Part shown: in pieces, positions 1 to 64,000 of the stretch | Numbering within the stretch: position 1 is the first letter of the stretch | Layout of the letters: each line of letters opens with the position of its first letter | Virus record (IMG/VR): IMGVR_UViG_3300009008_002419 | Location: 29,804 to 93,803 of that record | Length of the DNA: 64,000 bases | DNA from: a virus | Reading direction: 5' to 3' (one strand) | Translations under genes and position numbers: made by a program | Notes under the pieces: generated by a model | Databases searched by the model: none | Told to the model about the DNA's origin: nothing | What the model saw: the letters and a program-made list of their open reading frames with translations, nothing else

Positions 1-1
1 T

Positions 2-373
2 ATGTACCAAATGAGTGATCTTCTTGGTGGAGAGGATGGAAGCGGCTGGCCCGCTTCTGCTGATATGGACGAAATTCCTGGATGGCCTTATGACCCGGAT
101 GAAGAAGACCCTTCCGCTCGCGGTGAGTTCTTCATTAACCTGGCGTCTCAGTTCTTTAACTATCCTTTAGGACTTGGTTTCGTAATCAAGGATCAGGAGG
201 AAGAGAACTATGGTGGGTTCTATCTGGAAGAGTGTTATATTCAGAATCACCAATTCACTGTACAAGCTAATCAAACTGTTGTTCTTGAAAATTCAGGCTT
301 AAGAGCTTCGAAGATTGTTCCGATCGAATTAGATACTAAGATTGGTTTAAAAACTTACGGCGGATCTCTATAA
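2..373 (+). CDS. Virion structural protein, probably tail tube-like (5'-truncated)
   Basis: ORF open at the window edge; acidic, beta-rich pattern (FFINLASQFF...GGFYLEECYIQNHQFTVQANQTVVLEN) resembling myophage tube proteins; followed by a terminator. Confidence 0.5.
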   Translation: MYQMSDLLGGEDGSGWPASADMDEIPGWPYDPDEEDPSARGEFFINLASQFFNYPLGLGFVIKDQEEENYGGFYLEECYIQNHQFTVQANQTVVLENSGLRASKIVPIELDTKIGLKTYGGSL

Positions 374-403
374 TTTAAGCTAGAAAGAATTTATTTAAGA
401 ATT

Positions 404-436
404 AGCCCACCCTAGTACTCCTAGGGTGGGCTTTTC
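404..436. terminator. Rho-independent terminator between convergent units
   Basis: Perfect 12-bp stem AGCCCACCCTAG / CTAGGGTGGGCT, 5-nt loop, T-run on the + side. Confidence 0.85.
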
Positions 437-438
437 AT

Positions 439-541
439 TGGTGAGGCAGCAGAGAGGCTTCATTACGGCCCAGGATGCTGCAACATCCCGCCGAGGGCAC
501 GGGCTATTAACTCCGTACGTAAGTCAGCATCATACTACCTC
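439..541 (-). ncRNA. Structured tRNA-like RNA ending in ACCA (103 nt, unknown family)
   Basis: Minus strand: 5' GAGGUAGUA pairs with UGCUGCCUC followed by A-CCA; internal hairpins GUACGG/CCGUGC and GGGAUGU/GCAUCCU. G-U pairs form only on the minus strand; GC-rich island in an AT-rich genome; TATAAG 6 nt upstream. Confidence 0.6.
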
Positions 542-554
542 AAGATTCTTATAC

Positions 555-872
555 CTAAAAAGTATCAGGTTTTCCCCATTTGTCTTCGAGCAATAATAGT
601 GTTATTACTGCGTAATTTGCCAAGTCTTCGAGAGTGTCAATAATTTTTTCATCTGGGATGGCAGGGCGATTTTCATCCCATAGCAAAGTCTTAAGTCTAG
701 AGACTTTGTCCCAAATTCTAACGTAACACCCTTTTGCACCCAGTGCCCCGATGTTGTCAGCTCCATAATCATGGTTTTTAGATTTAGCTAATTTATATAG
801 TGCAATTAACTCTGTTTCAAAGTGACCTAGAGTTTCATCAACATCTTTTTCTATTAAATTTAGTGTACCCAA
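555..872 (-). CDS. DUF1599 / nucleotide-modification-associated domain protein
   Basis: KNHDYG...RIWDKVSRL...DTLEDLANYAVI motif pattern; directly downstream of the DNA polymerase. Confidence 0.8.
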   Translation of the reverse strand: MGTLNLIEKDVDETLGHFETELIALYKLAKSKNHDYGADNIGALGAKGCYVRIWDKVSRLKTLLWDENRPAIPDEKIIDTLEDLANYAVITLLLLEDKWGKPDTF

Positions 873-2629
873 TGGTGGTCTATTTCCGGTTTAACTTCCA
901 TTTTAATGTCAGGCGCAAAGTGATTAAACGCCTTGACCATTTCTTCTTGAACTATTTGTGCTGCTTGCTCAGCATGATCTTTATGTACTTCAACTAATAT
1001 TTCGTCATGAACTACATTAACCAAATATGCATCAAGTTTTACTTCTTTAAGTGCGTCATAAACTTTGTAGAGTGCGAGTTTAGTAATACTTGCACCTGCT
1101 CCTTGGAAAGGAAAGTTTTTTGCAATATTTTCTGCATGACGCCTACTTTTTCCATTATCAAAATCAAGATTTGATAAATCTTCTCGCCTGTGGTCTAATG
1201 GACTATAGGCATAATTTTTACTTAGGGCCTCTGCAGCAAACGACTTCATCAACGCTTTAATGCGTGGGAAATTTCGGAAGTAGTTGTACTGTAACTGCTT
1301 TGCTTCCTTAAATGGAATGTTTAATTGATTAGCTAATTTGCCTGGCCCCATTCCATACATATTCCCGAAAGTAATACTTTTGGCAGCGCCTCGTTGCACC
1401 TTAGTTACTTCTTCATACGGGACATCAAATACTAAACTAGCTGACATACTGTGTAAGTCTTTCCTCTCTTCTAACCACTTTAAGAATTTTGGCTCTCTAC
1501 TTAGGTGGATAAGCAGTCGTAATTCTTGGTTAGAAAAATCAGCTGATATAATACGATAATCTTTATTCTTGGCTGTAAAGGCAGCTCTATAAACTGCCTC
1601 ACCTGGGATATTTTGGAGATTGGGTTTGTCACTAGAATAGCGCCCAGTCTCAGTTCCACCTAATTGCCAGAATGAAGAGTGTAGTCTATTAGAAGGAGTT
1701 TTTAGATGTTGATTTAAAAATTCTTCGCCATAAGTAGACACAAGTTTGGCTTGGCTGCGATAATTTAATAGAGCTGTAATTGCAGGGTGTTTAATATTTT
1801 TTAGTACAGGTTCAGATGTACCTTTAAGATCATCTTTACCTGTTAACTTTTTTAGAACTGGTAATAGTTGTTTTGGAGAGTTAAGATTAAGAGTAACTAC
1901 CCCAAACATATCAGTTTCACAGTAAGGCTTTAGATGCCCATCTAGTTCGGCTTTGTACTCATCAACCTTTTTCTGTGCGACAACTTTTAGGGCCTTCCAT
2001 TTTTCAGTGTCAACATGAATACCGTTTAGCTCTAAAGCTGAGGTGGCTCTGACTGTGTTATACTCTAATTGAGCTAAATTATACATATCACGTTCTTTTA
2101 ATAATGTTGTCAGGTGCGTGAATAGTGGTATTAAATGTTCAGTGTCTTCTCTTGCATATTCTAATTGTTCCTCAGTAAAAGGATCTCCTAATTTCATACC
2201 TGCAAAAGAGCTTTGCTCTTCTTTGCTTATAGAGACCCCAATATACTTATCTAGCACAACATCTAAGCTATGTTTGTTCTGTCTCTTACCTTGTGAGAGG
2301 AGTAAATCTGCTAGCATGGTATCTGCTAAAGGGTTTATTTCTACTCCAAAGTTTGTAAGGGTCATTTGAAAATCATACTTAGAATTATGCATGATTTTAA
2401 CAATGTCTTCAGAATTTAATTTCTCTAAAATAAGCTTTATTAATTCAGGACCTAATTTAAAGACATCTAATACAAATTGTTTATGCGCATTGCCAATTTG
2501 TATTAATAAAACTTTGTCGGTTAATGGATCTAGTCCAGTAGCCTCTACATCATACGCTAATAGCGACTGATTTTTAATAAAGCTAAGTACTTCTTTAAGT
2601 TGTTCTTTTGTTGTAATGTAATAATCCAT
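860..2629 (-). CDS. polA: Family A DNA polymerase with 3'-5' exonuclease (no 5'-3' nuclease domain)
   Basis: ExoI DVEATG, ExoII HNSKYD, ExoIII YAREDT; motif A ADFSNQELR, motif B RGAAKSITFGNMYG, motif C VHDE. Confidence 0.95.
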   Translation of the reverse strand: MDYYITTKEQLKEVLSFIKNQSLLAYDVEATGLDPLTDKVLLIQIGNAHKQFVLDVFKLGPELIKLILEKLNSEDIVKIMHNSKYDFQMTLTNFGVEINPLADTMLADLLLSQGKRQNKHSLDVVLDKYIGVSISKEEQSSFAGMKLGDPFTEEQLEYAREDTEHLIPLFTHLTTLLKERDMYNLAQLEYNTVRATSALELNGIHVDTEKWKALKVVAQKKVDEYKAELDGHLKPYCETDMFGVVTLNLNSPKQLLPVLKKLTGKDDLKGTSEPVLKNIKHPAITALLNYRSQAKLVSTYGEEFLNQHLKTPSNRLHSSFWQLGGTETGRYSSDKPNLQNIPGEAVYRAAFTAKNKDYRIISADFSNQELRLLIHLSREPKFLKWLEERKDLHSMSASLVFDVPYEEVTKVQRGAAKSITFGNMYGMGPGKLANQLNIPFKEAKQLQYNYFRNFPRIKALMKSFAAEALSKNYAYSPLDHRREDLSNLDFDNGKSRRHAENIAKNFPFQGAGASITKLALYKVYDALKEVKLDAYLVNVVHDEILVEVHKDHAEQAAQIVQEEMVKAFNHFAPDIKMEVKPEIDHHWVH

Positions 2630-3444
2630 TAATCGTCTTCTATATGCATTTCTAGGCGTGAAGCCCGATGTTTTTTCTGTAATTTCTCAATTACAGCTTT
2701 CTTTATTTGTCGTATTCGTTCTCTAGTTAATCCTAAATCAATCCCGATTTCTTCTAATGTGTGTCCTCGCATTTCACCAATTCCGAAATACATTTTAATT
2801 ATTTCTTGCTCACGTTCTGTGAACTCACTTAGAACATCGTCTATATCTTTTGATAGGTATTGATCTTCAAGATCTTTAGATGGTGGTGCATCATCACTAG
2901 GCATTATTTCATGAATAGTTTTATTAGTTTGTTCATGGGGTTTATCTATATCCACATAAGTAAATAATAAGTTATCCAGTGTGTCATAAATGCCGTGCTT
3001 ACTTAATTCTTGGTACAATTCTTCAATTGTAGGCGGTCGTCCCACATCCTGCTCAAGCTCAACTTTTATCTTGTTGATTTTTCCAACAAGTGAAATTTTA
3101 TTAGCAGGTAATCTTATTAATCGGGACAGTTCATGAATACAATTGATTATTGATTGTCTAATCCACCAGACTGCGTAAGTTATGAATTTAATGTTGCGAT
3201 CTATATCAAAGTTTTCATAAGCCTTCATTAATCCATAATTGCCTTCACCAATTAAGTCTTCTAAAGGTATGCCTTGTCCTTGGTATTGTTTTGCAATACT
3301 AACCACAAATCGTAAATTGGAACGAATTATCTTTTCTTTTGCTCGTTCGTTACCAGCCTTTGCTTTCACAAAGAGCAAATGTTCCTCTTCTTTAGATAGT
3401 GGAGGAATATCTTTTATTGTTTCAAAATAGTGTGTTAGGGACAT
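2629..3444 (-). CDS. RNA polymerase sigma-70 factor, short RpoD/RpoS type lacking region 1.1
   Basis: Region 2 SNLRFVVSIAKQY and KFITYAVWWIRQSI; region 4 TLEEIGIDLGLTRERIRQI. Confidence 0.95.
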   Translation of the reverse strand: MSLTHYFETIKDIPPLSKEEEHLLFVKAKAGNERAKEKIIRSNLRFVVSIAKQYQGQGIPLEDLIGEGNYGLMKAYENFDIDRNIKFITYAVWWIRQSIINCIHELSRLIRLPANKISLVGKINKIKVELEQDVGRPPTIEELYQELSKHGIYDTLDNLLFTYVDIDKPHEQTNKTIHEIMPSDDAPPSKDLEDQYLSKDIDDVLSEFTEREQEIIKMYFGIGEMRGHTLEEIGIDLGLTRERIRQIKKAVIEKLQKKHRASRLEMHIEDD

Positions 3445-3463
3445 GTAATTGATGATTTTAGAT

Positions 3464-3505
3464 AAAAATACCGCTGCGCATTAGTACTAGCTAACACACA
3501 GCGGC
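3464..3505 (-). terminator. Rho-independent terminator closing the Ubl/holin unit, just upstream of the sigma gene
   Basis: 14-bp stem CCGCUGUGUGUUAG / CUAAUGCGCAGCGG (G-U pairs on the minus strand) followed by UAUUUUU. Confidence 0.8.
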
Positions 3506-3515
3506 ATTCAGATAC

Positions 3516-3794
3516 TTATTTCTTTCCGTTCTTTGCCTTTTTAGCCTCAACCGTAGGTCCGATGACCTTATTATCAAAGTTATATAAAAGGGTGGCACCA
3601 CCACCAACTAGGAATGCCTGAATTAAGAGGTCCTGGATCTGTACGCCAGCCTCCTTACCCCAAATAGCAGCAAAGACGCCACCAAGAATAAAGGGTACTA
3701 AGGCCCACAGTCGCTGTGGTAACCATTGTTTTATATAATTTGTAATAATCGGAATAACGACTACTGCAAGAGCATAAATTGAATCAAAATCCAT
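3516..3794 (-). CDS. Small membrane protein, holin-like
   Basis: 92 aa with about three hydrophobic segments and a basic C-terminus (KKAKNGKK). Confidence 0.6.
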   Translation of the reverse strand: MDFDSIYALAVVVIPIITNYIKQWLPQRLWALVPFILGGVFAAIWGKEAGVQIQDLLIQAFLVGGGATLLYNFDNKVIGPTVEAKKAKNGKK

Positions 3795-3807
3795 CTATGT
3801 TTTTCGG

Positions 3808-4422
3808 TTAAAATTTAAATGACCACGACGGTAAGTTCCGGTCACCACGTAACCAATTTAATAGCAACTGTGCTGCTATTGTGGCTATAATTCTATTTCC
3901 TAATTGGATACGATTTTCATTAAGTTCCCATTCTAACTGGCAACTTCCTCCATCTTCTGGATTATCTAAATTTAGTGTTTTTAACATTGCTTCGCAAGTA
4001 TTTTTTTCGTGTTTTGTGAAAAAAGATACCATGGTGCTTTCAGATCTTAAATCAATCCAGTATGGATCTGTGTCTGCAATTGGATCAGAAATAAGAGTTT
4101 CAAATAGAAGCTGCCTAAAGGCTGTATTATCTACAGCACTCACAACGCAGTCATAACCCGTTATCTCTTTTGCAGTTGTAATCCTTTTTACCATTGGAGT
4201 AAACAAATAGCGAATATTCAAGGATTCCGCTTTTTGTTCTAAAATGTCTTCTTCTGTGAAGTTTTGGTAAGAAAGATTTTTGGTTTCTACGGTGTCATCA
4301 TCAGCAAAAACAAATTCACATCCCGGAAATTGTCCATGCTTTTGTAATTGAAATAAATGTTGGGCAAGCCAACTACCAATACCACCAGCACCTACGATTA
4401 ATATGTCTCTATTATTCGCCAT
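3808..4422 (-). CDS. ThiF/E1-like ubiquitin-activating adenylyltransferase
   Basis: ILIVGAGGIGS Rossmann loop; DDDTVETKNLSYQ, KA and SAVDN motifs; candidate catalytic Cys in GGSCQ. Confidence 0.92.
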   Translation of the reverse strand: MANNRDILIVGAGGIGSWLAQHLFQLQKHGQFPGCEFVFADDDTVETKNLSYQNFTEEDILEQKAESLNIRYLFTPMVKRITTAKEITGYDCVVSAVDNTAFRQLLFETLISDPIADTDPYWIDLRSESTMVSFFTKHEKNTCEAMLKTLNLDNPEDGGSCQLEWELNENRIQLGNRIIATIAAQLLLNWLRGDRNLPSWSFKF

Positions 4423-4855
4423 TTAGTACACGTACCTCAGTAATGTGTTCCCACTCTCGGTTGTCTTCATCTCCGTCCCAATAGTAGAAAGCTAGGTTAT
4501 TAAATTTTGGTGAATAGATGATGTAAATTCCTTTATATCCAGCTCCGTTATGATCTGTCATAGACGGGATTGGTAGATTATTTGGATGTGTATGAAAGAT
4601 GCCTATAAAGTCTTTATCCGCTGATTTCTTCACTAATCTGGTGTCTTTAATGATTTGAAAGAATTCAGTCGGATCAGGCATATAATGAACAACAGCCATA
4701 TCACCAGGAGTGATATTAGTTGTTGGTGTAAACTCTTTAATCTCCCATTCATCGCCTTGTTGGCCAGTAAGCACTCCACAGACTTCTACTGTGGAGTGCT
4801 CATCGCCATAATCTGCAAGTTGCTGTAATAAAGAATTCTCTACAGCTACTTTCAT
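4412..4855 (-). CDS. JAB/MPN+ (Mov34) metallo-isopeptidase
   Basis: EVCGVL...FHTHPNNLPIPSMTD is a complete E...HxH-x7-S-x2-D JAMM motif. Likely ATG start at 4855 (MKVAVE), right after the Ubl stop. Confidence 0.92.
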   Translation of the reverse strand: MKVAVENSLLQQLADYGDEHSTVEVCGVLTGQQGDEWEIKEFTPTTNITPGDMAVVHYMPDPTEFFQIIKDTRLVKKSADKDFIGIFHTHPNNLPIPSMTDHNGAGYKGIYIIYSPKFNNLAFYYWDGDEDNREWEHITEVRVLNGE

Positions 4856-4856
4856 T

Positions 4857-5096
4857 CTAACCCCCAACGAGGGCGTTAGTTAATGTAAGATCTTCTGCTT
4901 CAATTAATTCGTCAACTGTTACATCCTGAGGATTTCTGTTGACGCCATCAATGTAAAGCCACTTATTCTGTTTGTCACACCGCTCGGTGATTTCTGCTAA
5001 TGCTTGACCAGCAGGAACTTCAATTTCATCGTGACCCGCAGTTGATACTACATTTAACTGTACTTTAGTAAATCTTTTATCTTTGTCAATTGCCAT
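4857..5096 (-). CDS. Ubiquitin-like beta-grasp protein ending in Gly-Gly
   Basis: 79 aa; strand-strand-helix-strand pattern; WLYIDG; C-terminus LTLTNALVGG-stop; adjacent to JAB and E1. Confidence 0.85.
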   Translation of the reverse strand: MAIDKDKRFTKVQLNVVSTAGHDEIEVPAGQALAEITERCDKQNKWLYIDGVNRNPQDVTVDELIEAEDLTLTNALVGG

Positions 5097-5129
5097 TTAA
5101 ATCCTTAATTATTAATAATTTGTATTACC

Positions 5130-7394
5130 TTATTTGTTCAAGGTATTAATTTGAGTTGCAACTTTTTCATCGTTATGGAGCGCGAAGATTCGGTTAACGA
5201 TCTTATCTTTGCCAACCTGCGCAGTGGATTTATCAACGATACAAATATAGCTACCGGTATTATAATCATAGACTCCACAACGGTTTGTATGGGCATCATT
5301 GTTTTCAAGCTCTAAGAAATAGGTACCCTTTTTGCCGTCAATCTTATACCCTGTTCTCGTACTTCCACCAATCTGAGAAGTTTCAAGTTCAAGATTGAAC
5401 ATTTTAACAGTTTTGTTTAGAAGCTCTTCGCTCTTAGCGACTGCATTCTTAAAGGTTTCTGTAGCTTTTTCAATGATTCCTTTCATATCTTTGAGATCAA
5501 TGCCTTCAACAATATCTTCATTTAATAAGAGCTCAACCATATCAATTAAATTATTTTTATTTTCTATAGACAGAAAGCGATTAATAGCTTTAATAGTATA
5601 GTTGTTTTTATTAATGACGACAGTGTTTTTCCCATCTTTCTTTTCCAGCAAGAATTTAATCTTTAGTTGTTTATTCTGGAGTTCATCAAAGATGGTTGCA
5701 TCAACACCTAACTCGAGATATGAGTGTATTCGTAAAGAACACTTTTTTACTTCTTTTAAGAAGTAATCATAGTCTGTCTGATTTTGATAGCAGACAGCCC
5801 TTTCTAAACACTCTTGAACTTCACCTTTATTAATTCGGTGACCATTAATACGGTATGTAGTAACATAGTGTCCACGAGCATTTTGCTTTTCAACATGTTC
5901 AACCTTAAATTTAACAGAGCCTAATGTTCCCGCAATAGTACCATTGTGCTTGGCCATTATGTGAGAAATAAAGCCTGTCATAATATGATCAAAGTTAACA
6001 TGTTTAATATCACGAACTTCAGAAGCTCGTGTTAATAAATTTGAAAGCCACGTTTTTTCATTGCCCTCTGAAAAAGACAACTCTTCAGTTTCATATTTAA
6101 CAGAGTCGGCAGTGATTACCATGTCGTTAAATTTGATTTCGCCTTTTTGTTCGGTCAAGTTTTTAAATAGTGTCTTTGCTTTTTTCTTAAGCTTCTCACT
6201 AGCAACAGCTTCTTGCTTTTGTAGTGCCGCTTTTCTTAGCTCTCTATTTGTAATTCTATCAATAGAGTCATTATCGATTAGTACTACTTGTTCTTTTCTA
6301 CCAAGTACAAATTCATTAAGTAAGTTGGCCGAGATTGTTTTGGGATCTTCGAGTTCAATGAACATCCCCACATTGTTTGCTAACTGACCCAAAGCATTTG
6401 TACTAAATCTGTACATAAGTCTGCCTACGTCTAAATAGTCATAAAGATCAGGGTGATCTGCTTGAGTAAAAGAAGCTACTTTCCAGACCATTCCTGAAGT
6501 ATCAGCATTATCATAACGCCTTGAGTAGGGATCTGATTCAAACGAGCCCGAAACAATAGTTCGTGTATTATCAAATTCTGCGACTAAGCCAATAACAGAA
6601 TAAGTTGAGCTAGTTGCTATAATTTTAGCTACTGACGCATTCTCTACTTTTCCGCCATTAAGCTCTACTAAAGTTGTTTTACATTCAGGATGAAGTAACT
6701 CAATAAAAGTTTTATACAACTCTAAGTGTGATGTTGTTTTTTCACTTGTTGGGTATAGTTGGAATGCTTTAGTATCAAAAAAGAAATTTTTATTATCAGT
6801 TATGTATTTTTTAAGCTTATCTAATAATCCATCTGATGTATTTGCAGTTGCTTCTAAGGGCGGAACTAGATTTAGAAAAGTTAGCCCCCCACTGTAAGTT
6901 TTCCCACTTACAAAAACCTGACTAAGCGTTTTTAACTCATTTAAGAATGTTTCAGTAAATTTTTTAAAGTTAATCTTTATTAATACTGAGTTTACTTGTA
7001 CATCTTTATCGTTAGATTTCCCAATATGAAAGGTATCTAAAAATTGATTGATTGTGGGAGAATGTCCTTTAGCCCTTACATTATTTGCAAAGAAATAGTG
7101 GCCTTCACCTTCTGCAATATGTTTATCTAAAAACGTTTTATTTTCTGGAGATATACCTTCAAGAGCTACACCAAAAAAGTTGGTCGCTCCTTGATGATAT
7201 CTGTTATATAAAGGATTTATAACTAACAATAGTTTTGGTGATCTGTATAAATATACAAATCCTTGGTAGCCAAGTCGTTGGCCCGCTTTTGTAACACGCT
7301 CTTTGATTTTAGGTAATTGTTTAATGATTTCATCAGACAATCCAAAATCATAGATAGCGTTAAATGCTTCTAGGTTTTTTTCAGAGATATTCAT
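5130..7394 (-). CDS. Large hypothetical protein co-transcribed with the Ubl module (candidate E2-like C-terminus)
   Basis: 754-aa ORF with two coiled-coil stretches; C-terminal beta-meander plus helix containing GSYICIVD. Confidence 0.6.
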   Translation of the reverse strand: MNISEKNLEAFNAIYDFGLSDEIIKQLPKIKERVTKAGQRLGYQGFVYLYRSPKLLLVINPLYNRYHQGATNFFGVALEGISPENKTFLDKHIAEGEGHYFFANNVRAKGHSPTINQFLDTFHIGKSNDKDVQVNSVLIKINFKKFTETFLNELKTLSQVFVSGKTYSGGLTFLNLVPPLEATANTSDGLLDKLKKYITDNKNFFFDTKAFQLYPTSEKTTSHLELYKTFIELLHPECKTTLVELNGGKVENASVAKIIATSSTYSVIGLVAEFDNTRTIVSGSFESDPYSRRYDNADTSGMVWKVASFTQADHPDLYDYLDVGRLMYRFSTNALGQLANNVGMFIELEDPKTISANLLNEFVLGRKEQVVLIDNDSIDRITNRELRKAALQKQEAVASEKLKKKAKTLFKNLTEQKGEIKFNDMVITADSVKYETEELSFSEGNEKTWLSNLLTRASEVRDIKHVNFDHIMTGFISHIMAKHNGTIAGTLGSVKFKVEHVEKQNARGHYVTTYRINGHRINKGEVQECLERAVCYQNQTDYDYFLKEVKKCSLRIHSYLELGVDATIFDELQNKQLKIKFLLEKKDGKNTVVINKNNYTIKAINRFLSIENKNNLIDMVELLLNEDIVEGIDLKDMKGIIEKATETFKNAVAKSEELLNKTVKMFNLELETSQIGGSTRTGYKIDGKKGTYFLELENNDAHTNRCGVYDYNTGSYICIVDKSTAQVGKDKIVNRIFALHNDEKVATQINTLNK

Positions 7395-7778
7395 TTACGT
7401 TGAATCCTTTTCTTTAATAGTAGGTCGGCTTGTATTAAAGAAAGGTACGACGTTTTCAGTAAATTTATCACGCTGTGTGTTCAGACATGCTGTAACTAGA
7501 TCTTGGATTACATGCACTAATTCAGGTCCTGAATAGTCTTTCGTAACTTTTTGCGCGATTTCCAATGCACTTTCTTCGATATGATCTTGCAAATTCCAAT
7601 CACAGAATAAAGCAGGTTTAACTTTATTTGTGGTTTGCATATCTTTTTTGTTAAGTCGTGTGGTAAAGGTTGTCTTTCCACATCGCTTACACGTTGGGCG
7701 GTGGTCTTTAACTTGTGTATTCATAAAGTGCAAATAACCGCAATTAGTACATTTAATAAAACGTGTTCCAGTCTTCAT
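7395..7778 (-). CDS. Zinc-ribbon protein
   Basis: CTNC...CKRC pairs. Probable start ATG at 7778 (MKTGTRF) with AGGA upstream; the longer track ORF runs through the terminator hairpin. Confidence 0.7.
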   Translation of the reverse strand: MKTGTRFIKCTNCGYLHFMNTQVKDHRPTCKRCGKTTFTTRLNKKDMQTTNKVKPALFCDWNLQDHIEESALEIAQKVTKDYSGPELVHVIQDLVTACLNTQRDKFTENVVPFFNTSRPTIKEKDST

Positions 7779-7804
7779 TTTGTTCCTAATAAATAATATT
7801 ATTT

Positions 7805-7862
7805 TAAAATAAAATAAACCCAACACAAGCCTGAAGAGGGACACCTGTGTTGGGTTTTATTT
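7805..7862. terminator. Terminator-like hairpin downstream of the RNR gene
   Basis: 12-bp stem AAACCCAACACA (7816-7827) / TGTGTTGGGTTT (7846-7857), A/T tracts on both sides. Confidence 0.75.
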
Positions 7863-7903
7863 TGAGACGATTTGTCTTCTATGTTCTTATACCAAAATTT
7901 TAA

Positions 7904-10900
7904 TTATTCTATTGTGCAGGTATCTCCATCACAATACTTTTCACCTTCTGCTTCTGAGCTTATATTAGTAAAATCTATTGGTTTTACCTTTTTAACTACT
8001 TCGTTATAAGCTTCTTCTGAAATTGCCTCATAGGGTGCTTGCTCATAGCCATGCTCTGCTAAAGGTAGAAATGATACACTTTTCAAACGATCTTCATATA
8101 ACTCTAAAGCGTTCTGTATATCGTTGGCTTCATTTTCTTTAAATGTAACAGTAACGCTTACTGAATTATCAGACCAGTATTGCTGGTATTTAGCGGCATT
8201 TTCTAGTTGTTCCCATATTGATACATCATATTTAGATTTTTCAAAATACTTTTCTTTAACAGGAAATTCCACCACTTTTGTTGATCTTCCCGAGTCATAG
8301 ACATCATTCTCAACTTTGTACCCTGCTTTTTCTATTGCTGGAAGTAAAGGATCATTTACAGAAAAGCGGATGCGTCTTATATAAAATTCGGCTTCAGGAT
8401 AATGAATTCCTGGGGTAGCTTGTGGCAACAAGCTCACGGAACCACTAGGTTTAACTGTAGTTGTTTTAATACTCTTAGGAATTGCTAACCAGTCAGAGAA
8501 TTTCTTATCTAATTCTTGAATATAATTATAACCGTCGTTAGCCCATTGCAACATCGTTCGTCTACCGTGTTTATTGAAAGATTGAATAATACCACTTTGG
8601 CTTAATCCAATACGTCTGTTTTTAAGCATTCTAGCGTTTGTTTCTGGCCAATGGGTGTTTACTAAGGTAACACTCTTTCCGTACAGATATGCGAGTTTCA
8701 GGGTGTGTTTAAAGTCAGCATACGTATCATGTCTATGTGGGAAGGTTTCAACTAAATTGCAAAGTTCGCGATCTTCAAGGGTCTGTTCTCCACAATTCAA
8801 GTTATTGAAATATAACCACTTACGCTTATTATTTCTAGTTTTACCTTCAAAACCACCAATAAAAAAATTATGGAATTCATCTACAGTTCCATTGTACACA
8901 ACGTCATTACCAACCAATTCGACAGAAACCACTCTGTGATTAAATGTTTCTGCTGCTTCTCTCAAAGATTTCCAGGAAGTAAATGGACTGCTCTTTCGAC
9001 TAATTTCTGCACTAACTCCAAATTTTTTACAGGCAGTCTGCCATTCACTTTTTTGTGGAATACGCTTTAGATTAAACTTTAATTCTGTAAATATTTTAAG
9101 CTGTTTTAACCTAAGCTTTTCTCGTTTTTTGTCGTATGTGACTTTCATACCTTTTTTGCGATGTTCAATATGCTGTAAATTTATATTGCTTTGTTTTATA
9201 CTACAAAATTGGCACTGACTTTGCTCTCTTCGTTTGTACTCTAATATTAATCTTTTACTGCATTTTTCACAATTTTTAATGATCTTTACGTGACCATCTA
9301 TGATCTTGCAATTATATCCTTCATTAATCCATTTTTTGTAAGTTCGTACAGTACGTGGATCTAGGTTTGACATGTCTTCAAAATTACATTTTACTGCAGC
9401 CCATTTAGATAGTCCAAGAACTCCTCCTAAATGATCATTCCGCCATTTAGAAAATTGCTCAGGCAGATTGTTGGATTTTGCATATTCTTTCCACTCGTTG
9501 TTAGAAAATCGCCTCTCAATTTTTTTAGTAAGTTTTAATGCGTGCTGTTGTAACTCTTCATTAGTAACACCTGAGTAATTAGAGTTCTTTTCCCCACTGC
9601 TATTGACAGAGTGCTTTTCTTTGTACCTTGCCCATTTCTCTTCAGACCATTCTGTTTGCGCTCGACGCATAGGATTACTATTTCCTTGCATTGCAATTCC
9701 GTGTAATTTGTCATGATCTTTTTTTGTCATAATTTCAAGATTTAAAGGTCTATTATCTTCTGTATTAAAATTCTTATGATGAACAACGCACCCTTTTTTT
9801 ATTTTAGTATTACTATAGAATTCTGCTATTAGCCTGTGTTCACAATTACTTACAACTCCAGGAGTATTTAACCAAAAATAATTTGCGTTAGGATTATTTA
9901 TTGGTGCTGCGACTTTAGTAGTAACCTTTAAACTATCTCCAACTTTAAGGTTCCTAGTTTCAATATAGTTTCCATCAGTGGTTAAGAACTTATGATTCTC
10001 TGTTACCTTAAGTGTGTTTCCATCATCCAAAGTTATTTTGTAAATAGGTTCGTTTTCTCCAGTAATTCGTGGATTACGCATAGTGCGTATGACTATTTTT
10101 CCTTTGGCATCAAAACAAAATACAGGAACATCTTTACCTTCTTCAGTCAATGTTTTAATTGATACATTACCTCTTCCATCAGCGGTATAAACTAAAGTAT
10201 CTCCCGTAATACAAGGGTTTACACCCATACAATAACTGTCATCGTTTAGTTCTCCCATACGTCCATACTTACGAGCATTTTCTAACCACACATACCCAGG
10301 CTCACCTTGTTTAATAGTGTTAGCAACACATTGAGAATAATCCATTCCTACAGTCGCTGAAACAGAGTTATTTGAAGCATATCTATTAAATAAAAGTTTT
10401 TCTTGATCATGTTTTAATTCTAAATATTCGGTATCTAATGGATCACCAAGTGCTAATGAAGCTGAACGTCGTATGTTTCCAGCAATTACACATTTTGAAA
10501 TATAAGTTTCAATATCAACAATATCACTCGAAGTTAAAAGTTCGTCTATACGTGAATTGAGTAATGTTTTGATATTTTGATGTAAATCTATTAAAGGTTG
10601 TGGACCACTTGCAGTTCCCCCAAAACCTTTAATAGGTTCTCCGAACGGTCTAATTTTTGAATAGTCAAATTTAGGTATTGACGTTCCTGTAAAATAACCA
10701 TTTAACACTAATCCTACTGACTCTACCCAACCTTCTCTGGAATCTGGAATTTCAAATACTAATCCATTCGTTTCTTTCGGCTCTTTTATTTTTAATTTAT
10801 TTGCTCCTAAGGTATCAAACCCTACACCAACTCCTAACATTAAAGCATCGGTTATAAATTCAAAAATTTCACTGCCTCGTTCATTAATCTGTTCTGTAGA

Positions 10901-11281
10901 AGCAAATGCACAATTTAGAAGTCCAGCCCCAGAACGTCCAGTTACATAATCTGTGCCCATCATCCAAAGATTTCTTCCACTTGGAAGAAATTTAAAATTC
11001 CAGATAGCATCGTACATTGCTTGGGCTGTTCGTTGTGACCTTGGATTATCCCAACGTAACCCATTTTTTGCTACATGTTCTTTTTGAATATTGAATACGC
11101 CCTCGACTACACGTTTTACTGTTTCCCAGAACTCTTCTGTGGTACCATCTTCTTTACGTCTTGCGTAAGTTCGTTTATAAACTATATAACCAAGCGGACC
11201 CCATTCAGGTTGCTTATTTTTATAGTTTTCAAGAAACTGATCAGACAGGTAAAATCGTCTATGTGTTGTCGGTTGAACCAA
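7904..11281 (-). CDS. nrdJ: Class II (adenosylcobalamin-dependent) ribonucleotide reductase, intein-containing
   Basis: VYKRTYAR, PSGRNLW, LNCAF, GNIRRSA, NP|CGEQ, LCNLVE, TTVKPSGSVS, C-terminal CDGDTC cysteine pair. Confidence 0.95.
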   Translation of the reverse strand: MVQPTTHRRFYLSDQFLENYKNKQPEWGPLGYIVYKRTYARRKEDGTTEEFWETVKRVVEGVFNIQKEHVAKNGLRWDNPRSQRTAQAMYDAIWNFKFLPSGRNLWMMGTDYVTGRSGAGLLNCAFASTEQINERGSEIFEFITDALMLGVGVGFDTLGANKLKIKEPKETNGLVFEIPDSREGWVESVGLVLNGYFTGTSIPKFDYSKIRPFGEPIKGFGGTASGPQPLIDLHQNIKTLLNSRIDELLTSSDIVDIETYISKCVIAGNIRRSASLALGDPLDTEYLELKHDQEKLLFNRYASNNSVSATVGMDYSQCVANTIKQGEPGYVWLENARKYGRMGELNDDSYCMGVNPCITGDTLVYTADGRGNVSIKTLTEEGKDVPVFCFDAKGKIVIRTMRNPRITGENEPIYKITLDDGNTLKVTENHKFLTTDGNYIETRNLKVGDSLKVTTKVAAPINNPNANYFWLNTPGVVSNCEHRLIAEFYSNTKIKKGCVVHHKNFNTEDNRPLNLEIMTKKDHDKLHGIAMQGNSNPMRRAQTEWSEEKWARYKEKHSVNSSGEKNSNYSGVTNEELQQHALKLTKKIERRFSNNEWKEYAKSNNLPEQFSKWRNDHLGGVLGLSKWAAVKCNFEDMSNLDPRTVRTYKKWINEGYNCKIIDGHVKIIKNCEKCSKRLILEYKRREQSQCQFCSIKQSNINLQHIEHRKKGMKVTYDKKREKLRLKQLKIFTELKFNLKRIPQKSEWQTACKKFGVSAEISRKSSPFTSWKSLREAAETFNHRVVSVELVGNDVVYNGTVDEFHNFFIGGFEGKTRNNKRKWLYFNNLNCGEQTLEDRELCNLVETFPHRHDTYADFKHTLKLAYLYGKSVTLVNTHWPETNARMLKNRRIGLSQSGIIQSFNKHGRRTMLQWANDGYNYIQELDKKFSDWLAIPKSIKTTTVKPSGSVSLLPQATPGIHYPEAEFYIRRIRFSVNDPLLPAIEKAGYKVENDVYDSGRSTKVVEFPVKEKYFEKSKYDVSIWEQLENAAKYQQYWSDNSVSVTVTFKENEANDIQNALELYEDRLKSVSFLPLAEHGYEQAPYEAISEEAYNEVVKKVKPIDFTNISSEAEGEKYCDGDTCTIE
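8795..10213 (-). mobile_element. Intein (473 aa) with HNH homing endonuclease, inserted at the RNR active-site cysteine
   Basis: Starts CITGDT after NP; block B VTENHKF; block F VYNGTVDEFHNF; ends FNNLN before Cys+1; internal EHRLIAE...VHHKNFNTEDNRPLNL HNH. Confidence 0.92.
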
Positions 11282-11699
11282 ATCCTTGTGCCTCTCTTTC
11301 AGATTTCTTTAAATTTGATACTCGTAAGAGATCAAATTCAGGAACAGGTAAAATAACCATCTGCGCTATCTTATCTCCCTTTTTAATGTCAATTGGATAA
11401 TTACTGGTATTTGACATGATAATCATAATTTCACCACGATAGCCTGCATCAATAACACCTGCTTTTACAATAAGCTCGTTTCTGGAAGCTACTCCACTTC
11501 TATCGAAAATTTTTCCAAAGTAACCCACAGGAATTTCAAAGGCGACATCTGTGTGAACTTGGCGTCTAGTTCTTCCAGGAATTTTAACATCGCGGGAAAC
11601 GTACAGGTCAATTCCCGCGTCTCCATCGTATGCGCGAGTAGGTTCGGTGGCTGTCTTTTTATCCAGTAATTTATATTTTACTTGTAATTTTTCTGGCAT
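11259..11699 (-). CDS. dut: Trimeric dUTPase
   Basis: AGIDL, RSG, GVIDAGYRGEI, IAQMV and REAQGFGST motifs. Confidence 0.96.
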   Translation of the reverse strand: MPEKLQVKYKLLDKKTATEPTRAYDGDAGIDLYVSRDVKIPGRTRRQVHTDVAFEIPVGYFGKIFDRSGVASRNELIVKAGVIDAGYRGEIMIIMSNTSNYPIDIKKGDKIAQMVILPVPEFDLLRVSNLKKSEREAQGFGSTDNT

Positions 11700-11953
11700 T
11701 ATTTATTCATTATGGTTGTAAGTACAATAGTATTAATAGGTATGTATGTTGGGAACATGACATTTATTGCTTCTAACTGGTCTGCATAGTCTTCACCGTA
11801 TGCTTTAATCTCGTCGTCAGTTAATGGTAACAGCTCTAAAATGTGTTCAGTTATTCCTTCGCCAACTTTACCAGCTAAAGTAAAATTGAGCTCAGGTCCG
11901 CTATCAGTAAATACCTGGATTTTATAGCCAGGCTTAATTTCAGGAATTATCAT
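11699..11953 (-). CDS. Hypothetical protein
   Basis: 84-aa ORF overlapping both neighbours in operon fashion. Confidence 0.65.
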   Translation of the reverse strand: MIIPEIKPGYKIQVFTDSGPELNFTLAGKVGEGITEHILELLPLTDDEIKAYGEDYADQLEAINVMFPTYIPINTIVLTTIMNK

Positions 11954-12404
11954 CTATTATTTTCTCCATATAATTATCAATATCCACAAGCCATTCTTTT
12001 TTAAATTCACTTAATGGTATTGATTTTCGTGTTTCTTCAAACATGTATCGATGTACAAGTGAAATAGGTGTTATAAATGCTTTGTTTTCATAGACTTTTT
12101 TAAAATGTATTAGGAAGAAAGCAATACCACCAAGATCTTCTACTAATTCAAGATAATGTAGTTGATGTTGGTGGATATTTTTTAAAGGAAACGAAGTTTT
12201 ATTTTGGGTCTCTTTTGCATCATATGCGACAAATTTTCCGCCTGCAATTAAACCCGTAAAATCTACGGTTGACGAGCTAGCTATGAGCCCTTTCTTTGTT
12301 AATATTATAGGCGTTGCTACCTTAAGAATCAAGGCTTTTTTATCTTTTCTGTAAGAAAAATTTGCTTTATTAGCGCGCTTTTCGAGTTCGTTTCCGCCGG
12401 GCAT
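11940..12404 (-). CDS. recU: RecU-family Holliday junction resolvase
   Basis: STVDFTG...VAYDAKETQNKTSFPLKNIHQHQ...GGIAFFLIHF. Confidence 0.9.
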   Translation of the reverse strand: MPGGNELEKRANKANFSYRKDKKALILKVATPIILTKKGLIASSSTVDFTGLIAGGKFVAYDAKETQNKTSFPLKNIHQHQLHYLELVEDLGGIAFFLIHFKKVYENKAFITPISLVHRYMFEETRKSIPLSEFKKEWLVDIDNYMEKIIDDNS

Positions 12405-12406
12405 AA

Positions 12407-13201
12407 TTATTTCAAATCAAGTAATAGGGTTTCAATTTCATTAAATACTCGTTTAACGGGCGGTTGCCAGTCATGGTCGCCTACAAATACTACAGGTGTG
12501 TTTAAGGGATTCCAGACTTTCTCGTACCGAGCTTTATTATCAATCGCCCATCCATGCTGTTGAGCCCATACAATATGAGGTATGCCACATAAGCTGCCAA
12601 GATGCATAGGTCCACTTGACGGTCCAATAAGTAGACTACTACTAGCAAGGATATTAGTTAATTCTTCTAAGGCTAAACCACGAAGATCTGTAGTTCTCCT
12701 CATGTGTAAAGATGCATTTGGGGAACCTATACATCCAATACTTAGCTCTTGCCCATAATGATCTTTGAGTTGATTAATTAAATTTTCCCAATTTTCTTTA
12801 GGCCAGTTTCTAACATCTGTTTGGTGTTTACTCGTTGATCTTGCATGGATTAGAAGGTCGTAGTGAAGTTCGTTTGAGAGGTGACCATAGTTAACAAATT
12901 CATGTTTTTGTGTCCTATATGAATCTGGAGAAATCCACAGGTCTCTTTTACCTATAAATTTCTTATGAATATTATCATATTCATAACCATGTAGTCTATG
13001 CATATCAGTTTGTGTTTGCTCAGGATCGTTAGGAATAAACTGAGTCATAAAATCCTGATAAAGAACTTCATGACCACTGTGACTAGAAATAATAATTTCA
13101 TCATAATATTTTTGTCTGGCCATATGTCTCACATAACCCTGAAATCCAAATAATTCCCACCCAAATTCTCCTATCCAGGGACCTGCAAAAAGTTTAGCCA
13201 C
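12407..13201 (-). CDS. GT9-like (heptosyltransferase-fold) glycosyltransferase
   Basis: RNWPKENW, DLRGLALEEL, LLIGPSSGPMHLGSLCGIPHI. Probable GTG start at 13201 overlapping the upstream stop. Confidence 0.8.
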   Translation of the reverse strand: MAKLFAGPWIGEFGWELFGFQGYVRHMARQKYYDEIIISSHSGHEVLYQDFMTQFIPNDPEQTQTDMHRLHGYEYDNIHKKFIGKRDLWISPDSYRTQKHEFVNYGHLSNELHYDLLIHARSTSKHQTDVRNWPKENWENLINQLKDHYGQELSIGCIGSPNASLHMRRTTDLRGLALEELTNILASSSLLIGPSSGPMHLGSLCGIPHIVWAQQHGWAIDNKARYEKVWNPLNTPVVFVGDHDWQPPVKRVFNEIETLLLDLK

Positions 13202-14340
13202 TACCAGCCTTCCTTCATGATAGATACAATAAATTCTCTTTGTTCTTTTGTTACCCACCAGCCAACAGGAATTGAAATTAATTTTTGTTGAACTTCATTT
13301 AAATTGGGTAATAAGGTTTTGAAGTTACTAACACAAGAATGTATATCATTTCTTTCGTGTACTTGACTTACCATAATATTATTTTGTTTCATTTTAAGCA
13401 TAAAGTCAGTTTTCCTTTCTACTAACAGGCTATACAACCAAAAGGAAGAATTCATAGTTGAGTTGCGCTCTAATAAAGTTACATCTTTTATGCCTACTAA
13501 TTCCTTATCATAGAAAGCTGCATTATTTCTTTGTTTATTAACAATCTCATCTAAATGTTTAAAGTTTTCTTTCCCTATTGAGGCATTTACATCATTCATG
13601 TGAAATTTAAAACCCCATTCTGAAATATCTTCTTCACATCTAAAATCTTTTCGATTTGAGTCACGATTAATACCATACCACCTAAGTAATTTGGCTCGCT
13701 TATGATATTCAAGGGTAGGTGAAATAAGAATTCCTCCATCAACTGCAGTTATATGCTTTATTGCTTGTAGACTGAAAGTACAAAAATTGTTATGGCTATA
13801 TCCTAAGGGTTCTCCTTTATAGGTACTTCCCATTGCGTGAGCGCAATCTTCAATAACCATGGGTCTAAAACCAAAGGTTACTTGTGCTCGATTTTGTATA
13901 TCTACAATTTTGTCTAAGTCAATGGGGTACCCTCCCCAATGAACCACGAATATAACTTTCGTATGCTTAGTTATTTTTCGTTCTAAATCAGTAAGATCCA
14001 TATTTAAATTATTCTTATCAATATCAACCCATTTAATGTTTAAGTTATTTGCTAGAACTGGCCAGTTTGTTGCAGTACATGTTAGTGGGGTACATAGAAC
14101 TTCATCACCTTCTTGTAATCCTGGCCAAGTACTACTCTCTCTTTTAAGTAGATGAAGGGCTAGATGTTCAGCGGAGGTTGCTGCATTAGTTGTAGCTACT
14201 AAATTATTTTTGAAGTGTTTTTTTAAATCAGCTTCAAATTCTTTTACTATAGGGCCTTGCCCTATAAACCCACTTCGTAAAACGTTTGCGGATGCTTCAA
14301 TTGCCGCCTCTGACATATAAACTTTAAAAAGTGGTATCAT
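13201..14340 (-). CDS. DegT/DnrJ/EryC1/StrS PLP-dependent sugar aminotransferase
   Basis: VHWGGYP, IEDCAHAMG, FSLQAIKHITAVDGG, GFKFHMND. Confidence 0.93.
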   Translation of the reverse strand: MIPLFKVYMSEAAIEASANVLRSGFIGQGPIVKEFEADLKKHFKNNLVATTNAATSAEHLALHLLKRESSTWPGLQEGDEVLCTPLTCTATNWPVLANNLNIKWVDIDKNNLNMDLTDLERKITKHTKVIFVVHWGGYPIDLDKIVDIQNRAQVTFGFRPMVIEDCAHAMGSTYKGEPLGYSHNNFCTFSLQAIKHITAVDGGILISPTLEYHKRAKLLRWYGINRDSNRKDFRCEEDISEWGFKFHMNDVNASIGKENFKHLDEIVNKQRNNAAFYDKELVGIKDVTLLERNSTMNSSFWLYSLLVERKTDFMLKMKQNNIMVSQVHERNDIHSCVSNFKTLLPNLNEVQQKLISIPVGWWVTKEQREFIVSIMKEGW

Positions 14341-15065
14341 TTTAAATCCTTAATTTTAGTTAAGTCCATACGAATATCACATGGAATATATTCAGTCGCT
14401 GTCTTCCGCGACACAGATTTTATATTTGGTTTACTTGCTTTAGCAAATTCATACACAGTTTTGTAATTTGATGATCCTAGATTGATAATCCCCTCTTCAT
14501 TATTTTTAATTAGTTGAATAATAATGGGTGCAGCCTCATCTACATAAATAGACGATTTTTGAAAATCAAAAAAAGCTTGATCATGTCTAAAGGGTCTTGG
14601 ATAATGTGCACTGCGAATTATAAGATGTTTGGGCACAGCTCTTACCGAACACTCTCCGCCTAATTTAGACCAAGCGTAATCATTTATAGGCAATAGAGGA
14701 TCGGTTTCCTTGTAGGGGCCCTTAGTTCCAGGGTATACATAATCAGTTGATATGTATATTAATTTGATATTATATTGAATACAAGTTAGCGCTAAATTTG
14801 CAGTTGCAATTATGTTTGTTTGAATACTAATTTCTGGAGAAATTGTGTGTTGTTTCATAGGCGCAGTCAACGCTGCAGTATGTAAAACAATGTCTGGAAT
14901 ATTAAGTTTAATGTGTGACTGTAATGCAATGTTATCTGTAATGTCTAAATCATTTTTTGGAACAAATTTAAAAGCAACGTTTTGATCATTTAGTTTTTTT
15001 AATTCTGTAGCTAGTAGTCCATTTCCACCAGTTACTAGCACTCTTATTTGTTTTCTGTTGTCCAT
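14337..15065 (-). CDS. rmlD: RmlD-like NDP-4-keto-sugar reductase
   Basis: VTGGNGLL, YISTDYVY, YAWSKLGGE. Confidence 0.88.
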   Translation of the reverse strand: MDNRKQIRVLVTGGNGLLATELKKLNDQNVAFKFVPKNDLDITDNIALQSHIKLNIPDIVLHTAALTAPMKQHTISPEISIQTNIIATANLALTCIQYNIKLIYISTDYVYPGTKGPYKETDPLLPINDYAWSKLGGECSVRAVPKHLIIRSAHYPRPFRHDQAFFDFQKSSIYVDEAAPIIIQLIKNNEEGIINLGSSNYKTVYEFAKASKPNIKSVSRKTATEYIPCDIRMDLTKIKDLK

Positions 15066-15460
15066 GTTTCTTCAAAATCTCCTGGCTTGGCTCTGTGTTC
15101 ATCATTCGGATCATATTTATGGTCTACACCATATAATAGAATAGATCCTGGTTCTAGAGCCATGTATCCATGCCAGGTCTCTGGTGGAATTTTTAAAACT
15201 TTCATATTTTTATCAGATAGGTATTCAAATTTCACTGGTGCTGAGTTATTCTGAGATTTTCGTTCAATTTGGTGATCTTTTAGACCCACCTTAAAGGAAC
15301 CTTTTATACAAACCCAATAATCGGTTTGATGGCTATGTTTGTGCCATGCTACGACGTGATTAGTTTTATTAACATATGATAAATTAATTTGCCAGTTTTC
15401 ATTTAATTCTGGAAAAATATTTATCAGTCGTTGTGCTCTATCGTCTTCGTGAAAAATCAT
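15044..15460 (-). CDS. RmlC-like cupin (sugar epimerase/isomerase)
   Basis: FHEDDR, AWHKHSHQTDYW, LKIPPETWHGY, YDPNDE. Confidence 0.85.
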   Translation of the reverse strand: MIFHEDDRAQRLINIFPELNENWQINLSYVNKTNHVVAWHKHSHQTDYWVCIKGSFKVGLKDHQIERKSQNNSAPVKFEYLSDKNMKVLKIPPETWHGYMALEPGSILLYGVDHKYDPNDEHRAKPGDFEETWTTENK

Positions 15461-16650
15461 ATAATAAATCTTACATTAGGTGTATGTGTTATAAAAGCCC
15501 CACCTTTATGAATAAACTCTTTTTCATTTTTAATAATTTCGTCTAAAAAATTCCAAGCCCCTAAAAATGCAATGTCTGCATTATTGACTAGGTCTTTACT
15601 ATAGGATTTTATAGGAATATGTGTACCAGGAGCAAATTTATCAACTTTTTCTGGGGTAGTATCTAAAATATAATCAATTAAAGTTTTGTCTATTCCACAA
15701 AAATTAAATACAGTAGCACTTTTTGCTGTTGCTCCGTATGAAATGATTGTTTTCCCTTGTTTTTTATACTCCTTAAGCATACTCATTAGTATATTTTTAT
15801 TTGCTTCTACTGATGAAGCAAATGCTCTTAAAGCGTCTAGCTGAAGAACTCCTGCTTCCAGATCCAACACTTGTTGAACTAGGGGACTAATTTGTTTAGT
15901 GCCAATATGCCCAATGTATACTCTATTTGATCCACCATGGATATGCGGTAGCCGCTGCACATTAAAAATTTCTAATCCACTGCCTTGTAATAAATTGTGA
16001 ATTGCAGTAATAGAGAATACAGTTGGGTGTTCATCATAAAATTGATCATATGAATTTCTCTTTAAAACTTCAATTAAAGAAGGGTCTTCTAGTATAAAAA
16101 TTCCGTCTTTATGGAGTATCGTTGAAATGGCCTTAAATGCTTCTTTTATTGTGGGAATATGTGAGAAAGTGTTAGATGAAAAAATCTTTGGTATTCTTCC
16201 ATGTTCTTCCAGTAGTTTTTGTGCTAAATCATTTGTCCAAAACTCAGCGTAAGTTTTGTACCCTTTGTTGTTAGTTTCTTTAGCAAAATTTTTACAAGGT
16301 TCAATTGCAATTGAAGTACTAGAGTCAAAATTAAATAGTAGAGTACCATCATTACTTCCGATTTCTAAAAAATTTATACCTTTAAACTTTGGCGGGGTAG
16401 GTAACAGCTTAATTGAGTTTGCAGCACTTTGTAAATGCTGTGTAAAAGTTTTTGATAGTCCAGCACGATAAGGATATTTTTCATTAAACATAGTTTCTGG
16501 ATCTATGTTCATTGCTGTTGTAGTAACTTCTTTAGTCTCATCATCAAAAAATAATCTTAAATTATATAGAGTTTCTTTGTCGGTTGGGCTAGTTAGTAAA
16601 TTATTGGCTAATGGTTGTGCACCTAAGTTAAGGAATTCTACTTTTGCCAA
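15457..16650 (-). CDS. NDP-hexose C-methyltransferase (SAM-dependent)
   Basis: LGAQPLAN, LEIGSNDG, YDQFYDEH, HGGSNR, YGATAK, PGTHIPI, LGAWNF. Confidence 0.92.
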   Translation of the reverse strand: MAKVEFLNLGAQPLANNLLTSPTDKETLYNLRLFFDDETKEVTTTAMNIDPETMFNEKYPYRAGLSKTFTQHLQSAANSIKLLPTPPKFKGINFLEIGSNDGTLLFNFDSSTSIAIEPCKNFAKETNNKGYKTYAEFWTNDLAQKLLEEHGRIPKIFSSNTFSHIPTIKEAFKAISTILHKDGIFILEDPSLIEVLKRNSYDQFYDEHPTVFSITAIHNLLQGSGLEIFNVQRLPHIHGGSNRVYIGHIGTKQISPLVQQVLDLEAGVLQLDALRAFASSVEANKNILMSMLKEYKKQGKTIISYGATAKSATVFNFCGIDKTLIDYILDTTPEKVDKFAPGTHIPIKSYSKDLVNNADIAFLGAWNFLDEIIKNEKEFIHKGGAFITHTPNVRFII

Positions 16651-17426
16651 TGCTGTCCTCGCTTTATATAGTTAGTGTTAAAATCAGTACAGGATATTTG
16701 ATATAGTTTTTGAAATAAAGTTTCCCTATGCTGTCTATGTTTATTATAATTAGTTAGTTTACTTGTGGTGCTTTGCTGTAAATGATAGATTAAACTATTA
16801 GGGGAATTAACAAATAATCTACACCCTACATCCCAAAAACGTTTCGCTAAACCTTCTTCACTTCCGATGGCGAGACCAAACCGTTCATCATAACCACCAA
16901 CTTTTTTCCAGTATTTAGTTGGCAACAGACAAGGTAGTGCAGTGCTATATAAATCTGGGACAGTGTTTAAAAATTTGGGGTAATCTATCAAAAGTCTTTC
17001 TTCCTGAAAATCGTTTGGGGTCCTTCCGTAATCTTCATTTCCTATTGTCCACGGGGCTTGGCCTATAGGTTCAATCATTGTTGAGTTTATCCAGAATTTG
17101 TCATCGTTTATTTGTTTTACAGTGTTAAAAAGTTCGATGTCCCATTTAGGTAATAAATACATATCATCATCAACTAAGTAAATAAAATCAGAAGTGGCTA
17201 ATTGGCTTACTGTATTTGTACCTACGGCTAGTCCTTCGTTTTTTGAACTGTAAGAATAATTTTGAATTTTATTATCTGTGATCCAATCTAAAAATTCTTC
17301 TGAAACTTCGTTAACATGTATGTTAATTTCGTGCTCAATTGCACTATTCTTTTGGATACTACTCACTAATAACTTTGTCTGTTCTAAACTATTCCAACTA
17401 CAAATTAAAATACTAATTGATTCCAT
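16638..17426 (-). CDS. GT2 glycosyltransferase
   Basis: ISILICSWN, NEGLAVGTN, YLVDDDM, VGGYDERF, IYHL. Confidence 0.9.
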   Translation of the reverse strand: MESISILICSWNSLEQTKLLVSSIQKNSAIEHEINIHVNEVSEEFLDWITDNKIQNYSYSSKNEGLAVGTNTVSQLATSDFIYLVDDDMYLLPKWDIELFNTVKQINDDKFWINSTMIEPIGQAPWTIGNEDYGRTPNDFQEERLLIDYPKFLNTVPDLYSTALPCLLPTKYWKKVGGYDERFGLAIGSEEGLAKRFWDVGCRLFVNSPNSLIYHLQQSTTSKLTNYNKHRQHRETLFQKLYQISCTDFNTNYIKRGQHWQK

Positions 17427-18205
17427 TAGTTTATTTCCTCATAGTATAGACCATCGTTTAAAGCATTGGAGGCTATACACCTGTTTTTTGCTACAATAGC
17501 TAACTTTGAAGCTATATCCCATTCCCTGCCAATATAGACTTTCGAAAGATTTAATCGTTCTTGGTCACTTATTGTATCTAAATCTGTATTTTCGGCATCA
17601 TATAAAATTTTGGCCTTCTTTTTCCGCCCATTGTCGCTATCATACCAAATATCCTTTAATCCAGTTAAAGTAGCATGATTAATAAAATAATATTGACCAT
17701 GAATGTGTACCTCATCTCTATTAAATTGGCTATACAATAAAATGTCATCATTATTTGGATGACCTGTTTTTAATTTCATTGTTAAACCGTAGGCTAAAGG
17801 TTTAGTAATTTCTGTAAATCGGGATAGTATATTTAAAGCCCACTTAGGCTTTGTAGGATAAACTACATCATCGATCTGAAATAAAAATAAATCAAAGTTA
17901 TCCATTAAAGTCTGATCAGTATTCATTAAATATTTCATTGATGCAAGCCAGCATCCTATATTAGGTATCTGTCTAAAGTGCCAATTTTCTTTTGTTATAA
18001 ACGTTTGTACCCACGATAAATACTCTGGGTGCTTGCTGCCTGTGTCCATAATAAAATATTCTGTATCAACACCTGAGTTGTTAATATCATGTTGCTCACA
18101 ACTAAGTTTAAATTTAGAAAAAAAATCATCTATTGTTGGATTATTCTCAGGGCGTTTAGATCGTTCTGATATATTGGTGGTTATAAATACGCCTAGTTTA
18201 CTCAT
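17426..18205 (-). CDS. Putative GT-A fold glycosyltransferase (paralogue of 18803-19627)
   Basis: IMDTGS, IPNIG and FQIDD motifs shared with the paralogue. Confidence 0.6.
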   Translation of the reverse strand: MSKLGVFITTNISERSKRPENNPTIDDFFSKFKLSCEQHDINNSGVDTEYFIMDTGSKHPEYLSWVQTFITKENWHFRQIPNIGCWLASMKYLMNTDQTLMDNFDLFLFQIDDVVYPTKPKWALNILSRFTEITKPLAYGLTMKLKTGHPNNDDILLYSQFNRDEVHIHGQYYFINHATLTGLKDIWYDSDNGRKKKAKILYDAENTDLDTISDQERLNLSKVYIGREWDIASKLAIVAKNRCIASNALNDGLYYEEIN

Positions 18206-18798
18206 TTGATTAAAACCCCAATACCACCATAATATGTATGAGAATTAAATTCAAGTTTTGTACCTTTAAGTTCGTTCCATAATTTACAAGCTTCGGCGTT
18301 TACTGCACGATGATGTGGTGTATCATTAATATCGTGAAAAGCTATAATTCCACCTGGTCGTACTAACGGACCATACATTTCGTAGTCCTGCTTAACTCCT
18401 TCATATGTATGGTCACCGTCAATAAACAAGAAATCTAATTCTGCTACTTTAGTTTTTACTGCTTCGAGGCTTGTAGAGTCATGTGAATTCCCAGCGATAA
18501 GAAAAATTTCCGGCGAAAGGTTCTCTAAATACTCATTTCTTTTTTCATGTACTTTTCCTAAGTAAGGATGATCGTTTAAAACCCACCCTCCATGAATTCC
18601 TCCAGGGAGATCTAGTGAAATTTGTACACCCCCTGATTGGGCTAATTTATTAAAAACATACATAGTCCCTCCAAATTTAGTACCTATTTCCAGAAAATTT
18701 TTGATGTTTTGTTTCTCTAGGAATAAAGCGAAGCTTGTAAATTCATCACGATCTTGAGCCATTCCGATTTGAAAACCTTTATCAATTAATTCATTCAT
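18202..18798 (-). CDS. Class I SAM-dependent methyltransferase (Methyltransf_24-like)
   Basis: LEIGTKFGG, DFLFIDGDHTYEGVKQD, PGGIIAFHD. Confidence 0.92.
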   Translation of the reverse strand: MNELIDKGFQIGMAQDRDEFTSFALFLEKQNIKNFLEIGTKFGGTMYVFNKLAQSGGVQISLDLPGGIHGGWVLNDHPYLGKVHEKRNEYLENLSPEIFLIAGNSHDSTSLEAVKTKVAELDFLFIDGDHTYEGVKQDYEMYGPLVRPGGIIAFHDINDTPHHRAVNAEACKLWNELKGTKLEFNSHTYYGGIGVLIK

Positions 18799-18802
18799 TG
18801 TT

Positions 18803-19627
18803 TTACCTTTTATGAAGCTGTAATGCTAGAAATTTATTTCCTACATATTCAGTCAGTTCTTTGTTTAGTAGACGCGTGATCCTAAGTGCCATGTCTACTT
18901 CTCGACCAATATGGATGTTATCCAGAGTTTGCCGATGATCATTGATCTGTTCTACTTCTGTATAATTTTTATTTTCCCACTTGCTTTGGTAGTCCATTGC
19001 TTCTTGTGATTGTATAGGATTATACCATTCACGGGCAAGATCTCTAAGTGTATTTCTGTTGATTAGCCACCAGTCTCCGTGTAAGTGGGGTATTGTTTCA
19101 ATATCCACTATATTCCACATTTGTGCTATGTGTGGGCAACATTTTCGGTGGTCAATTAAACCGTCGGGCCCTAGTCGGATAGTGTCCACGTATCTTCCCA
19201 TGAGTCCAGCGTTATTGTGTTCTTCAAATTGACTAATTAAATCTGTCGCCCATTTGTCAGCAATAGGCTCAACACCGTCATCAATGTGGAATATAAAATA
19301 TTCATATTTATCTTGTAACTTAGTATCCGTATGCATACAGTGCTTTAAGCTAGCTGTAAATCCACCTGTATTTGGAATATTCCTTATATGTAAATTTTCC
19401 CAGTCATTGGAGTATTTGTCTAACCATCTTAGGAAGTCAGGATGTGTACTGCCAGTATCCATAATATAAATATCAAGATCTTTTTTGCTGAGTCCACTAT
19501 CTAAATTCATATAATTATGAATTACAGTGTTTGTATAATACTCAACTATGTAATCATTTACTCTTCTACCATGCCTTGTATTATCATTTACTAGGTGAGT
19601 AGTTATAAATACAGCTAATTTCTTCAT
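18803..19627 (-). CDS. Putative GT-A fold glycosyltransferase (paralogue of 17426-18205)
   Basis: IMDTGS, IPNTG, FHIDD, HLHG and IGRE motifs. Confidence 0.6.
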   Translation of the reverse strand: MKKLAVFITTHLVNDNTRHGRRVNDYIVEYYTNTVIHNYMNLDSGLSKKDLDIYIMDTGSTHPDFLRWLDKYSNDWENLHIRNIPNTGGFTASLKHCMHTDTKLQDKYEYFIFHIDDGVEPIADKWATDLISQFEEHNNAGLMGRYVDTIRLGPDGLIDHRKCCPHIAQMWNIVDIETIPHLHGDWWLINRNTLRDLAREWYNPIQSQEAMDYQSKWENKNYTEVEQINDHRQTLDNIHIGREVDMALRITRLLNKELTEYVGNKFLALQLHKR

Positions 19628-19971
19628 ACATCAAGTTCTGGTTTTTGTCCCATTATTCGTTCTTCAAGATTAGCTTCATCTTGATCTTCTGGTAATACAG
19701 CAGTTCTTACTTCCTCCAGTACGCGGTAGTTTCCTTCATTTATAACATCATGTAAAAACTTATCTAACTTATTTTTAATATGGCTTCTGGATTCATTAGC
19801 TAATTTTAATCCTCGATAAAGACGGTCAATTAGTTCTAAGTCTTGTGAATCATTGCGCTGTTCAAATTCAATTCTTCTTACAAAGTCTGCTAGTTTAATG
19901 TTTTCAATACATAATCTATCGAGTAAGTGTGAAAATGAATCTACATTTTGTATGTATAGTTTATTTTTCAT
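19624..19971 (-). CDS. Small helical protein (DUF4254-like) in the glycan cluster
   Basis: LLDRLCIENIKL...ANESRSHIKNKLD helical-hairpin pattern. Confidence 0.55.
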   Translation of the reverse strand: MKNKLYIQNVDSFSHLLDRLCIENIKLADFVRRIEFEQRNDSQDLELIDRLYRGLKLANESRSHIKNKLDKFLHDVINEGNYRVLEEVRTAVLPEDQDEANLEERIMGQKPELDV

Positions 19972-19983
19972 AAAGTTTTTCGG

Positions 19984-20835
19984 TTAAATAAATTGTTGAG
20001 CAATATCAATTATTTGTTGTGCAAAATTATCTCGGTTATACTTTTGTACTTTATGGAAACCTTGCTCAGCAATTTGTTCGCGTTCAGCTTCGTGTTCTAA
20101 ATAGTAATTAATTTTATCCTTTGCATCCTGTTTGGAATTAAAAATAACTAGATGCTTGCCATCTTCAAAAATGTCTTGTCGGCCGGTCCAATCTTGAGTT
20201 ATTAGAAAACCTTTGGCTGCTGGGATTTTATACACTCTATCAGAGGCACCATCTGCAGTAACTAGATTTAGATTGATTTTAGATTGACTTACAACCTTTG
20301 AAAAGTTCGTTCCAAAAGCATTACTAAAATGTGTGAAATTTAAGTAGTCTCTGTAATCAGCACGCTGACCATAAATTCCACCAATAAACGATAAGTCATA
20401 TATTTTCTTTAATCCCCAGGGCTTATCAATCAAATGATCAAAACCTTCGACTACGTGATAGCAATGTGGAATGTATCTTTTAATTTTCTGTAAAATATTA
20501 ACTTTATCAATACAAGTAAAAGTTGATACTCTGGCTTTTTGTTCAAATTCTCTGTTCCAGTTACATAATGCATCCATAAACCAAAAACATACAACTGTAT
20601 TTTTTGCCATTTCTTTTATGGCGTCGTTGCTTATACCGTTGCATTTACTCAAAAATATAAGATCTACTTGACGAGAAAGATCAACTAATTCTTGATCTCG
20701 TAAAATATTTCCAATCTGTTTTTCCCGAACTCTGTAATTATATCTTAGAACCTTATGGCCAAGATGTTTAAATCCTCGCGCTTGGCTATTATTTGTTGAA
20801 GTCGTGCTAAATACTGCAACTACTAGTACTTTCAT
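19984..20835 (-). CDS. CgeB-family (GT-B) glycosyltransferase
   Basis: DLSFIG, SKINLN, SDRVYKIPAAKGFLIT, YYLEHEAEREQIAEQG. Confidence 0.88.
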   Translation of the reverse strand: MKVLVVAVFSTTSTNNSQARGFKHLGHKVLRYNYRVREKQIGNILRDQELVDLSRQVDLIFLSKCNGISNDAIKEMAKNTVVCFWFMDALCNWNREFEQKARVSTFTCIDKVNILQKIKRYIPHCYHVVEGFDHLIDKPWGLKKIYDLSFIGGIYGQRADYRDYLNFTHFSNAFGTNFSKVVSQSKINLNLVTADGASDRVYKIPAAKGFLITQDWTGRQDIFEDGKHLVIFNSKQDAKDKINYYLEHEAEREQIAEQGFHKVQKYNRDNFAQQIIDIAQQFI

Positions 20836-21449
20836 TTTTCTGGTTTACCCCTTTGTGGTCCAGTTTGTAGTTTTGTAAAAATACCATCAATCCATATAAT
20901 TTTTCCATTTAAGTGATTAGTTAATTTCTCGATAGCACGAAAATCAGCTGCATGATTTCCGTCCCACAAACCTATTTCTTTGTACTTGGAATGAAAAGCT
21001 GTCCCACAATTAGGAATATCTCCACATGCTAAATGGCTCTCCCAATATAACTGCGGCAAAATAATATGCGGAAATTTTGTTTTCCATACATAAATTGCAT
21101 CCGTATCCTGAATATGAGAGGCAATAATTTCTAACCCTTTCGGACCACAGAATTCATCATCGTCATCCAATGTTATAATCATTCCTTCCTCTACACCCTC
21201 GTACATTTTATTTATGTAGAGGTTGTAGGGAAAATTTCCATTACCTGTATTTGGAACTTCTTTTTCATAAGAGATAATAGTATCAAAAACGGTTAAGAGT
21301 GGTTTAATATATGTTAAATCATTGGGTTCATCACTCCCCACAATAATACGAACATTTTTATAGGTTTGTTTTCGTATGCTTGTAATACAACGTTTAAATG
21401 CTTTAGGGCGCCGCGAGGTTCGTATTAAAATGTTAAATAAAATATTCAA
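20832..21449 (-). CDS. GT2-like glycosyltransferase
   Basis: ILIRTSRRP, SIRKQTYKN, LDDDD, ADF; TTG start. Confidence 0.85.
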   Translation of the reverse strand: MNILFNILIRTSRRPKAFKRCITSIRKQTYKNVRIIVGSDEPNDLTYIKPLLTVFDTIISYEKEVPNTGNGNFPYNLYINKMYEGVEEGMIITLDDDDEFCGPKGLEIIASHIQDTDAIYVWKTKFPHIILPQLYWESHLACGDIPNCGTAFHSKYKEIGLWDGNHAADFRAIEKLTNHLNGKIIWIDGIFTKLQTGPQRGKPEK

Positions 21450-21451
21450 TT

Positions 21452-22150
21452 TTATTTCTTTCGTCGGGATTTAGGTGGTTTTCCATTAAAGGGTTTCGTA
21501 AATTTTTCGTTTTTTGGGGGACCTCCCCATTTTTTAATATAGTAACGTTTATTATTTGTAAAGTTATTATTTAATTTTCTATCTTTTTTAATTGTACAAG
21601 AGTTACGAAAAACAGCAACTTTAAGTAAAGATTGTTCTTTAGCTCCCGGTTTTTCGGCTACAGTGCACCGTCTATCAAAGTCGTTATCTTCGAAATAAGC
21701 AGGAAAAAACTCACTATCAAATGGACCTATATCATAAAATCCTTGTTTAGACACTAAAAAATTTGAAAAACTGGCTTCTCCTAAAATAAAAGGAGCTTTG
21801 GGATTCTGTTTAATTGCCTCGTTAATATCTGAGATTGTGTGCCCTAATACAATATCATCATTTACTAAATATACATAATCCGCCTGAAACTCTCCTTCGC
21901 CCTCTTTAAAAGCTAGCTCCATTATAAAGTTCCAACTATCACTAACTCCTAAGTTTGTTTTTGAATTATGAATGAAACTACGATCCTTAAATTCGGAAGG
22001 AATTAATTTATGTATATTTTGCTTTCCATTATCTACTATTATAATTCTATATAAATCAGACATTGTTTCCACTAAGCCAGCTAAATTTTCTTTTAGAAGA
22101 TCAGCCCTATTAATAGTGGGAATTCCTATAACTATTTTATAATTTTTCAT
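21452..22150 (-). CDS. GT2 glycosyltransferase
   Basis: IIVDNG, NLGVSDSWN, VNDD, IGPFDSEFFPAYFEDND, YYIKKWGG. Probable start ATG at 22150. Confidence 0.88.
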   Translation of the reverse strand: MKNYKIVIGIPTINRADLLKENLAGLVETMSDLYRIIIVDNGKQNIHKLIPSEFKDRSFIHNSKTNLGVSDSWNFIMELAFKEGEGEFQADYVYLVNDDIVLGHTISDINEAIKQNPKAPFILGEASFSNFLVSKQGFYDIGPFDSEFFPAYFEDNDFDRRCTVAEKPGAKEQSLLKVAVFRNSCTIKKDRKLNNNFTNNKRYYIKKWGGPPKNEKFTKPFNGKPPKSRRKK

Positions 22151-22168
22151 GTAAAAGCCGTTTTGAGT

Positions 22169-22206
22169 AAAATCGGGCAGCCCTGCATCCTTCACAGAGC
22201 TGCCCT
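22169..22206 (-). terminator. Rho-independent terminator after the SSB gene
   Basis: GGGCAGCUCUG / CAGGGCUGCCC stem followed by GAUUUU. Confidence 0.7.
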
Positions 22207-22216
22207 AGTTAAAATG

Positions 22217-22645
22217 TTAAGAGAGTAATGCATCCCCTGAAGTAGAGGAATCGTCTGTTTCGATCGGATAGAATCGTGTTATTTTATTCTTAGGCTTACC
22301 ATCAGGAGTGGCATCCTCTTCTAAGTAAGCGCTGGCTCGGGCGCCGTGGAGCTCAAAAGCTAGAGTCTCTTCGTTGATGTCAGTCTTTTCTAAGAGATCC
22401 TGCTTGCCAGCTGCTTTTAAGAAGTTAATCAGGAAGAAATAGGCTTTTTCGATTAAAACAAAGTTATGCCATACCCTCTGATTTTCTCCTAATACTTTAA
22501 AGGTGCATGAAATCATTGTATTGCCAGAGCTTTTGGCCTCTTTAATTTCTGCACTCTCAACTTCAACATCATAACGCCCTTCCTCAAGAGCGGCGAAGTC
22601 GGTAGTTTCAGTGTTCTCATTAATTTCTTTTAAATTCAAATTCAT
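22217..22645 (-). CDS. DUF669-family ssDNA-binding protein
   Basis: LEEGRYDVEVESAE...SGNTMI...FLKAAG; acidic tail; next to a Sak4-like ATPase. Confidence 0.8.
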   Translation of the reverse strand: MNLNLKEINENTETTDFAALEEGRYDVEVESAEIKEAKSSGNTMISCTFKVLGENQRVWHNFVLIEKAYFFLINFLKAAGKQDLLEKTDINEETLAFELHGARASAYLEEDATPDGKPKNKITRFYPIETDDSSTSGDALLS

Positions 22646-22678
22646 CTATTTAGTACGTGTCTCCTGTATTATCGATAA

Positions 22679-23593
22679 TTATTTGAGATCTTTCAGCAGC
22701 ACTGCTGCTTCGTCTTCTTTGAGGTCTAGTAAAGAAGTAACCATATAATCAACTCGAAGCTTTTCTGCTAACGCATCCTTTTTGTCGCTGTCTGCTATTT
22801 TAGCTAGCGCTTCTAATTGTTCTTCAGTTACTCCAGCAGTTTTTATGTTTTTACCTTTAAAAGTAACATCATGATTTCTAGTTGTATAACTATCCATCGC
22901 TTGTTGCTGGTTAATAACCACTGGCTCTCTTTCTAGCTCTTCGTTTCCTATGAATTTAACAAATTCCTCGTAAGTGAATTCGAATTTGTCTGGCATTGTA
23001 TTAGTTCTATCTTTTATCACGGTTGCATAACGTTTTCCATCTTCAGCAACTGATAGTTCTAGCACAACGTCAAATAGGAATGGAAGTTCTTTTGGCCCAT
23101 CTGCTACTAGTCCAATAGCTTTCATAAAATCGCCTTCGGCTTGACTATAAGCAGTCTTAGCTCTGGCAGTGCAGATAATATTCATGTCTAAGGCCAACAG
23201 TTTCTTGATCAATCCTTTAATAGAGGATTTCAAGAAGCCCCAATCTAGTGGTTGTAGGGCGTAGTTAGGATTATTATTTTTTAAGCGCATCCTTTTTAAA
23301 CGCTTATCCTGCATAGTCTCCCAAACGGCAGTAAAAGGATCGATAACAAAGGTTTTATAATCTTTCGGGTCCTTTAGTAATTCATCAATAGCTTTCTCTA
23401 CTTCAGTCGGATCAGAGGTTTGAATTCTATCAAAATCAAATAACTTACCATAATAGTCGGTGCCTTTTTCGGCATCTACTACAGCTAAGTTTGGGAAGTG
23501 GAGAGAAGTGATTGTTTTACCGGTACCACTTTCTCCGTAAATATACATCTTTAATCTTCGTGCTTTCGGTGTTGCTTTTTCAAATAAACTCAT
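22679..23593 (-). CDS. Sak4-like AAA_24 ATPase (phage recombinase)
   Basis: YGESGTGKT Walker A, DAEKG, FVIDP, FDVV, KDR. Confidence 0.85.
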   Translation of the reverse strand: MSLFEKATPKARRLKMYIYGESGTGKTITSLHFPNLAVVDAEKGTDYYGKLFDFDRIQTSDPTEVEKAIDELLKDPKDYKTFVIDPFTAVWETMQDKRLKRMRLKNNNPNYALQPLDWGFLKSSIKGLIKKLLALDMNIICTARAKTAYSQAEGDFMKAIGLVADGPKELPFLFDVVLELSVAEDGKRYATVIKDRTNTMPDKFEFTYEEFVKFIGNEELEREPVVINQQQAMDSYTTRNHDVTFKGKNIKTAGVTEEQLEALAKIADSDKKDALAEKLRVDYMVTSLLDLKEDEAAVLLKDLK

Positions 23594-23605
23594 GTTAGTC
23601 TCAGT

Positions 23606-24268
23606 TTACCACCTTTGTTTGGGTTGGAACGTATAGTTCTTAACTTTTTTGTACACTTCATAAGTTGCTTTTACGTCATCTAAGCAATAATCTGCTATTT
23701 CCTGTATTCGCCCATCTTTATAAGCTTGATAAACATTTTCAGCTTTAACTTCTCCGCCTTTGGGAGATTTAAGTCCAAGAAATTCAGTTGCAACATCAAG
23801 AGAAATAGCGTTTCTCATGTCATAGTCACAAATGACTTGAAATACGTCAAAATGGGGATGCTTTTGAAAGCGCCTTGTATCTAAAAATTGAGAGTTTGTG
23901 GGTAATACGTCATGGAACATTGAGCGTTTTAAGATGTAAGGAACATCAAAACCCAACCCATTATAATGAACAAAGAGTCCTTTATGATGTTTGAGAATAT
24001 CCCACCATGTTTGTAACATAGTTTTCTCATCACCTGTGAGGACTCTTGATACTTCTTCTCCTGTTTCTTTCACCTTCATAATTCCTATGCAGATGATTTC
24101 ACCGAAAAACGGAGAGACTGCCATGATCTTATTTCTTATACCATCATATTCAGATTTATCTGTACTATTTTTGGTGGCTCTTTCAACTTTAGTCTTTAAT
24201 GCATTTTCCTGCGAAGGTAAAAGAGTGCTTTGAGGTATTGTTTCTATATCAAATATTAGTGTATCCAT
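23606..24268 (-). CDS. DnaQ/PolB-type 3'-5' exonuclease
   Basis: FDIET, YNGLGFDVPY, YCLDDV. Confidence 0.9.
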   Translation of the reverse strand: MDTLIFDIETIPQSTLLPSQENALKTKVERATKNSTDKSEYDGIRNKIMAVSPFFGEIICIGIMKVKETGEEVSRVLTGDEKTMLQTWWDILKHHKGLFVHYNGLGFDVPYILKRSMFHDVLPTNSQFLDTRRFQKHPHFDVFQVICDYDMRNAISLDVATEFLGLKSPKGGEVKAENVYQAYKDGRIQEIADYCLDDVKATYEVYKKVKNYTFQPKQRW

Positions 24269-24274
24269 GTGTTG

Positions 24275-24302
24275 AATATAAACTTGTTATGTTAATTGTC
24301 AA
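24275..24302 (-). promoter_or_regulatory. Sigma70-type promoter, probably giving a leaderless mRNA
   Basis: TTGACA-N16-TATATT; only 6 nt separate the -10 box from the ATG at 24268. Confidence 0.7.
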
Positions 24303-24618
24303 CTAAATTGTTATGCATAACAACTAATTTGTCTAATTTTCTTAACAGTTTTAAATTAGGACAATCAACAATAGTAATGGGTTTGCTTTGTCGTACTGCA
24401 TATGTGATAAGTTGGTCTAACATATAGTGTTCCACAACATCAGGCCCAGGTACTATTTTAATTTCTTTCCCTTCGTCAGCTAATAATAGGCAATCATCGT
24501 GAGCATGATATGCTCGTTTTCCTCGCCCAAGTTCTTTATAAGTCTTTGTTATTTTAGTGTCTTTTTCAAATGCAATTTCGAATACAGTAGCCTTATCACT
24601 TGTGATTAATTTAATTAT
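24292..24618 (-). CDS. Hypothetical protein (108 aa) with a non-canonical ATA/ATT start; absent from the ORF track
   Basis: Open frame IIKLITSDKATVFEIAFE...NLVDN* fills the gap; ATA overlaps the upstream TAA; AAGGTGGT lies upstream. Confidence 0.6.
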   Translation of the reverse strand: MIKLITSDKATVFEIAFEKDTKITKTYKELGRGKRAYHAHDDCLLLADEGKEIKIVPGPDVVEHYMLDQLITYAVRQSKPITIVDCPNLKLLRKLDKLVVMHNNLVDN

Positions 24619-25424
24619 TCTATTACCACCTTTGTGGGGCTATCTGGTTTCGCTATAACGAATTTATCGGTATAGTCAGGAAATTCTTGCTCAATTTTAC
24701 TTTGTACAAGCTCAGGACTGTTTGTGTTTTTACTTAAATGTCCAAAGATAATCTTTTGTACTTTGTCTAAATCAATGTTATTTTTTACAAACTCAATTGC
24801 CTGATTAGAGCTTAAATGCCCAGTTGCGCTTTTTATTCGTTCTTTCAACTCAATTGAATAATCAGCGTTCTTTTCAATCTCGTCTTCATCGTAGTCAGCC
24901 TCAATAAAATAGGCATCGCAGTCTTGCAATGCCTCTCTTATCACAGGAGTAATCATTCCTGTATCTGTTAAGTAGCCAAACTTTGGTCCCTTGGGGTATT
25001 GTTCAATAACAAAGCCTAAACTATATTCTGAATCATGTTTAGTGCTAAATGAAGTTACAGTCAAGTCGTGGCCAATCGCATACTTAGTCCCAGGTTTTTG
25101 CATCAGAAAAGTTTTCGATTCTTGAACTCGCGGTAGCTTTTCTTTTTTAGCCTCATATACTTTTTCATGTATATAAACCATTGGATGCTGTCTTTCAGAA
25201 TATTGAGCACAAATGACATCTAAACCTTTAATATGGTCACTATGCCCATGTGTAATAAATATTGCGTCGGGAATATTAGTACCATGTCTAAGAGAGACTG
25301 ACTCTTTGAACTCATTAAATTTTCTAACTCCTATTCCTGCATCAATAATAAGGTTTGTCGTTTCAGTAGTAATTTGAGTGCTATTACCTGAACTACTGCT
25401 TACCATAAAATTTAAGACCATCAT
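24615..25424 (-). CDS. Metallo-beta-lactamase-fold nuclease (YycJ/WalJ-like)
   Basis: SSSSGN, IDAG, THGHSDHIKG, TDTG, IEADYD, GHLSS, GHLSKNTN. Confidence 0.9.
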   Translation of the reverse strand: MMVLNFMVSSSSGNSTQITTETTNLIIDAGIGVRKFNEFKESVSLRHGTNIPDAIFITHGHSDHIKGLDVICAQYSERQHPMVYIHEKVYEAKKEKLPRVQESKTFLMQKPGTKYAIGHDLTVTSFSTKHDSEYSLGFVIEQYPKGPKFGYLTDTGMITPVIREALQDCDAYFIEADYDEDEIEKNADYSIELKERIKSATGHLSSNQAIEFVKNNIDLDKVQKIIFGHLSKNTNSPELVQSKIEQEFPDYTDKFVIAKPDSPTKVVIE

Positions 25425-28168
25425 TAAGTAATAATACCTGCTTTGAATACCATCACTTTTACGCTTTGTTTATTAAGCTTTCGTGATACTTGTTTATCAT
25501 GCAAGATTAGCCCCTTTTTATGTAAATCTTGTACAATGGCTCCAAGAGAGTGAGCAAGTTCGCCACTTAGTTTTTTATAAATGTAACTATAAGCTTTTTG
25601 CCCAATAATACAAACTTCATCTTCCATTTTAGCGTTGGTCAATCTCCACCCAATAATAGGAGTTCGTTCAGTATCTAAGAAAGTTTTATTATCGTCTTGC
25701 AATCTAATTTCGTTAGTTGCTATACCTTCTTGAAGTGTACTTAAGAATATTTCAGAAGCCATCTCTTCTGCAGATTCATTGACTTGTTCTTTAGTTTTAG
25801 TAACCAAGAAAGTTTTAAATTTGTTTTGATTTTTTACCGCGTCCGCTTCTTTCCACAAATATTCGCTAATTACTTTATAGCTTGCCATCATTAAAGCGAC
25901 GTTTCGAGATATTCTAGCATCATTAGGATTGCCTTTTACATGCTCATGAAACTCTGTTTCATAAGCTTCAAACGAATCGCTGATTTTGTTTGGGTCTAAG
26001 CCCAATACATGTTGAATGTATCTTGCAGTAAACCCAGGAAATAAATGCTGGATTTTTTCAATAGCTTTACCTTTAACTCTGTCTTTAAATCGTGGGTGAC
26101 AGTCTACAAGTATAGTTCGTGCTAATGTTGATGCTTCTCCACCTGGAGTATCCTCACCTGTGGATGCTAGAAATCCTGAGATTGTTTTAGTCTTTTGCAT
26201 CTTAAGATCAGAGCGTGATCTTGCACGAGAGGTGTTGTCAGCGTAGTTCTGCATGAGTGTGATAGCGTAATCGTAACTCGAGTTTTTACCGCCAAAATTT
26301 CTAAGTTTAAAGTCATCAATGATATACAAAGCGTCTTTAAATAAGTAACCTACGTTATGAAGAGCTGTTGCAGTCGAAGTCCAAGACATTAGGTTTGTAA
26401 ATGTTCCATAGAAGTTCTGGAAGAACTTCATAATATAAGACTTACCATCGCCCGATCTACCTCGAACAAAGTAAGAGTATTTTGTCCGCTCACCTTTAAT
26501 AAACGGAAAAATAATAGGTAAGAATGTGTGAGCTAAAGCAGAATGTGTGTAATTATAGTTACTAAGATCTAAAAGATTTATTAGCCCTTCCTTAGCAGTG
26601 TTAAACTCTTCGTCAGTCGGGTTCATAAGATCTAAACCTTCGGCAAGATCTTCTCCTGTTAAGTCATATTCCATTGTTTCATTATCAAAGATTCCATCTT
26701 TAGTAATAATTACAGAGGGCATACAATATCTATTAGGATAAAGATCCTCTTCTTTATCTTTATAATAACCAATAACTTGAGTAATTTCTCTGCGTTCAGT
26801 ATCAGCAAATTTATTCACACAATGACGAATTTTATCCAAATCTTTATGTATAAATATACCATCAATTCCAATAGCATTTGCTATCATTACTTTAAAACCT
26901 TCAGTATTAAAATAACGATCAACTCCTACTTGGAATTCTGCTGAACGCTCTGGACCTGTTATAATTCCATTAAAAAATTTGTGAGTATTAATGCCATCAT
27001 CAATAATGATTTCTTCATTGATATCAATAGTGAAATTAGTTAGTTGTCCATATAACGGTTCATTCTTAGCAGGATCTGCATTTGGGAAAAACTCATAGTA
27101 CCCGCCATCGAGCATTCTATAGTTTTCAAGCGGGTCAGCTAAGATCTCAGCAAGATCTCCAGTATCTCCCAGAGCTTTTTTATAGAATACAATTGGACTG
27201 TTCCAACTACCAATGTTCCGACACTGTGCTGGACATATACCTTGTTCTTGTAACTTACTACAACGAATAGGTTTATAGCCTTTTCCATTAATAGCAGTCT
27301 TCATTTTTTCAATGTGATAGTTACTAGTGTCAGGATTATAATACTCTAATTGTGGTAAGAGTATCTCTCTAAGATAGCGTTCTCCTTCATCTTCTCCATG
27401 ATTGTGAGAAGCATTAATCAAAATATAACCTAAAGCTAAAAGTTCATCATTAGTTAATTTTTTTTCTTTAAATAATTTGTCTTTAATAGCTTGCAGGGCT
27501 ACACATTTTTTAAAAATATTTTCAACAGGGCTAGTTGCATTCTTGAAAGAATCTTCTGTGGCATACTGAACTTCATCAAAATCATTGATATTAGTAAATA
27601 CGCTAAATTTGCCACTAGTTAAATGTTTACCATTAGGCCCTTTAACTAAGTTTCCAGAACTTCCTTTTTCAACCCTTGCTTGTTTAGGAAATAACTCTAA
27701 GTGAATATTCCCAATCTCTTTTATGCCTTCCATCATTTCACGAAGGCCATTATATACAATTTCAGAGCTTACAGGCTCTTTGAAGAATACCCAAACATGA
27801 TATCCCTTATAACCAGAAAACTCCGTATAATGAGGGATTCCTTTTTCTTTAAAAATATCTTCAACATAACCTGTTTGCTCTTGCAGTTTAGGGAGCCAAT
27901 CATCCAAATTAAAGTTGGGCGCAGTGTACACTGGTTTATCTAAGTCAATGTCTACTACAGCCCACTTTAATGTATTCTGTTCTGGAATGATTTGATAGAG
28001 TCCAATAGTTTGTTCACCGTTTAGATGCTTCTGAATTATATCATCGGTAAGGTGTTGCTCTGTTGGAATATGTGCACGATTTGGTAATTGAACCGTGTAA
28101 TTATCGTCACGATGGACAAAAAGTTCCCTAAACTTTGTTGTATTCATTTGATTCTTATCTCTTCCCAT
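25424..28168 (-). CDS. AEP primase fused to a Cys-rich PriL-like domain and a P-loop helicase
   Basis: VVDID, EFSGYKGYHVW, ELFPKQ; CVAL...KPIRC...CPAQC; Walker A GRSGDGKS; IIDD; STGE. Confidence 0.85.
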   Translation of the reverse strand: MGRDKNQMNTTKFRELFVHRDDNYTVQLPNRAHIPTEQHLTDDIIQKHLNGEQTIGLYQIIPEQNTLKWAVVDIDLDKPVYTAPNFNLDDWLPKLQEQTGYVEDIFKEKGIPHYTEFSGYKGYHVWVFFKEPVSSEIVYNGLREMMEGIKEIGNIHLELFPKQARVEKGSSGNLVKGPNGKHLTSGKFSVFTNINDFDEVQYATEDSFKNATSPVENIFKKCVALQAIKDKLFKEKKLTNDELLALGYILINASHNHGEDEGERYLREILLPQLEYYNPDTSNYHIEKMKTAINGKGYKPIRCSKLQEQGICPAQCRNIGSWNSPIVFYKKALGDTGDLAEILADPLENYRMLDGGYYEFFPNADPAKNEPLYGQLTNFTIDINEEIIIDDGINTHKFFNGIITGPERSAEFQVGVDRYFNTEGFKVMIANAIGIDGIFIHKDLDKIRHCVNKFADTERREITQVIGYYKDKEEDLYPNRYCMPSVIITKDGIFDNETMEYDLTGEDLAEGLDLMNPTDEEFNTAKEGLINLLDLSNYNYTHSALAHTFLPIIFPFIKGERTKYSYFVRGRSGDGKSYIMKFFQNFYGTFTNLMSWTSTATALHNVGYLFKDALYIIDDFKLRNFGGKNSSYDYAITLMQNYADNTSRARSRSDLKMQKTKTISGFLASTGEDTPGGEASTLARTILVDCHPRFKDRVKGKAIEKIQHLFPGFTARYIQHVLGLDPNKISDSFEAYETEFHEHVKGNPNDARISRNVALMMASYKVISEYLWKEADAVKNQNKFKTFLVTKTKEQVNESAEEMASEIFLSTLQEGIATNEIRLQDDNKTFLDTERTPIIGWRLTNAKMEDEVCIIGQKAYSYIYKKLSGELAHSLGAIVQDLHKKGLILHDKQVSRKLNKQSVKVMVFKAGIIT

Positions 28169-28545
28169 TTAACTTTTTTGTCCAATATTAGTTTCTTAAT
28201 TCGTTGTTGGTTTTTATTAAGCCTAGCGTTTCCAGATTTAACTTCAATAAACGTTACTGCTTCATCTCCAAATACAACCAAATCAATAGGCATTCCAAGA
28301 AATTGGGTTTGTCTTGGATTATGCTTGAAGGACTTTAAAAAAGGTACGAATTTTTCCGCGATTTGTCCAGTAACAACTTCACTACTTTTCTTCTGGGACA
28401 AAAGTTTTTTGTAGTTTTCTTTCTCCATAGCGAGTTCGTCTTTAAGTTCGCGGCAAAGAAGTTTTATTCGGTGAAGCTTATAAATAACCCACCATGCAAT
28501 AATAGCAGTAGCTATTAAGGATAATGTTAAAATACCTTCAATCAT
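28144..28545 (-). CDS. Holliday-junction-resolvase-like PD-(D/E)xK endonuclease with N-terminal TM helix
   Basis: GQIAEKFVP, FLGMPIDLVVF, FIEVKSG; hydrophobic N-terminus. Confidence 0.85.
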   Translation of the reverse strand: MIEGILTLSLIATAIIAWWVIYKLHRIKLLCRELKDELAMEKENYKKLLSQKKSSEVVTGQIAEKFVPFLKSFKHNPRQTQFLGMPIDLVVFGDEAVTFIEVKSGNARLNKNQQRIKKLILDKKVKWEEIRIK

Positions 28546-30021
28546 TTAAGTCCTTAGTTTCTTATCACAAACGAAATTACAAAAAACTCCACACTTTAGT
28601 TTCCCGTTTTCAAAAGAATCTGATCGATTTTCTTGAACTTGTATTTGAGTACTAAAGAAATGAGGTGCACCTAAAGGACAATTAATTTTGATTGCATTCT
28701 TAATTGTTCTTTTTAAATTTTGTGCTTTGTTGTTTATATTGTCATAAAGAATTTTATTCTTTAAAAAATGCTTTACATAAACAAGTGCATTCTCTGGATC
28801 GTCTGTATGGTTATCAATAATTTTAATTATATCTTTGTCAGTGATATTTAATTTGAAATCTTCTGGGGATATTTTTTCTAGCTGTTTATTTACTCTCTTA
28901 CGTAAAAATTCAACTTTCTCCATACTAATGTTTGCCCGCCCTGTACCATATCTATCTGCGATACGCAGATCTAATAAATTATGTATATTGTCGGGCCCAG
29001 CTTTATTAATGAGCTTTCTAACACTTAAGTCAGAGATTTTCTTTGACGCATCAAAAAGATGAAGGGATACTAAAGAACTTATTTTTTTAATAAAATCTTT
29101 TTTGAATCCCCATCTAAATAAAATACGTTCAGTGAGAAAAGCTCCTGCTTTCTCATGCCCATAAAAATGTAACTCATCATTAATATTAGTTTGGCACTGA
29201 GGTTTACCAATATCATGTAAAAGAGCGGCTGCTCTGATTATTTTACAACGCGGGTGCGACAGTTTAACAGAGTCAAGCGCATACATAATATGTTGAAAGA
29301 GATCTAGATTTTTACGTTTATTTGATTGTGGTATGCCTGTGCATAATGCGAGTTCTGGAAAAAAATCATCTAGAATTTTTGCAGAGCGTAGAATATTAAA
29401 AACTTTAGAAGGAGTTTCAATCCGTGTAAAGATTTTAAGCATTTCTCTATTGATTTGAGCAGAATGTGCTAAGACCAGTTTAAATCGGTAATCTTTTATA
29501 GCCTCATTAGTTTTTGTTTCTAATGACCAGCCCGTACCTAGTAAACCAGCTAATACAGGCGCACGTAAGATACGGACTTTTGATTCTAAGATCTTTTTAT
29601 AAGGATCTCCGATAAATTTTATTGTCTTGTTTTCTAAATCCTTTTCACCATCAAAAAAATCATACCACTGATCATTTAGTGGATCGTAGTATAATGCATT
29701 GATTGTGAAATCTCTTGACTCGGCATCCTCTTTTAGTGATGCTGTATATTCAAATTTGTAATAAGTATTTTCGAGCCAAACTCTTTTCATAGGATACAAT
29801 GTAAAGTCTGTATCCATGTATCTAATTGTAACTGAAGTAGAAAAAGGATCAATATTGATAATTTTATCCTTGAAGCTTTTCTGTAATTCAGTTAATGTGG
29901 CTTTTACAGATATGTCATAATAACGGATTGTGTCTTTTAATTTTAAATCTCTTGCTGTTCCCCCACAGATGTAAGCTGTGTATCCGTGAGATTTTAAGAA
30001 TTTGATAATACTTTTAACCAT
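28546..30021 (-). CDS. CCA-adding enzyme/poly(A) polymerase family protein with HD domain (degenerate NTase motifs)
   Basis: GGTARD, SRDFTINAL, RILRA; HD domain LLHDIGKP, FYGHE, ADR. Confidence 0.88.
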   Translation of the reverse strand: MVKSIIKFLKSHGYTAYICGGTARDLKLKDTIRYYDISVKATLTELQKSFKDKIINIDPFSTSVTIRYMDTDFTLYPMKRVWLENTYYKFEYTASLKEDAESRDFTINALYYDPLNDQWYDFFDGEKDLENKTIKFIGDPYKKILESKVRILRAPVLAGLLGTGWSLETKTNEAIKDYRFKLVLAHSAQINREMLKIFTRIETPSKVFNILRSAKILDDFFPELALCTGIPQSNKRKNLDLFQHIMYALDSVKLSHPRCKIIRAAALLHDIGKPQCQTNINDELHFYGHEKAGAFLTERILFRWGFKKDFIKKISSLVSLHLFDASKKISDLSVRKLINKAGPDNIHNLLDLRIADRYGTGRANISMEKVEFLRKRVNKQLEKISPEDFKLNITDKDIIKIIDNHTDDPENALVYVKHFLKNKILYDNINNKAQNLKRTIKNAIKINCPLGAPHFFSTQIQVQENRSDSFENGKLKCGVFCNFVCDKKLRT

Positions 30022-30404
30022 TAAAAATCATCCGCTATTTTTAGATCTTTAATTCCACAGTAGTCTCTGATATATCTGACATTTTTACTAAAAGAGCCTA
30101 ACTTATGTTTAGAGCAAACACAAGTTATATGAGTTTTTGGGAAATCATTGCTGTCTCGTAAACGTTTAAAGTTTTCTCGAGTCATTGCTAGGTTCACGCG
30201 ATTTTGCTTCCTTTTCATAAGCTCATCTCGCATACATAAACCACGTCGTTGGTTACCCATTGAATACTTGAAATACTTGCAATTACCACAACACTTTGCA
30301 ATTTCGAGCCCAGGTCGTTTCTTTATTGCCTTTTTTTCTTTTTCAAACTCTTCAAAAATATCCGATAAGTCTTCGATGTCATTATTAAGTTGTTCGTCGT
30401 TCAT
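30021..30404 (-). CDS. Hypothetical Cys-rich protein
   Basis: CCGNCKYF...GLC...CVCSKH, probable Zn-binding. Confidence 0.7.
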   Translation of the reverse strand: MNDEQLNNDIEDLSDIFEEFEKEKKAIKKRPGLEIAKCCGNCKYFKYSMGNQRRGLCMRDELMKRKQNRVNLAMTRENFKRLRDSNDFPKTHITCVCSKHKLGSFSKNVRYIRDYCGIKDLKIADDF

Positions 30405-30405
30405 A

Positions 30406-31521
30406 TTATTTTCGTAAGTGTGGGTGAGATTCTTCTAACCCTGCATTGGTTACTTCATTTAATTGAGCAGCCCATTGAAAGGAACGAATACCTGAAGTGC
30501 CTGTGTAAGACATTGCAGATTTTAACCCATCCATTAAATCGTTAAAAATTCTTTTTACCTTACCTTTATAGGGGATTAGTTTACTATTTCCCTCAATATT
30601 TTTTTCAACTTCACCTCTCGCTCTTTTGGCTTCAAGACTTGCTGATCCTCGGTAAGATTTAAATAGCTGTTCATTGGGCCAATCGCCCATTCGTAAAATA
30701 TCTCCAGGAGCTTCTTTAGTTCCAGCTAATAAGGAACCTAGAATTACTGAGTCTGCTCCTGCGACTACTGCTTTAGCTAAATCCCCTGGAACCCTAATTC
30801 CACCGCAAGAAATAATACTCGGTCTGTTTGCTCTTTCATTAGGATTACGATGAAGATATTCTTCTAGTGCTATTTGAGCATTTAATAAAGCAGTAATTTG
30901 TGGGACACCGCAGCCTGTTTTAATTCGAGTTTCACATAAAGATCCATTACCCTGACCTACTCTTATTCCATCAGCTCCATGATCAAGTAAGTGCTTAGTT
31001 CCTGACCTAGTTGATACAGATCCTGCAATAATGTCTATTTTGATATGCTTTTTAAGTTCATCAAGAGCTTTAATTACTAAAGTATGATCTCCATGTGCAA
31101 CGTCAATTAATAGAACAGTTGCCCCAGCCTTTTCTAATTCTTGAGCTCGTTCTAGATAATCATCTTTAACTCCAATAGTTCCTCCGACATTGCTGCCTTG
31201 AACCATACTCTTAATCTGATCAATTTGTTCATCAATTGACATAAAGCGGTGTATAAATCCAATTCCACCTAAATCATTTAAAGCTTGCGCCATTGAGCGC
31301 TCAGTCACTGTGTCCATTGGAGAACCAATAATAGGTGCACGTGTTTTTACATTTCTACTTATTTGAGTTGTAGTATCACACTCATCTCTACTGTTAATGC
31401 GACTTTTACGTGGTATTATGGTAACATCATCAAATGTTAACGCTTTCTTCAATTCATGGAATCTTTCAATAGCTTTAATTGCTGGTAATGAGTCAGCTAA
31501 GTTTCCGAAGTTATACTTCAT
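30406..31521 (-). CDS. guaC: GMP reductase/IMPDH family protein (GuaC-like, no CBS domains)
   Basis: LTFDDV, SPMDTV, IDVAHG, GSLCETR, YRGSAS...NIEG...YKG; lacks the IMPDH flap RY dyad. Confidence 0.8.
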
Positions 31522-32042
31522 ATAATTTTTCCTAAAATATGGTCATACTCATGTTGTAGTATTCGTGCAAACAATTTACTATTGGTTCCTGTTACCTTCA
31601 TAGTTTGACGTTCAGCACTTTTTAAATCATAGAAGGAAATAGTCACATTTTGTTTTCTTCTGACTGATTTTGGTTTACGGTCAGGCAAACTTAAGCAACC
31701 TTCTTCCATTTTAATAGTAGGACCGTTTGATACTACAACAGGGTTAATAAACTCTCTCCAAGCATAAATTTCTTTACCATCTTTTGTAGTTACAGGCCAG
31801 ATTGATATAAAAATTGCAGGGCAAGGTTCGTCAGGTGAATCCCAGATTTGGTTAGCACACAATCCTAGACATTTGTCTTTATGTTCCTGTGCAGTATCCT
31901 TTAAATTTTCAATAGTTTGCACAACATCAGGTCCCCAAAAAGGACTGTCGGACATTGGAGAATCTAAAACAGGCTCAACCATTTCACAGGGTTTCGATAA
32001 AGTTTCTTTATCTTTGGGATATGTATTAATTTTTTTAATCAT
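31518..32042 (-). CDS. def: Peptide deformylase
   Basis: GLCANQI, EGCLS, QHEYDH; truncated C-terminus as in other phage PDFs. Confidence 0.93.
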   Translation of the reverse strand: MIKKINTYPKDKETLSKPCEMVEPVLDSPMSDSPFWGPDVVQTIENLKDTAQEHKDKCLGLCANQIWDSPDEPCPAIFISIWPVTTKDGKEIYAWREFINPVVVSNGPTIKMEEGCLSLPDRKPKSVRRKQNVTISFYDLKSAERQTMKVTGTNSKLFARILQHEYDHILGKII

Positions 32043-32740
32043 TTTTCATTATCTTTTTTATTATTCGCTTTCTCTTAAGAAATTGCGAGTGTAGTAGGTC
32101 AACCTTGTGGTCATGAAAATCTATAATGGCAGCACTAGTTTTTCCCATAGCTTTGCGCATTAGTCTTCCAGCCGACTGCCTAATTTTAATTTCGGATTTA
32201 ATAGGTCCTGCTAAAAACAAAACTTCTAAGCTTGGAAAATCAATTCCAGTGCTAAACAGACCGTAAGTGGAAATAATAACTTTAATCTTTCCAGCTTTAA
32301 GTCGTTTCATAATTTCTGCCCGTTTCTTTTTAGGCATTTTGGAAGTTAGTTTTTCGGACCCCTTTATTTTACTGTTCAAGTACTCGACCTGTGATAGTCG
32401 AGAGCTAAGGATACAGATAAATTTGTCTTTATTTAGTTCGGCTTGTTTGAGGATCAGCTCGTTTCTGGCATGATTTTGTGATAAATCATTCAGCATTTCC
32501 TGATATTCAGTAGTACTGAAAAGCGGAAAATAATAGTCTGTTTTTATTTCTTCAAAAGTAGGAGTTATAAGAACATTCTCTAATTTCTTTTTTTCTACTG
32601 TATGGATTTTAGGACCAGTGGCTAAAAATATAACCTCAGTTAATCCGTCTTCTCTTCTGGGGGTAGCACTAAAACCAAATTTATACTTTGCGGTTAGTTT
32701 TGTTAGCGCTCTATAATATGTTTGTGCTGCGACAATATGT
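32035..32740 (-). CDS. SF2 DExH helicase, exon 2
   Basis: Frame HIVAAQTY...GFSATPRREDG...STGIDFP...QSAGRLMR (motifs III-VI) is open upstream of the 32496 ORF. Confidence 0.9.
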
Positions 32741-33805
32741 CAATTTGTTATCCTAAAGACTTTTTATTCTTTAGTTCTTATAATTAGCTTATAAGTTCGG
32801 CGTACTTTTTTACCTTATACTGGTAAGTACTTAGGTATCGGACACTCTTGGTAGAATTATATTTATTCATCTACTACGCTCTACACTGCTAATTAGCCTT
32901 ACGCTATCTAATTAGTTAGCACGGAATTAGCTCATTTAATCAGCCTTCTCCGTTTTTGCCCAATTATAATTTCTGATTTTTCAATCAAAAACGGCACATG
33001 CTTTTTTAAACATTTCTTTTTTTCGTTCCAAACAAACAGAGGTATCATTATATAAATATTTATATAATTCTTTAATTTTTTTATTATCTGAAGTTGAAAT
33101 ACGAAAACATGTTATTTGATCTAAGGTTTTACTATACTTTATTTCACTAATTTTATTTGGAAGACGCAATACATCCTTAGTCCAAGTTATGATTGGTTTG
33201 CTTCCTACTATACTAAAACCAGCTCTACACACTGTTTTTCTTATATAAATTGACCCATCACCATCAAACAACCCTCTAATAAAATGTCTTATTAAATGAT
33301 CTGGAACATTTTCAGGTGGTTTTAAAATCAAAGATTTTTTAGGTATACATCCTTGTTTTATTAGGTCTGTGTGCATTTGTTTGTCAGTAAATTCTAATCG
33401 TTTTGTATTATGACCTTTAACATTCTGTATTTTGTTTTTAAGATTTAATGCCTGTTTAAGCTTACTTAAGTGTTCTATGTCTTTTGTATGTAAAGCTAAG
33501 CTAATGCCTAGATTGTGTGAATGCACACAACCGTCTGCGTAAAGAAATCCAAGCCAATAAGCTTTTTCTTCTGTGTCTATGTCAGCAAAAAAATCTTTTT
33601 TTCTGTCAATTGGTGTATGACAGTGATCATAATCTCTAACAATTCCGTGTTCATGTAAAGTTTTATAAACTTCTCTTTTAGACGAAATGTTTAATTCTTC
33701 CATAATCTGGTACGCGGAATATCCTTTTTTGTATAAAGTAAGAATTTGGTTCTTCATACTTTTTAGTGTACGTACTAATATGGAGTTTGTCAATAGCTTA
33801 ATTGT
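32741..33805 (-). mobile_element. Group I intron (1065 nt) interrupting helicase motif II
   Basis: Splicing GAT GAG GT|A CAT restores DEVH (456-aa protein). The 5' exon ends in U and the intron ends in G. The core (32741-32980) has P3-like UUGGGCA/UGUCCGA and P7-like GCGUA/UACGC pairings. Confidence 0.92.
32981..33793 (-). CDS. Intron-encoded double-motif LAGLIDADG homing endonuclease
   Basis: AYWLGFLYADG and HFIRGLFDGDG, LERK; N-terminal HTH; alternative ATG start at 33757. Confidence 0.93.
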   Translation of the reverse strand: MTNSILVRTLKSMKNQILTLYKKGYSAYQIMEELNISSKREVYKTLHEHGIVRDYDHCHTPIDRKKDFFADIDTEEKAYWLGFLYADGCVHSHNLGISLALHTKDIEHLSKLKQALNLKNKIQNVKGHNTKRLEFTDKQMHTDLIKQGCIPKKSLILKPPENVPDHLIRHFIRGLFDGDGSIYIRKTVCRAGFSIVGSKPIITWTKDVLRLPNKISEIKYSKTLDQITCFRISTSDNKKIKELYKYLYNDTSVCLERKKEMFKKACAVFD

Positions 33806-34470
33806 ACCTCATCGCAAATTATTTGCCCAAACATATTGTTTATTTTTTGTAACTTATCATCGGTTAGCCGCGTAACTGTCTGTAACAGTCCAACACTTAT
33901 ATTTTTTAAATAAAATTTACCTGCACCAATAAAACCTATTTCGTCTTTAGTAATAGTAGTGTGGTTTACTAGATTTTGTATTGTTTGATTAGCTAATTCA
34001 ATAGTGTGTACTAAAATTAATGTTGGTTCTTTTCTTTTTAGAATAAGATCAATGTACGCTAGGCTCTTGCCAGAACCTGTCATGGCTTCTACAATTCCAA
34101 TGGTTTTATTTAAACACGTTGTAACAATTTCAGTTTGATAATCTCTTAATTGTAAGTGTTCCTTGAGTTTATGTTTATTAAAGTATTTTTCATTTCTATA
34201 TGTTTTTCGATTATCTATGATATCTGTATTTTTTGAGTTGATGTGTTTATGAATATTAGCTATGTACCCAATTGGAACTTGTAGGCTTTTCTCATTCTTC
34301 ATGTAATATTTGAAATCTCTAGGTATACCAAAAGGAGTTACTCCTATATTCTGGGCTTTAGAGAAGGCTGGATTTGCGATTGTAAGGTCTGTCATAATTG
34401 CATTAGATTGCTCTTTTGTCAACCCCGTAATCGTAGCTTTACTGTCTAGTGTGATTGTTGGTTTGCTCAT
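33806..34470 (-). CDS. SF2 DExH helicase, exon 1
   Basis: LRDYQ, Walker A MTGSGKS, LVHTIELANQ; ends ICDE-V at the splice site. Confidence 0.9.
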
Positions 34471-34617
34471 AGTGTTTAATATAAATGATTGTGCTAAAAA
34501 CTCAAGGATATTTACTCTTCTTTCTTATACCAAAAATTAAATTGTTATTGACCTGGGTATTTGATATACTTATATTAAATAGAACCAACAAATTACACAT
34601 ACTAACCGAAAGATATA
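34471..34617. promoter_or_regulatory. Divergent promoter region
   Basis: Minus strand: TTGAGT-N16-TATATT 7 nt before ATG 34470, plus GGTATAAGAA at 34522-34531. Plus strand: TTGACC(34548)-N17-TATATT(34571). Confidence 0.75.
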
Positions 34618-35040
34618 ATGCCAGAAAAAGAATTTAGTCCGTCACAAATGGTAGAAGATTTTGTTTTACAGGGATCCTGCCAACATGAGATTGAAATTAT
34701 TAAAGATAAGATAGATGCTAAGATTACCAACTTAACTAGTGAAAGCCAGTTAGCCATTGAAAAAGAAATGTCCTCATCTAAAGACGGGCCCGCTGCAGTT
34801 TTGCATGGGTTCTCTTTGTCTATTTTAAGTCATGTACTTACATCTTATAACGGTAAAGAAGTTAAAGATGTTGAGGAAGCCCGAGAGTTACTAGGGCAAC
34901 TTCCGGGAGCTGTTATTGACCATATGATTAAACAACAGCAAGCCTTTGAGACTGCTCTAGCAAAAGCTCTTACAGGCGAAGAAATCGAAAACACGTTTTT
35001 CGAGACAGAACCAGCCTCTACCGACTCCGAGCAAGAATAA
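34618..35040 (+). CDS. Tail assembly chaperone (gpG-like)
   Basis: 140-aa acidic ORF two genes upstream of the tape measure; slippery GTTTTTC near the 3' end. Confidence 0.7.
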   Translation: MPEKEFSPSQMVEDFVLQGSCQHEIEIIKDKIDAKITNLTSESQLAIEKEMSSSKDGPAAVLHGFSLSILSHVLTSYNGKEVKDVEEARELLGQLPGAVIDHMIKQQQAFETALAKALTGEEIENTFFETEPASTDSEQE

Positions 35041-35087
35041 ATAACCTTGATATAGGAGCTCCCCAGAGCCTTCAAGAGTCGGTATCT

Positions 35088-35405
35088 ATGCAGTATTTAT
35101 CCCGACAAGATGCAATTGAAGAGATGAGATTTCTGCTCCTAGTCAAAGCGATTTTACTTAAAAATACGGATCAGGGTGCAGTTGGGGATTTCAATACCTT
35201 AATGGAAAAATACAACAACTTAATACAGCTTAAACCGAAGAAGACTCTTAAATCGAAGCAACTGGCTGAGGATATGGAGGCTATGCGCGGTTTATTCGGG
35301 ACACCTCTAACGATTAAAAAGGGAGACCCTGTTAAAAAGGACCTCTCTAGTAATGTTGAAACTTTCACGAAAAAGGTGAAGAAGGATGCCAGAAGAGACA
35401 GTTAA
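35088..35405 (+). CDS. Tail chaperone second part (gpT-like, probably expressed by -1 frameshift)
   Basis: Its frame is open from ~34950, through the slippery site at 34995-35001. Confidence 0.65.
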   Translation: MQYLSRQDAIEEMRFLLLVKAILLKNTDQGAVGDFNTLMEKYNNLIQLKPKKTLKSKQLAEDMEAMRGLFGTPLTIKKGDPVKKDLSSNVETFTKKVKKDARRDS

Positions 35406-38400
35406 ATATAAAATTGAAATAGATGATACTGATCTAGCTAGAAAACTAGCAGATGTTAGAGATCGTATTAATACTTCACTGGCTTCGCCTATTTCTAACT
35501 TTACAACTCCTACAGAACCTCTGGCTTTTGAGGCAACACTCCAACAGAACAATCTTGTTAATAGATTAGGAGAAGCATTTAGTCAAATTGATACGTCACA
35601 GCTAGGCGCTGTTAAAGATCAACTCTCTCAATTTTCAGAGGGTGCGCGATTAGCAGCGCAGCGGGCTAGTCAAGATATAGGTGAGTTAATGAGGACAGTC
35701 CCATCGATACCAATAAGCCGGTATCCTAGTGGCGCTCCCAATGCTTATAACCAAATTCTACATAATATCAACAATCAAGGATTCTTTGGAACTGCTAGAA
35801 ATTCTGCGATTGGTTTTGACTGGGACTCACAGATGCCGTTGTCTATAAGAGAGTATCAACATGAGGCTCGGGCTGCTTTATTTAGGCCAGATCGTGTAGG
35901 AAGTTTAAGTGCAGGAGCTGCGGAAATTGGTGTTTCTACAGCAGTTATGGGATTAAGTGGACCCCTAGGTTTTGCAACAGGAGCTTATTTACATTATGGG
36001 GCAGGGCGTGAGAAGCAGCGAGATGAGCTTGCTCTAACAATTCGTGGAATGTCACGTTCATTTAAGAGTGGGGAATTTGATTGGCATGAGTCTTTAACGG
36101 CTGCCGGCGGGCTCCAAGAACTTGAACGATCTCCTGATTTAAGGCTTAAGGGAATAGATCAAGATGAAATTCAAGGCACCATTCTAGATTTTGCTAACTT
36201 AGGCGGATTTGAAAAAACACAAGACGTAGATCAGTTTCTAAAAACTTCTCGAGATTTAATGAGTAATGTAAAGGAAGTAATGCACGCGTTACGAATTACT
36301 CGACAAGAAGCTGTAGAAGTAATGAGAGAGGTTCAGCAATTTGGTGTATCAGATTTAGGTGATGCTGGAGAACTGGCTTTTTCTGTTGGTGGTCTTGGAA
36401 AAACATTTAGACGAGACCCAAATGAGTTAATGTCGTTTGCAATGGAAGGCGCTAAACAGCTATTTACTACAGCTGGAGTTGCTCCAGGAACAGGGTTTGA
36501 TCTAATGATGCGTTCGCGTATAGAAGCAGAAGCTATGAGATCCACACCTATGGGTGAAATTTCTGTAGCTGCTCTTGGAGGACCTGGAGCTGCAGCACAG
36601 CAAATGATGGCAACTACAATGGAGTTTTACCAAAGCCCGCTTGGAATTAGAACTTTAAAAGCTATGCAAGCAGGTGCTGATCCAACAGCGTTTGGAATTA
36701 TGGACGCAAACTATGGAATGACGCCTTTAGAATATATGGGTCGAATGTTTACTGCCCCTTCTGATGCGGCCGAGTTCAGCACACGAGAAATGCTTGTTAA
36801 TCAAATTAATCCAGTGCTAGAGGTGCTTAATGAGCAATCAATGGGAGAAGGAGTTACAGATGCACAACTTGCAGGTACATTAATGCAGCGCTATGGTTGG
36901 GACAGAAATACTGCAGCTGCAAATGTTGCATTATTTAGAACTGACCCACAAATTATTGCTGAAAAAGAAATGACTGGATATTTCCAAGGTAAAAGTCAAG
37001 AAGCAATGGAAGAGCCAACGATTGGTCAGCGCTTTAAAGCACGAATGGGTGAAATAAAAGATAATTTTACAGGCGCATTTACTGACCCCGCTAATGCAAT
37101 TTATAGAGGCGCTAGTAACTTTGTAACTCGAGAATTAGGAATAAATCAAAGAAATTGGGAGAGTTTTTCACAAGGATTAACAAGCCGAGAAGAGAGTGAA
37201 ATTTATGCTGATCAAACAAACAGAGATGCTTCATTAAGTTTTTTAACAGGCGAAAACGTTGGTCGCACAAGGGCTGAGCGCGAAGAAATTGAGCAAAGAG
37301 TATCTAACTTAAGGGGTTTATTAGGAGCTGATTTTTTAGATGGGGGCGACATGATTGTAGAGCAACGCCGGGGTCGCTCTACTTTTGAAAAACTAGGGAT
37401 CCAGGTTTGGCCAGGACCAGCACCAATAATAACCACTAACCCTGTTTTAGGAAGGGCTTTAACGCCTTACGATACTAAAATATATAGTGGAGATGATGCT
37501 AAGAGGTTAATTTCAAAAATTGAATCTTTTGATCGTATGGAGCAGCAAGCTGAAGAAGTTAAAGTTAACGAACTGTCTCTCGATACAGTTAATCAAGCCA
37601 AAGGATTCATTTCATTTTCAAAAGACAGTACTTTTGAAGAAAATATGGAGCAAATAGACACGTTGACAGGACGAAAATCAGTTTACACGTTTATGGATGT
37701 AGAAGGCCCAATTAGTAAAGAGGCAGAAAAAGAACTTCAAACAAAAGAGTCTAAACTTTTAGCAGGTTTAAAAGAGTTTCATCCAGAGCAATTTCAAATA
37801 CTCGAAGAGTCCCGAAACGAGCTTATTGCTAGAAGAGATTTATCAGATGACAAAGAATTAATGAAAAGTCAAAAAGAACGACTTGGTAAAATTGTTAAAG
37901 ACAAACATTTAATTCAAGTACTAAGTGACCGAGACATGGTTAAAAAAGAATTCGATGAGGCAGTTAGATCTGGCGCATCAACAAATCGTATTGCCGAGTT
38001 AGCTAAAAATTTAAACAGCATTAACTCACGTTTAGCAGAAGAATCACCATTCCAGTGGGGCTCCGCTGATAAAACTTTAGAAGATGTTGCTAATACCTAC
38101 ATTGAATTAGAAGACACTGAAAAAAGTGTAGCACAAGCGGAAGCTGCTACACCAGGATTATTAGATAAAGGCAAAGCGTTTGCTTTTAAATTGGCTGTTA
38201 AAGCTGGTTTAAAAACTGGCGCTGAACCACTAGATGCTGATTTTACATATGAAGATTTTGTATCTGATAAAAAAATAGAACAGCATCGAAGAGCAGAAAA
38301 AATGATGAAGTCAGATGACTCTTTAACTAGAGTTCAAGGTGAATTAATGAAAGAATCGTTAGAGGACTCAAGCAATGTAATTAGAATTGATCCTCACCAA

Positions 38401-38445
38401 TTAGCTGATATTTTTAATGAAATTCAAACCAAACTTTTAAAGTAA
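35386..38445 (+). CDS. Tape measure protein
   Basis: 1019 aa, Ala/Gly/Gln/Met-rich and helical; N-terminal VKYKIEIDD; between chaperones and baseplate hub. Confidence 0.75.
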   Translation: MPEETVKYKIEIDDTDLARKLADVRDRINTSLASPISNFTTPTEPLAFEATLQQNNLVNRLGEAFSQIDTSQLGAVKDQLSQFSEGARLAAQRASQDIGELMRTVPSIPISRYPSGAPNAYNQILHNINNQGFFGTARNSAIGFDWDSQMPLSIREYQHEARAALFRPDRVGSLSAGAAEIGVSTAVMGLSGPLGFATGAYLHYGAGREKQRDELALTIRGMSRSFKSGEFDWHESLTAAGGLQELERSPDLRLKGIDQDEIQGTILDFANLGGFEKTQDVDQFLKTSRDLMSNVKEVMHALRITRQEAVEVMREVQQFGVSDLGDAGELAFSVGGLGKTFRRDPNELMSFAMEGAKQLFTTAGVAPGTGFDLMMRSRIEAEAMRSTPMGEISVAALGGPGAAAQQMMATTMEFYQSPLGIRTLKAMQAGADPTAFGIMDANYGMTPLEYMGRMFTAPSDAAEFSTREMLVNQINPVLEVLNEQSMGEGVTDAQLAGTLMQRYGWDRNTAAANVALFRTDPQIIAEKEMTGYFQGKSQEAMEEPTIGQRFKARMGEIKDNFTGAFTDPANAIYRGASNFVTRELGINQRNWESFSQGLTSREESEIYADQTNRDASLSFLTGENVGRTRAEREEIEQRVSNLRGLLGADFLDGGDMIVEQRRGRSTFEKLGIQVWPGPAPIITTNPVLGRALTPYDTKIYSGDDAKRLISKIESFDRMEQQAEEVKVNELSLDTVNQAKGFISFSKDSTFEENMEQIDTLTGRKSVYTFMDVEGPISKEAEKELQTKESKLLAGLKEFHPEQFQILEESRNELIARRDLSDDKELMKSQKERLGKIVKDKHLIQVLSDRDMVKKEFDEAVRSGASTNRIAELAKNLNSINSRLAEESPFQWGSADKTLEDVANTYIELEDTEKSVAQAEAATPGLLDKGKAFAFKLAVKAGLKTGAEPLDADFTYEDFVSDKKIEQHRRAEKMMKSDDSLTRVQGELMKESLEDSSNVIRIDPHQLADIFNEIQTKLLK

Positions 38446-38449
38446 TAAA

Positions 38450-40777
38450 ATGCCTCCAACAAATTTAACTAGTATTAATTGTTCGCTGTACTTAGAAGGT
38501 ATTGAAGTACCTTTTAATACAGTTTCGATTAACGAACAAGTTAATCAACCACCAACATGTACGGTTACATTTCCTCCACAATCAGGCGCTTTAAAAGTAT
38601 TGCCTGGAACCCTTGTACAGGTTTTTGGTGAGAGAAAGATACCTAACGAGCCTGTAGAAAGTTTTTTAATGTTTGAAGGTGAAGCAGCAGGTATTAACTA
38701 TATTAAAACTGCAGATTCTCGTCAAGCAGCAATACATGCGAAATCTTTAATTAACAGGTGGAAGCAAATACAAAAGTTTGCTGTGGACTATCTTCCTCAG
38801 TATACTTCACAATTTGCAGGCGCCTACTTACTTAAGACATCCGAGATGAATCCACCCGGCACTGATAGTGTAGAAGCTTCAGAAAATACTGAGAAGATGG
38901 AACATTCAAACATCTTAGGTATTCATCAGTTCTTCATTAATGCTATAAAAGCCTATAACCTAGAGCCTGAAGTAGAAGGTAATACACATACAATCTTTAG
39001 AGAGCTTTTAAAGAACTTTAAAAAGCAAAGCTTTTACTACGGTCTTATGGATCAAGCTCTAGACATTTCTAATACATTCTTTGGCTTTCCTAGCCAAGCA
39101 GGCTTAATTGCCACCAAGATAGAGACGACTAATTCCCAAGTTATCAAACAGATGATTCGTGGCACTAATGTTTTAAATTTTTATGACTTATTAATGTTAT
39201 TTGGTGGATACTATAATATGTCGTTAACATTTCCTGCGGCATACACACTCAGCAACTCGCCAGACACAGCAGGTAAAAAAGTTCCGATGCGTGGGTATTT
39301 TGTGCCTGACCTTTCGTATGCAGTTCCTATTAAATCTAATATTGTATTTCCGACCGAGCTGCATTCTGTGAGTACATCTCGTAATTTTGATGCAGAGCCT
39401 ACTGCTCTCGTATCTAATTTAGACCGAGTAACACTTGCAGAAGGTAGTGAGAGTGGTATGGCAGCAAGTACTCTATTGCCAGTTTATATGTCCCCAGGAC
39501 TTGCACTTGGCAAAGATAGTAGCAAGCCTCCAAAACCTCTGTTAGGATTTACTCCTGAAGAAACTTATCGTGGACGGCTGCATGGTGGGAACATTAACAT
39601 ACCCACTTTCTCTGAGCTTTATATGATTGGTAGAGCTAAGAAAAAATTAGGTATAGATGGTAAACCCGAGCTTACAGAAGATGAGAAAAAAGAACTTCGT
39701 GAAACTGTAGATACAATGCTTATTCGTTATACTGATGCCGAATTCTTAAAGCGTCGTTATCAAGCACGAACATGCACAGCGGAAACTGATTATAACCCGT
39801 ATCGTATTGTAGGGTTTCCTGGTTTAATCTTTGACTACGATGGATCGCCCTCGATTGTTGGTCTACTGTCTGGTCAAAACATTAGTATTAACTCGGAAGG
39901 TCGGGCGACATCAACGTTAACATTCTCATCTACAAGATTTGTCTGGGATGACACAGACTTCACCGCCTTAATTGACGGCGAATCAAATAGTTATCCACTA
40001 TATAATTTAACTAATGATGTATTTCCAAAACTACCGATGTGGTATGATGAGAATTTCTACAACTACGATAATATTGGAATTGAACTATACCCTTATGTTC
40101 AAAAAGGTAAGTTAGCTGATATTCCTTCAGCTGTTAAAGCACAGTTATTTGGTGCTGACTCTCAGTGGTATAATTGGACACCTTATAAAAAAGCTACCAA
40201 AAAACCTACCCCATTAAAAGACCCAACCACTGGAACTGAGTATAATAAGAATATCTCTCCCTCTGTTAGTGAAAAGACTGAATTTTATGATTGTTCGTTA
40301 ATGACCTTTGCTCGAGACCCTAATACTGGAAGTCTTGGATTTGCAGTCGAAGTCGATGATAAACTAGACTCTGTTAAAGCTTTGTCTGCTACTATCCAAG
40401 CAATTAGAGTTCTTAAAACAGACTTTAACTCAATAAAAAATAAGCCGCAGTATATTAAAACACACAATCACCGACAACTTACATCTAGAGACGAGTATTT
40501 TAAGTTTTTAGGTGTTGAAGTAACAACAGACACTGATGGTACTACTTCATACGTACCTCAGTATTCAAAAGATTATGTGGATACTGATGTTGAATATACA
40601 GTCGCAGCTGCTGAAGCAATAGTTAAAGCAGACCCACCACAAGATAAAACTATCCCGTATGGCGCCGTAACTGATCGCCCTTTCTCTAAAAAGCGCGCTG
40701 ACCATGTTATTGAAGCTTTTAGAGCATACTTAGAAGATTCCACAATTAAGAAAAATTCCGTTATTGTAACGAGGTAA
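38450..40777 (+). CDS. Baseplate hub-like protein
   Basis: LYLEGIEVPF...CTVTFPP...LMFEGE N-terminus, YNPYRIVGFPG; follows the tape measure. Confidence 0.65.
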   Translation: MPPTNLTSINCSLYLEGIEVPFNTVSINEQVNQPPTCTVTFPPQSGALKVLPGTLVQVFGERKIPNEPVESFLMFEGEAAGINYIKTADSRQAAIHAKSLINRWKQIQKFAVDYLPQYTSQFAGAYLLKTSEMNPPGTDSVEASENTEKMEHSNILGIHQFFINAIKAYNLEPEVEGNTHTIFRELLKNFKKQSFYYGLMDQALDISNTFFGFPSQAGLIATKIETTNSQVIKQMIRGTNVLNFYDLLMLFGGYYNMSLTFPAAYTLSNSPDTAGKKVPMRGYFVPDLSYAVPIKSNIVFPTELHSVSTSRNFDAEPTALVSNLDRVTLAEGSESGMAASTLLPVYMSPGLALGKDSSKPPKPLLGFTPEETYRGRLHGGNINIPTFSELYMIGRAKKKLGIDGKPELTEDEKKELRETVDTMLIRYTDAEFLKRRYQARTCTAETDYNPYRIVGFPGLIFDYDGSPSIVGLLSGQNISINSEGRATSTLTFSSTRFVWDDTDFTALIDGESNSYPLYNLTNDVFPKLPMWYDENFYNYDNIGIELYPYVQKGKLADIPSAVKAQLFGADSQWYNWTPYKKATKKPTPLKDPTTGTEYNKNISPSVSEKTEFYDCSLMTFARDPNTGSLGFAVEVDDKLDSVKALSATIQAIRVLKTDFNSIKNKPQYIKTHNHRQLTSRDEYFKFLGVEVTTDTDGTTSYVPQYSKDYVDTDVEYTVAAAEAIVKADPPQDKTIPYGAVTDRPFSKKRADHVIEAFRAYLEDSTIKKNSVIVTR

Positions 40778-40780
40778 ATA

Positions 40781-41881
40781 ATGTCAACAATTTCAGACCA
40801 AGTCACAGGACTGGTAACACAAGGGTTTGATTCCGCTACACAAGTATTTGACGAATACTTAGGCTTACAAACTCCAGACGCCGCTGCAGGAAATATTTTA
40901 GGGGCTGTCTTAGAACCAAGCAGACATGAAAAAGCTCAGCCTACAGGACTAGCAGAAGAAATTAAAGAGTTAGGAAATGTTGGTGCGTTTATATTTGTTA
41001 AACATGTTGGCGGTCCTTTTCTTTATCATATGACCAATAAATTTTACCTGCAAACAATGGAGATAGCCTCTAAAGAACGTGCTCAGATTAGTAATACATT
41101 TGGAGCTTCGTCAGTATTTCTTTTTGGCGAGTCTGTTAAAATTTATTCTTTCTCTGGTGTAGCGGTTGATTATGCATCACAGGACGAACAAGGTAAGTTG
41201 TTCCATGGTACAGCTTTACTAGATCTCTATAACAAACAATTACGAGGAACCAACTTAGTAGATAATGATCGTATTGCAGTCATGAAAGTGATGAACCACA
41301 CGATTTGGGGGTATCCCTTAAACTTTACTTATCGTAAATCTGCTAATAGAGAAAAAACTATAGAGTTTGGAATGTCTTGGATTGTTACAGATCACGTACT
41401 TACAGCAAGTTCTGTTATTACCAATGACGATCTTGAGTATCACAGTAAAGTTGAAAGTTACTTAGCCAAGCTAGGAAAAACAGCCTCTGAGTTGATTACT
41501 TCAGCCAGTGAATTACTCACTCTTATGTATGGTGTTATGGTAGATGTAGATATTATTATGGCAAATCGACAAGTTCTCACTGCCGGGAATCTTAAAGAAT
41601 TAAAAGAAAAAGTTAAAGCTGATTTTGTGGACCCACTAAAAGAAAAACTAGAGTCCTACAATAAAAATGAAGACAGCGTTACTAAAACTAAATTAATTAA
41701 TACAGGAATTATCACGGATTACACAGCATATTTTACTGAATTAAATAATCAAATCGATGACATAAAAGCTGGCGTTGACGATCAAGAGTGGTATAACGAT
41801 TATCCTTGGGCTGATTTAGTCAGATTCTATAAATTTATATTTACACAAAAACAAAAACTCATGTCAGGAAGTAAAGTATAA
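40781..41881 (+). CDS. Baseplate/tail-tube initiator-like protein
   Basis: KERAQISNTFG...FGESVKIYSFSG...LRGT tube-like fold pattern; tail module context. Confidence 0.5.
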   Translation: MSTISDQVTGLVTQGFDSATQVFDEYLGLQTPDAAAGNILGAVLEPSRHEKAQPTGLAEEIKELGNVGAFIFVKHVGGPFLYHMTNKFYLQTMEIASKERAQISNTFGASSVFLFGESVKIYSFSGVAVDYASQDEQGKLFHGTALLDLYNKQLRGTNLVDNDRIAVMKVMNHTIWGYPLNFTYRKSANREKTIEFGMSWIVTDHVLTASSVITNDDLEYHSKVESYLAKLGKTASELITSASELLTLMYGVMVDVDIIMANRQVLTAGNLKELKEKVKADFVDPLKEKLESYNKNEDSVTKTKLINTGIITDYTAYFTELNNQIDDIKAGVDDQEWYNDYPWADLVRFYKFIFTQKQKLMSGSKV

Positions 41882-42624
41882 TGGCTTTAAGTTCACGACA
41901 GGAACAAGAACTCTTACTGTGGAACAAGTATCGTTATCAAAACGATCTAAAATCAGGGCAAGAGTTAATGAAATCAATGGCACCCATCATCAATCAACAG
42001 GTTGGAAAGTATGCTGGTGTGTCTTTACCAAAGGCTTCTATTGAATTGGAAGCTAAGAAACTTATTTATAAAGCATTCGATACTTATGATCCTAGATTGT
42101 CCCAATTAAATACGCACGTAATTAATTACCTTAAAAAATTACAGCGTTTTGTTATTAACTATCAAAATGTGGGACATATCCCTGAGCCGCGTGCAAGACA
42201 GATTGGTAGATATCATACAATTTATGATAATCTTGAATCTGAAAAAGGCAGGGAGCCCACAACACTTGAATTAGCTGATGCAATGACATGGCCTGTAGCG
42301 GAAGTTGAAAAGCTTCAACTTGAGCTACGCAGTGACTTGTCTATTGATGCTGGATCAGGTGACGATGAAGAAATGGGACGGTTCTTTGAGTTTATGTCAA
42401 ATCCTTACTCGCCTGAACAATTTAAAGTAAAGCAGGCAATAGAGTTTGTCTACTATGATGTTGATCCCGTTGACAAGAAAATAATGGAGTATTCGTTTGG
42501 ACTGGCGGGAATGCCAAAATTGAAAGATAAAGACATTGCGGTCCGGTTAGGCATGTCCCCACAACAATTATCCAAGCGTAAGAAAAAACTTGGGCAAGAA
42601 TTAAGAGAGGTTACTCAGGTATGA
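41881..42624 (+). CDS. Divergent sigma-70-family factor (candidate late sigma)
   Basis: KAFDTYDP (region 2), HIPE, GREPTTLELAD (region 3), HTH DIAVRLGMSPQQLS (region 4). Confidence 0.82.
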   Translation: MALSSRQEQELLLWNKYRYQNDLKSGQELMKSMAPIINQQVGKYAGVSLPKASIELEAKKLIYKAFDTYDPRLSQLNTHVINYLKKLQRFVINYQNVGHIPEPRARQIGRYHTIYDNLESEKGREPTTLELADAMTWPVAEVEKLQLELRSDLSIDAGSGDDEEMGRFFEFMSNPYSPEQFKVKQAIEFVYYDVDPVDKKIMEYSFGLAGMPKLKDKDIAVRLGMSPQQLSKRKKKLGQELREVTQV

Positions 42625-44843
42625 GTTTAAAGACAGGGTGTTTAATTACAACTCTCCTTGATCTTAAAGGAGTTGAAGGATTTACACCTACAGAAATTAG
42701 CCAAGTTTCAGAATTACTAGAGGTTATTGATGAGTTAACTATTATTGGCAAGTCTTTAGGTTTAGACCCAATGCTGGTTTTTGGCCCTCTTACTAATTTA
42801 TTAATTGATCCTACACAAATAGCTGCTGTTATTAGTGGTATAACTGAATTTTCTGCTCAGTTAGCGGAACTTTTAGCAAAACGTTATAAAGAAATAAGTG
42901 TTGAGTGGATGGATAAAGTTAAATCAGTGTCTGTATTTTCTACAAACTCGTTAATATTAATTGCTATTTTAGTCGCGGATATTATTGGAATTGATTCAGC
43001 TATACTTATTAACTCACTGACTATTGGTGGGGCGTGGGTTACATTAAATGAAGCAATTGTAGCTCCCGTACTTTTACAACTTTTTGCTTTATTCATAAGT
43101 CTTGCAGGCGGAGCGCAACTTATTGTTCTTCATAATCTTGCTAGTAAACTTTTATACTATATAGAAAAACGTCGGCAGGCAATTATAGAATTAAAGCCCG
43201 ATCTTTTAACTGTTATTAATGCGCTTCAATTGCTTGAGAATCTTCAAAATGATGTGCATATTGCAGGCGGAGACCAATCGCTAGTAACAGCTTGGAAACA
43301 TATTCGTAGAGCGCGCGGTGATATTGGCCGTTCGTTTAGGATCGACCCAGACCGTATAACTGAAGACACAGTTGTTGGTCACTTTAGTCCAACATATTTA
43401 GGGCGAGCCTCTGATCAAGTTGAACAAGCTATCCATATTCTTTATGGTGACACAATAGATGAAATTCATGATCACTTTGGAGGAGACATAGGTGTAAGCG
43501 ATTTTATCTCTGATTTTAATGGTACAATTGATCAATTAAAAATTAACTATACTGAAGCTATTAGTACTGCTGAGCAAGAAATTGCTGAGCACGGCATTAT
43601 GGGAGCTCTAGCTGAATTCTCGTCTAACATTGACTCATTGAGTTCTGGTGCAAAATTGTACATGATGGGCGATGCTTTATTAAGTTCACTTGAAGCGTTA
43701 GCACACCGTTTGCCTGTATCCTATTGGGCGGCTGAACGTGAGCTTGCTAAATTTAAAGACCTCAGCTCAACTAGTGGAGGAACCTTTGATGATGTAGGCT
43801 CATTCTTAGATGAAGCAGCTCAACAAGCTTTTGGAGGAATTTTATCTGAGTTTATACAAGGTGTAAAGGCGAATACAGTTCTTGCACTAACACAAAAAGT
43901 AGCTGAGTATGAAAAGTATGTAACAACTCATAATCGTAACTTATCTACAATTGATCAAGTTGCCGCAAAAGCTCTTCAGATGTTAGTGCCTGTATTAAAT
44001 GAACTTAAAGAGATTGAAAACGAAGTTGGTACATACTTACAAGTATCAAATAATCGGCTAGTTGCTATCAATAATCCCAGCATGTCTGAACGTGTGGCAT
44101 GGGTAAAACGGCTTGCACAGCAAAAAAGTGTATTGGATAGTTTATATCAAAACCCACTGTCAGGTGACTCCAGTTGGCTAAATCCTGATTTATTTAGTCA
44201 AGAATTTATTAGTACTGTTGTTCCAGAAAATGTTGAAAGTTGTATGACTAACTTAGCCGGGTACTTAAATGGTGAAATGCCTAGCAGTCCTTTTGCGCCT
44301 AATGGCCAATTCACCTTAACTGACCAGCCTGTTAATCGCGCGATTACTCTTGGAAAGAATGCTGTTGTTGGTGCTATACCTGCAATTTTTGCTGGTCAGG
44401 TGTCATACAAAATAGCTGAACTCAAGGAAATGGACTTTTTGATGAGTGAGCAAATGGGTATTGACTCGCACGTTATTAACATGTGTAATTGTATTATCTC
44501 AGGAATTGAGGCATTGCCCGCATACGATTTAATCGTTAGTGAGTTTAATAACTTCATTGGTGGTCTTGATGATATGAATGTGTTTAATCAGCTACTTGAT
44601 AGCTTTAGAAACGGAAATTTAGGAAGTATTGTGACACTATTAGCAGAGGGTAATATGATCCCCGGTTTGTGTGATCCTTCCTTCTCTATGTTTAAAAACT
44701 TCATTTCAAGTTCATTCGATAGTTTATTAGGCGACTTTGTTAAAAAGCTTAAAGAAGATCGTGAACGCATTGCAAACACAACTAATACTCAATTAGCTTA
44801 TGTTGTTGATATTCAAAAACAATTAACTCGAATCTTAGCGTAG
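42621..44843 (+). CDS. Large helical hypothetical protein with hydrophobic segments
   Basis: 740-aa ORF; hydrophobic stretch at ~aa 105-170; within the baseplate operon. Confidence 0.6.
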   Translation: MSLKTGCLITTLLDLKGVEGFTPTEISQVSELLEVIDELTIIGKSLGLDPMLVFGPLTNLLIDPTQIAAVISGITEFSAQLAELLAKRYKEISVEWMDKVKSVSVFSTNSLILIAILVADIIGIDSAILINSLTIGGAWVTLNEAIVAPVLLQLFALFISLAGGAQLIVLHNLASKLLYYIEKRRQAIIELKPDLLTVINALQLLENLQNDVHIAGGDQSLVTAWKHIRRARGDIGRSFRIDPDRITEDTVVGHFSPTYLGRASDQVEQAIHILYGDTIDEIHDHFGGDIGVSDFISDFNGTIDQLKINYTEAISTAEQEIAEHGIMGALAEFSSNIDSLSSGAKLYMMGDALLSSLEALAHRLPVSYWAAERELAKFKDLSSTSGGTFDDVGSFLDEAAQQAFGGILSEFIQGVKANTVLALTQKVAEYEKYVTTHNRNLSTIDQVAAKALQMLVPVLNELKEIENEVGTYLQVSNNRLVAINNPSMSERVAWVKRLAQQKSVLDSLYQNPLSGDSSWLNPDLFSQEFISTVVPENVESCMTNLAGYLNGEMPSSPFAPNGQFTLTDQPVNRAITLGKNAVVGAIPAIFAGQVSYKIAELKEMDFLMSEQMGIDSHVINMCNCIISGIEALPAYDLIVSEFNNFIGGLDDMNVFNQLLDSFRNGNLGSIVTLLAEGNMIPGLCDPSFSMFKNFISSSFDSLLGDFVKKLKEDRERIANTTNTQLAYVVDIQKQLTRILA

Positions 44844-44848
44844 GACTT

Positions 44849-45268
44849 ATGACTAAAGATATTCAAATAATCAATCTTGACGAAGATGGAAGACTGTCCG
44901 TATCTTTTCCAACTGGAGTAACTAAAACTAGTTCTAGTTTTAACTTGATTCAGCGTATAGTTAAGCGTATATTAACTTTAGAAGGAACTGACTCTTTAAA
45001 TCCTACTATCGGTACTAACATTCCTGAGCTATTCAGATTTGTAGATAATGAGAACAAAACACGAATTGCTGCTTTATTTCCGATCTTTCTTAAAGACATT
45101 GAAGACGAGCTTCTAAGAGAACAAGCAATTATACCAAACCTTCCAGCCGCGCAAAAATTAAGTTCATTAGAACTTGTTGATGTGTATTTTGATGAGGCAG
45201 CGTGGGGCTGGGTTTTATCAATTAAAGTTAATCTAGAAAATAAAACAACACTCACAGTGACTATCTAA
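44849..45268 (+). CDS. gp25-like baseplate wedge protein
   Basis: LIQRIVKRILTLEGTD...PTIGT pattern; 139 aa; immediately before baseplate J. Confidence 0.7.
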   Translation: MTKDIQIINLDEDGRLSVSFPTGVTKTSSSFNLIQRIVKRILTLEGTDSLNPTIGTNIPELFRFVDNENKTRIAALFPIFLKDIEDELLREQAIIPNLPAAQKLSSLELVDVYFDEAAWGWVLSIKVNLENKTTLTVTI

Positions 45269-45276
45269 GGAAATTT

Positions 45277-46560
45277 ATGGCTGTTGAAATTGTAAACTAT
45301 GTAAGAGAACGAATTAAACAACTTAATCCAGAGATTGATGTAAGACCTGGAAGTGTAGTTTCTGACCTCTTAATAAATCCTCTAGTATCAATTTTGAAGG
45401 ATTATACTACCAAGCAAGACCTAATCTTAAATAACCAGTCTTTGGAAGATTTAAGTTTAATTAGTGAAGAGGCAATGGACGCAATTGCCGCTAATTTCCT
45501 AATGGAGCGTAATACTGGAGCATACTCGACTGGTACTGTAGTCTTGTATTTTAATGAGCCTAGAACACTTACAATTCCTATTGGAACTCAGTTTTCTGAC
45601 TCTACTGGAAATAAAGTGTTTGAGACTACAATTAATTACTCGATTACTCAAGGAACAATGGTCCTAAATCGAGATGATTATCCTTATTATAATACTGGTC
45701 CCATTGCTATTAGAGGAATTCAAGCGGGGGAAAATTATAATGTTGCTGCTAATGCAATTGTAAGAAACTTATCTCTAGCAATCACTCCTGCCAGAATAAC
45801 AAATTTAGAAGCTACAAGTGCTGGAACTGATAGAGAGACTAATGCGGAATTTTATGAACGTATTATAACATCCTTTTATAACCCAACTACTGCATCTGTA
45901 GCAGGTATTGAGAAGCTTTTAGCAGACAACTTCTCAGGATTAACTGATGTTGTGATTGTTGGTGCAGGCGATGAAGCAATGAAGCGTGACATTGTTGAAG
46001 AGTATCAGTTAGTCGAAGACTTAAAAACAGAAGACTATTACTTAGTTTATTCTGGAGAACATACTTATCCGAGTAAAGAACATTTAGCCTTAACTGGCAA
46101 TTTTGTTGACATTGATGAAACTGAGCAAGTCTCACTTCCCTCTCCCACTGCTTTTTCAGGAGAGTTCTCAAATGAGCTTTATAAAGGTCTGTACTTTAGA
46201 GATGATCCACTCTATGCACAAGAAGATGAATATACAATTGTTCAGGAATACTTTGAGGATGTAGGAGATCCTAATGTTCAGATTGATCTACAAACTGTGC
46301 TTGCTAGTGGGCAGTGGTTAGTTAACGATGGTACTAATCCTACGCATACACTTTATTATATTGATGAAGTAAATGTAGAAAATGGATACCTACGATTAGG
46401 TAAGTACTATGATTTTACAAACTTAGATCCAAACGTTATATTACCATACTCCACAATTAACGGATTGTTCACATACTTATCTGAATTACTAGATGTAGTT
46501 GTAACAGATAATGAAGAAATTGATGACGATCCATTTGAAGATGGAGGAGAAAGCGCCTAA
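45277..46560 (+). CDS. Baseplate J-like protein, N-terminal part
   Basis: DVRPGSVVSDLL, IPIGTQF, GENYNV, AGTDRETNAEFYERI, VVIVGAGD..MKRD. Confidence 0.82.
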   Translation: MAVEIVNYVRERIKQLNPEIDVRPGSVVSDLLINPLVSILKDYTTKQDLILNNQSLEDLSLISEEAMDAIAANFLMERNTGAYSTGTVVLYFNEPRTLTIPIGTQFSDSTGNKVFETTINYSITQGTMVLNRDDYPYYNTGPIAIRGIQAGENYNVAANAIVRNLSLAITPARITNLEATSAGTDRETNAEFYERIITSFYNPTTASVAGIEKLLADNFSGLTDVVIVGAGDEAMKRDIVEEYQLVEDLKTEDYYLVYSGEHTYPSKEHLALTGNFVDIDETEQVSLPSPTAFSGEFSNELYKGLYFRDDPLYAQEDEYTIVQEYFEDVGDPNVQIDLQTVLASGQWLVNDGTNPTHTLYYIDEVNVENGYLRLGKYYDFTNLDPNVILPYSTINGLFTYLSELLDVVVTDNEEIDDDPFEDGGESA

Positions 46561-48515
46561 TGGAAAATTATATTTTACAAATCTTCAATCAATTTGGTGA
46601 TTTATTAGAGGAAGAAAATCTTAATAATCTTGCTCCAATTTTTCATAAAAAATTAGACCAGCACACAGGAATACAAGTTTCAGGACGATTTAATACAACC
46701 GATGACACCGAATTCGGAGAGATGTCTTACATCACTGCAATGCGTAATGCCTCTACTTATGCTCCGCATGATGGTTTTGGTATAGCTTGGAAGAAACAAC
46801 CTGCATATTTAATTGATTGTGCAAATAACGGATTAAGTGCCACTGACGCTCATCAAACAGATTTTTATGAAGTGTATGGTGTAACTGTAACAGAAGCTAT
46901 TACTCAACTTGGTTCAGCTGCTGCTCTCAAAGAACCTGACAATGGATACTTAAAGTATAATGTGTATTTAGTTGATAATGATATTCTTCAAGAAGAAGTA
47001 TGGATTAGTACTGAAAAACTTTGGGATCAAACAGGTGGAAAGAACCAATTCTTGCAGGCTGCAAAAGTTTGGATAGAGCCAAATACTTGGTATGAATACA
47101 ACTTTAAAATTTATGAAAAACTAGCTGTAGACGCTTGGGTTTGGGATCCGCTCTTAGATCCAGCTGGAGACAGCTTGTTAAATGAAAATCGTACGCTATC
47201 ACGCGGACAAACTTACCCTCCGTATGTTCCACAAGCAGCGGGAGATCACTTCGGTATTGCTGTAGCACAGACTAGAAATAATGAGTGGTATTATGATAAC
47301 TTGTTAATACGCTCGTTTGCTGAAACTTTCCCAATGCAGTTATTTAAGTTTAAGCCTACTTCAGAATACTTTACAAATAGCGGGCCACTCACACTTACTT
47401 ACTATGGAGTTGGTTATGATCCAACTCAATACGCAATTGATGATGCTGGCCACAGTCGTACACGACTGTGGGTACGAAACTATACCACAAGTGCATGGGA
47501 GTACGTAGGAGGACACACGGCTACTATTGATGGCTCTAGAGCTGAACAACGAATTAATGGATCCTTTACACCTTTAAGTGACTATAAAGATTTAAATGGT
47601 TATATTAATGTTCTTGCACACGCAGCTAATTCAGGCCCTCGTCCTGGAGCTGGTTATGATATTAACCAAGATAACGCATATGTATCTAATGTAACTGAGT
47701 ATGATCCAGAAACTCAAACTTATATTTATGTAACCAATGATTTCTCTGAGGACTCTAATCATTCAATCAGAACATACTATGCTAGTTGTTCTAACTTTGA
47801 ATTAGAAGGAGTTCACAAAGGTAACTCAATTGATGTTTATTGTCACGAACCTTCAAATATTCAATACGGTGTTTTAACCACTGTACTAACTGGAAACAAC
47901 CTTTATATACAAGATTTGTTCTCGACTGTTACGGGGCCGATACAAGAAATTACTGCATTACGATTGCATTTATCACAAACTGAATTAGATGAAGATTCTT
48001 ATAGTATAGCAAGTGTAAATACTGGATATGAATTTTCAACTGATGCAAATTACAAAATTAGTTTTAACACTACTGATGATTTAACTGGAACTATTATTGA
48101 CATTATTTATAAGTATTGGGCCACAGGGGATGATATTGAATCTTTCATTAATAGCGATGAACATCGCTTCCCTGGGACTGACTACTTAGTCAAAACTATG
48201 CCTCCTGCAATTGTTAATGTTAGTAATCTTTCATACTCAGGCGGACTTGAAGAAAACTTAATGAGAGAAGCACTTGCAGCATATATTAACGCTCTTACTG
48301 ATACTCGGTTAGATAAATCCGATATTGTAGCATTCTTATACACACAAGGTGCAGATTTTGTAGATACTGATATGAGTATAACAATAAGACGATACTCATA
48401 TAATTATGATCTTTATACTGATACGCTAACAAGCACTAGTTATGAAATTCCAAGTACAGACATTGGGCGTTTCTATACTGACAAACAAGAACTCCTGGGA
48501 CTAAATAAAATTTAG
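46560..48515 (+). CDS. Baseplate wedge protein (lectin-like insert plus baseplate J C-terminal part)
   Basis: Beta-sandwich pattern N-terminally; IDVYC and FINSDEHRFPGTDYLVK...YINAL...LDKSDIV resemble J C-termini; TAATG overlap. Confidence 0.6.
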   Translation: MENYILQIFNQFGDLLEEENLNNLAPIFHKKLDQHTGIQVSGRFNTTDDTEFGEMSYITAMRNASTYAPHDGFGIAWKKQPAYLIDCANNGLSATDAHQTDFYEVYGVTVTEAITQLGSAAALKEPDNGYLKYNVYLVDNDILQEEVWISTEKLWDQTGGKNQFLQAAKVWIEPNTWYEYNFKIYEKLAVDAWVWDPLLDPAGDSLLNENRTLSRGQTYPPYVPQAAGDHFGIAVAQTRNNEWYYDNLLIRSFAETFPMQLFKFKPTSEYFTNSGPLTLTYYGVGYDPTQYAIDDAGHSRTRLWVRNYTTSAWEYVGGHTATIDGSRAEQRINGSFTPLSDYKDLNGYINVLAHAANSGPRPGAGYDINQDNAYVSNVTEYDPETQTYIYVTNDFSEDSNHSIRTYYASCSNFELEGVHKGNSIDVYCHEPSNIQYGVLTTVLTGNNLYIQDLFSTVTGPIQEITALRLHLSQTELDEDSYSIASVNTGYEFSTDANYKISFNTTDDLTGTIIDIIYKYWATGDDIESFINSDEHRFPGTDYLVKTMPPAIVNVSNLSYSGGLEENLMREALAAYINALTDTRLDKSDIVAFLYTQGADFVDTDMSITIRRYSYNYDLYTDTLTSTSYEIPSTDIGRFYTDKQELLGLNKI

Positions 48516-48522
48516 GTGATAC

Positions 48523-51500
48523 ATGTTTAATCCGTCTTTAACGTTTGAAATTAAAGCTCTCTGGGATTATACGTCGTCGTTCTATAATCTTATGTACGAC
48601 AGCGATAGAGAGGTAATTGAAGATTATTGGACTGCTCTATTAGAGGGGATCCGAGGTCTTCATTATGACCTGTATCAATATAATTTATTAAAAGCGCTGG
48701 ATTACTCTCGTGGTTATTTAGAGAATGTGTATAAGTACTATGACATTTACTTAGAGGATGATTATGCAGAAGAGCGTGGACGATTAGAAGAAAAAATACT
48801 AAAGGTACACGAGTTTAATGGAGTTCTTTATGCATTAACTTCTAAACGAATTTACAAGAGCACAGATCAAGAAAGATGGGAAGATACTACTCTAAATCTG
48901 TTTGGCCAGACTTTTGTTTGTAAAGATTTAACAGATGATGGTACTACTTTATTTTTATTAACAAGTCTAGGTGTTTATAAAAAAGAAACTGCACAATGGA
49001 CCTCTGTTTATTCTTCAACTGCTTTTGATAAAATTGCAGCTCATGATACATCAATTGCAGCCATTTCAAATACAAATAATAAAGTTTATTTAGGGGATTT
49101 AAACTATCTTACTGAATATACCTTTACTGATTTGTCTACTAAAGAAAATTATACTTATTCGGGCGAAACTCTGTACTCGACTGAATGGGTAAATGACTAC
49201 TTAACGATAGGTACTGATGCAGGTCTTTATGTTTATGACCCAAACATATTACAGGGCGACATAGGAACTTACGGAGAATGGTTAACTATTTCTGGCGAAC
49301 TTGAGCCAGAACATTGTGTTTCGTTAATTGCTGATCCTGTATCAAGTAATAGTTTATATGTTGGAAGTCCTGATGGTTTATACTCGTATACAATTTCTGG
49401 TGAGTGGGATGAAGTCACAACTGCCATAATTGTGTCAGGTCAGGATTCTGTTGATGCACTAGAAGTTTATGAGTCTGGAATTGTGGCTTCAACTATTACA
49501 GGTGTATTCTATGCTGAAGATGCAGGTAGTACATTTACAAACATCTCTTCTACTCTTGATAGTAGTAAGCCTTTAACACTAGAAGTAATCTCAGGAACAG
49601 TATATGCAGGAACTATTGATGGAGTATACAAAACTATACTACCAAATGATAACTGGTCTAAATTTAGTGCTGGCTATTACTACTATGAACTTCCTGGTAA
49701 TGATCTTTATTTAAGTGTTCCCACATTAAGTGGTGAAACTACTGGGCAACTTCTTGTAGAAGGTACAGACTATGAACTATACCAAATGCGCTATATCAAA
49801 TTCTTTGATGAGTTTGAAACAAGCGATCTTGAAATTTTAAATGGAGAAAGATTTTTAAGTACAAGTAATTTAATCTTAGCTCCTACTCTTAAAAATATAT
49901 TCTTCCCTGGATTTGGAGAAACATCTCCAACAACTTTAATTGAAAATGGTGAGTACCCTCCTTATCTGAGTGGAGTAGATGAAGATTTACTAACAAACTA
50001 TGAGTATAAGCAATACTATGCTCAGCATTTGATGAACTGGACACACGCTTTAAGCGCCAAACTTCGTCATCCACCTACAGTGGAAACTTTAACAGATATT
50101 TATGGGTATATTAAAGGATTGCCCTTCACTTATGAAGATAGTTGGTTCGAGTCTACATGGTCTGGAGAAGATTCAACTTTTGCTAAGTTTGTAACTTCAG
50201 GCAGCACAGATTATGTTGTTTATGAAATTCCATATCCACTTGAATACTTTGAATATGAGTATGGTGACTATGTAGATAAGTATGACTTAATTGGTTCAGG
50301 TATTAATATTGTTGATTATGTTAAAGACATTACGCTGATTAGCGGTATGCTTGAAGAGAATGGTGATGAGATTACAGTTCTCACACTTAAAAACTTACTC
50401 TTCTTACAGGAAACTAATAGGCTCTACTTAGCTGGTATTAAAGAAAAAAATAATGATAATATTATTGAGCAATTTACAACCAAAATTGCACCTTTAGGAT
50501 TAACACAATTAGTTGGTAATCGTGAACCGCAAGTTACATTAACTGAAGATCTGTTAATTTATGAGCCAAGTGGTTTATCAATTGAAGTTCCTATTATAGT
50601 TGAAGATGCCGAAGATGATATCCTTACTTATAAATTACGCTTCAACTCACCAACTTATGAGTACTTAACAGAGAGTGGTTTAAGTGTTACTGTTACAGGC
50701 GCACAAACTGTTCTACCTACATATGTGCCGGATCAACGCCCTCCTGTAGATACAAGTTATAGATTTACTGTTGAAGTAGATGATATTTATCATACAGTAG
50801 AAACGGCTGCAAGAAACTTTGTTTCAGGAGATGTTCCTTTTGTACAATGGGGACAGCCTGACTATGGGTTTGATGATGAGTTTGCAATTGCAGACTGTGA
50901 TATTGAGTACTTATACCTTAGTGGTATTAGTGCAAGCGGTATGGAAATCAACTTTAATCAACCGTTTCTAATTGAAGATACAGAACATTACCCAAAAGAT
51001 TTCTGTATCCTAAAAGATGATACTAACCTTTATCATGTTTACGCTCTTAGAAACAAAATTACAAAAGACTCATATCCGCCTTGGTCAAATTTAGTTGGTG
51101 ATGAACCTTATTTTGGTCATTGGACGAGCTATGATTTACGGAACTGGACAAGCCAGGATCCTGTTTTACCTTGTGATGAGGGCGAATCGTGGGAAAGAAC
51201 TTATGTGTGGGCACCTGATACAATTCGCAATCCCTTTAACACTACTGAAGGACATGCACTGTATGGCTTAGGTACCTACATAATGCTTTACACTGGCGTT
51301 GATAACGGTGATCCTGATCCAGGAGATCCTGGCTGGATCAACCAAAAAATGGGGTTAGCATTTAGCGATGATGGATTTACTTGGACACGCTATGCAAATA
51401 ACCCTGTCATTGATCCTACTGACTGGCACTATGATGGTAGCTCTGATAAATGGATGCATTATTTACCAGATGATGACACAAAACCCTGGAATGGAGTATT

Positions 51501-53049
51501 CCGTGACCCATCTATTGTAGGACCAATAGATGTTAATGGTACAAATACTTGGTATGTTGTTAATACTGCTGAAGTTTATATTAATGGGGTTAATACTTAT
51601 CAAGGTTTATCAATAGCGTCAACAACTGATTTTATAACATGGACTGATTTAGGTGAGCCCTTACTATTACGTGATGATTCTCCTGATACAAGTGCTCATT
51701 TACCTGAAAGTGCTGCTCTATTTTATGCAGATGGGGAATGGCATTTATTTTTCGTTGATATTGCTGGCGATGGTTATGCACAGACAAACCACACCACTAG
51801 CGATAGCCTGTTAACAGGGTGGAACTCTCCTTATGATACCGATGGTTTATCTTCGACATACGACAGAGCGTTACAAACTATTGAGTTCTATGAAGATACC
51901 ACATTTGGCAACGAGTTTATTATGGCTGGTAAACGAACTTGTACTGGCGGGCCTGGGCGTGGTTATTTAACATTCTTAGGAGCTGACTTTACTGTAGGCG
52001 ATCCATATACCGTGTATGATAGTTTAAATTATACTGCTAGTTCATCAGCAATGGAAAACTTAATTGCTATAACTGGTAGTGGTTCTATTGATGCAAATCT
52101 GACTTGGACTGTATATGATGTAGATATTCTTGAAGTTGAAGACCCCGAGGCAGTGTATGATCAAACAGTTTCTGGATTAACGCCAAATGGAGTTGGTGAA
52201 TATAAATTAATACCTGATGGCTGTGATTGGGAAGATGCTACTGCAATTCAAATGTCACTAACAGACAAAGACAGTGAAGATGCCAGTGATGTATTATTAG
52301 GTCAAGATGGGTTGTTTGATATGTTTACAGTGACATATAGTGGAGTAACTGACACATTCTTAGGACAAACACGAACAACTTATAGTGGGTATGTAGAATA
52401 CACAATTCATCCTGCAGTAATAATTGAGTTCACAGGTGCCCCCGAAGATGGAACAGATCTTACAATTTCTTATAATGAAACACAACCAACAGCACTACAA
52501 GCATTTAATTATCAGCCAACAATAGGGGATGGTCCTTTAGAGCGTAATGGTATTTCAAGTAATATGACAGGAAATGCTTACATTGCTACACGAGAAAAAC
52601 ATTACACACCTTATTATGATGACCCTACCAGTACATACGGATTAGGCAAAGCTTGGGATCCGGATGATTGTTTAGGTTGGGCAAAATCTAGCACCTTTAC
52701 AATTCAGAAAAACAGGGTCGCTTTGATGGTTGGCGGTGGAAACCATCCCAACACAGAATTCGTAGCACTAGTAGATGCTGATACTGACAAAATTTTATTT
52801 AAAGAAACTGGCGAAGACTCAGACGTAATGAGTGAACGAATTTGGAATACAACACTTTTACGTGGAAGAAATGTTTACTTTGTTATTGCCGATCTAACTC
52901 CTGACACGTGGGGATTCATCTCATGTGATGCAATTCATGAATACACTGAGTCAGACCCTGATAACGATTCGTCTACAGCAGTGGAACCAATGGGCGACGA
53001 TGCACCATTAATTTCAACTTTAACAGACATTACCGTTGACTTAAGCTAA
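48523..53049 (+). CDS. Giant baseplate-associated protein with beta-propeller, GH32/GH43-like glycosidase and carbohydrate-binding-like domains
   Basis: GLYVY/GVYK propeller repeats; HWTSYDLRNW, WAPD, AFSDDGFTW, FRDP, PES; C-terminal SSTFTI...VGGG...WGFISCDAI. Confidence 0.75.
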   Translation: MFNPSLTFEIKALWDYTSSFYNLMYDSDREVIEDYWTALLEGIRGLHYDLYQYNLLKALDYSRGYLENVYKYYDIYLEDDYAEERGRLEEKILKVHEFNGVLYALTSKRIYKSTDQERWEDTTLNLFGQTFVCKDLTDDGTTLFLLTSLGVYKKETAQWTSVYSSTAFDKIAAHDTSIAAISNTNNKVYLGDLNYLTEYTFTDLSTKENYTYSGETLYSTEWVNDYLTIGTDAGLYVYDPNILQGDIGTYGEWLTISGELEPEHCVSLIADPVSSNSLYVGSPDGLYSYTISGEWDEVTTAIIVSGQDSVDALEVYESGIVASTITGVFYAEDAGSTFTNISSTLDSSKPLTLEVISGTVYAGTIDGVYKTILPNDNWSKFSAGYYYYELPGNDLYLSVPTLSGETTGQLLVEGTDYELYQMRYIKFFDEFETSDLEILNGERFLSTSNLILAPTLKNIFFPGFGETSPTTLIENGEYPPYLSGVDEDLLTNYEYKQYYAQHLMNWTHALSAKLRHPPTVETLTDIYGYIKGLPFTYEDSWFESTWSGEDSTFAKFVTSGSTDYVVYEIPYPLEYFEYEYGDYVDKYDLIGSGINIVDYVKDITLISGMLEENGDEITVLTLKNLLFLQETNRLYLAGIKEKNNDNIIEQFTTKIAPLGLTQLVGNREPQVTLTEDLLIYEPSGLSIEVPIIVEDAEDDILTYKLRFNSPTYEYLTESGLSVTVTGAQTVLPTYVPDQRPPVDTSYRFTVEVDDIYHTVETAARNFVSGDVPFVQWGQPDYGFDDEFAIADCDIEYLYLSGISASGMEINFNQPFLIEDTEHYPKDFCILKDDTNLYHVYALRNKITKDSYPPWSNLVGDEPYFGHWTSYDLRNWTSQDPVLPCDEGESWERTYVWAPDTIRNPFNTTEGHALYGLGTYIMLYTGVDNGDPDPGDPGWINQKMGLAFSDDGFTWTRYANNPVIDPTDWHYDGSSDKWMHYLPDDDTKPWNGVFRDPSIVGPIDVNGTNTWYVVNTAEVYINGVNTYQGLSIASTTDFITWTDLGEPLLLRDDSPDTSAHLPESAALFYADGEWHLFFVDIAGDGYAQTNHTTSDSLLTGWNSPYDTDGLSSTYDRALQTIEFYEDTTFGNEFIMAGKRTCTGGPGRGYLTFLGADFTVGDPYTVYDSLNYTASSSAMENLIAITGSGSIDANLTWTVYDVDILEVEDPEAVYDQTVSGLTPNGVGEYKLIPDGCDWEDATAIQMSLTDKDSEDASDVLLGQDGLFDMFTVTYSGVTDTFLGQTRTTYSGYVEYTIHPAVIIEFTGAPEDGTDLTISYNETQPTALQAFNYQPTIGDGPLERNGISSNMTGNAYIATREKHYTPYYDDPTSTYGLGKAWDPDDCLGWAKSSTFTIQKNRVALMVGGGNHPNTEFVALVDADTDKILFKETGEDSDVMSERIWNTTLLRGRNVYFVIADLTPDTWGFISCDAIHEYTESDPDNDSSTAVEPMGDDAPLISTLTDITVDLS

Positions 53050-53064
53050 CAAAAATTTTATATT
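53036..53064 (+). promoter_or_regulatory. Sigma70-type promoter
   Basis: TTGACT-N17-TATATT upstream of 53106; GAGGA RBS. Confidence 0.65.
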
Positions 53065-53105
53065 TAATACAATAGTAACAGTTTATAAATCATGAGGATA
53101 AACAT

Positions 53106-55676
53106 ATGGCAAATATAGATGGCTATGATGTTCTAATAACTGACACGCCAAACGAGGGGCGGGTTAAGTGGAATACAGCTGACCAAATAATCAATAGTGG
53201 ACTAGAAGAGCATGAAGATGCCAGTGATGAAGTTCATGGTTTAGGAGCTGGTGAGGATGTTGTAGGTACCTCTACAGAGCAAGAGCTCACTAATAAAACA
53301 ATTGATATTGAGCAAAATACTTTTGAAAATTGGCCTGATTCGCTTACTACACTAACCTTCTCTACAGACGATGAAACTGTCTCTGCCGCCGGTAGCGTCA
53401 CTATGTCTGGGATGAACGGTATTGAAGTTTTAGGTGACGACTCTGAGGATTCCATCGCTTTTGGGCTGGAAGAAGCTCTAATTATTAATCATAGTGATGG
53501 TAGTCAAACTGTTACCATTAAAACAGACACACTAGCAGCCGGAGATACCCTAACGGTTGGCGGACAGACTTCAATTCTTGATAATCTTAATGTCTATAAT
53601 GCCACAGCGACACTAGAAGTTGGTGTTAGTACATCTGAGTGTCTATCCTTTACAAAAAATGCTCTGGCAGCAACTGACGGTTTGGGTATTACAAGTACTG
53701 ATTCTATCACATTTAATACTAACGATTTAGTCATTGATCCAGCAAGTAGTAGGGTCGGAATAGGAACAGCTTCACCTTCGGTGACATTGGATGTTGCGGG
53801 ACAGGCTAACGTTGGAGGGTCTAGCGCTTATTTAAATATTAATTCCGCCGCTGTAACTTCAGCTGGAACTGCAACAAACTTTATTTTAGACACAATTAAT
53901 GTTTCGGATTCTATGTTATTTAAAGTTGGTGGAACACTACAATTAACTCTAACAAGTACTACTGCAACCTTTGAGCAAGATGTGGTACTTGACGAAAATA
54001 TTCTTTTAAGTACCCAAAATAATCAGCAATTTGCTTACTATGGTCAAGGATCCAGTAATGTAATTGAGTTAGAATTTGAATCAGATGGCACACTTGATAT
54101 CCAAACTGGTACTGGAGGGTCTGCACCAACATCAGCATTAGAGATTAGTGCAACATCGATAACTGCTAATAAAACATTCATTGCTGAGACTCTTGGCGGT
54201 ACACTAGGAAATATTGAAACTTTTTATAATATCTTTGATAGTAGCTGGAGTACTTACAGTGCGGGAGATATTGAGATTGCAACTGGACTAGGAAGCGGTA
54301 CACGAGTATTAACTACTGCTGATTTAGGTGGAAGTGAAAATATTCCTGAAATACAATCTTTAACCTTAACTGGGACGCCCTATCAAATTGTAGTAAATCC
54401 TGACAGTCCTTTTTATCTAGATAGAGAGGATCCTGTTGAAGTCGAATTTAGGCTTCCAGAAGAAGTCCATGTTGAAGATCGCGTAATTATTGGAACTACT
54501 TCAATCACTGGTGGTTGGGTTGGAGATCAGTATCACTTTGAACAAGAGATTCACGGTGACTCTTACATGCGAAGCATCTATCTTGGAGAACCTTATTCTA
54601 GTGCTAATACTAATAACTTAAATGCTAATGTACACTTAGACTTTTATACTGATCCTACCGTAAGTGACACTAATTGTGGTGCTAAATTTGCCTTTAATGA
54701 TCCGAATAATGATGAATATGAAAAAGAATTTACTCTGGACATGCGTGGCGACGATGCGGACACTGTTAAAAACGGATTTACAATTCGAAAGAACGGCGGT
54801 ACTGATAATACAAGCATCTTTGGTCACTTCTATTGGAATAACGGTGGTCGCTTAAGTGTTAATAAACAGTGGCCGCAGTATACGCTTGATATTGCTGGCG
54901 ATGGTTATGTACAGACAAACTTAACAATTGGCGATACATTAACTACAGTAAATGAATTAGTTCAAGGACGAAGTATAATCAATCGATTAGATGTTCCTCC
55001 TAACACAACAAATCCTAATGGATATGAATACTTTAGCTTTTCACACGGCAGTCATACTGGATTATTTGATGAGGGTTCTTTAGAGCTGTCATTAATTCAT
55101 GAAGATGGGTGGTTTTTGCCCCACTCTGCCTTTGGACCCTCTGGTGGTTTCCAAACTGTCGGATCAGTTCAGGCAATAACTGGGTATGTTTCTGGCGAGT
55201 ATGGTCTTCGTGGAATTGGTGCTACGTATACTGCGCAATCAAATGTAACAGCAGAGCATGGAAATCATTCTGTTGTAACAGCATTAGGTAGCACCGGCTC
55301 AATTACAATGGGCAACGATATTTACTTCTCAAACGGCTACCATTATGTGTTGTTAACAATTAATGATTTACGAAATGCAGACTATACAATTCCAGTAGAA
55401 GCTAACTTTAAATATTTATCAAGCCTGAAAATTGACTGTTACTATGATGTCATGAATAGCTTCTATAATGGTCCTGCTGCAAATGTTGTTTGGTTCTTTA
55501 CAGATGATTCTGGTTCAAATCCCCATGACTATAACACACTTTCATGGGCAGACAAAGAAAACGCTGACCGCATCTTAGTGATGATTGGTCATCCCGAAAC
55601 AGAATATATTGAGAATGCACAGGTAAGAATTAGTTGGACAGCTGAATGGCGCTCAGATTATGGTAGTGGCGCTTAA
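53106..55676 (+). CDS. Tail fibre/spike-like protein
   Basis: Thr/Ser/Gly-rich; RVGIGTASPSVTLDVAG and RLSVNKQWPQYTLDIAG fibre repeats. Confidence 0.7.
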   Translation: MANIDGYDVLITDTPNEGRVKWNTADQIINSGLEEHEDASDEVHGLGAGEDVVGTSTEQELTNKTIDIEQNTFENWPDSLTTLTFSTDDETVSAAGSVTMSGMNGIEVLGDDSEDSIAFGLEEALIINHSDGSQTVTIKTDTLAAGDTLTVGGQTSILDNLNVYNATATLEVGVSTSECLSFTKNALAATDGLGITSTDSITFNTNDLVIDPASSRVGIGTASPSVTLDVAGQANVGGSSAYLNINSAAVTSAGTATNFILDTINVSDSMLFKVGGTLQLTLTSTTATFEQDVVLDENILLSTQNNQQFAYYGQGSSNVIELEFESDGTLDIQTGTGGSAPTSALEISATSITANKTFIAETLGGTLGNIETFYNIFDSSWSTYSAGDIEIATGLGSGTRVLTTADLGGSENIPEIQSLTLTGTPYQIVVNPDSPFYLDREDPVEVEFRLPEEVHVEDRVIIGTTSITGGWVGDQYHFEQEIHGDSYMRSIYLGEPYSSANTNNLNANVHLDFYTDPTVSDTNCGAKFAFNDPNNDEYEKEFTLDMRGDDADTVKNGFTIRKNGGTDNTSIFGHFYWNNGGRLSVNKQWPQYTLDIAGDGYVQTNLTIGDTLTTVNELVQGRSIINRLDVPPNTTNPNGYEYFSFSHGSHTGLFDEGSLELSLIHEDGWFLPHSAFGPSGGFQTVGSVQAITGYVSGEYGLRGIGATYTAQSNVTAEHGNHSVVTALGSTGSITMGNDIYFSNGYHYVLLTINDLRNADYTIPVEANFKYLSSLKIDCYYDVMNSFYNGPAANVVWFFTDDSGSNPHDYNTLSWADKENADRILVMIGHPETEYIENAQVRISWTAEWRSDYGSGA

Positions 55677-55696
55677 TAAATACTCTAGGAGATTAA

Positions 55697-58600
55697 ATGA
55701 AGAAAATTAAGGTACCGGCAAAGACAGTACAAAATTTTGAAACCGTCTTTGATAATTTACATTCGGCTTGGGCGTTTAATTTAACGCGCAGAGAAGATCG
55801 TACCTATAAAAATTATGGCCTGCTTTTCTTAAATGAAAATGATACTCCAACATCTAATGATTGGAAGGTTGAAGTATTAACACCTTACACTCAAACTAAA
55901 TTTAGAACGCGTGTTGGTACAAGCGGTAAAGCTTTGGGTTTACTGTCTTCTGGAGAAATTGTTGGAATCTCAGCTGATAAAGATGTCAATTTATCAAGTT
56001 ATCAAGCAAATAAATTTTATCTTGTTTATGTGATTTGGGATAGTGTTGGGACTGAACCTATTCAAACAGCAGATGGATTTATGTATAATCCTGATGGCTC
56101 GTCTAATACACAAAACACTGTATACTTAGATCGTACTACAATAACAGTAATTGAAAAGTCCACTTTATCAAGCGCTCTTTCAACAGCTAACGAATACATT
56201 AATGATTACACTGATCGTGTGCCGCTAGCTGTACTAAAAACAGAAGAGAGTTCTGTTGAGTGGGATATGGCAACAGACTGGGGTAATAGTACTTACACTC
56301 CTGCCAATGGTGTTATTGATCTTCGTGGATTAGCACAGCTTCAGCTAAATGAAAATTTACTTGATGATTCTGCTGTTGTTATGAAAGACAGAGACTCCAC
56401 AGCATCAAACGGTGGAGCAATTGAGGGTGATGTTGATGTTACAGGAACGTTAACAACCAACGATTCATTAGTTGTCAGTAATCTTACTACTTCCGAAGTT
56501 CTTACGCTTTCTGAAGAAGGTATTTCTCATGACAGTGTAACACTTAACCAACCACTTTCATTCACTTCTGTTGATGGTCCGATTCAGTTTCATTCGAAAG
56601 GAACCGAAAACGGGATTACATTAGATGGTGATAATGTAGCCATTAATGGTGAGCCGAGCACTTCTAGTTCAATGGTTCTTCAGGTATATGGTGGTGGATT
56701 ATATGTGCACGAAGATATGTTGTGGGTTAACGACTTTGCTAAGTTTGATACTGATGAGCAAAAAGCTGTAATAGGCAGTGAGACTGTTCATGATGACTAT
56801 AAACTTTATCTTGATGGTACTACAGGAATTAGTGGTGATACCACAATCTCTGGTGAACTCACACTAGCTGACACTCTTATACTCCCAGTTGATGATTACA
56901 TTACATTTGGTGGTTGGACAACTGGACCTTCAATTGCAGGAAGTACTGCCGGAACCTCTCTTAGTTTTTATGTGCAGGGTGGAATCGCTGAAATGCATAT
57001 CATTGAGTCAGGTGTAAATATCCCATATAACAGTAACCTTATGCTGGATGGTAAAGTCAGAGATGGCGATAGTGAAATTCTACTCCAAACCAAATCTAAT
57101 GCTCAAGCTGAGCTCACTGAAATTGTAATTGGAGATTCCTTAAACTCTACACACACTAACTTTGAAGGAACTTCAGTTGGTGTAAACACTCGTGCTCACT
57201 TAATGAGTGGAATGAATTTTGCAGTCTATGGAGATTCTCGTTTTGACGATATCTACATGACTCAGCGAAAAGCAATTAAGTGGGAACAAACAACTAATAA
57301 TAAAGCTGCCCTGGCGTATCCACGTGATACTGGGGGAGATTTCTTACTAAGCTTAAACTTAGACTACGATGCTAATGGAATTTCAAGTGTAGCAAATTCT
57401 GATAAAGAAGCACTTGCAATTAGTTTAGCAAATATTACGCATTCAGGTTCAGCAATTGATTTCTATGTAACTGATCCTGCAAATGGTTCCGATTTCTTTG
57501 CTAGTCGTGATAAACGAGCATCAATTACAAATGATCGAATGACCTTAACAGGTGATTTGTACATCGGTGACTACTACATTAAACCTAGCACCGGGGAGTC
57601 TCGCTTAGGAACAGTTACGTTCGAAGAGATTATTCAGACAGATGGCGGAGCTTCATTTGAGAGTATAACTACAACCACTCTTGATGTATCCCGCACACTA
57701 ACATTGCCAGGAACAGGTTCATACATTAGTGAATCTGGTTATATGAACTTCCTGTATCCTGACCATTACTTGCCTTCAGGTACTGTAAATATTGGGTTTG
57801 AGGGCAGTGACCCAGCACTTGTTCTATGGCAAAAAGAGTATGATGCTCCAACAAGCATTGAGTTTAAAAACTTTAATAGACTTACTGATTGGGTTATTCG
57901 TAAAGAAGGCGATGTAGATAATCGTTTAACAGTACAACATCGTGTTGATGGTGAATTAAAACGAGCTGTTACAATGTTCGACAGTAATGGGATTGCTAAT
58001 CTTTCAACTGGACAACTAAATTGTACTACACTCTCGTTAGCAAACATTGAAGTAACTAGTAGTGGTCTGGAATTAGACGATCTTTATACTGGACGACTAA
58101 TTAGTACAGCAGGTTCTTATGAATTAAACGCAAGTGGTATTTATGGAGACATACTATCCACTACTAACGGAATGTTCTCTGCGAATCGGGCTGGAACAAT
58201 AAGCCTTGGTACCACAGGATTAAATGCAGCTGTAAATGTTAACGGTGCCTTAAGTATTGTAGGTACACTTGAGCTCGATTCAGCAAACGCAGCAACTATT
58301 AAGGGTGTTACTAATGAAGAATTCTTAGTAGGCGTAGGATCCTTGGGAGTAAGTGGTGAGGGTGTTCCAGTAATGCTCGATTATAACACACCTACTGTCC
58401 CAAATAACTTACGCATCTATGACATGGTTCCTGTGCCCGGCATTCCTAATCAAATGAGCCCTTTCTATACTACAATTAAATGGGGCTTTGAAAGTTTAAC
58501 TTCAGCAGTCTATGGAGATGCTGCTAATAACCAAATTTATACTTCATTAGCAGGGCTGGATTTAACTGGCGATGAAATCTTACTTTCGGGAGCATTAACA

Positions 58601-60019
58601 AATCGTTATTACACAAGTTCAAACACTAGCTTTGGACAATATCTAATCGAGTCAGTAGCAGTTAGCGGTTTATATGCTGTCTTAACATTAGACAGTAGCT
58701 GGACAGCTGATAAAATCGGAGACGGTCATATCATGATTGTTGAAGATGCTAACTACATGGAATTTGAAGTCACTGAGTGGGCACCAAATGTAAGTGACCC
58801 AGACGGTGAGGACATACTATTAAGTGTGTCGAATAAAAAAGTAGGCTCAGACTCTAATGTTACCTCTTTACAGACATGGCCCTACCACAAGTATAAAGTC
58901 CGTGCACGAAGTCAAAAAGCTTCTGCAAACTCTTCATGGGCATTAATGCCTGCAGGAACATATGACCCTGATCATGTAGGCGGCGGTCAAGCAGAAGTTT
59001 CTTATGGTACACCGTTCGAAGCCTTACTGCCAAACCTAACAAACACAGATGCAACTCTAACAGTCGCTTCAACAGACTATGGATTTGTGGCTGATGCAGG
59101 AAGTAGTTGGAAAGGAAGTGATGACCCAGAGCAAAATTGTCATCAGTATCACTTTGCATACACAACTTCTGTTAGCGGCCTAAACTTTGATGATATTTCA
59201 TCTACACACTCACATGTTTATCAAACCTCTCCTTACTTAAATGTGTCTACATCCGAATCCAATACCTATACGGTCGGTGTTCGACCAATGCAAAATGGAA
59301 TGCCCGTAGGTGATGGAATTACTAGTACTGTTACTTCTGGAGCTGGTGGAATGCCGCCGACGGCACAAGTAATTGCAGAACGTGATTTTGACATCATTGC
59401 TGCTGAGGGCGATGTAACTACAGTAAGTGGAGTTGTAAGTGATATTGCCTTCACACATGAAGAGCACGATCCCATTTATAACTTCTTTAAAGACCAGGTT
59501 ATTTCAGACGGTACTTATAATTACCTAGTTAACAAGGATAATCCTGATCTTGATGGAGACGCGACTGGAGCAACACGTGATATTACTACATCCGATAGTG
59601 CTGATGGAGGTACTGGGCTAGTCGCTCTCGATGAAGTGACAATTGGGCAAAGTAAACGTGCTAGAAGAATTATACGAAAAGCTCTAACAAAAGATGTAAT
59701 GATTACATCTGTTAGTGTGTCTGTGAACTCTCTGCATTCAGACTCTGATTATAGTATTGATCTAGCAGCAAACCCAGTTGTAATTCGAGTGTACCAGGAA
59801 GGTAATGAAAATGCTGCTGATAGTATAACAATATCATCAGAGTTTACAGACACAGTACAAACGATGAATGTACGAATTATCTCGTCTGTAGGAGCATCTC
59901 GAGTACTTATTGTTGATGCTTATGATCCAAACGATAATAATAATGTTACAAGCATTAGTGGCTCTATTAGTGTTCATGGGGAAGCAATCACTGTCCCAGG
60001 AGACGTCCCGTCTAACTAA
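55697..60019 (+). CDS. Long tail fibre-like protein with C-terminal FN3/Ig-like domains
   Basis: VIDLR collar motif; beta-fibre repeats; YKVRARS...SSW and YTVGVRP FN3-like strands. Confidence 0.65.
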   Translation: MKKIKVPAKTVQNFETVFDNLHSAWAFNLTRREDRTYKNYGLLFLNENDTPTSNDWKVEVLTPYTQTKFRTRVGTSGKALGLLSSGEIVGISADKDVNLSSYQANKFYLVYVIWDSVGTEPIQTADGFMYNPDGSSNTQNTVYLDRTTITVIEKSTLSSALSTANEYINDYTDRVPLAVLKTEESSVEWDMATDWGNSTYTPANGVIDLRGLAQLQLNENLLDDSAVVMKDRDSTASNGGAIEGDVDVTGTLTTNDSLVVSNLTTSEVLTLSEEGISHDSVTLNQPLSFTSVDGPIQFHSKGTENGITLDGDNVAINGEPSTSSSMVLQVYGGGLYVHEDMLWVNDFAKFDTDEQKAVIGSETVHDDYKLYLDGTTGISGDTTISGELTLADTLILPVDDYITFGGWTTGPSIAGSTAGTSLSFYVQGGIAEMHIIESGVNIPYNSNLMLDGKVRDGDSEILLQTKSNAQAELTEIVIGDSLNSTHTNFEGTSVGVNTRAHLMSGMNFAVYGDSRFDDIYMTQRKAIKWEQTTNNKAALAYPRDTGGDFLLSLNLDYDANGISSVANSDKEALAISLANITHSGSAIDFYVTDPANGSDFFASRDKRASITNDRMTLTGDLYIGDYYIKPSTGESRLGTVTFEEIIQTDGGASFESITTTTLDVSRTLTLPGTGSYISESGYMNFLYPDHYLPSGTVNIGFEGSDPALVLWQKEYDAPTSIEFKNFNRLTDWVIRKEGDVDNRLTVQHRVDGELKRAVTMFDSNGIANLSTGQLNCTTLSLANIEVTSSGLELDDLYTGRLISTAGSYELNASGIYGDILSTTNGMFSANRAGTISLGTTGLNAAVNVNGALSIVGTLELDSANAATIKGVTNEEFLVGVGSLGVSGEGVPVMLDYNTPTVPNNLRIYDMVPVPGIPNQMSPFYTTIKWGFESLTSAVYGDAANNQIYTSLAGLDLTGDEILLSGALTNRYYTSSNTSFGQYLIESVAVSGLYAVLTLDSSWTADKIGDGHIMIVEDANYMEFEVTEWAPNVSDPDGEDILLSVSNKKVGSDSNVTSLQTWPYHKYKVRARSQKASANSSWALMPAGTYDPDHVGGGQAEVSYGTPFEALLPNLTNTDATLTVASTDYGFVADAGSSWKGSDDPEQNCHQYHFAYTTSVSGLNFDDISSTHSHVYQTSPYLNVSTSESNTYTVGVRPMQNGMPVGDGITSTVTSGAGGMPPTAQVIAERDFDIIAAEGDVTTVSGVVSDIAFTHEEHDPIYNFFKDQVISDGTYNYLVNKDNPDLDGDATGATRDITTSDSADGGTGLVALDEVTIGQSKRARRIIRKALTKDVMITSVSVSVNSLHSDSDYSIDLAANPVVIRVYQEGNENAADSITISSEFTDTVQTMNVRIISSVGASRVLIVDAYDPNDNNNVTSISGSISVHGEAITVPGDVPSN

Positions 60020-60046
60020 TGGGGGGATTTACAAAAGGCAAACTAA

Positions 60047-61630
60047 ATGGCTGACTATGAAGGACGTATAGAAACTGCGACGGGAGTGCCAATTCATGGT
60101 GCTCTCGTCAAAGCATTTGAGGATACAACCGATACACTGTTATCAACTGATGTAACAGATGAATTGGGTAAGTATGCCCTTACTAATCTAGAGCCCAGTG
60201 AAGGTGGAGTAGAAACTTTCAAAGTAAACATTAAGTTTTTTGGGAGTGACACATGGGTATTTAATCCCTATATAGCTCAGTATGAGCCTTACTTTGATTT
60301 TTCAATAGACATACCTATTGATATGACAACGGTTCTAGGGGATTCAATTGATTATCAAGTATCTGAAGTTAATCTGGACGGCGATGCGGGGTTTCATAAT
60401 CCTTCGTTTGCTCAAAACACTCTTACTAACTTTGATGTTATTGATGGTAATGTACGATATGTAAGTTTTTATTATCGTGAGCACGATACAGGTGGTTATG
60501 ATACTGATTGGGACTCCACAAACTCATGGTATACTTTAGGAACTGTGAATGTCGAGTTAGGTGAAGATGATGATGATACTATTATACAGGAAACCTTTGC
60601 TAACATTCCAGTAGATCAGTGGGAGAATAAATACTATGAGTTTCGTGTAAAATGTACAAACTCTCAAGGAAATCTTGCTACATTTAATTCGCCCATTGAT
60701 GGAACAGTAGTAGGAACAGTTATTGTAGAAAGTGGAATTGGTTTCTTTACATCAACATCTCCTACTGCCTTTACTAATGTAACTGCAGATGGTTATTCTC
60801 TAGACTTTTACAATGATTCAAGTACTTTGATTTGTTCACGACCTATTGGAAAAGTTGATGATGATACTATTGCTTTTGATGCAGGAAATGATTATATTTC
60901 AGAAGCGACCTTTGAAACAATTACTAGTATAACTAAAGATGACGCACATAATTATATTTATGATGTGGGTGCAACACTCTCTGGCCAAGCTTTTAATGGA
61001 ATAGCAGACTTTTCTGAAATAGCTATGGCTACAAATCTTCAAATGATTATCGAAAAAGATTGGGTTCATACTCCTGAAAGTGATGATGAAATTCCAGGAA
61101 CAACTGTTCGCTTACGTTGGCATAATATGTACGATAAAGATGTTGTTGATCTTACAAATTGGCCTCACATGGATGGGCAATTAAGAGATTTAACTGCTTC
61201 ACTATTACGGCGAATTGAAACATATAAAGTGTTTATGTATATTTCAGACTCAACCCCAGGTGATGATGATTCCCCAACTAATCATGATTGGACTGGTATT
61301 AATTCAGAATTTACCGAAGATTTTCCTGCTCCATTTTATTTGTCTACAGGAGAAGATGAAGGTGGAAATGGAGATGGTACAGATTCAATGGGTCAGTGGT
61401 ATCTGATTGATGAATTACGCGCTTCTCGTATAAAAGGGGTTGAAGGAACAGCCACTGAATACATTACATCAAATATCAATGTTCCTGGTGGAACCTATGT
61501 TGCATTTTGGGTCGGCTTCTGTTCAGATCTTACAACTTCTCAAGCTGATGGCGCGCCCTTAGGCGAGGGCCGTCCTGGGGATAGACCTGGAGGAGGTTGG
61601 GATCCTTATGAACAAGGAAATGATCCGTAA
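60047..61630 (+). CDS. Acidic virion protein with N-terminal transthyretin/carboxypeptidase-regulatory-like domain
   Basis: GRIETATGVPIHGALV...TDELGKYALTNL; YEFRVKC. Confidence 0.55.
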   Translation: MADYEGRIETATGVPIHGALVKAFEDTTDTLLSTDVTDELGKYALTNLEPSEGGVETFKVNIKFFGSDTWVFNPYIAQYEPYFDFSIDIPIDMTTVLGDSIDYQVSEVNLDGDAGFHNPSFAQNTLTNFDVIDGNVRYVSFYYREHDTGGYDTDWDSTNSWYTLGTVNVELGEDDDDTIIQETFANIPVDQWENKYYEFRVKCTNSQGNLATFNSPIDGTVVGTVIVESGIGFFTSTSPTAFTNVTADGYSLDFYNDSSTLICSRPIGKVDDDTIAFDAGNDYISEATFETITSITKDDAHNYIYDVGATLSGQAFNGIADFSEIAMATNLQMIIEKDWVHTPESDDEIPGTTVRLRWHNMYDKDVVDLTNWPHMDGQLRDLTASLLRRIETYKVFMYISDSTPGDDDSPTNHDWTGINSEFTEDFPAPFYLSTGEDEGGNGDGTDSMGQWYLIDELRASRIKGVEGTATEYITSNINVPGGTYVAFWVGFCSDLTTSQADGAPLGEGRPGDRPGGGWDPYEQGNDP

Positions 61631-61929
61631 TGGCTACATATCGAGCATCCTATGTTTATAACTATCTTGGCAAAGATTATGTTGGGTATAAATGGTTTGA
61701 CACTTATGCCGAAGCAAGATTTTTTCTTAAAAAAACTGCTTTAACCCCAGCAGGGAATCCTTCACGTAAACAACGTATTGATCAAATTGGAGATATTACT
61801 CCTCCCGAACCAACCTTTGATTGGTTACCTTTCCAATGGTTAGTAGATACTTATCAACAAGCATTGTATGAAGAAGAAGCATTATCATACTTTATGGCAA
61901 TAAACCACTATGAAATAGAAGAGTGCTAA
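61630..61929 (+). CDS. Hypothetical protein
   Basis: 99-aa ORF abutting both neighbours. Confidence 0.6.
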   Translation: MATYRASYVYNYLGKDYVGYKWFDTYAEARFFLKKTALTPAGNPSRKQRIDQIGDITPPEPTFDWLPFQWLVDTYQQALYEEEALSYFMAINHYEIEEC

Positions 61930-62256
61930 ATGGCTAATACATACAAAAACGCATTTGCAGATTTAACTACAACAAATGTTACCACCGTCTACACGACACC
62001 CGCTGCTACTACAGCAATTATACAAGCTATTAATTTAGCAAATGTAGCAGCAAATGCAGTTGATATATCAGTATTAATTTATGATGATAGTTCAGCAACT
62101 GATTTTACATTGTTAAATGAAGGTGAAGTTCCAGGTGATAGTACATTACAAGCTGTAGATAGACCTATTGTTTTAGAAACAGGAGACATACTAAAATTAC
62201 AAGCTTCAGTTGCAGACCGTATTGAAGTGATTGTATCTATTTTAGAGGTTACTTAA
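61930..62256 (+). CDS. Small beta-sandwich virion protein
   Basis: TTVYTTPAATTAII...LAN...IVLETGDIL pattern common in phage structural modules. Confidence 0.7.
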   Translation: MANTYKNAFADLTTTNVTTVYTTPAATTAIIQAINLANVAANAVDISVLIYDDSSATDFTLLNEGEVPGDSTLQAVDRPIVLETGDILKLQASVADRIEVIVSILEVT

Positions 62257-63143
62257 TGACAAATGTTGGATACTTTCCTCTTATAAAAGTAGCTAATGAC
62301 CGAGATTTGCAAGACCAAGCAGAGCAGCAATTTTCTGATATTATTTGGTCTGAGTCAATGGTGTTTGAATCTTTTGAGGAAACTGAAAATTTAACTTTTA
62401 ACTATGGTCAATATTTTCGTGTCCGTCCTGGTATGGGCATGGAAGTATTGATGACCCAATTTATGTTAAATGAAGGTGGTGAGGGTTTAAGCTTAACTGT
62501 TGAAACTACAACAGCCTATGAAAATTTAGTGCCAACACCACGAAGCATCCTAGATCCACAAGCATTCCCAGCAAACGATGTTTATGATAATCCCACCATT
62601 TCAGGAACATATGATGGAGACTATCCCGAAGACATTAAAATAATGATTTCAGAAGATGGTGGTGGAGACTATTCCATAGCTACGTATGAAGTTTATTTAA
62701 TGCCAGACATTACTACACCCGTCATGTCCGGCCTTTCTGTAGACACTTGGGAAACGCTAACTTCAGTTTCAGGCTTAGAAAATATTCAAGTGATGTGGGA
62801 ATCTGATCCAGGCACAGACTTTGGTGCTGGTGATGCCTGGCTAGTTGGATGTAGAACAGGCAATATTAGAAGTTTTTTAACTAATTTTGATTACACTGCA
62901 GATGCTAATTCTTATATAACTTTAGATGTTAGTGTTGACGGTGGGTCAACGTACATTGAAGATATTTTAAATCAACAACAATACATTGAAGAAGATGCTG
63001 GGTATGGTTGGTTATCAGACCAATCGGGAAATGATCTTGATTGGAAAGTTACCATTTCAGGAAACTCCTCTGCTGAATATGTACTATTAGAACACTTATT
63101 TATATTTACTGGCGACTATGACGCAATTACATACTGGATTTAA
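62256..63143 (+). CDS. Acidic virion structural protein
   Basis: 295 aa, beta-rich, SVDGGSTY Asp-box. Confidence 0.6.
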   Translation: MTNVGYFPLIKVANDRDLQDQAEQQFSDIIWSESMVFESFEETENLTFNYGQYFRVRPGMGMEVLMTQFMLNEGGEGLSLTVETTTAYENLVPTPRSILDPQAFPANDVYDNPTISGTYDGDYPEDIKIMISEDGGGDYSIATYEVYLMPDITTPVMSGLSVDTWETLTSVSGLENIQVMWESDPGTDFGAGDAWLVGCRTGNIRSFLTNFDYTADANSYITLDVSVDGGSTYIEDILNQQQYIEEDAGYGWLSDQSGNDLDWKVTISGNSSAEYVLLEHLFIFTGDYDAITYWI

Positions 63144-63146
63144 TAA

Positions 63147-64000
<854 letters not shown>

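Follow-up and report, generated by a model that had tools for sequence, protein, structure and literature searches.

T4 RNA C and RNA D (species 1 and 2) are small stable RNAs with tRNA-type ends that are encoded by a phage. The M3 RNA of phi80 and the C4 RNA of P1 and P7 are likewise phage RNAs that are not tRNAs and that are processed by RNase P and the tRNA end machinery (PMC11143913). A terminal helix together with a 3' RCCA-type end lets host tRNA processing define the ends of such phage RNAs (PMC11143913).

Among the unorthodox tRNAs, the (9/3) allo-tRNAs (Mukai et al. 2017, PMC5389517) are cloverleafs with a 12-bp acceptor/T branch, consisting of a 9-bp acceptor stem and a 3-bp T stem. 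Their D stem is long and capped by a tetraloop, and their anticodon loop has 7 nt (PMC5389517). Related non-canonical tRNAs of the 8/4 type (tRNA-Ser and tRNA-His) occur in phages.

Phage morons are independent promoter-to-terminator accessory units with a deviant base composition. The non-coding RNAs of phages are poorly catalogued, and those of uncultured marine phages are almost not catalogued at all.

The locus described here is in a marine phage contig. Judging from its sequence, we propose with moderate confidence that it is a lineage-specific, independently transcribed gene for a structured small non-coding RNA at the junction of two convergent gene arms, and that this RNA possibly presents a tRNA-like acceptor end. 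The element would be a compact test case for the reuse by phages of the host tRNA end-processing and repair machinery on RNAs that are not tRNAs.

Genomic setting

The window, that is, the whole stretch of DNA that was analysed, makes up the final 64 kb of an IMG/VR virus record of 93.8 kb, and the source of the record is the marine metagenomes of one study. The record is judged to be ~31% complete and so the phage genome is probably large. The phage encodes a large terminase of the conventional type, and its family A DNA polymerase (PolA) has no cultured relative above 33% identity. By crude gene calls the contig is ~96% coding, i.e., it is very compact.

Two gene arms converge at the locus (Table 1). 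The replication genes are on the minus strand and end with the genes for a sigma-70-type factor, PolA and a DUF1599 protein; the virion and packaging genes are on the plus strand, and the convergent gene of that arm stops at position 373. The arms are separated by 181 nt (374-554), in which the RNA element lies, and beyond the element the next minus-strand gene start is ~21 kb away.

The base composition of the element is deviant, with a GC content of 56% vs 37% for the genome. Its neighbourhood ranks second in GC among the 100-nt windows of the contig, and its gap has the highest GC of the 14 intergenic gaps of at least 70 nt.

Table 1. Features of the RNA locus and of the genes discussed in the text (positions are those of the window).
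Feature	Position	Strand	Description
Sigma-70-type factor gene	3444..2629	-	End of the replication arm
Family A DNA polymerase (PolA) gene	2629..860	-	End of the replication arm
DUF1599 protein gene	872..555	-	Last gene before the RNA unit
Promoter motif GGTATAAGA	547..555	-	-10-like hexamer TATAAG at 553-548; T-rich stretch upstream; no -35; overlaps the DUF1599 stop codon
Structured RNA body, 103 nt	439..541	-	Predicted +1 at G541, where the terminal stem begins; 3' ACCA at 442-439
Terminal stem, 5' strand	533..541	-	RNA nt 1-9, reads GAGGUAGUA; pair probabilities 0.94-1.0
Tiny ORF, MMLTYVRS	507..533	-	AUG AUG ... UAA, 8 codons, behind SD-like GAGGU; rival reading, not called as a gene
Rod and three-way junction	454..531	-	Helices 11-12/87-88, 14-16/83-85 and 20-23/76-79, with small internal loops between them
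Hairpin A	497..518	-	RNA nt 24-45; 6-bp stem, bulged A30, inner G31-C39, loop containing UUAAUAG
Hairpin B	467..492	-	RNA nt 50-75; 10 pairs, GG bulge, loop UGCA
Terminal stem, 3' strand	443..451	-	RNA nt 91-99; predicted fold
Spacer AUGAAA	433..438	-	Single-stranded, A/U-rich, between ACCA and terminator; candidate RNase E-type cleavage site
Hairpin terminator	404..432		12 pairs; common to the two convergent transcription units
Class II nucleotidyltransferase gene	28546..30021	-	491 aa; PolyA_pol head, RNA-binding and HD domains

Structure of the 103-nt RNA

The earlier note on this DNA had described a minus-strand element of 103 nt with a 9-bp terminal stem, an ACCA end and two hairpins, and both the sequence and the predicted fold bear this out. 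TATAAG is six bases before the start of the element (553-548 vs G541) and the terminator hairpin lies just past its end (432-404, after a 6-nt spacer), in both cases as the note had them. Its statement that the 103 nt lack UUC and a GG of the D-loop type is also correct, and the arm that it likened to a tRNA variable arm is hairpin B of the predicted fold.

The terminal stem consists of seven Watson-Crick and two G-U pairs (541-533 with 451-443). It continues into a rod, in which an internal loop has a possible tandem G-A (G17 A18 / G81 A82 in the predicted fold), and the rod leads to a three-way junction with a 4-nt linker, CCUC. In hairpin A, A30 is predicted to be bulged and G31-C39 to close the loop, leaving either a 3-nt loop or the 7-nt loop UUAAUAG. 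The previous reading of this loop, GUUAAUA with a central UAA, would need an A-G closing mismatch. Because the closure of the loop has alternatives, any anticodon is ambiguous.

The minus-strand RNA (541..439) has a minimum free energy of -42.2 kcal/mol, compared with -31.3 +/- 3.5 kcal/mol for dinucleotide shuffles (z of -3.14), and only one of 200 shuffles folded as well. Most of its pair probabilities are between 0.8 and 1.0, and ~72% of the bases are paired. The plus-strand copy reaches -27.4 kcal/mol and is no better than its own shuffles (z of +0.28). The fold relies on G-U pairs, and therefore the structure is a property of the minus-strand RNA and not of the DNA.

This locus has the most stable fold in the 93.8-kb contig. 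When 103-nt windows were slid along both strands (for the contig as a whole, the mean was -17.1 and the sd 5.5), four of 12,494 were at or below -42.2, and three of those four are at the element. The fold of 385-560, which includes the terminator, has a z of -5.7. These results confirm that the structured feature at 541..439 is real and beyond chance; the CCA at that offset has by itself a chance of ~1 in 64.

Promoter and terminator

The GGTATAAGA(A) motif in front of the element is strand-specific and is common to related phage contigs. The contig has eight copies of the 9-mer GGTATAAGA, and five related contigs (IMG/VR contigs with PolA at 42-52% identity and the same gene order) have another 14, always on the coding strand, and a control with the reversed pattern gave one match. 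Within each record, every copy is on one strand. Most of the copies in the contig sit, correctly oriented, in the scarce non-coding DNA, 25-110 nt ahead of gene starts, and nearly all copies taken together are 20-110 nt upstream of ORF starts. A gene start follows within 120 nt at 11 of 18 motif sites vs 1.3 expected (p ~6e-9), a statistic that rests on crude gene calls.

From these patterns, we read the motif as a probable promoter common to the related phages, consisting of an extended -10-like element behind a T-rich stretch. A generic sigma-70 scan misses the site because the scan needs a -35, which is absent here. The hexamer TATAAG (553-548) sets the predicted +1 seven bases after it, at G541, which is the first base of the stem. 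In the whole contig, the GGTATAAGAA site of the RNA element is the only one without an ORF of at least 40 aa behind it. The GGTATAAGAA motif should also be useful for annotating this phage group.

At the other end, the minus-strand tail of the terminator (403-395, AAUUCUUAA) is U-poor, and the hairpin was scored as a terminator on the plus strand only.

A discrete transcription unit at the element is, as far as sequence features can indicate, well supported. With its own promoter motif, no ORF of at least 40 aa, a terminator hairpin and a stable fold, the element would be a stand-alone sRNA gene by kind. The proposal of a discrete small RNA with its own promoter is strengthened by the shared motif, by the +1 at G541, by the lack of an ORF of this size and by the hairpin, and the case for the promoter-like motif has become stronger than the earlier note claimed, since the motif is strand-specific across related phage contigs.

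Three DNA runs of one marine study contain the locus, and they do so without variants. In one RNA run, the region is represented by a single contig of 180 nt, which spans 579-758 in the DUF1599 gene and leaves the element uncovered; being assembled contigs, such sequences are uninformative on expression in either direction.

The first 25 nt after the promoter of the element resemble the leaders of two small protein genes, which have a promoter, a Shine-Dalgarno sequence and an ATG. The stem strand GAGGUAGUA is likened in particular to the Shine-Dalgarno segments behind the promoter sites at window -26624 and -26117. This resemblance may indicate how the unit originated, namely from a copied promoter-leader cassette.

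Searches for tRNAs and known RNA families

ARAGORN found no tRNA or tmRNA gene in the window, in the whole contig or in the five related contigs when it was run in the intron, mitochondrial, tmRNA and low-threshold modes; at thresholds of 40-50% (ps40-50) it returned only nonsense models. Rfam 15, applied to the whole window, gave no match at gathering scores. When 300-700 was searched at E<=10, there was only a chance match to Xist and none to tRNA (RF00005), tRNA-Sec (RF01852) or tmRNA; nor did the Rfam search give a match to the Y RNA/YrlA, C4, phi29 pRNA, ribozyme or riboswitch families.

The predicted structures agree with these searches. No cloverleaf is found among the folds within 6 kcal of the optimum, and the best three-hairpin fold, 2.2 kcal above it, lacks separate D and T arms. 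The acceptor-type feature is present, i.e., a stem of 9 bp (7 are canonical) followed by A and CCA at 442-439. The T loop (UUCRANY) and the GG of the D-loop elbow are missing: UUC does not occur, and the 3' acceptor strand has no hairpin directly beside it. RNA nt 78-90 are unable to form a 3-bp T stem with a 7-nt loop and are paired with nt 11-23 instead, and the fold has no long D stem with a tetraloop. A 7-nt loop in hairpin A, UUAAUAG, which is possible if G31-C39 closes it and A30 is bulged, would fit Y32-U33-NNN-R37, for which the chance is 1 in 16, and its central triplet would be AAU, not UAA.

The tRNA likeness of the element is limited to the stem and the ACCA. By these sequence and structure searches, the element is not a tRNA and is not a recognisable member of any Rfam family.

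Some other classes of element were considered and rejected. A riboswitch or attenuator has no matching riboswitch family here, and the next minus-strand gene start is ~21 kb off. Hammerhead and other ribozyme readings were rejected by eye and with Rfam, an attP or tRNA-fragment reading because there is no T-arm sequence and a retron because no RT was noted among the neighbouring genes.

Distribution among related phages

The corresponding site has different contents in the syntenic relatives. In two of them (L061 and L062, ~50% PolA identity), the DUF1599 gene and the convergent gene are 57-62 nt apart, with nothing but the terminator between them. In two others (L064 and L065), the distance is 329 nt and the content is different, namely a small ORF for a hydrophobic product and a long hairpin. 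With a bare terminator in one pair and different content in the other, the junction is a variable spot and the RNA unit an accessory insertion there. This insertion is lineage-specific and has a deviant GC content.

Closer relatives exist and were compared as proteins: two for PolA (P0002 at 77% and P0019 at 72% identity) and three for the DUF1599 protein (P0123-P0125, 60-73% identity). The closer DUF1599 relatives keep an extension of four residues at the C-terminus, ..xxTF, where the gene overlaps with the T-rich portion of the promoter. The ..TFFKV* ending of one of them would fit an in-frame reading of the motif, AAG GTA TAA. These endings are hints that at least the promoter is kept in a subclade of the closer relatives.

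Homologues of the RNA were searched for in several ways. The element and 8 kb gave no blastn match among the GenBank phages. As exact patterns in IMG/VR, an 18-mer of hairpin A had no match and a 17-mer of hairpin B had five chance matches, in coding or terminator contexts. A pattern combining the DUF1599 end with the promoter had no match, and the subclade DUF1599 pattern had 19 chance matches in GTDB genomes, with no DUF1599 gene among them. A single-sequence covariance model (R1) found only itself in 725 kb of loci and five whole related records.

Protein queries gave a similar picture. The 65-aa plus-strand frame over the element, used as a proxy, had no match among 1.84 billion protein representatives, and the 56-aa ORF of the same frame (426-593) is absent from a 15-billion collection. 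In the PolA metagenome scan, the relatives among the matches listed were all at 34% identity or less. The closest PolA relative (P0002), used as a query in IMG/VR, returned only distant loci, and the DUF1599 alignment returned no syntenic locus there. The main weakness of the case for the RNA is that it rests on a single sequence, which limits its weight.

Alternative explanations

The element stands directly after the DUF1599 stop and ahead of the shared terminator. It might be a structure in the 3' UTR of the replication operon (sigma factor, PolA, DUF1599) that acts in cis, by protecting the long mRNA against 3' exonucleases or by aiding termination between the arms. Since the minus-strand tail of the terminator is weak, extra structure could be of help there. 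The promoter would then be inactive or secondary and the ACCA accidental. However, at the corresponding site the relatives at ~50% PolA identity have a terminator and nothing more, the element has a full copy of the shared promoter signal with the +1 exactly at the start of the stem, and a Y-shaped fold of 103 nt exceeds what a stabiliser needs. We regard this explanation as unlikely.

A promoter-to-terminator architecture is also typical of the sRNAs of bacteria and phages that act in trans by base-pairing. Such an RNA would end at the terminator hairpin and would use the loops or the ACCAAUGAAAA linker as a seed against host or phage mRNAs; the linker is single-stranded, lies between two stable domains and would be accessible. 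Against this, complementarity to the available 93.8 kb of the phage is never longer than 11 nt, and very little of the RNA is single-stranded. A base-pairing role is, in our opinion, quite unlikely.

The element is a singleton that is absent from relatives, it has a deviant GC content and no RNA contig covers it, all of which would be expected if a functionless GC-rich scrap of foreign or decayed DNA happened to fold beside a copy of the promoter. A scrap would not be expected to have a fold that is strand-specific and extreme for the contig, nor a stem that starts exactly at the predicted +1, and it would be out of place in a genome this compact (~96% coding by crude calls). We therefore find this explanation improbable.

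Even less credit is given to a gene for a tiny protein or leader peptide, the 8-codon ORF MMLTYVRS, with a fold that would regulate translation or terminator read-through. The first 25 nt do parallel two real genes, GGTATAAGAATTATGAGGAGG..ATG and GGTATAAGAATTATGGAGGTGG..ATG, and the spacing of 4-7 nt between the Shine-Dalgarno sequence and the AUG is workable. However, an 8-aa product is without precedent here, and the high GC and the strand-specific fold point to selection at the RNA level. Moreover, the Shine-Dalgarno sequence and both AUGs are buried in helices (pair probabilities of 0.83-1.0) and there is no gene on the minus strand for the next 21 kb, and for these two reasons the peptide gene is ranked low.

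[quoted passage not shown] The degenerate tRNA-Leu(UAA) of the earlier note, for which no T arm can form and no cloverleaf lies within 6 kcal of the optimal fold, falls with it.

A possible mode of action

An independent sRNA gene thus remains the preferred reading, and that the gene is real is probable. Among the observations that count against this reading are the U-poor and hence weak minus-strand tail of the terminator, and the 5' strand of the stem, which would do well as a Shine-Dalgarno sequence and has AUG AUG behind it.

In the proposed mechanism, transcription would begin at G541 from the GGTATAAGAA promoter, so that the 5' end would need no processing and would be the first base of the 9-bp stem. 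The RNA would fold into a rigid Y, in which the terminal stem and the rod lead to a three-way junction with two hairpins. Transcription would stop at the shared hairpin terminator and give a primary transcript of ~145 nt.

The 3' end would then have to be matured. In the E. coli tRNA precursors for which it is described in PMC2190699, RNase E cuts 1-3 nt after the encoded CCA and exonucleases follow. By analogy with these precursors (PMC2190699), the AUGAAA spacer is a candidate for an RNase E-type cleavage. Presumably the spacer after the ACCA would be cut and 3' exonucleases would trim up to the stem; the product would be 103 nt long, its 5' end paired and its ACCA free, as at the ends of a mature tRNA.

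The phage also encodes a class II nucleotidyltransferase (Table 1) that has the predicted architecture of a CCA-adding/repair enzyme. This enzyme could maintain the ACCA end, a link that we only infer. No tRNA genes were found in 333 kb of six related contigs, and about two thirds of this genome lies outside the contig; tRNA genes may lie elsewhere in the genome, which would explain a CCA enzyme without this RNA. An NTase-HD-like gene upstream of the terminase has only a weak Polbeta/DUF5662 match and is not a CCA enzyme.

With ~72% of the bases paired and no long single-stranded seed or target match, a protein-binding role is favoured over an antisense one. The RNA would bind proteins by imitating the acceptor end of a tRNA, as a mimic or decoy, and would not act by base-pairing with mRNAs. 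It could be a substrate, a regulator or a decoy for tRNA 3'-end enzymes, including the CCA enzyme of the phage. The T loop and the elbow are used by RNase P, EF-Tu and most synthetases. The RNA has neither, and any mimicry would therefore be limited to the acceptor end.

As a mode of action, acceptor-end mimicry is a tentative suggestion and on balance a doubtful one. Its most specific form is improbable: a purpose-built acceptor-end mimic, i.e., a 9-bp helix started with pppG and followed by ACCA, with no elbow or real anticodon, that would work together with the phage CCA enzyme.

If the RNA were such a mimic, it could sequester, as a decoy or sponge, host defence toxins directed at tRNA 3' ends, such as CapRel-type pyrophosphokinases, MenT-type nucleotidyltransferases and CCA-trimming nucleases, or it could instead be a regulator of the repair enzyme. 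The phage would then have an RNA-based counter-defence that is not a tRNA, and real mimicry would bear on how phages counter the defences that target tRNA 3' ends.

Comparison with known systems

The element has some likeness to several described RNAs. Like the pRNA of phi29-type phages (RF00044, ~120 nt), it would be a phage RNA with its own promoter, paired ends, a rod that leads to a three-way junction and two hairpin loops. However, its loops UUAAUAG and UGCA are not complementary to each other, in contrast to those of phi29 pRNA, and each includes four bases that are self-complementary, UUAA in the first and UGCA in the second. Rfam gave no match at E<=10, the terminase of the phage is of the conventional large type and the pRNA itself has no ACCA end.

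The Y RNAs (YrlA, RF02553) also have a long terminal helix formed by their two ends, together with a tRNA-like module, and they are found in large phages. Unlike YrlA, the element has no Rfam match and no T-loop module. No Ro60/TROVE gene accompanies it in the contig; the search for this domain had positive controls and covered ~31% of the genome.

The element and the (9/3) allo-tRNAs both have 9 bp in the acceptor stem, a loop containing UAA and a long extra arm. It differs from them in having no T arm and no D arm like that of tRNA-Sec and in being invisible to ARAGORN.

As a genetic unit, the element resembles the morons, with its own promoter and terminator, a position between two conserved genes, a deviant GC content and absence from relatives. 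Unlike in the morons, the cargo is an RNA fold and not a protein gene.

The closest described RNAs are T4 RNA C/D, phi80 M3 and P1/P7 C4 (RF01695). Like these, the element is encoded by a phage, does not code for a protein, is in the size range of ~60-140 nt and has a terminal helix with a 3' RCCA-type end. The differences are that it matches none of them in sequence or by covariance model and that it forms a Y-shaped three-way junction. Its 5' end is predicted to come from transcription initiation, whereas that of the T4 RNA C/D, M3 and C4 type is made by RNase P. Furthermore, the element is outside any tRNA cluster and no antisense target was seen, unlike in that group. For C4 (RF01695) in particular, the model did not match and the contig has no complementary site of the a/b type of at least 12 nt; more generally, no second copies of the RNA or complementary targets of at least 12 nt were found in the 93.8-kb contig beyond chance.

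In conclusion, the element is best read, from the single sequence available, as a promoter-driven gene for a structured small RNA of a marine phage, and this RNA would be a variant of the phage small stable RNAs with a tRNA-like end, the kind represented by T4 RNA C/D, phi80 M3 and P1/P7 C4.

A promoter-like motif shared by related phages

The 9-mer that precedes the structured RNA, GGTATAAGA, is also found at other sites in this genome and in related contigs. In the form GGTATAAGA(A), it is a strand-specific motif common to a group of uncultured marine phages. It is usually preceded by a T-rich stretch and lacks a -35 element, and a gene starts 20-110 nt downstream. It is a promoter-like signal of the phage group, perhaps read by the host's sigma factor or by the phage's own (window 3444..2629), and it could be used to mark transcription units across the group.

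Features of the phage genome and its relatives (window positions unless stated)
Feature	Position	Strand	Remarks
GGTATAAGA copies	7893, 24142, 34531	-	
GGTATAAGA copies	genome 3178, 3685, 3949	+	before the window
GGTATAAGA copies in relatives	loci L088-L101		
Promoter-then-hairpin site	L092 = G002:16505	-	related contig
Promoter-then-hairpin site	L090 = G003:7386	-	related contig
Promoter-then-hairpin site	L093 = G001:37121	+	related contig
Sigma factor gene	3444..2629		phage's own
914-aa protein	25424-28168	-	AEP-TOTE domain (archaeo-eukaryotic primase, conflict-system type)
Holliday-junction-resolvase-like nuclease	28144-28545		adjoins AEP-TOTE protein gene
491-aa protein	28546-30021	-	PolyA_pol head, RNA-binding and HD domains
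ORF with helicase C-terminal domain only	32035-32496	-	flanks 484-nt gap
LAGLIDADG/HTH ORF	32981-33793	-	flanks 484-nt gap
Nucleotidyltransferase candidate	genome 12415-13509	+	~16 kb before the window; weak Polbeta/adenylate-cyclase-N match, plus DUF5662

At the three promoter-then-hairpin sites, a hairpin with a T run comes within 10-50 nt downstream of the motif, and the gene starts only beyond it; in G001 the stretch from promoter to terminator is ~50 nt long. Promoter-proximal attenuators are one possible reading of these sites, very small RNAs another.

The junction of the convergent arms

The DUF1599 protein of a closer relative (P0124), which has 71% identity to the product of window 872..555, ends in ..TFFKV*. 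If the codons for this end are AAG GTA TAA, they would spell the promoter motif in frame, the usual stop having been lost. The C-terminus is indirect evidence for retention of the promoter in closer relatives. In the relatives L064/L065, the position syntenic to the structured RNA is a 329-nt gap (8988-9318) that contains a long imperfect hairpin and, after a Shine-Dalgarno sequence, a small hydrophobic ORF (~25 aa). The junction of the two convergent arms appears to be a place where small accessory units are prone to occur, a hot spot.

Other features of the genome

From its predicted domains, the 491-aa protein has the architecture of a CCA-adding/repair enzyme. The nucleotidyltransferase candidate before the window is no PolyA_pol-type CCA enzyme; its only matches are those listed. 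ARAGORN found no tRNA genes across 333 kb in six related contigs.

A 484-nt gap without an ORF (window 32497-32980) may mark a helicase gene split by an intron or by insertion of a homing endonuclease; Rfam gave no intron model there.

The second most stable fold of the contig (window 4735-4875, minus strand; 141 nt, -51.5 kcal/mol, z -5.3) includes a perfect 14-bp hairpin just within the start of the JAB/JAMM gene, directly after the Ubl gene. This hairpin may couple or throttle translation inside the Ubl-JAB-E1 operon.

Follow-up and report, generated by a model that had tools for sequence, protein, structure and literature searches.

Does the large protein encoded beside a phage gene for a ubiquitin-like (Ubl) protein supply the E2 component missing from an otherwise recognizable Ubl, JAB and E1 cassette? 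The question is raised by a 64,000-nucleotide window (positions 29,804 to 93,803 of IMG/VR record IMGVR_UViG_3300009008_002419) that derives from an uncultured large marine phage. Bacterial ubiquitin-like conjugation has until now been linked with defence against phages, namely, the CBASS Cap2/Cap3, Bil and Bub systems, whereas here the virus itself appears to carry a complete kit, one that scores of large uncultured phages keep but cultured phages lack. We give roughly an even chance to the reading that the 754-aa protein couples an E2-like thioester carrier with domains that select targets and forms the fourth component of the phage Ubl cassette. What recommends it as the probable missing carrier is its fixed company with Ubl and E1 genes, together with a loosely E2-shaped tail in which one cysteine does not change.

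The cassette and its conservation

The gene for the 754-aa protein starts with ATG, and its stop codon (5130-5132) is separated from the start of the Ubl ORF at 5096 by the 33-nt gap noted originally. The features of the cassette are collected in Table 1.

Table 1. Features of the phage Ubl cassette and of the 754-aa protein (window coordinates)
Feature	Coordinates	Strand	Basis
Short ThiF-type E1, 204 aa	3808..4422	(-)	ThiF, 2.2e-14
JAB/JAMM metalloprotease, 151 aa	4412..4867	(-)	Prok-JAB, 3.8e-14
Ubiquitin-like protein, 79 aa, C-terminus ...NALVGG-stop	4857..5096	(-)	Translation
754-aa cassette protein (P0001), whole gene	5130..7394	(-)	ORF list, translation
C-terminal domain, aa 655-754, weakly UBC/RWD-like, DUF7737-related	5133..5432	(-)	AF2 models, VIA-align, hhalign
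Predicted parts of the aa 655-754 domain: alpha1, four-strand meander, Cys loop, alpha2	5133..5432	(-)	
Cys718 codon, between strand 4 and helix 2; candidate thioester site	5241..5243	(-)	Invariance, DUF7737 alignment
Long helix aa 634-665, running into the C-terminal domain	5400..5495	(-)	AF2 secondary structure
Conserved central alpha/beta region, aa ~420-625	5520..6137	(-)	Family alignments
H557 codon, central region	5724-5726	(-)	
C535 codon, central region	5790-5792	(-)	
Long helix aa 375-414	6153..6272	(-)	AF2 secondary structure
N-terminal region aa 1-373, poorly conserved; candidate target-binding part	6276..7394	(-)	

The Gly-Gly end of the Ubl is invariant in 23 orthologues, and in some of them it is followed by a short extension, by tandem copies or by a further domain. 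The E...HTHP...S..D residues are visible in the JAB sequence, which also matches the desampylase model (5.2e-19, under the cut-off of that model), and the E1 similarly matches the PRTRC ThiF model (2.3e-15, again under the model's cut-off). Cys161 (GSCQ) is the only invariant cysteine in the alignment of the E1.

Relatives of the 754-aa protein comprise 342 cluster representatives (E<=1e-3); none was found among 185,579 prokaryote species represented by one genome each, and thus the family looks virus-only. Searching outward from this protein in 36 viral loci, we found the E1 gene downstream in 35, the contig of the 36th ending before that point, whereas the first search recovered JAB in 32 and Ubl in 27 of the same loci. 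In most of the divergent loci where the Ubl had been missed, a GG-bearing Ubl is encoded upstream of the big gene, so that the gene order is rearranged and the set is kept. The reciprocal search, from the E1, found the big protein within 3.5 kb in every locus of the subfamily, apart from one contig that ends early and one divergent E1. The core set accordingly consists of the Ubl, the big protein and the E1, with JAB sometimes missing. The anticipated co-occurrence with Ubl and E1 thus holds, with no phage homologue lacking either of them where the contig reaches far enough; co-occurrence with JAB is usual, but fails at some loci. In the divergent clade, where the flanking genes differ, the order is Ubl, big protein, an optional exonuclease, JAB and E1, with overlapping stop and start codons. 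The neighbours of the cassette are always replication or nucleotide genes (RNR, PolA, exonuclease, UDG-PolA).

Stand-alone copies of the tail were not found; every short database match comes from a contig no longer than 3 kb and is probably a fragment. Nor did the 114 longer matches or the longest family members include a fusion to E1, JAB or Ubl.

Predicted structure of the C-terminal domain

The AlphaFold2 (AF2) model of the whole protein, built from an alignment of 106 sequences (pLDDT 86.2, pTM 0.74), contains two long helices (375-414 and 634-665), the second of which is followed by strands at 670-675, 678-686 (containing GYKID), 691-695 (TYFLE) and 708-710 (VYD). Beyond the strands, YICI (716-719) is modelled as a short bridge carrying Cys718, followed by helix 730-740 (DKIVNRIFALH) and a short helix, 742-745. 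The tail modelled alone (pLDDT 81) shows the order helix, four-strand meander, Cys718 loop and helix. The four-strand meander plus helix originally read from the sequence was essentially right, but an extra strand precedes GYKID, and YICIVD, which had been taken for a strand of the meander, is the Cys-bearing segment past it.

The predicted arrangement of an N-terminal helix, a four-strand antiparallel meander, a long loop and a helix is a UBC-type topology. When the isolated tail was used for an exhaustive structural search, UBC, UEV or RWD folds made up at least 35 of the best 50 matches; among them were the UEV domains of VPS37A (Z 5.0, 89 aa, 4.3 A) and Vps23 (Z 4.8) and, among E2s, BubB (Z 4.5), the Cap2 E2 domain (Z 4.4) and Ubc9 (Z 4.0), with E2S and Ube2W also among the best. 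Two further structural searches agree, returning UEV, E2 and RWD folds at Z 3-5. All Z scores for the tail are 5.0 or less, below the level advised as trustworthy by the search tool. Foldseek searches of the PDB with the full model and with the tail gave no match, and a structural search of BFVD returned three unnamed viral proteins only. The predicted resemblance to UBC folds is thus borne out at the level of UBC/UEV/RWD-type topology, with weak Z scores and an empty Foldseek result, and the fold type of the tail can be called weakly UBC/RWD-like.

Two hallmarks of UBC domains are absent: the stretch from strand 4 to Cys718 contains no HPN motif, and helices alpha3 and alpha4 are missing from the model, only 14 residues separating helix 2 from the end of the protein. 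The tail is thus as RWD/UEV-like as it is UBC-like.

Comparison of the tail with E2 profiles yielded no match in Pfam (E<=0.01) or PADLOC (E<=1), and no E2 emerged when the tail alignment was searched as a profile against the PDB. In the hhalign comparison of the tail with seven Prok-E2_B domains, the only family compared profile-to-profile, the match reached 0.3%. Bacterial DUF7737 aligned with Prok-E2_B over 15 columns around the Cys (NDQYLCIVP vs DGVLCLVP; 1.4%), a match that is suggestive, not significant. Nor was an alternative E2 found at the locus: UQ_con, Prok-E2_A and Prok-E2_B were not detected in the 93.8-kb record, and no further E2 was detected among the scanned cassette genes. 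The record is ~31% complete, and hence an E2 is missing from the record, not necessarily from the phage. The ~220-aa genes inserted in the cassettes of the divergent clade were considered as E2 candidates and rejected, as two of the three scanned match 3'-5' exonuclease families and the third has no Pfam match.

Cys718

The cysteine that the original prediction placed at 5241-5243 is Cys718, inside the YICIVD motif. By AF2 secondary structure, which is not a residue-level superposition, it lies 8 residues past strand 4 and 12 ahead of helix 2; in the model, the loop joining these two elements holds it where E2s have their catalytic Cys. Conservation of this residue in homologues, which the E2 reading entails, was observed throughout: Cys718 is invariant in 146 database relatives at 20-62% identity and in all 54 distinct proteins from viral loci. 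Cys706 (in CGVYD), also listed originally, is not conserved. The tail has no universally conserved Lys, K722 being replaced by Asp in the divergent clade. The surroundings of Cys718 are hydrophobic (YICIV), and it could be buried.

Relationship to DUF7737

The tail belongs by sequence to another family. Its resemblance to DUF4132 proteins ending in YLCIV...LLA.D, suggested originally, is real: profile alignment indicates that the tail is a homologue of DUF7737 and that this is its real sequence family (hhalign of phage tails with bacterial DUF7737: 96.3%, E 1.5e-9, 86 columns), with Cys718 paired with the Cys of the DUF7737 YLCIVP motif. The full-length phage family aligned with the bacterial proteins at 64% (E 6.5e-5). 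The Pfam DUF7737 model (PF24879; gathering score, 27 bits) is matched under threshold by 15 of 26 phage tails (best, 22.8 bits, E 9.5e-5), the P0001 tail giving no match.

DUF7737 is the C-terminal domain of bacterial DUF4132 proteins of ~860 aa, or ~1700 aa with DUF5724. These giants, some encoded by DNA-damage-induced genes such as Deinococcus DRA0166, share two features with the phage family: the domain invariably forms the very C-terminal end of a large protein, and the neighbouring small protein ends in ...LVGG (...LKGG at one bacterial locus). DUF4132 and DUF5724 were not detected in P0001, DUF4132 being absent also from 67 relatives scanned singly; the bacterial HLGS, FLPF..D and SK motifs of DUF7737 are missing from the phage tail; and the phages carry a dedicated E1 and JAB, which the sampled bacterial loci mostly lack. 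A ThiF gene adjoins DUF7737 at one of nine bacterial loci (beside L121) and is not recurrent, and 8 of the 15 bacterial proteins sampled have His, Ser, Phe or Pro at the Cys position; E2 catalysis is therefore not necessarily the ancestral role of DUF7737. Between the phage Ubl and the bacterial GG-ended small proteins, hhalign gave 3%, and a literature search for DUF7737 by name found no paper.

In the bacteria sampled, where DUF7737 bears the Cys, the upstream small protein ends in ...LVGG or ...LKGG (7/7), whereas next to Cys-less DUF7737 the related small neighbour ends in ...AGRxW, ...AGSYW or ...SGW (5/5). The Cys and a free Gly-Gly end thus go together, in a sample with few independent lineages behind it.

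Alternative explanations

The strongest competing explanation, which we rate as possible but doubtful, is that the tail is a non-catalytic module of the UEV/RWD type that serves in binding or dimerisation and keeps hold of the Ubl or the E1, the protein as a whole being an adaptor, a scaffold or the main substrate tagged directly by the E1, on the model suggested for E2-less SAMP-type systems. The size of the tail is that of an RWD domain, and the lack of HPN, alpha3 and alpha4 fits such a role. UEV and RWD domains (Tsg101/Vps23, VPS37A, GCN2 and kinetochore RWDs) are its best or equal-best structural matches (Z 3.6-5.0), among them coiled-coil-plus-RWD kinetochore proteins, which resemble it in the long leading helix and match the helix and tail together. 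The bacterial DUF7737 domains often have neither the Cys nor a neighbouring E1, and SAMP-system models give the best or good scores, under cut-offs, for JAB and E1. UEV/RWD domains are non-catalytic and are not known to have a conserved Cys at the E2 site, whereas the phage tail combines an invariant Cys718 with surrounding genes for activation and trimming. The position of Cys718 varies in the bacterial family, yet in the phage clade, which is no less divergent, the Cys is invariant; it also accompanies the free GG end of the partner protein, and the absence of a universally conserved Lys from the tail likewise counts against this explanation.

A sulfur-carrier pathway is improbable. Here, the Ubl would be a thiocarboxylate carrier of the ThiS/MoaD type that the ThiF-type E1 activates, the big protein would draw on Cys718 and/or Cys535 to produce a thio-modified nucleotide, cofactor or DNA/RNA base in replication, and the part of JAB would be confined to carrier maturation, as in CysO-Mec+. 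Ubl-GG, ThiF-type E1 and JAB occur together in known sulfur-transfer operons (PMC1779556), the E1 matches ThiF/MoeB models, and the constant replication and nucleotide neighbourhood would suit this function; nevertheless, the protein and its neighbours showed no sulfur-transfer domain (rhodanese, PP-loop, radical-SAM or other), precursors such as the tandem di-Ubl and Ubl-plus-domain forms are seen more typically with protein tags, and the predicted fold of the tail is UBC-like.

Mere neighbourhood by inheritance, in which the protein serves the replication module with no tie to the Ubl and stays adjacent through kept gene order, would accord with the synteny of the whole region from RNR through a sigma factor to PolA in the closer phages, but is already disfavoured and very improbable, given that the set stays intact in the divergent clade despite other flanks and a changed order, and that a GG-ended partner accompanies bacterial DUF7737 proteins as well.

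A putative E2/E3 hybrid

Returning to the E2-like carrier, the original inference that the protein supplies the missing E2 holds for topology, Cys718 and co-occurrence, but is weakened by Z scores of 5.0 or less, by the lack of an E2 profile match and by the absence of HPN, alpha3 and alpha4; the protein is not a classical E2. Archaeal SAMP-type systems are not known to use an E2, so that an E2 is not strictly required.

We infer thioester formation, a relay from the E1 to Cys718 and target selection. The E1 would adenylate the terminal Gly-Gly of the Ubl, probably loading its own invariant Cys161, and would hand the Ubl on to Cys718 in a minimal UBC/RWD-shaped C-terminal domain. The central region, with Cys535, Ser553 and His557, and the variable N-terminal region may choose the target or help the transfer, making the protein an E2/E3 hybrid. 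JAB would trim Ubl precursors and may also take the tag off.

Operons of the kind seen in the phage cassette, with a Ubl or Ubl-like substrate, an E1 and a JAB, also encode Cap2 (type II CBASS E2-E1 fusion, PDB 7to3), BubB (Bub operons, PDB 9eav; PMC11601596) and the E2-like families described by Iyer, Burroughs and Aravind in 2006 (PMC1779556). The tail matches prokaryotic E2-like domains with Z 4.4-4.5 over ~85-95 residues (rmsd 3.6-4.6 A) and has in common with them a conserved nucleophile past strand 4. The classical HPN histidine is missing in several bacterial E2-like families (PMC1779556), which the HPN-less phage tail resembles in this respect. It differs from the prokaryotic domains in being shorter, lacking alpha3/alpha4 and showing no profile similarity; in its fusion behind a ~650-aa region, in contrast to the E1 of the Cap2 fusions; and in belonging to a phage-encoded cassette rather than a defence-island system.

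UBE2O and BIRC6 are E2/E3 hybrids, large proteins that combine a UBC-type domain with substrate-binding parts. The UBC domain of UBE2O is among the structural matches of the tail (Z 2.9-3.5), the analogy being functional only, with no sequence relation, and, unlike in UBE2O and BIRC6, the phage domain is at the extreme C-terminus and much reduced.

More tentatively, DUF7737 as a whole might be an unrecognised E2-like family of thioester carriers for small Gly-Gly-ended proteins, present in large phages and in the bacterial DUF4132 giants, with the phage member, an E2/E3 hybrid, perhaps relaying the tag through Cys718/Cys535 to host or phage targets during replication. We consider this broader scenario unlikely as yet. 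If Cys718 is a true carrier site, the E2-like families gain a member that sequence methods did not link to them, the widespread bacterial DUF7737 domain of DUF4132 proteins gains its first testable function, and it can be asked whether phage tagging is aimed at host defence, the replication machinery or the phage's own proteins.

The central and N-terminal regions

The 754-aa protein has no match in Pfam, PHROGs, PDB sequences, PADLOC, NCBIfam or GenBank phages, the sole Pfam hit, ENCP4 (E 0.0095), being at chance level and rejected. Scans for promoters and terminators scored the real sequence no better than shuffled ones. The alignments of the central region contain nearly invariant residues, N517, N522, E525, C535, S553, H557 and G563; in the 54 viral proteins, C535 and S553 are each present in all and H557 in 53. 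Alignment with most relatives begins only at about aa 250-320. In the structural search, aa 207-346 gave weak matches to DcrB/SciW/Mog1-like and OB-like folds (Z<=4.8).

Gene neighborhood and family of P0001

The ORF list and translation confirm what had been read from the window, namely the P0001 gene and the 33-nt gap that separates it from the gene of the ubiquitin-like protein (Ubl). Together with the genes of a Prok-JAB protease (JAB) and a short ThiF-type E1, these form the cassette analyzed here. The holin-like gene comes next on the same strand, followed by a gene for a sigma-70-type factor and one for a family A DNA polymerase; the holin-like gene sits within an otherwise replication and transcription module. 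Upstream, the zinc-ribbon-like protein is confined to the four closest viral loci (L008-L011) and therefore lies outside the conserved cassette. In most related phages the ribonucleotide reductase (RNR) gene is uninterrupted (about 650-680 aa); in one cluster (L003-L005) the ORF at this position is longer, at about 990 aa. The source IMG/VR record is 93.8 kb long at 31% completeness (CheckV) and thus represents a large phage.

For P0001, nothing significant was retrieved from Pfam, PHROGs, PADLOC, NCBIfam, PDB sequences or GenBank phages. An exhaustive HMMER search yielded 342 cluster representatives, mostly of 620-780 aa, that align from about residue 250-320 through the C-terminal end; Pfam domains are absent from the longer matches, whose contigs reach 215 kb. 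No relatives were found in 185,579 prokaryote species (one genome per species) so that, given also the lack of GenBank phage matches, the family is known from uncultured viruses only.

Coordinates of the features discussed (window, or locus as labeled)
Feature	Coordinates	Strand	Remarks
P0001 gene	5130-7394	-	754 aa
Central region	5520-6137		aa ~420-625 of P0001; second nearly invariant polar set
Cys718 codon	5241-5243		
Ubl gene	4857-5096	-	79 aa; ...NALVGG right at stop codon
Prok-JAB gene	4412-4867	-	downstream of Ubl
ThiF-type E1 gene	3808-4422	-	204 aa; downstream of JAB
Holin-like gene	3516-3794		92 aa; between E1 and sigma factor; PHROG 1299, E 3e-7
Zinc-ribbon-like gene	7395-7844		149 aa; two CxxC pairs; upstream, end abuts P0001 start exactly
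Class II RNR gene	7904-11281		upstream; interrupted by intein with HNH endonuclease (RNR domains enclose Pfam Intein_splicing and HNH_3)
Bacterial GG-ended small genes	L120:9617-10042; L137:12328-12723; L123:7178-7570; L122:7449-7841; L136:6307-6798; L121:2220-2477; L138:6011-6385		upstream of DUF7737 gene
Small genes of Cys-less loci	L124:15545-15979; L146-L149		
Bacteroidota ThiF-family gene	L121:5055-5771		Pfam E 1e-64
Tandem di-Ubl	L073:3703-4326		GG closing each copy
Ubl-GG with extra domain	L067:5753-6460; L075:3820-4305; L076:3659-4390		extra domain 90-160 aa
Related short E1	L072:6998-7555		profile E 4e-36
Divergent-clade entry	L027:4029-6737; L028:11142-11834; L029:10974-11615		900-aa protein; exonuclease-like gene

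Predicted fold of the C-terminal domain

The AlphaFold2 model of P0001 is confident (pLDDT 86.2, pTM 0.74; 106-sequence alignment). In it, the variable N-terminal alpha/beta part and a long helix (375-414) precede the central alpha/beta region, which is conserved and is followed by another long helix (634-665). The C-terminal domain, or tail (aa ~655-754), consists of strands 670-675, 678-686, 691-695 and 708-710, the Cys718 loop, helix 730-740 and a short helix. The original prediction was that this domain could be a cryptic E2. Foldseek found no match for the P0001 model in the PDB, but in an exhaustive VIA-align search residues 655-754 fell on UEV, E2 and RWD structures. With the tail modeled alone (aa 648-754; pLDDT 80.7), UBC-superfamily folds made up at least 35 of 50 rows, among them the UEV domains of VPS37A (Z 5.0) and Vps23 (4.8), BubB (4.5), the Cap2 E2 domain (4.4), FANCL (4.2), Tsg101 (4.1) and Ubc9 (4.0), and also including Ube2W, UBE2O, UbcH5c, UFC1, a CBASS E2 and many RWD domains; a separate further structural search gave the same result. 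No Z score exceeds 5.0 and rmsd is near 4 Å, short of what the tool recommends relying on by score alone, and no single match is decisive; the case for the UBC superfamily comes from the one-sidedness of the match list. Unlike a classical E2, the tail is RWD-sized and lacks HPN and alpha3/alpha4, and kinetochore "helix plus RWD" proteins are among the matches. At the fold level, the modeled tail appears to belong to the UBC/UEV/RWD superfamily.

Kinship with DUF7737

At the sequence level, the tail is a divergent DUF7737 (PF24879), a domain that forms the extreme C-terminus of DUF4132 proteins; these have about 860 aa or, where DUF5724 is also present, about 1700 aa. Scanned singly against Pfam, 15 of 26 phage tails matched DUF7737 below threshold over a span that includes the cysteine motif. 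Profile-profile comparison with 15 bacterial DUF7737 domains (96.3%, E 1.5e-9) bore out the likeness to DUF4132-associated C-termini put forward in the original prediction and paired Cys718 with the cysteine of YLCIVP, and NRIxALxND with SKxxLLAxD. True DUF7737 proteins were drawn from about 800 bacterial genomes of three phyla. We found no paper that names DUF7737; DUF4132 genes appear in the literature only as unknowns, one being induced in the Deinococcus radiation response.

The bacterial relatives cut both ways. The cysteine position is occupied by His, Ser, Phe or Pro in all eight proteins of ~1100-1700 aa sampled, and a ThiF gene adjoins the DUF7737 gene in only one of nine loci, which counts against a simple E2 reading. 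In that Bacteroidota locus, a canonical ThiF-family gene overlaps the DUF4132-DUF7737 stop codon; an IS66 transposase lies nearby, and the arrangement is absent from the other eight loci. Conversely, all seven Cys-bearing DUF7737 proteins have directly upstream a roughly 130-aa protein ending in ...KLTxLVGG or ...LKGG, whereas in the Cys-less loci examined (5/5) a clearly related small protein ends in ...LAGRxW, ...LAGSYW or ...LSGW, which supports a cysteine-Gly-Gly link. Phage Ubls end in ...LTxALVGG; comparison detected no homology with the bacterial small proteins. With few independent lineages, this covariation is a pointer, not proof.

Conserved residues and the likely role of P0001

Cys718, the cysteine singled out in the original prediction, is invariant among 146 relatives of 20-62% identity, as are Tyr692 and Asp742, and is kept in 54 of 54 distinct viral-locus proteins, even in a clade where tail identity is only about 25-30%; Cys706 is not conserved. 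The central region, for which no fold match was obtained, contains the nearly invariant N517, N522, E525, C535 (54/54), S553 (54/54), H557 (53/54) and G563, a pattern that could mark another active or metal site.

The proposed E2 role finds partial support. In hhalign, the phage tail scored 0.3% against seven Cap2-type Prok-E2_B domains, and bacterial DUF7737 gave only a 15-column match centered on both cysteines (1.4%), so P0001 is not to be filed in any described E2 family. We consider it plausible, and the most likely reading, that P0001 is an E2-like carrier in which Cys718 would take Ubl from E1, fused to target-choosing regions. Less probable, with Cys-less bacterial proteins on one side and the invariance of Cys718 in viruses on the other, is that P0001 is a non-catalytic adaptor binding Ubl or E1, or a substrate.

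E1, Ubl and gene partnership

The E1 proteins are very short (about 200 aa; alignment A6), with Cys161 as the sole invariant cysteine. The ThiF/MoeB motif is NLxRQ, whereas this subfamily has NLxYQ or NLLHQ, the arginine being replaced throughout. The Ubl GG is invariant, but some Ubl genes extend past it, by 1-9 residues, by an extra domain or by a second Ubl in tandem, which implies a trimming or maturation job for JAB. In some phages, Ubl is encoded as a precursor, reminiscent of polyubiquitin and ubiquitin-fusion genes. A role of P0001 in a sulfur-carrier pathway seems unlikely.

The predicted co-occurrence of the genes was borne out. Searching from the big protein (P0001 and its homologs) recovered 36 viral loci, with E1 downstream in 35 (the remaining contig stops before), JAB in 32 and, initially, Ubl in 27; most divergent loci where Ubl was first missed have a GG-bearing Ubl upstream of the big gene. 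Searching from E1 recovered 72 viral loci, and the big protein lies within 3.5 kb of every E1 of the subfamily, except in one truncated contig and for one divergent E1; no partner genes stand beside more distant ThiF proteins. Mere co-location of P0001 with the Ubl genes is very improbable. JAB is absent in a few phages, which leaves Ubl, big protein and E1 as the constant core. For the E2-like carrier reading, it is relevant that no recognizable E2 was detected in the record (31% complete) or among the cassette genes scanned.

One locus, L072, encodes a related short E1; no big protein or JAB lies nearby, and the one Ubl-like match, 5.6 kb away, is weak. This locus may represent a different arrangement of the system. 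The divergent clade has the order Ubl, big protein, optional exonuclease-like gene, JAB, E1, with overlapping stop and start codons and flanking genes unlike those of the window. Its cassette adjoins a 900-aa protein with uracil-DNA-glycosylase-like and PolA-like domains, and the gene between big protein and JAB in some of these phages is 3'-5' exonuclease-like.

Follow-up and report, generated by a model that had tools for sequence, protein, structure and literature searches.

Recurrent Thr-x-Ser-Gly in a large baseplate protein of an uncultured marine phage: a candidate strand-end turn signature

Why does one four-residue pattern, Thr-x-Ser-Gly (T-x-S-G, written T.SG below), recur in a single phage baseplate protein, and is its serine an attachment site for sugars? 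The question is raised by a stretch of viral DNA of 64,000 nucleotides, referred to here as the window, which encodes both a 1508-aa baseplate wedge protein at the position of gp7 and an island of glycosyltransferase (GT) genes (Table 1). The first-pass annotation proposed that T.SG is a sequon used by the phage's own GT cluster. The half of this idea that concerns motif statistics holds, but the tests in this analysis do not link the motif to the glycan island. On balance, T.SG is probably a local variant of a conserved turn signature at strand ends, which occurs in outer baseplate proteins within a lineage of ~200-kb marine phages.

Table 1. Features of the window, with motif counts for whole proteins and residue numbers (aa) for single sites
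Feature	Position	Strand	Remarks
Glycan island, 10 kb	12407..22195	-	between RecU and DUF669
gp6-like baseplate wedge protein, split 427 aa + 651 aa	45277..48515	+	T.SG 0 and 1; Baseplate_J, phrog_6
1508-aa baseplate wedge protein, gp7 position	48523..53049	+	T.SG 10, SG 21, GS 7; after the gp6-like genes
N-terminal helical segment, aa 1-90	48523..48792	+	helix 26-59 in the model; common to the ~470-aa gp7-like family
Predicted BNR/sortilin-type beta-propeller, aa ~95-385	48805..49677	+	T.SG at 211, 255, 290; SG at 305, 318, 357
TYSG, aa 211	49153..49164	+	T.SG in 2/4 close homologues, SG in 3/4
TISG, aa 255	49285..49296	+	private to the 1508-aa protein
TISG, aa 290	49390..49401	+	sole T.SG kept in 4/4 close homologues
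Conserved wedge domain, aa 386-625	49678..50397	+	TLSG401, TWSG545; SG at 483, 559, 592, 607; pLDDT about 90
TLSG, aa 401	49723..49734	+	family-wide motif PTLSG
TWSG, aa 545	50155..50166	+	hairpin 540-547 / 551-558
TESG, aa 716	50668..50679	+	private to the 1508-aa protein
Predicted GH32-type glycosidase domain, aa 810-1170	50950..52032	+	PF00251
C-terminal TGSG1184, TVSG1215, TYSG1271, TYSG1286	52072..52389	+	3/4 private
Distal tail/fibre proteins: 856, 1440, 527, 99, 108, 295 and collagen-like 283+ aa	53106..63998	+	T.SG 1, 4, 1, 0, 0, 2, 0

Recounting the 1508-aa protein reproduced the hand counts of T.SG, SG and GS on which the proposal was built, as well as the listed variants (TYSG three times, TISG twice, and TLSG, TWSG, TESG, TGSG and TVSG once each). 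Shuffled versions of the protein are expected to hold 0.86 +/- 0.91 T.SG, and 0 of 20000 shuffles reached ten; for SG, 8.2 are expected and 21 are observed (P 1e-4). T.SG is the best among all patterns of the forms abc, a.bc and ab.c in this protein (P 2.8e-8, runner-up 2.6e-4), and the excess survives the post-hoc choice of the motif because none of 500 max-pattern shuffles reached its score. It was also claimed that the glycosidase domain is free of the motif. This is correct, as there is no SG at all over aa 806-1185, but the gap is not significant because simple arithmetic on composition predicts only about two there.

Several trivial causes were considered and rejected. Self-BLAST of the protein finds no internal repeats, and locally S/T/G-rich segments are ruled out by GS, T.GS and TG, none of which is enriched. 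A motif at the level of the DNA is ruled out by codons that differ among the sites; serine at the ten T.SG sites is written with both TCN and AGY codons, in agreement with the earlier remark on varied codons, and the pattern thus belongs to the amino-acid level. The motif is non-random and specific in residue order.

The gene lies directly 3' of the gp6-like (Baseplate_J) gene, which is the order of gp6 and gp7 in T4. The gp6-like protein is encoded by a single fused gene (1036-1058 aa) in the relatives G001, phage B and G004. Foldseek lists the T4 gp7 chains 5iv5_BJ and 5hx2_A for the 1508-aa protein, only at TM scores of 0.10-0.13, and a Klebsiella KP1 baseplate chain, also at low TM, and a tblastn search against cultured phages gave no match. 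The family consensus of the gp7-like N-terminal segment begins MFN...W..LG..Y. By fold and sequence similarity the residues that follow (aa ~95-385) are assigned to the BNR/Asp-box class of beta-propellers. Phmmer matched this region over 3-10 stretches to proteins with PF15902, PF02012 or PF14870 (Sortilin-Vps10, BNR, PSII_BNR), and VIA gave Z values of 11-12 to propeller blades across aa 205-375; there is no Pfam BNR match on the 1508-aa protein itself. The canonical Asp-box of such blades is S-x-D-x-G-x-T-W. One near-canonical Asp-box-like sequence is present, AEDAGSTF at aa 331-338, with the remaining blades either degenerate or reading TISGEW. Further along, aa 810-1170 are assigned to a GH32 (clan GH-J) type domain because they match PF00251, the profile of the GH32 N-terminal propeller, above its curated cut-off (34.3 bits, cut-off 22.1, E 2.4e-8). 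For the wedge domain, a PDB sequence profile search returned FN3 domains only.

It had been expected that the sites would map to exposed turns. In the confident parts of the predicted structure (pLDDT 74-94) SG stands after one strand and before the next, at aa 292, 403, 547, 559 and 592; the model of aa 1150-1508, with the C-terminal sites, is unusable (pLDDT 38). TISGEW (aa 290-295) lies in a strand-turn-strand hairpin of the model, and every SG of the wedge domain is at a strand end or a turn. The SG columns of this domain are conserved over 35-40 distant homologues.

SG and T.SG behave differently among homologues. In the close set, which consists of the 1508-aa protein and three close homologues (P0002-P0004), SG counts are 21, 20, 23 and 23 with 11 invariant columns. 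The corresponding T.SG counts are 10, 3, 5 and 2 with one column common to all four, and 5 of the 10 T.SG sites are private to the 1508-aa protein. The non-invariant SG of this protein number 10 as opposed to 8.2 by chance, so that SG beyond the invariant turns is about as frequent as chance predicts. Among 31 distant gp7-like proteins SG is enriched 2.9-fold and T.SG 9.6-fold, and the excess sits in conserved columns (reference aa 213, 257, 292, 403, 483, 559, 592 and 607); the 14 singleton SG columns in that alignment are, by estimate, roughly the chance number. Several SG positions persist down to an identity of about 30%. An acceptor residue should be conserved no worse than its neighbours, but at the conserved SG columns the retention of Gly equals or slightly exceeds that of Ser, with Ser giving way to D, E, K, T, I or P. 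The Thr at -2 is poorly conserved.

The T.SG excess in the large baseplate protein is real and belongs to a lineage-wide SG excess of outer tail proteins. In 14 related ~200-kb phages, SG is enriched 1.4- to 2.4-fold in the products of the gp6-like gene and of the genes after it, and the excess is shared among several outer proteins that are not homologous to one another and in which the flanks of the motif are unrelated. In the loci of ten further relatives the outer tail proteins hold 419 SG as opposed to 229 expected (1.83-fold), and NG (0.92), DG (1.04), TG (1.16) and GS (0.89) are not enriched. Four tail modules gave NG values of 0.74-1.24 and DG values of 0.87-1.14. In relatives, the 10-kb region upstream of the gp6-like gene shows no excess of SG (x1.02) and has NG at x0.37, and in the gp7-like family NG is at x0.60. 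T4 also lacks the excess, with SG at 1.08 in outer proteins and 1.06 in a wider structural set. For T.SG itself, the outer tail modules of four phages show x3.0-4.9 versus x1.5-2.4 elsewhere. Of the 74 T.SG sites of four phages, 51 have one of I, L, Y, V, F, W and M as the middle residue, which fits an alternating beta-strand. Conserved sites such as PTLSG are common to G001 and phage B. A related-locus search with alignment A1 (the context of P0002-P0004) gave no hit among viral contigs or metagenome contigs, and locus searches with P0015 and P0005 yielded no loci.

The claim that the motif recurs in the neighbouring virion proteins is accurate as far as the presence of the listed tetrapeptides is concerned, but the occurrences are weak singly (P 0.58 for the 856-aa, 0.29 for the 527-aa, 0.04 for the 1440-aa and 0.014 for the 295-aa protein). 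The comparison of structural with non-structural genes is divided in the same way. The 1508-aa protein beats its shuffles, but the pooled neighbours, with 9 T.SG versus 3.38 expected (x2.7), are no richer than the window's non-structural genes on the minus strand, with 6 versus 2.10 (x2.9). There is a generic T.SG background of about x1.5-2.4, seen in T4 structural proteins (x1.7), in cellular BNR proteins (x2.0) and in the rest of these phage genomes. The major capsid protein (308 aa) and the sheath (562 aa) have no T.SG.

The island genes comprise a GT9-like gene, DegT, RmlD-like and RmlC/FdtA-like genes, a C-methyltransferase, three GT2, Glyco_trans_1_2 and a second methyltransferase, which amounts to about seven candidate GTs besides sugar-nucleotide enzymes. 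The GT9-like protein has 283 aa, only three Cys (11, 176 and 224) and a weak Glyco_transf_9 match of 22.4 bits. It was considered as a bacterial autotransporter heptosyltransferase (BAHT), and this identity was ruled out by the absence of a four-Cys iron finger, a length too short for an N-terminal barrel plus GT-B core, and the lack of a TibC Pfam match. In G001 and phage B the island site is occupied by one ~540-aa GT1-like gene only. The G001 proteome (phmmer, E<1) gave no homologue of the island GTs and only weak RmlC/RmlD-like matches, and in the phage B contigs (E<0.01) only the flanking DUF669 gene was matched. The island GTs of this phage and of G001 are not orthologous, and a GT2 chain connects both through G004. 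Each of the relatives in which GT families were sought has GTs of some kind, in differing islands, and in G004 and G013 GT1 matches lie beside or within a few kb of fibre genes. A GT-free relative was not found among those searched, and the co-variation of motif and GTs is therefore without a negative control. Enrichment does not follow GT2, as G013 and G005 without GT2 stand at x5 and G007 with GT2 at x1.4-1.8.

What, then, maintains the motif? The counts, the conservation pattern, the strand-end position in the model and the SG-specific excess across the lineage are established. According to the turn reading, which we regard as probable, the signature would be [T/L/I]-hydrophobic-Ser-Gly placed where beta-strands end in tight turns. 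Gly would serve the turn and Ser would act as a small polar cap, with Thr and Ser probably pointing outward and the middle residue inward, so that the constraint would be conformational and not one of modification. About half of the SG dipeptides would then be inherited, conserved turn positions, and the ten T.SG would be made up of conserved turns plus five private occurrences; it may be this private excess that caught the attention of the first-pass annotation. The reading is supported because SG is stable among close homologues and T.SG varies, because Ser is no better conserved than Gly, because capsid and sheath are free of T.SG, and because G001 and phage B share sites although phmmer matched no homologue of this phage's island GTs at E<1 in G001 or at E<0.01 in the phage B contigs. 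It is weakened because pure turn propensity should raise NG and DG too and SG alone is enriched, and because the T4 outer proteins have no excess and the excess spans non-homologous proteins. The five private T.SG, above a background of about 1-2, also count against turns as the sole cause.

As a rival, it has been considered that the Ser of hydrophobic-Ser-Gly, often with Thr at -2, in exposed hairpin turns is an acceptor for cytoplasmic O-glycosylation by phage GTs, which would work as TibC/Aah do on beta-helical adhesins. Such a sequon would account for the dependence on residue order and on Ser (SG enriched; GS, TG, NG and DG not), for the restriction of the excess to the gp6-like gene onward with the upstream region and T4 (x1.06-1.08) at expectation, for its recurrence in 14 of 14 relatives examined and for the sites at strand-turn junctions, and it would have enzymes at hand in this phage's island and in the GTs of the relatives, including those close to fibres. 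We nevertheless consider it rather unlikely, given the poor conservation of Thr, the retention of Gly, several conserved sites in the wedge domain and not in fibres, the motif-free capsid and sheath, island GTs that differ among phages sharing sites, an enrichment independent of GT2 content, the missing iron finger and N-terminal barrel of the GT9-like protein, and the fact that the motif resembles none of the listed bacterial O-glycosylation sequons. A full-text search for phage tail-fibre O-glycoproteomics found nothing. In its original form, as a sequon for this phage's own GT cluster, the idea is unsupported but not refuted. In a wider form, hydrophobic-Ser-Gly would be an acceptor code of the whole lineage, with glycan islands moving and varying like O-antigen loci and placing a different sugar coat on the same sites; this too seems unlikely to us. 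Chance combined with hand selection, where a tetrapeptide was chosen after sight and the neighbours are general background, agrees with the pooled neighbours, the generic background and the few T.SG of the close homologues, half of the ten sites being private. It fails on the rank of T.SG among all patterns, which no shuffle reached, and on an SG excess that recurs independently in every relative. It is very improbable as a general account, since neither the 1508-aa protein nor the SG excess across the lineage can be explained in this way, and it stands only for single neighbouring proteins. Chemical stability was the remaining candidate, in which long-lived virions exchange deamidation-prone Asn-Gly and isomerisation-prone Asp-Gly at turns for Ser-Gly. 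The low NG of the gp7-like family and of the upstream region agrees with it, but NG and DG are near expectation in the very proteins that are rich in SG, and the strongly NG-depleted upstream region has no SG excess, so that this avoidance was rejected and is scarcely credible.

If the motif is a turn signature only, it can serve to recognise the family of gp6/gp7-like wedge proteins in an uncultured lineage of marine phages, and it is a warning on hand-picked motifs. If the Ser is glycosylated, the tails of phages other than mycobacteriophages would have a sugar coat whose acceptor code is written in the protein sequence, and this would bear on how hosts are recognised, how stable the particles are in seawater and why large marine phages have variable glycan islands. 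The excess is SG-specific and absent from T4 and from inner tail genes, and the question is thus directly testable on one recombinant domain.

Among known systems, the Asp-box (BNR) hairpins of sialidase, sortilin and Ycf48-type propellers also show a short polar-x-polar-Gly motif that recurs at a strand-turn-strand hairpin, and TISGEW holds a similar hairpin in the blade preceding AEDAGSTF. However, T.SG is shorter, has Ser-Gly in place of Asp-x-Gly, and most of its sites are outside the propeller; cellular BNR proteins prefer S.DG (x6.4) and T.NG (x3.8) to T.SG (x2.0). The heptosyltransferases TibC and Aah, acting on TibA and AIDA-I, are cytoplasmic GTs that modify many Ser at loops of a beta-rich surface protein, and the hallmarks of BAHT proteins are a four-Cys iron finger, a thumb made of a beta-hairpin, and an N-terminal beta-barrel on a GT-B core (PMC4358343). 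This phage likewise has a weak GT9-family match, but its GT9-like protein is without the BAHT hallmarks, and the phage proteins are only candidate targets of glycosylation. In mycobacteriophages, virion glycans are located at the C-termini of capsid and tail-tube subunits (Freeman et al. 2023, via PMC12619734). As far as that account describes them, the likeness lies in GTs that the phages encode and in virion proteins being the proposed targets, and the difference in the capsid and sheath, which here lack the motif, the candidate sites being internal turns of baseplate and fibre proteins. A parallel in gene order is T4 gp6/gp7, where a Baseplate_J-type gp6 gene is likewise followed by a large wedge protein, with gp7 chains listed by Foldseek at low TM. 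T4 differs in showing no excess (SG 3 vs 2.5 in gp6 and 6 vs 3.4 in gp7, T.SG 0 and 1), and the 1508-aa protein differs from gp7 in what it adds, a predicted propeller and a GH32-type domain.

The 1508-aa protein, a large baseplate wedge protein in the gp7 position, contains exactly the 21 Ser-Gly (SG) dipeptides, 7 GS and 10 T-x-S-G motifs counted by hand in the first-pass annotation, and all listed variants were found. Composition shuffling gives expected counts of 8.2 for SG (P 1e-4) and 0.86 for T-x-S-G, and 0 of 20000 shuffles reached ten. To correct for hand selection, all abc, a.bc and ab.c patterns in the protein were scored. T-x-S-G scored best (2.8e-8; runner-up 2.6e-4), no pattern in 500 shuffled copies matched it, and the window's other large proteins gave nothing comparable. 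Self-BLAST detected no internal repeat, and both TCN and AGY serine codons occur at the ten sites, bearing out the codon variation described earlier. The T-x-S-G count is right and non-random. The glycosidase domain, said to be spared, does lack SG (aa 806-1185), but only about two are expected there, so the gap means little.

Recurrence of the motif in neighbouring virion proteins had also been claimed. Enrichment in these proteins is weak when each is tested singly. When the tail module is pooled and the 1508-aa protein left out, 9 T-x-S-G are observed versus 3.38 expected (x2.7), whereas the non-structural minus-strand genes have 6 versus 2.10 (x2.9), and the recurrence is thus not above the window's background. 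The head-side arm has 4 versus 3.06 expected, and the motif is absent from both the major capsid protein (308 aa) and the sheath (562 aa). Within the window, therefore, the 1508-aa protein alone stands out.

A search of 1.84 billion representatives found a family of ~470-aa proteins that share this protein's N-terminus. The propeller region of the 1508-aa protein aligns with propeller blades at Z 11-12. Foldseek matches include weak ones to T4 gp7 and to a baseplate chain from a Klebsiella phage. The upstream gene is gp6-like, with matches to Baseplate_J and phrog_6. It is split into abutting ORFs of 427 and 651 aa, a split also seen in several relatives; G001, phage B and G004 have a single 1036-1058-aa gene. 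In two relatives of ~210 kb, G007 and G013, the gp6-like gene is interrupted by 6-7 in-frame TGA codons but by no other stop codon. Translating TGA as Trp gives intact ORFs of 1018 and 1035 aa, and both phages apparently read their late genes, at least, with a code-4-like reassignment.

Three close homologues (59-74% identity) have 20, 23 and 23 SG, and 11 SG columns are invariant among the four sequences; the ten others in the 1508-aa protein are about the chance number. T-x-S-G is less conserved, with 3, 5 and 2 copies in the homologues, one column kept in all four sequences and five of the ten sites private to the 1508-aa protein. Among 31 distant family members SG is at x2.9, T-x-S-G at x9.6 and GS at x0.88. 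The excess is carried by columns 213, 257, 292, 403, 483, 559, 592 and 607 (reference aa numbering), all of them conserved, and singleton SG columns occur in roughly chance number by our estimate. Consensus motifs of the gp7-like family include IPTLSG, ITISG, LxSG and ISG.

The window makes up the right-hand two thirds of a 93.8-kb contig from an uncultured phage (CheckV completeness 31%). The syntenic relatives were G001 (204 kb, complete), phage B (two contigs, 99.9% identical in their overlap), G004 and twelve records reached via the gp6-like protein. T-x-S-G observed/expected counts in four tail modules were 19/4.24, 15/3.70, 13/4.30 and 20/4.07, and the rest of each genome gave x1.5-2.4. 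From the gp6-like gene onward, ten further relatives have 419 SG versus 229 expected (x1.83), whereas NG (0.92), DG (1.04), TG (1.16) and GS (0.89) are flat and SG is at x1.02 in the 10 kb upstream. The SG excess is thus real and found throughout the lineage; it is restricted to the outer tail proteins and holds only for Ser then Gly. The inner baseplate and tail genes in those upstream 10 kb (L034, L037, L040, L043, L046, L047, L049, L050, L051, L053) are strongly depleted of NG (43 versus 114.9, x0.37) and also low in DG (x0.65), with SG as expected.

In the best-supported reading, which we somewhat favour, T-x-S-G marks conserved turns at strand ends, and part of the excess is private to the 1508-aa protein; that private part is what caught attention in the first-pass annotation. 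In confident model regions, SG is predicted to follow one strand and precede the next. The middle residue is hydrophobic at 51 of 74 sites in four phages, consistent with an alternating strand in which Thr and Ser point outward. Bare turn propensity, however, does not predict the Ser-then-Gly specificity. Glycosylation at the motif's Ser residues, originally proposed to be carried out by the phage's own glycosyltransferases (GTs), is a less probable reading. GT1 and epimerase matches were found in all five near-complete relatives searched, and no GT-free relative was available among them as a control. Motif enrichment did not correspond to GT2 presence across relatives, and at conserved SG columns Gly is retained no worse than Ser. 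A heptapeptide, E/D-W-x-T-I-S-G, is found in three otherwise unrelated proteins.

Features and their coordinates (window positions unless another sequence is named)
Feature	Sequence	Position	Strand	Remarks
Ribonucleotide reductase large subunit	window	7904-11281	-	interrupted by intein with HNH endonuclease domain
Glycan island	window	12407-22195 (11940-22645 in two-site comparison)		between RecU and DUF669
914-aa protein	window	25424-28168	-	AEP-TOTE type primase domain
gp6-like wedge gene	window	45277-48515		two ORFs
1508-aa protein	window	48523-53049	+	
Propeller region	1508-aa protein	aa ~95-385		Sortilin-Vps10, BNR, Ycf48-type matches, several stretches
Conserved gp7-like family domain	1508-aa protein	aa 386-625		modelled, pLDDT about 90
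GH32 domain	1508-aa protein	aa 810-1170		passed GH32 N-terminal profile
TISG290	1508-aa model	strands 285-290, 295-299		before and after
TLSG401	1508-aa model	strands 401-404, 410-413		
TWSG545	1508-aa model	strands 540-547, 551-558		
SG559, SG592	1508-aa model			similar strand ends
E/D-W-x-T-I-S-G	window	49276-49296		propeller of 1508-aa protein
E/D-W-x-T-I-S-G	window	63042-63065		295-aa protein
E/D-W-x-T-I-S-G	G001	181911-184973		three repeats, 85-aa spacing; 1020-aa protein with 7 T-x-S-G
Islands	G001	152403-155383, 197910-204214 + 351-3433		
Island	G004	40453-44218		
GT1-domain proteins	G004 (L029)	1083-4948		about 600-690 aa, directly after fibre genes, same strand
GT1 matches	G013	63586-68343		at and just past end of 10 kb fetched downstream of gp6-like gene
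gp6-like gene	G007	L040:10001-13057		in-frame TGA
gp6-like gene	G013	L049:10001-13048		in-frame TGA

Islands in the syntenic relatives occupy two alternative sites, the RecU/DUF669 gap or beside the head genes, and their GT sets are largely different. G004 also has its island at RecU/DUF669, sharing one GT2 and a methyltransferase with the window. At this site a lone GT1-like gene of ~540 aa is present in both G001 and phage B. G001 carries a different island elsewhere (at least 7 GT-type genes), with no homologue of the window-island GTs at phmmer E<1 and only weak RmlC/RmlD-like matches. The window's GT9-like protein was considered as a TibC/Aah-type protein heptosyltransferase and rejected, as the hallmarks are absent. 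No T-x-S-G-like sequon is among the bacterial O-glycosylation sequons given in one recent review. In T4 structural proteins T-x-S-G is at x1.7 and SG at x1.06.
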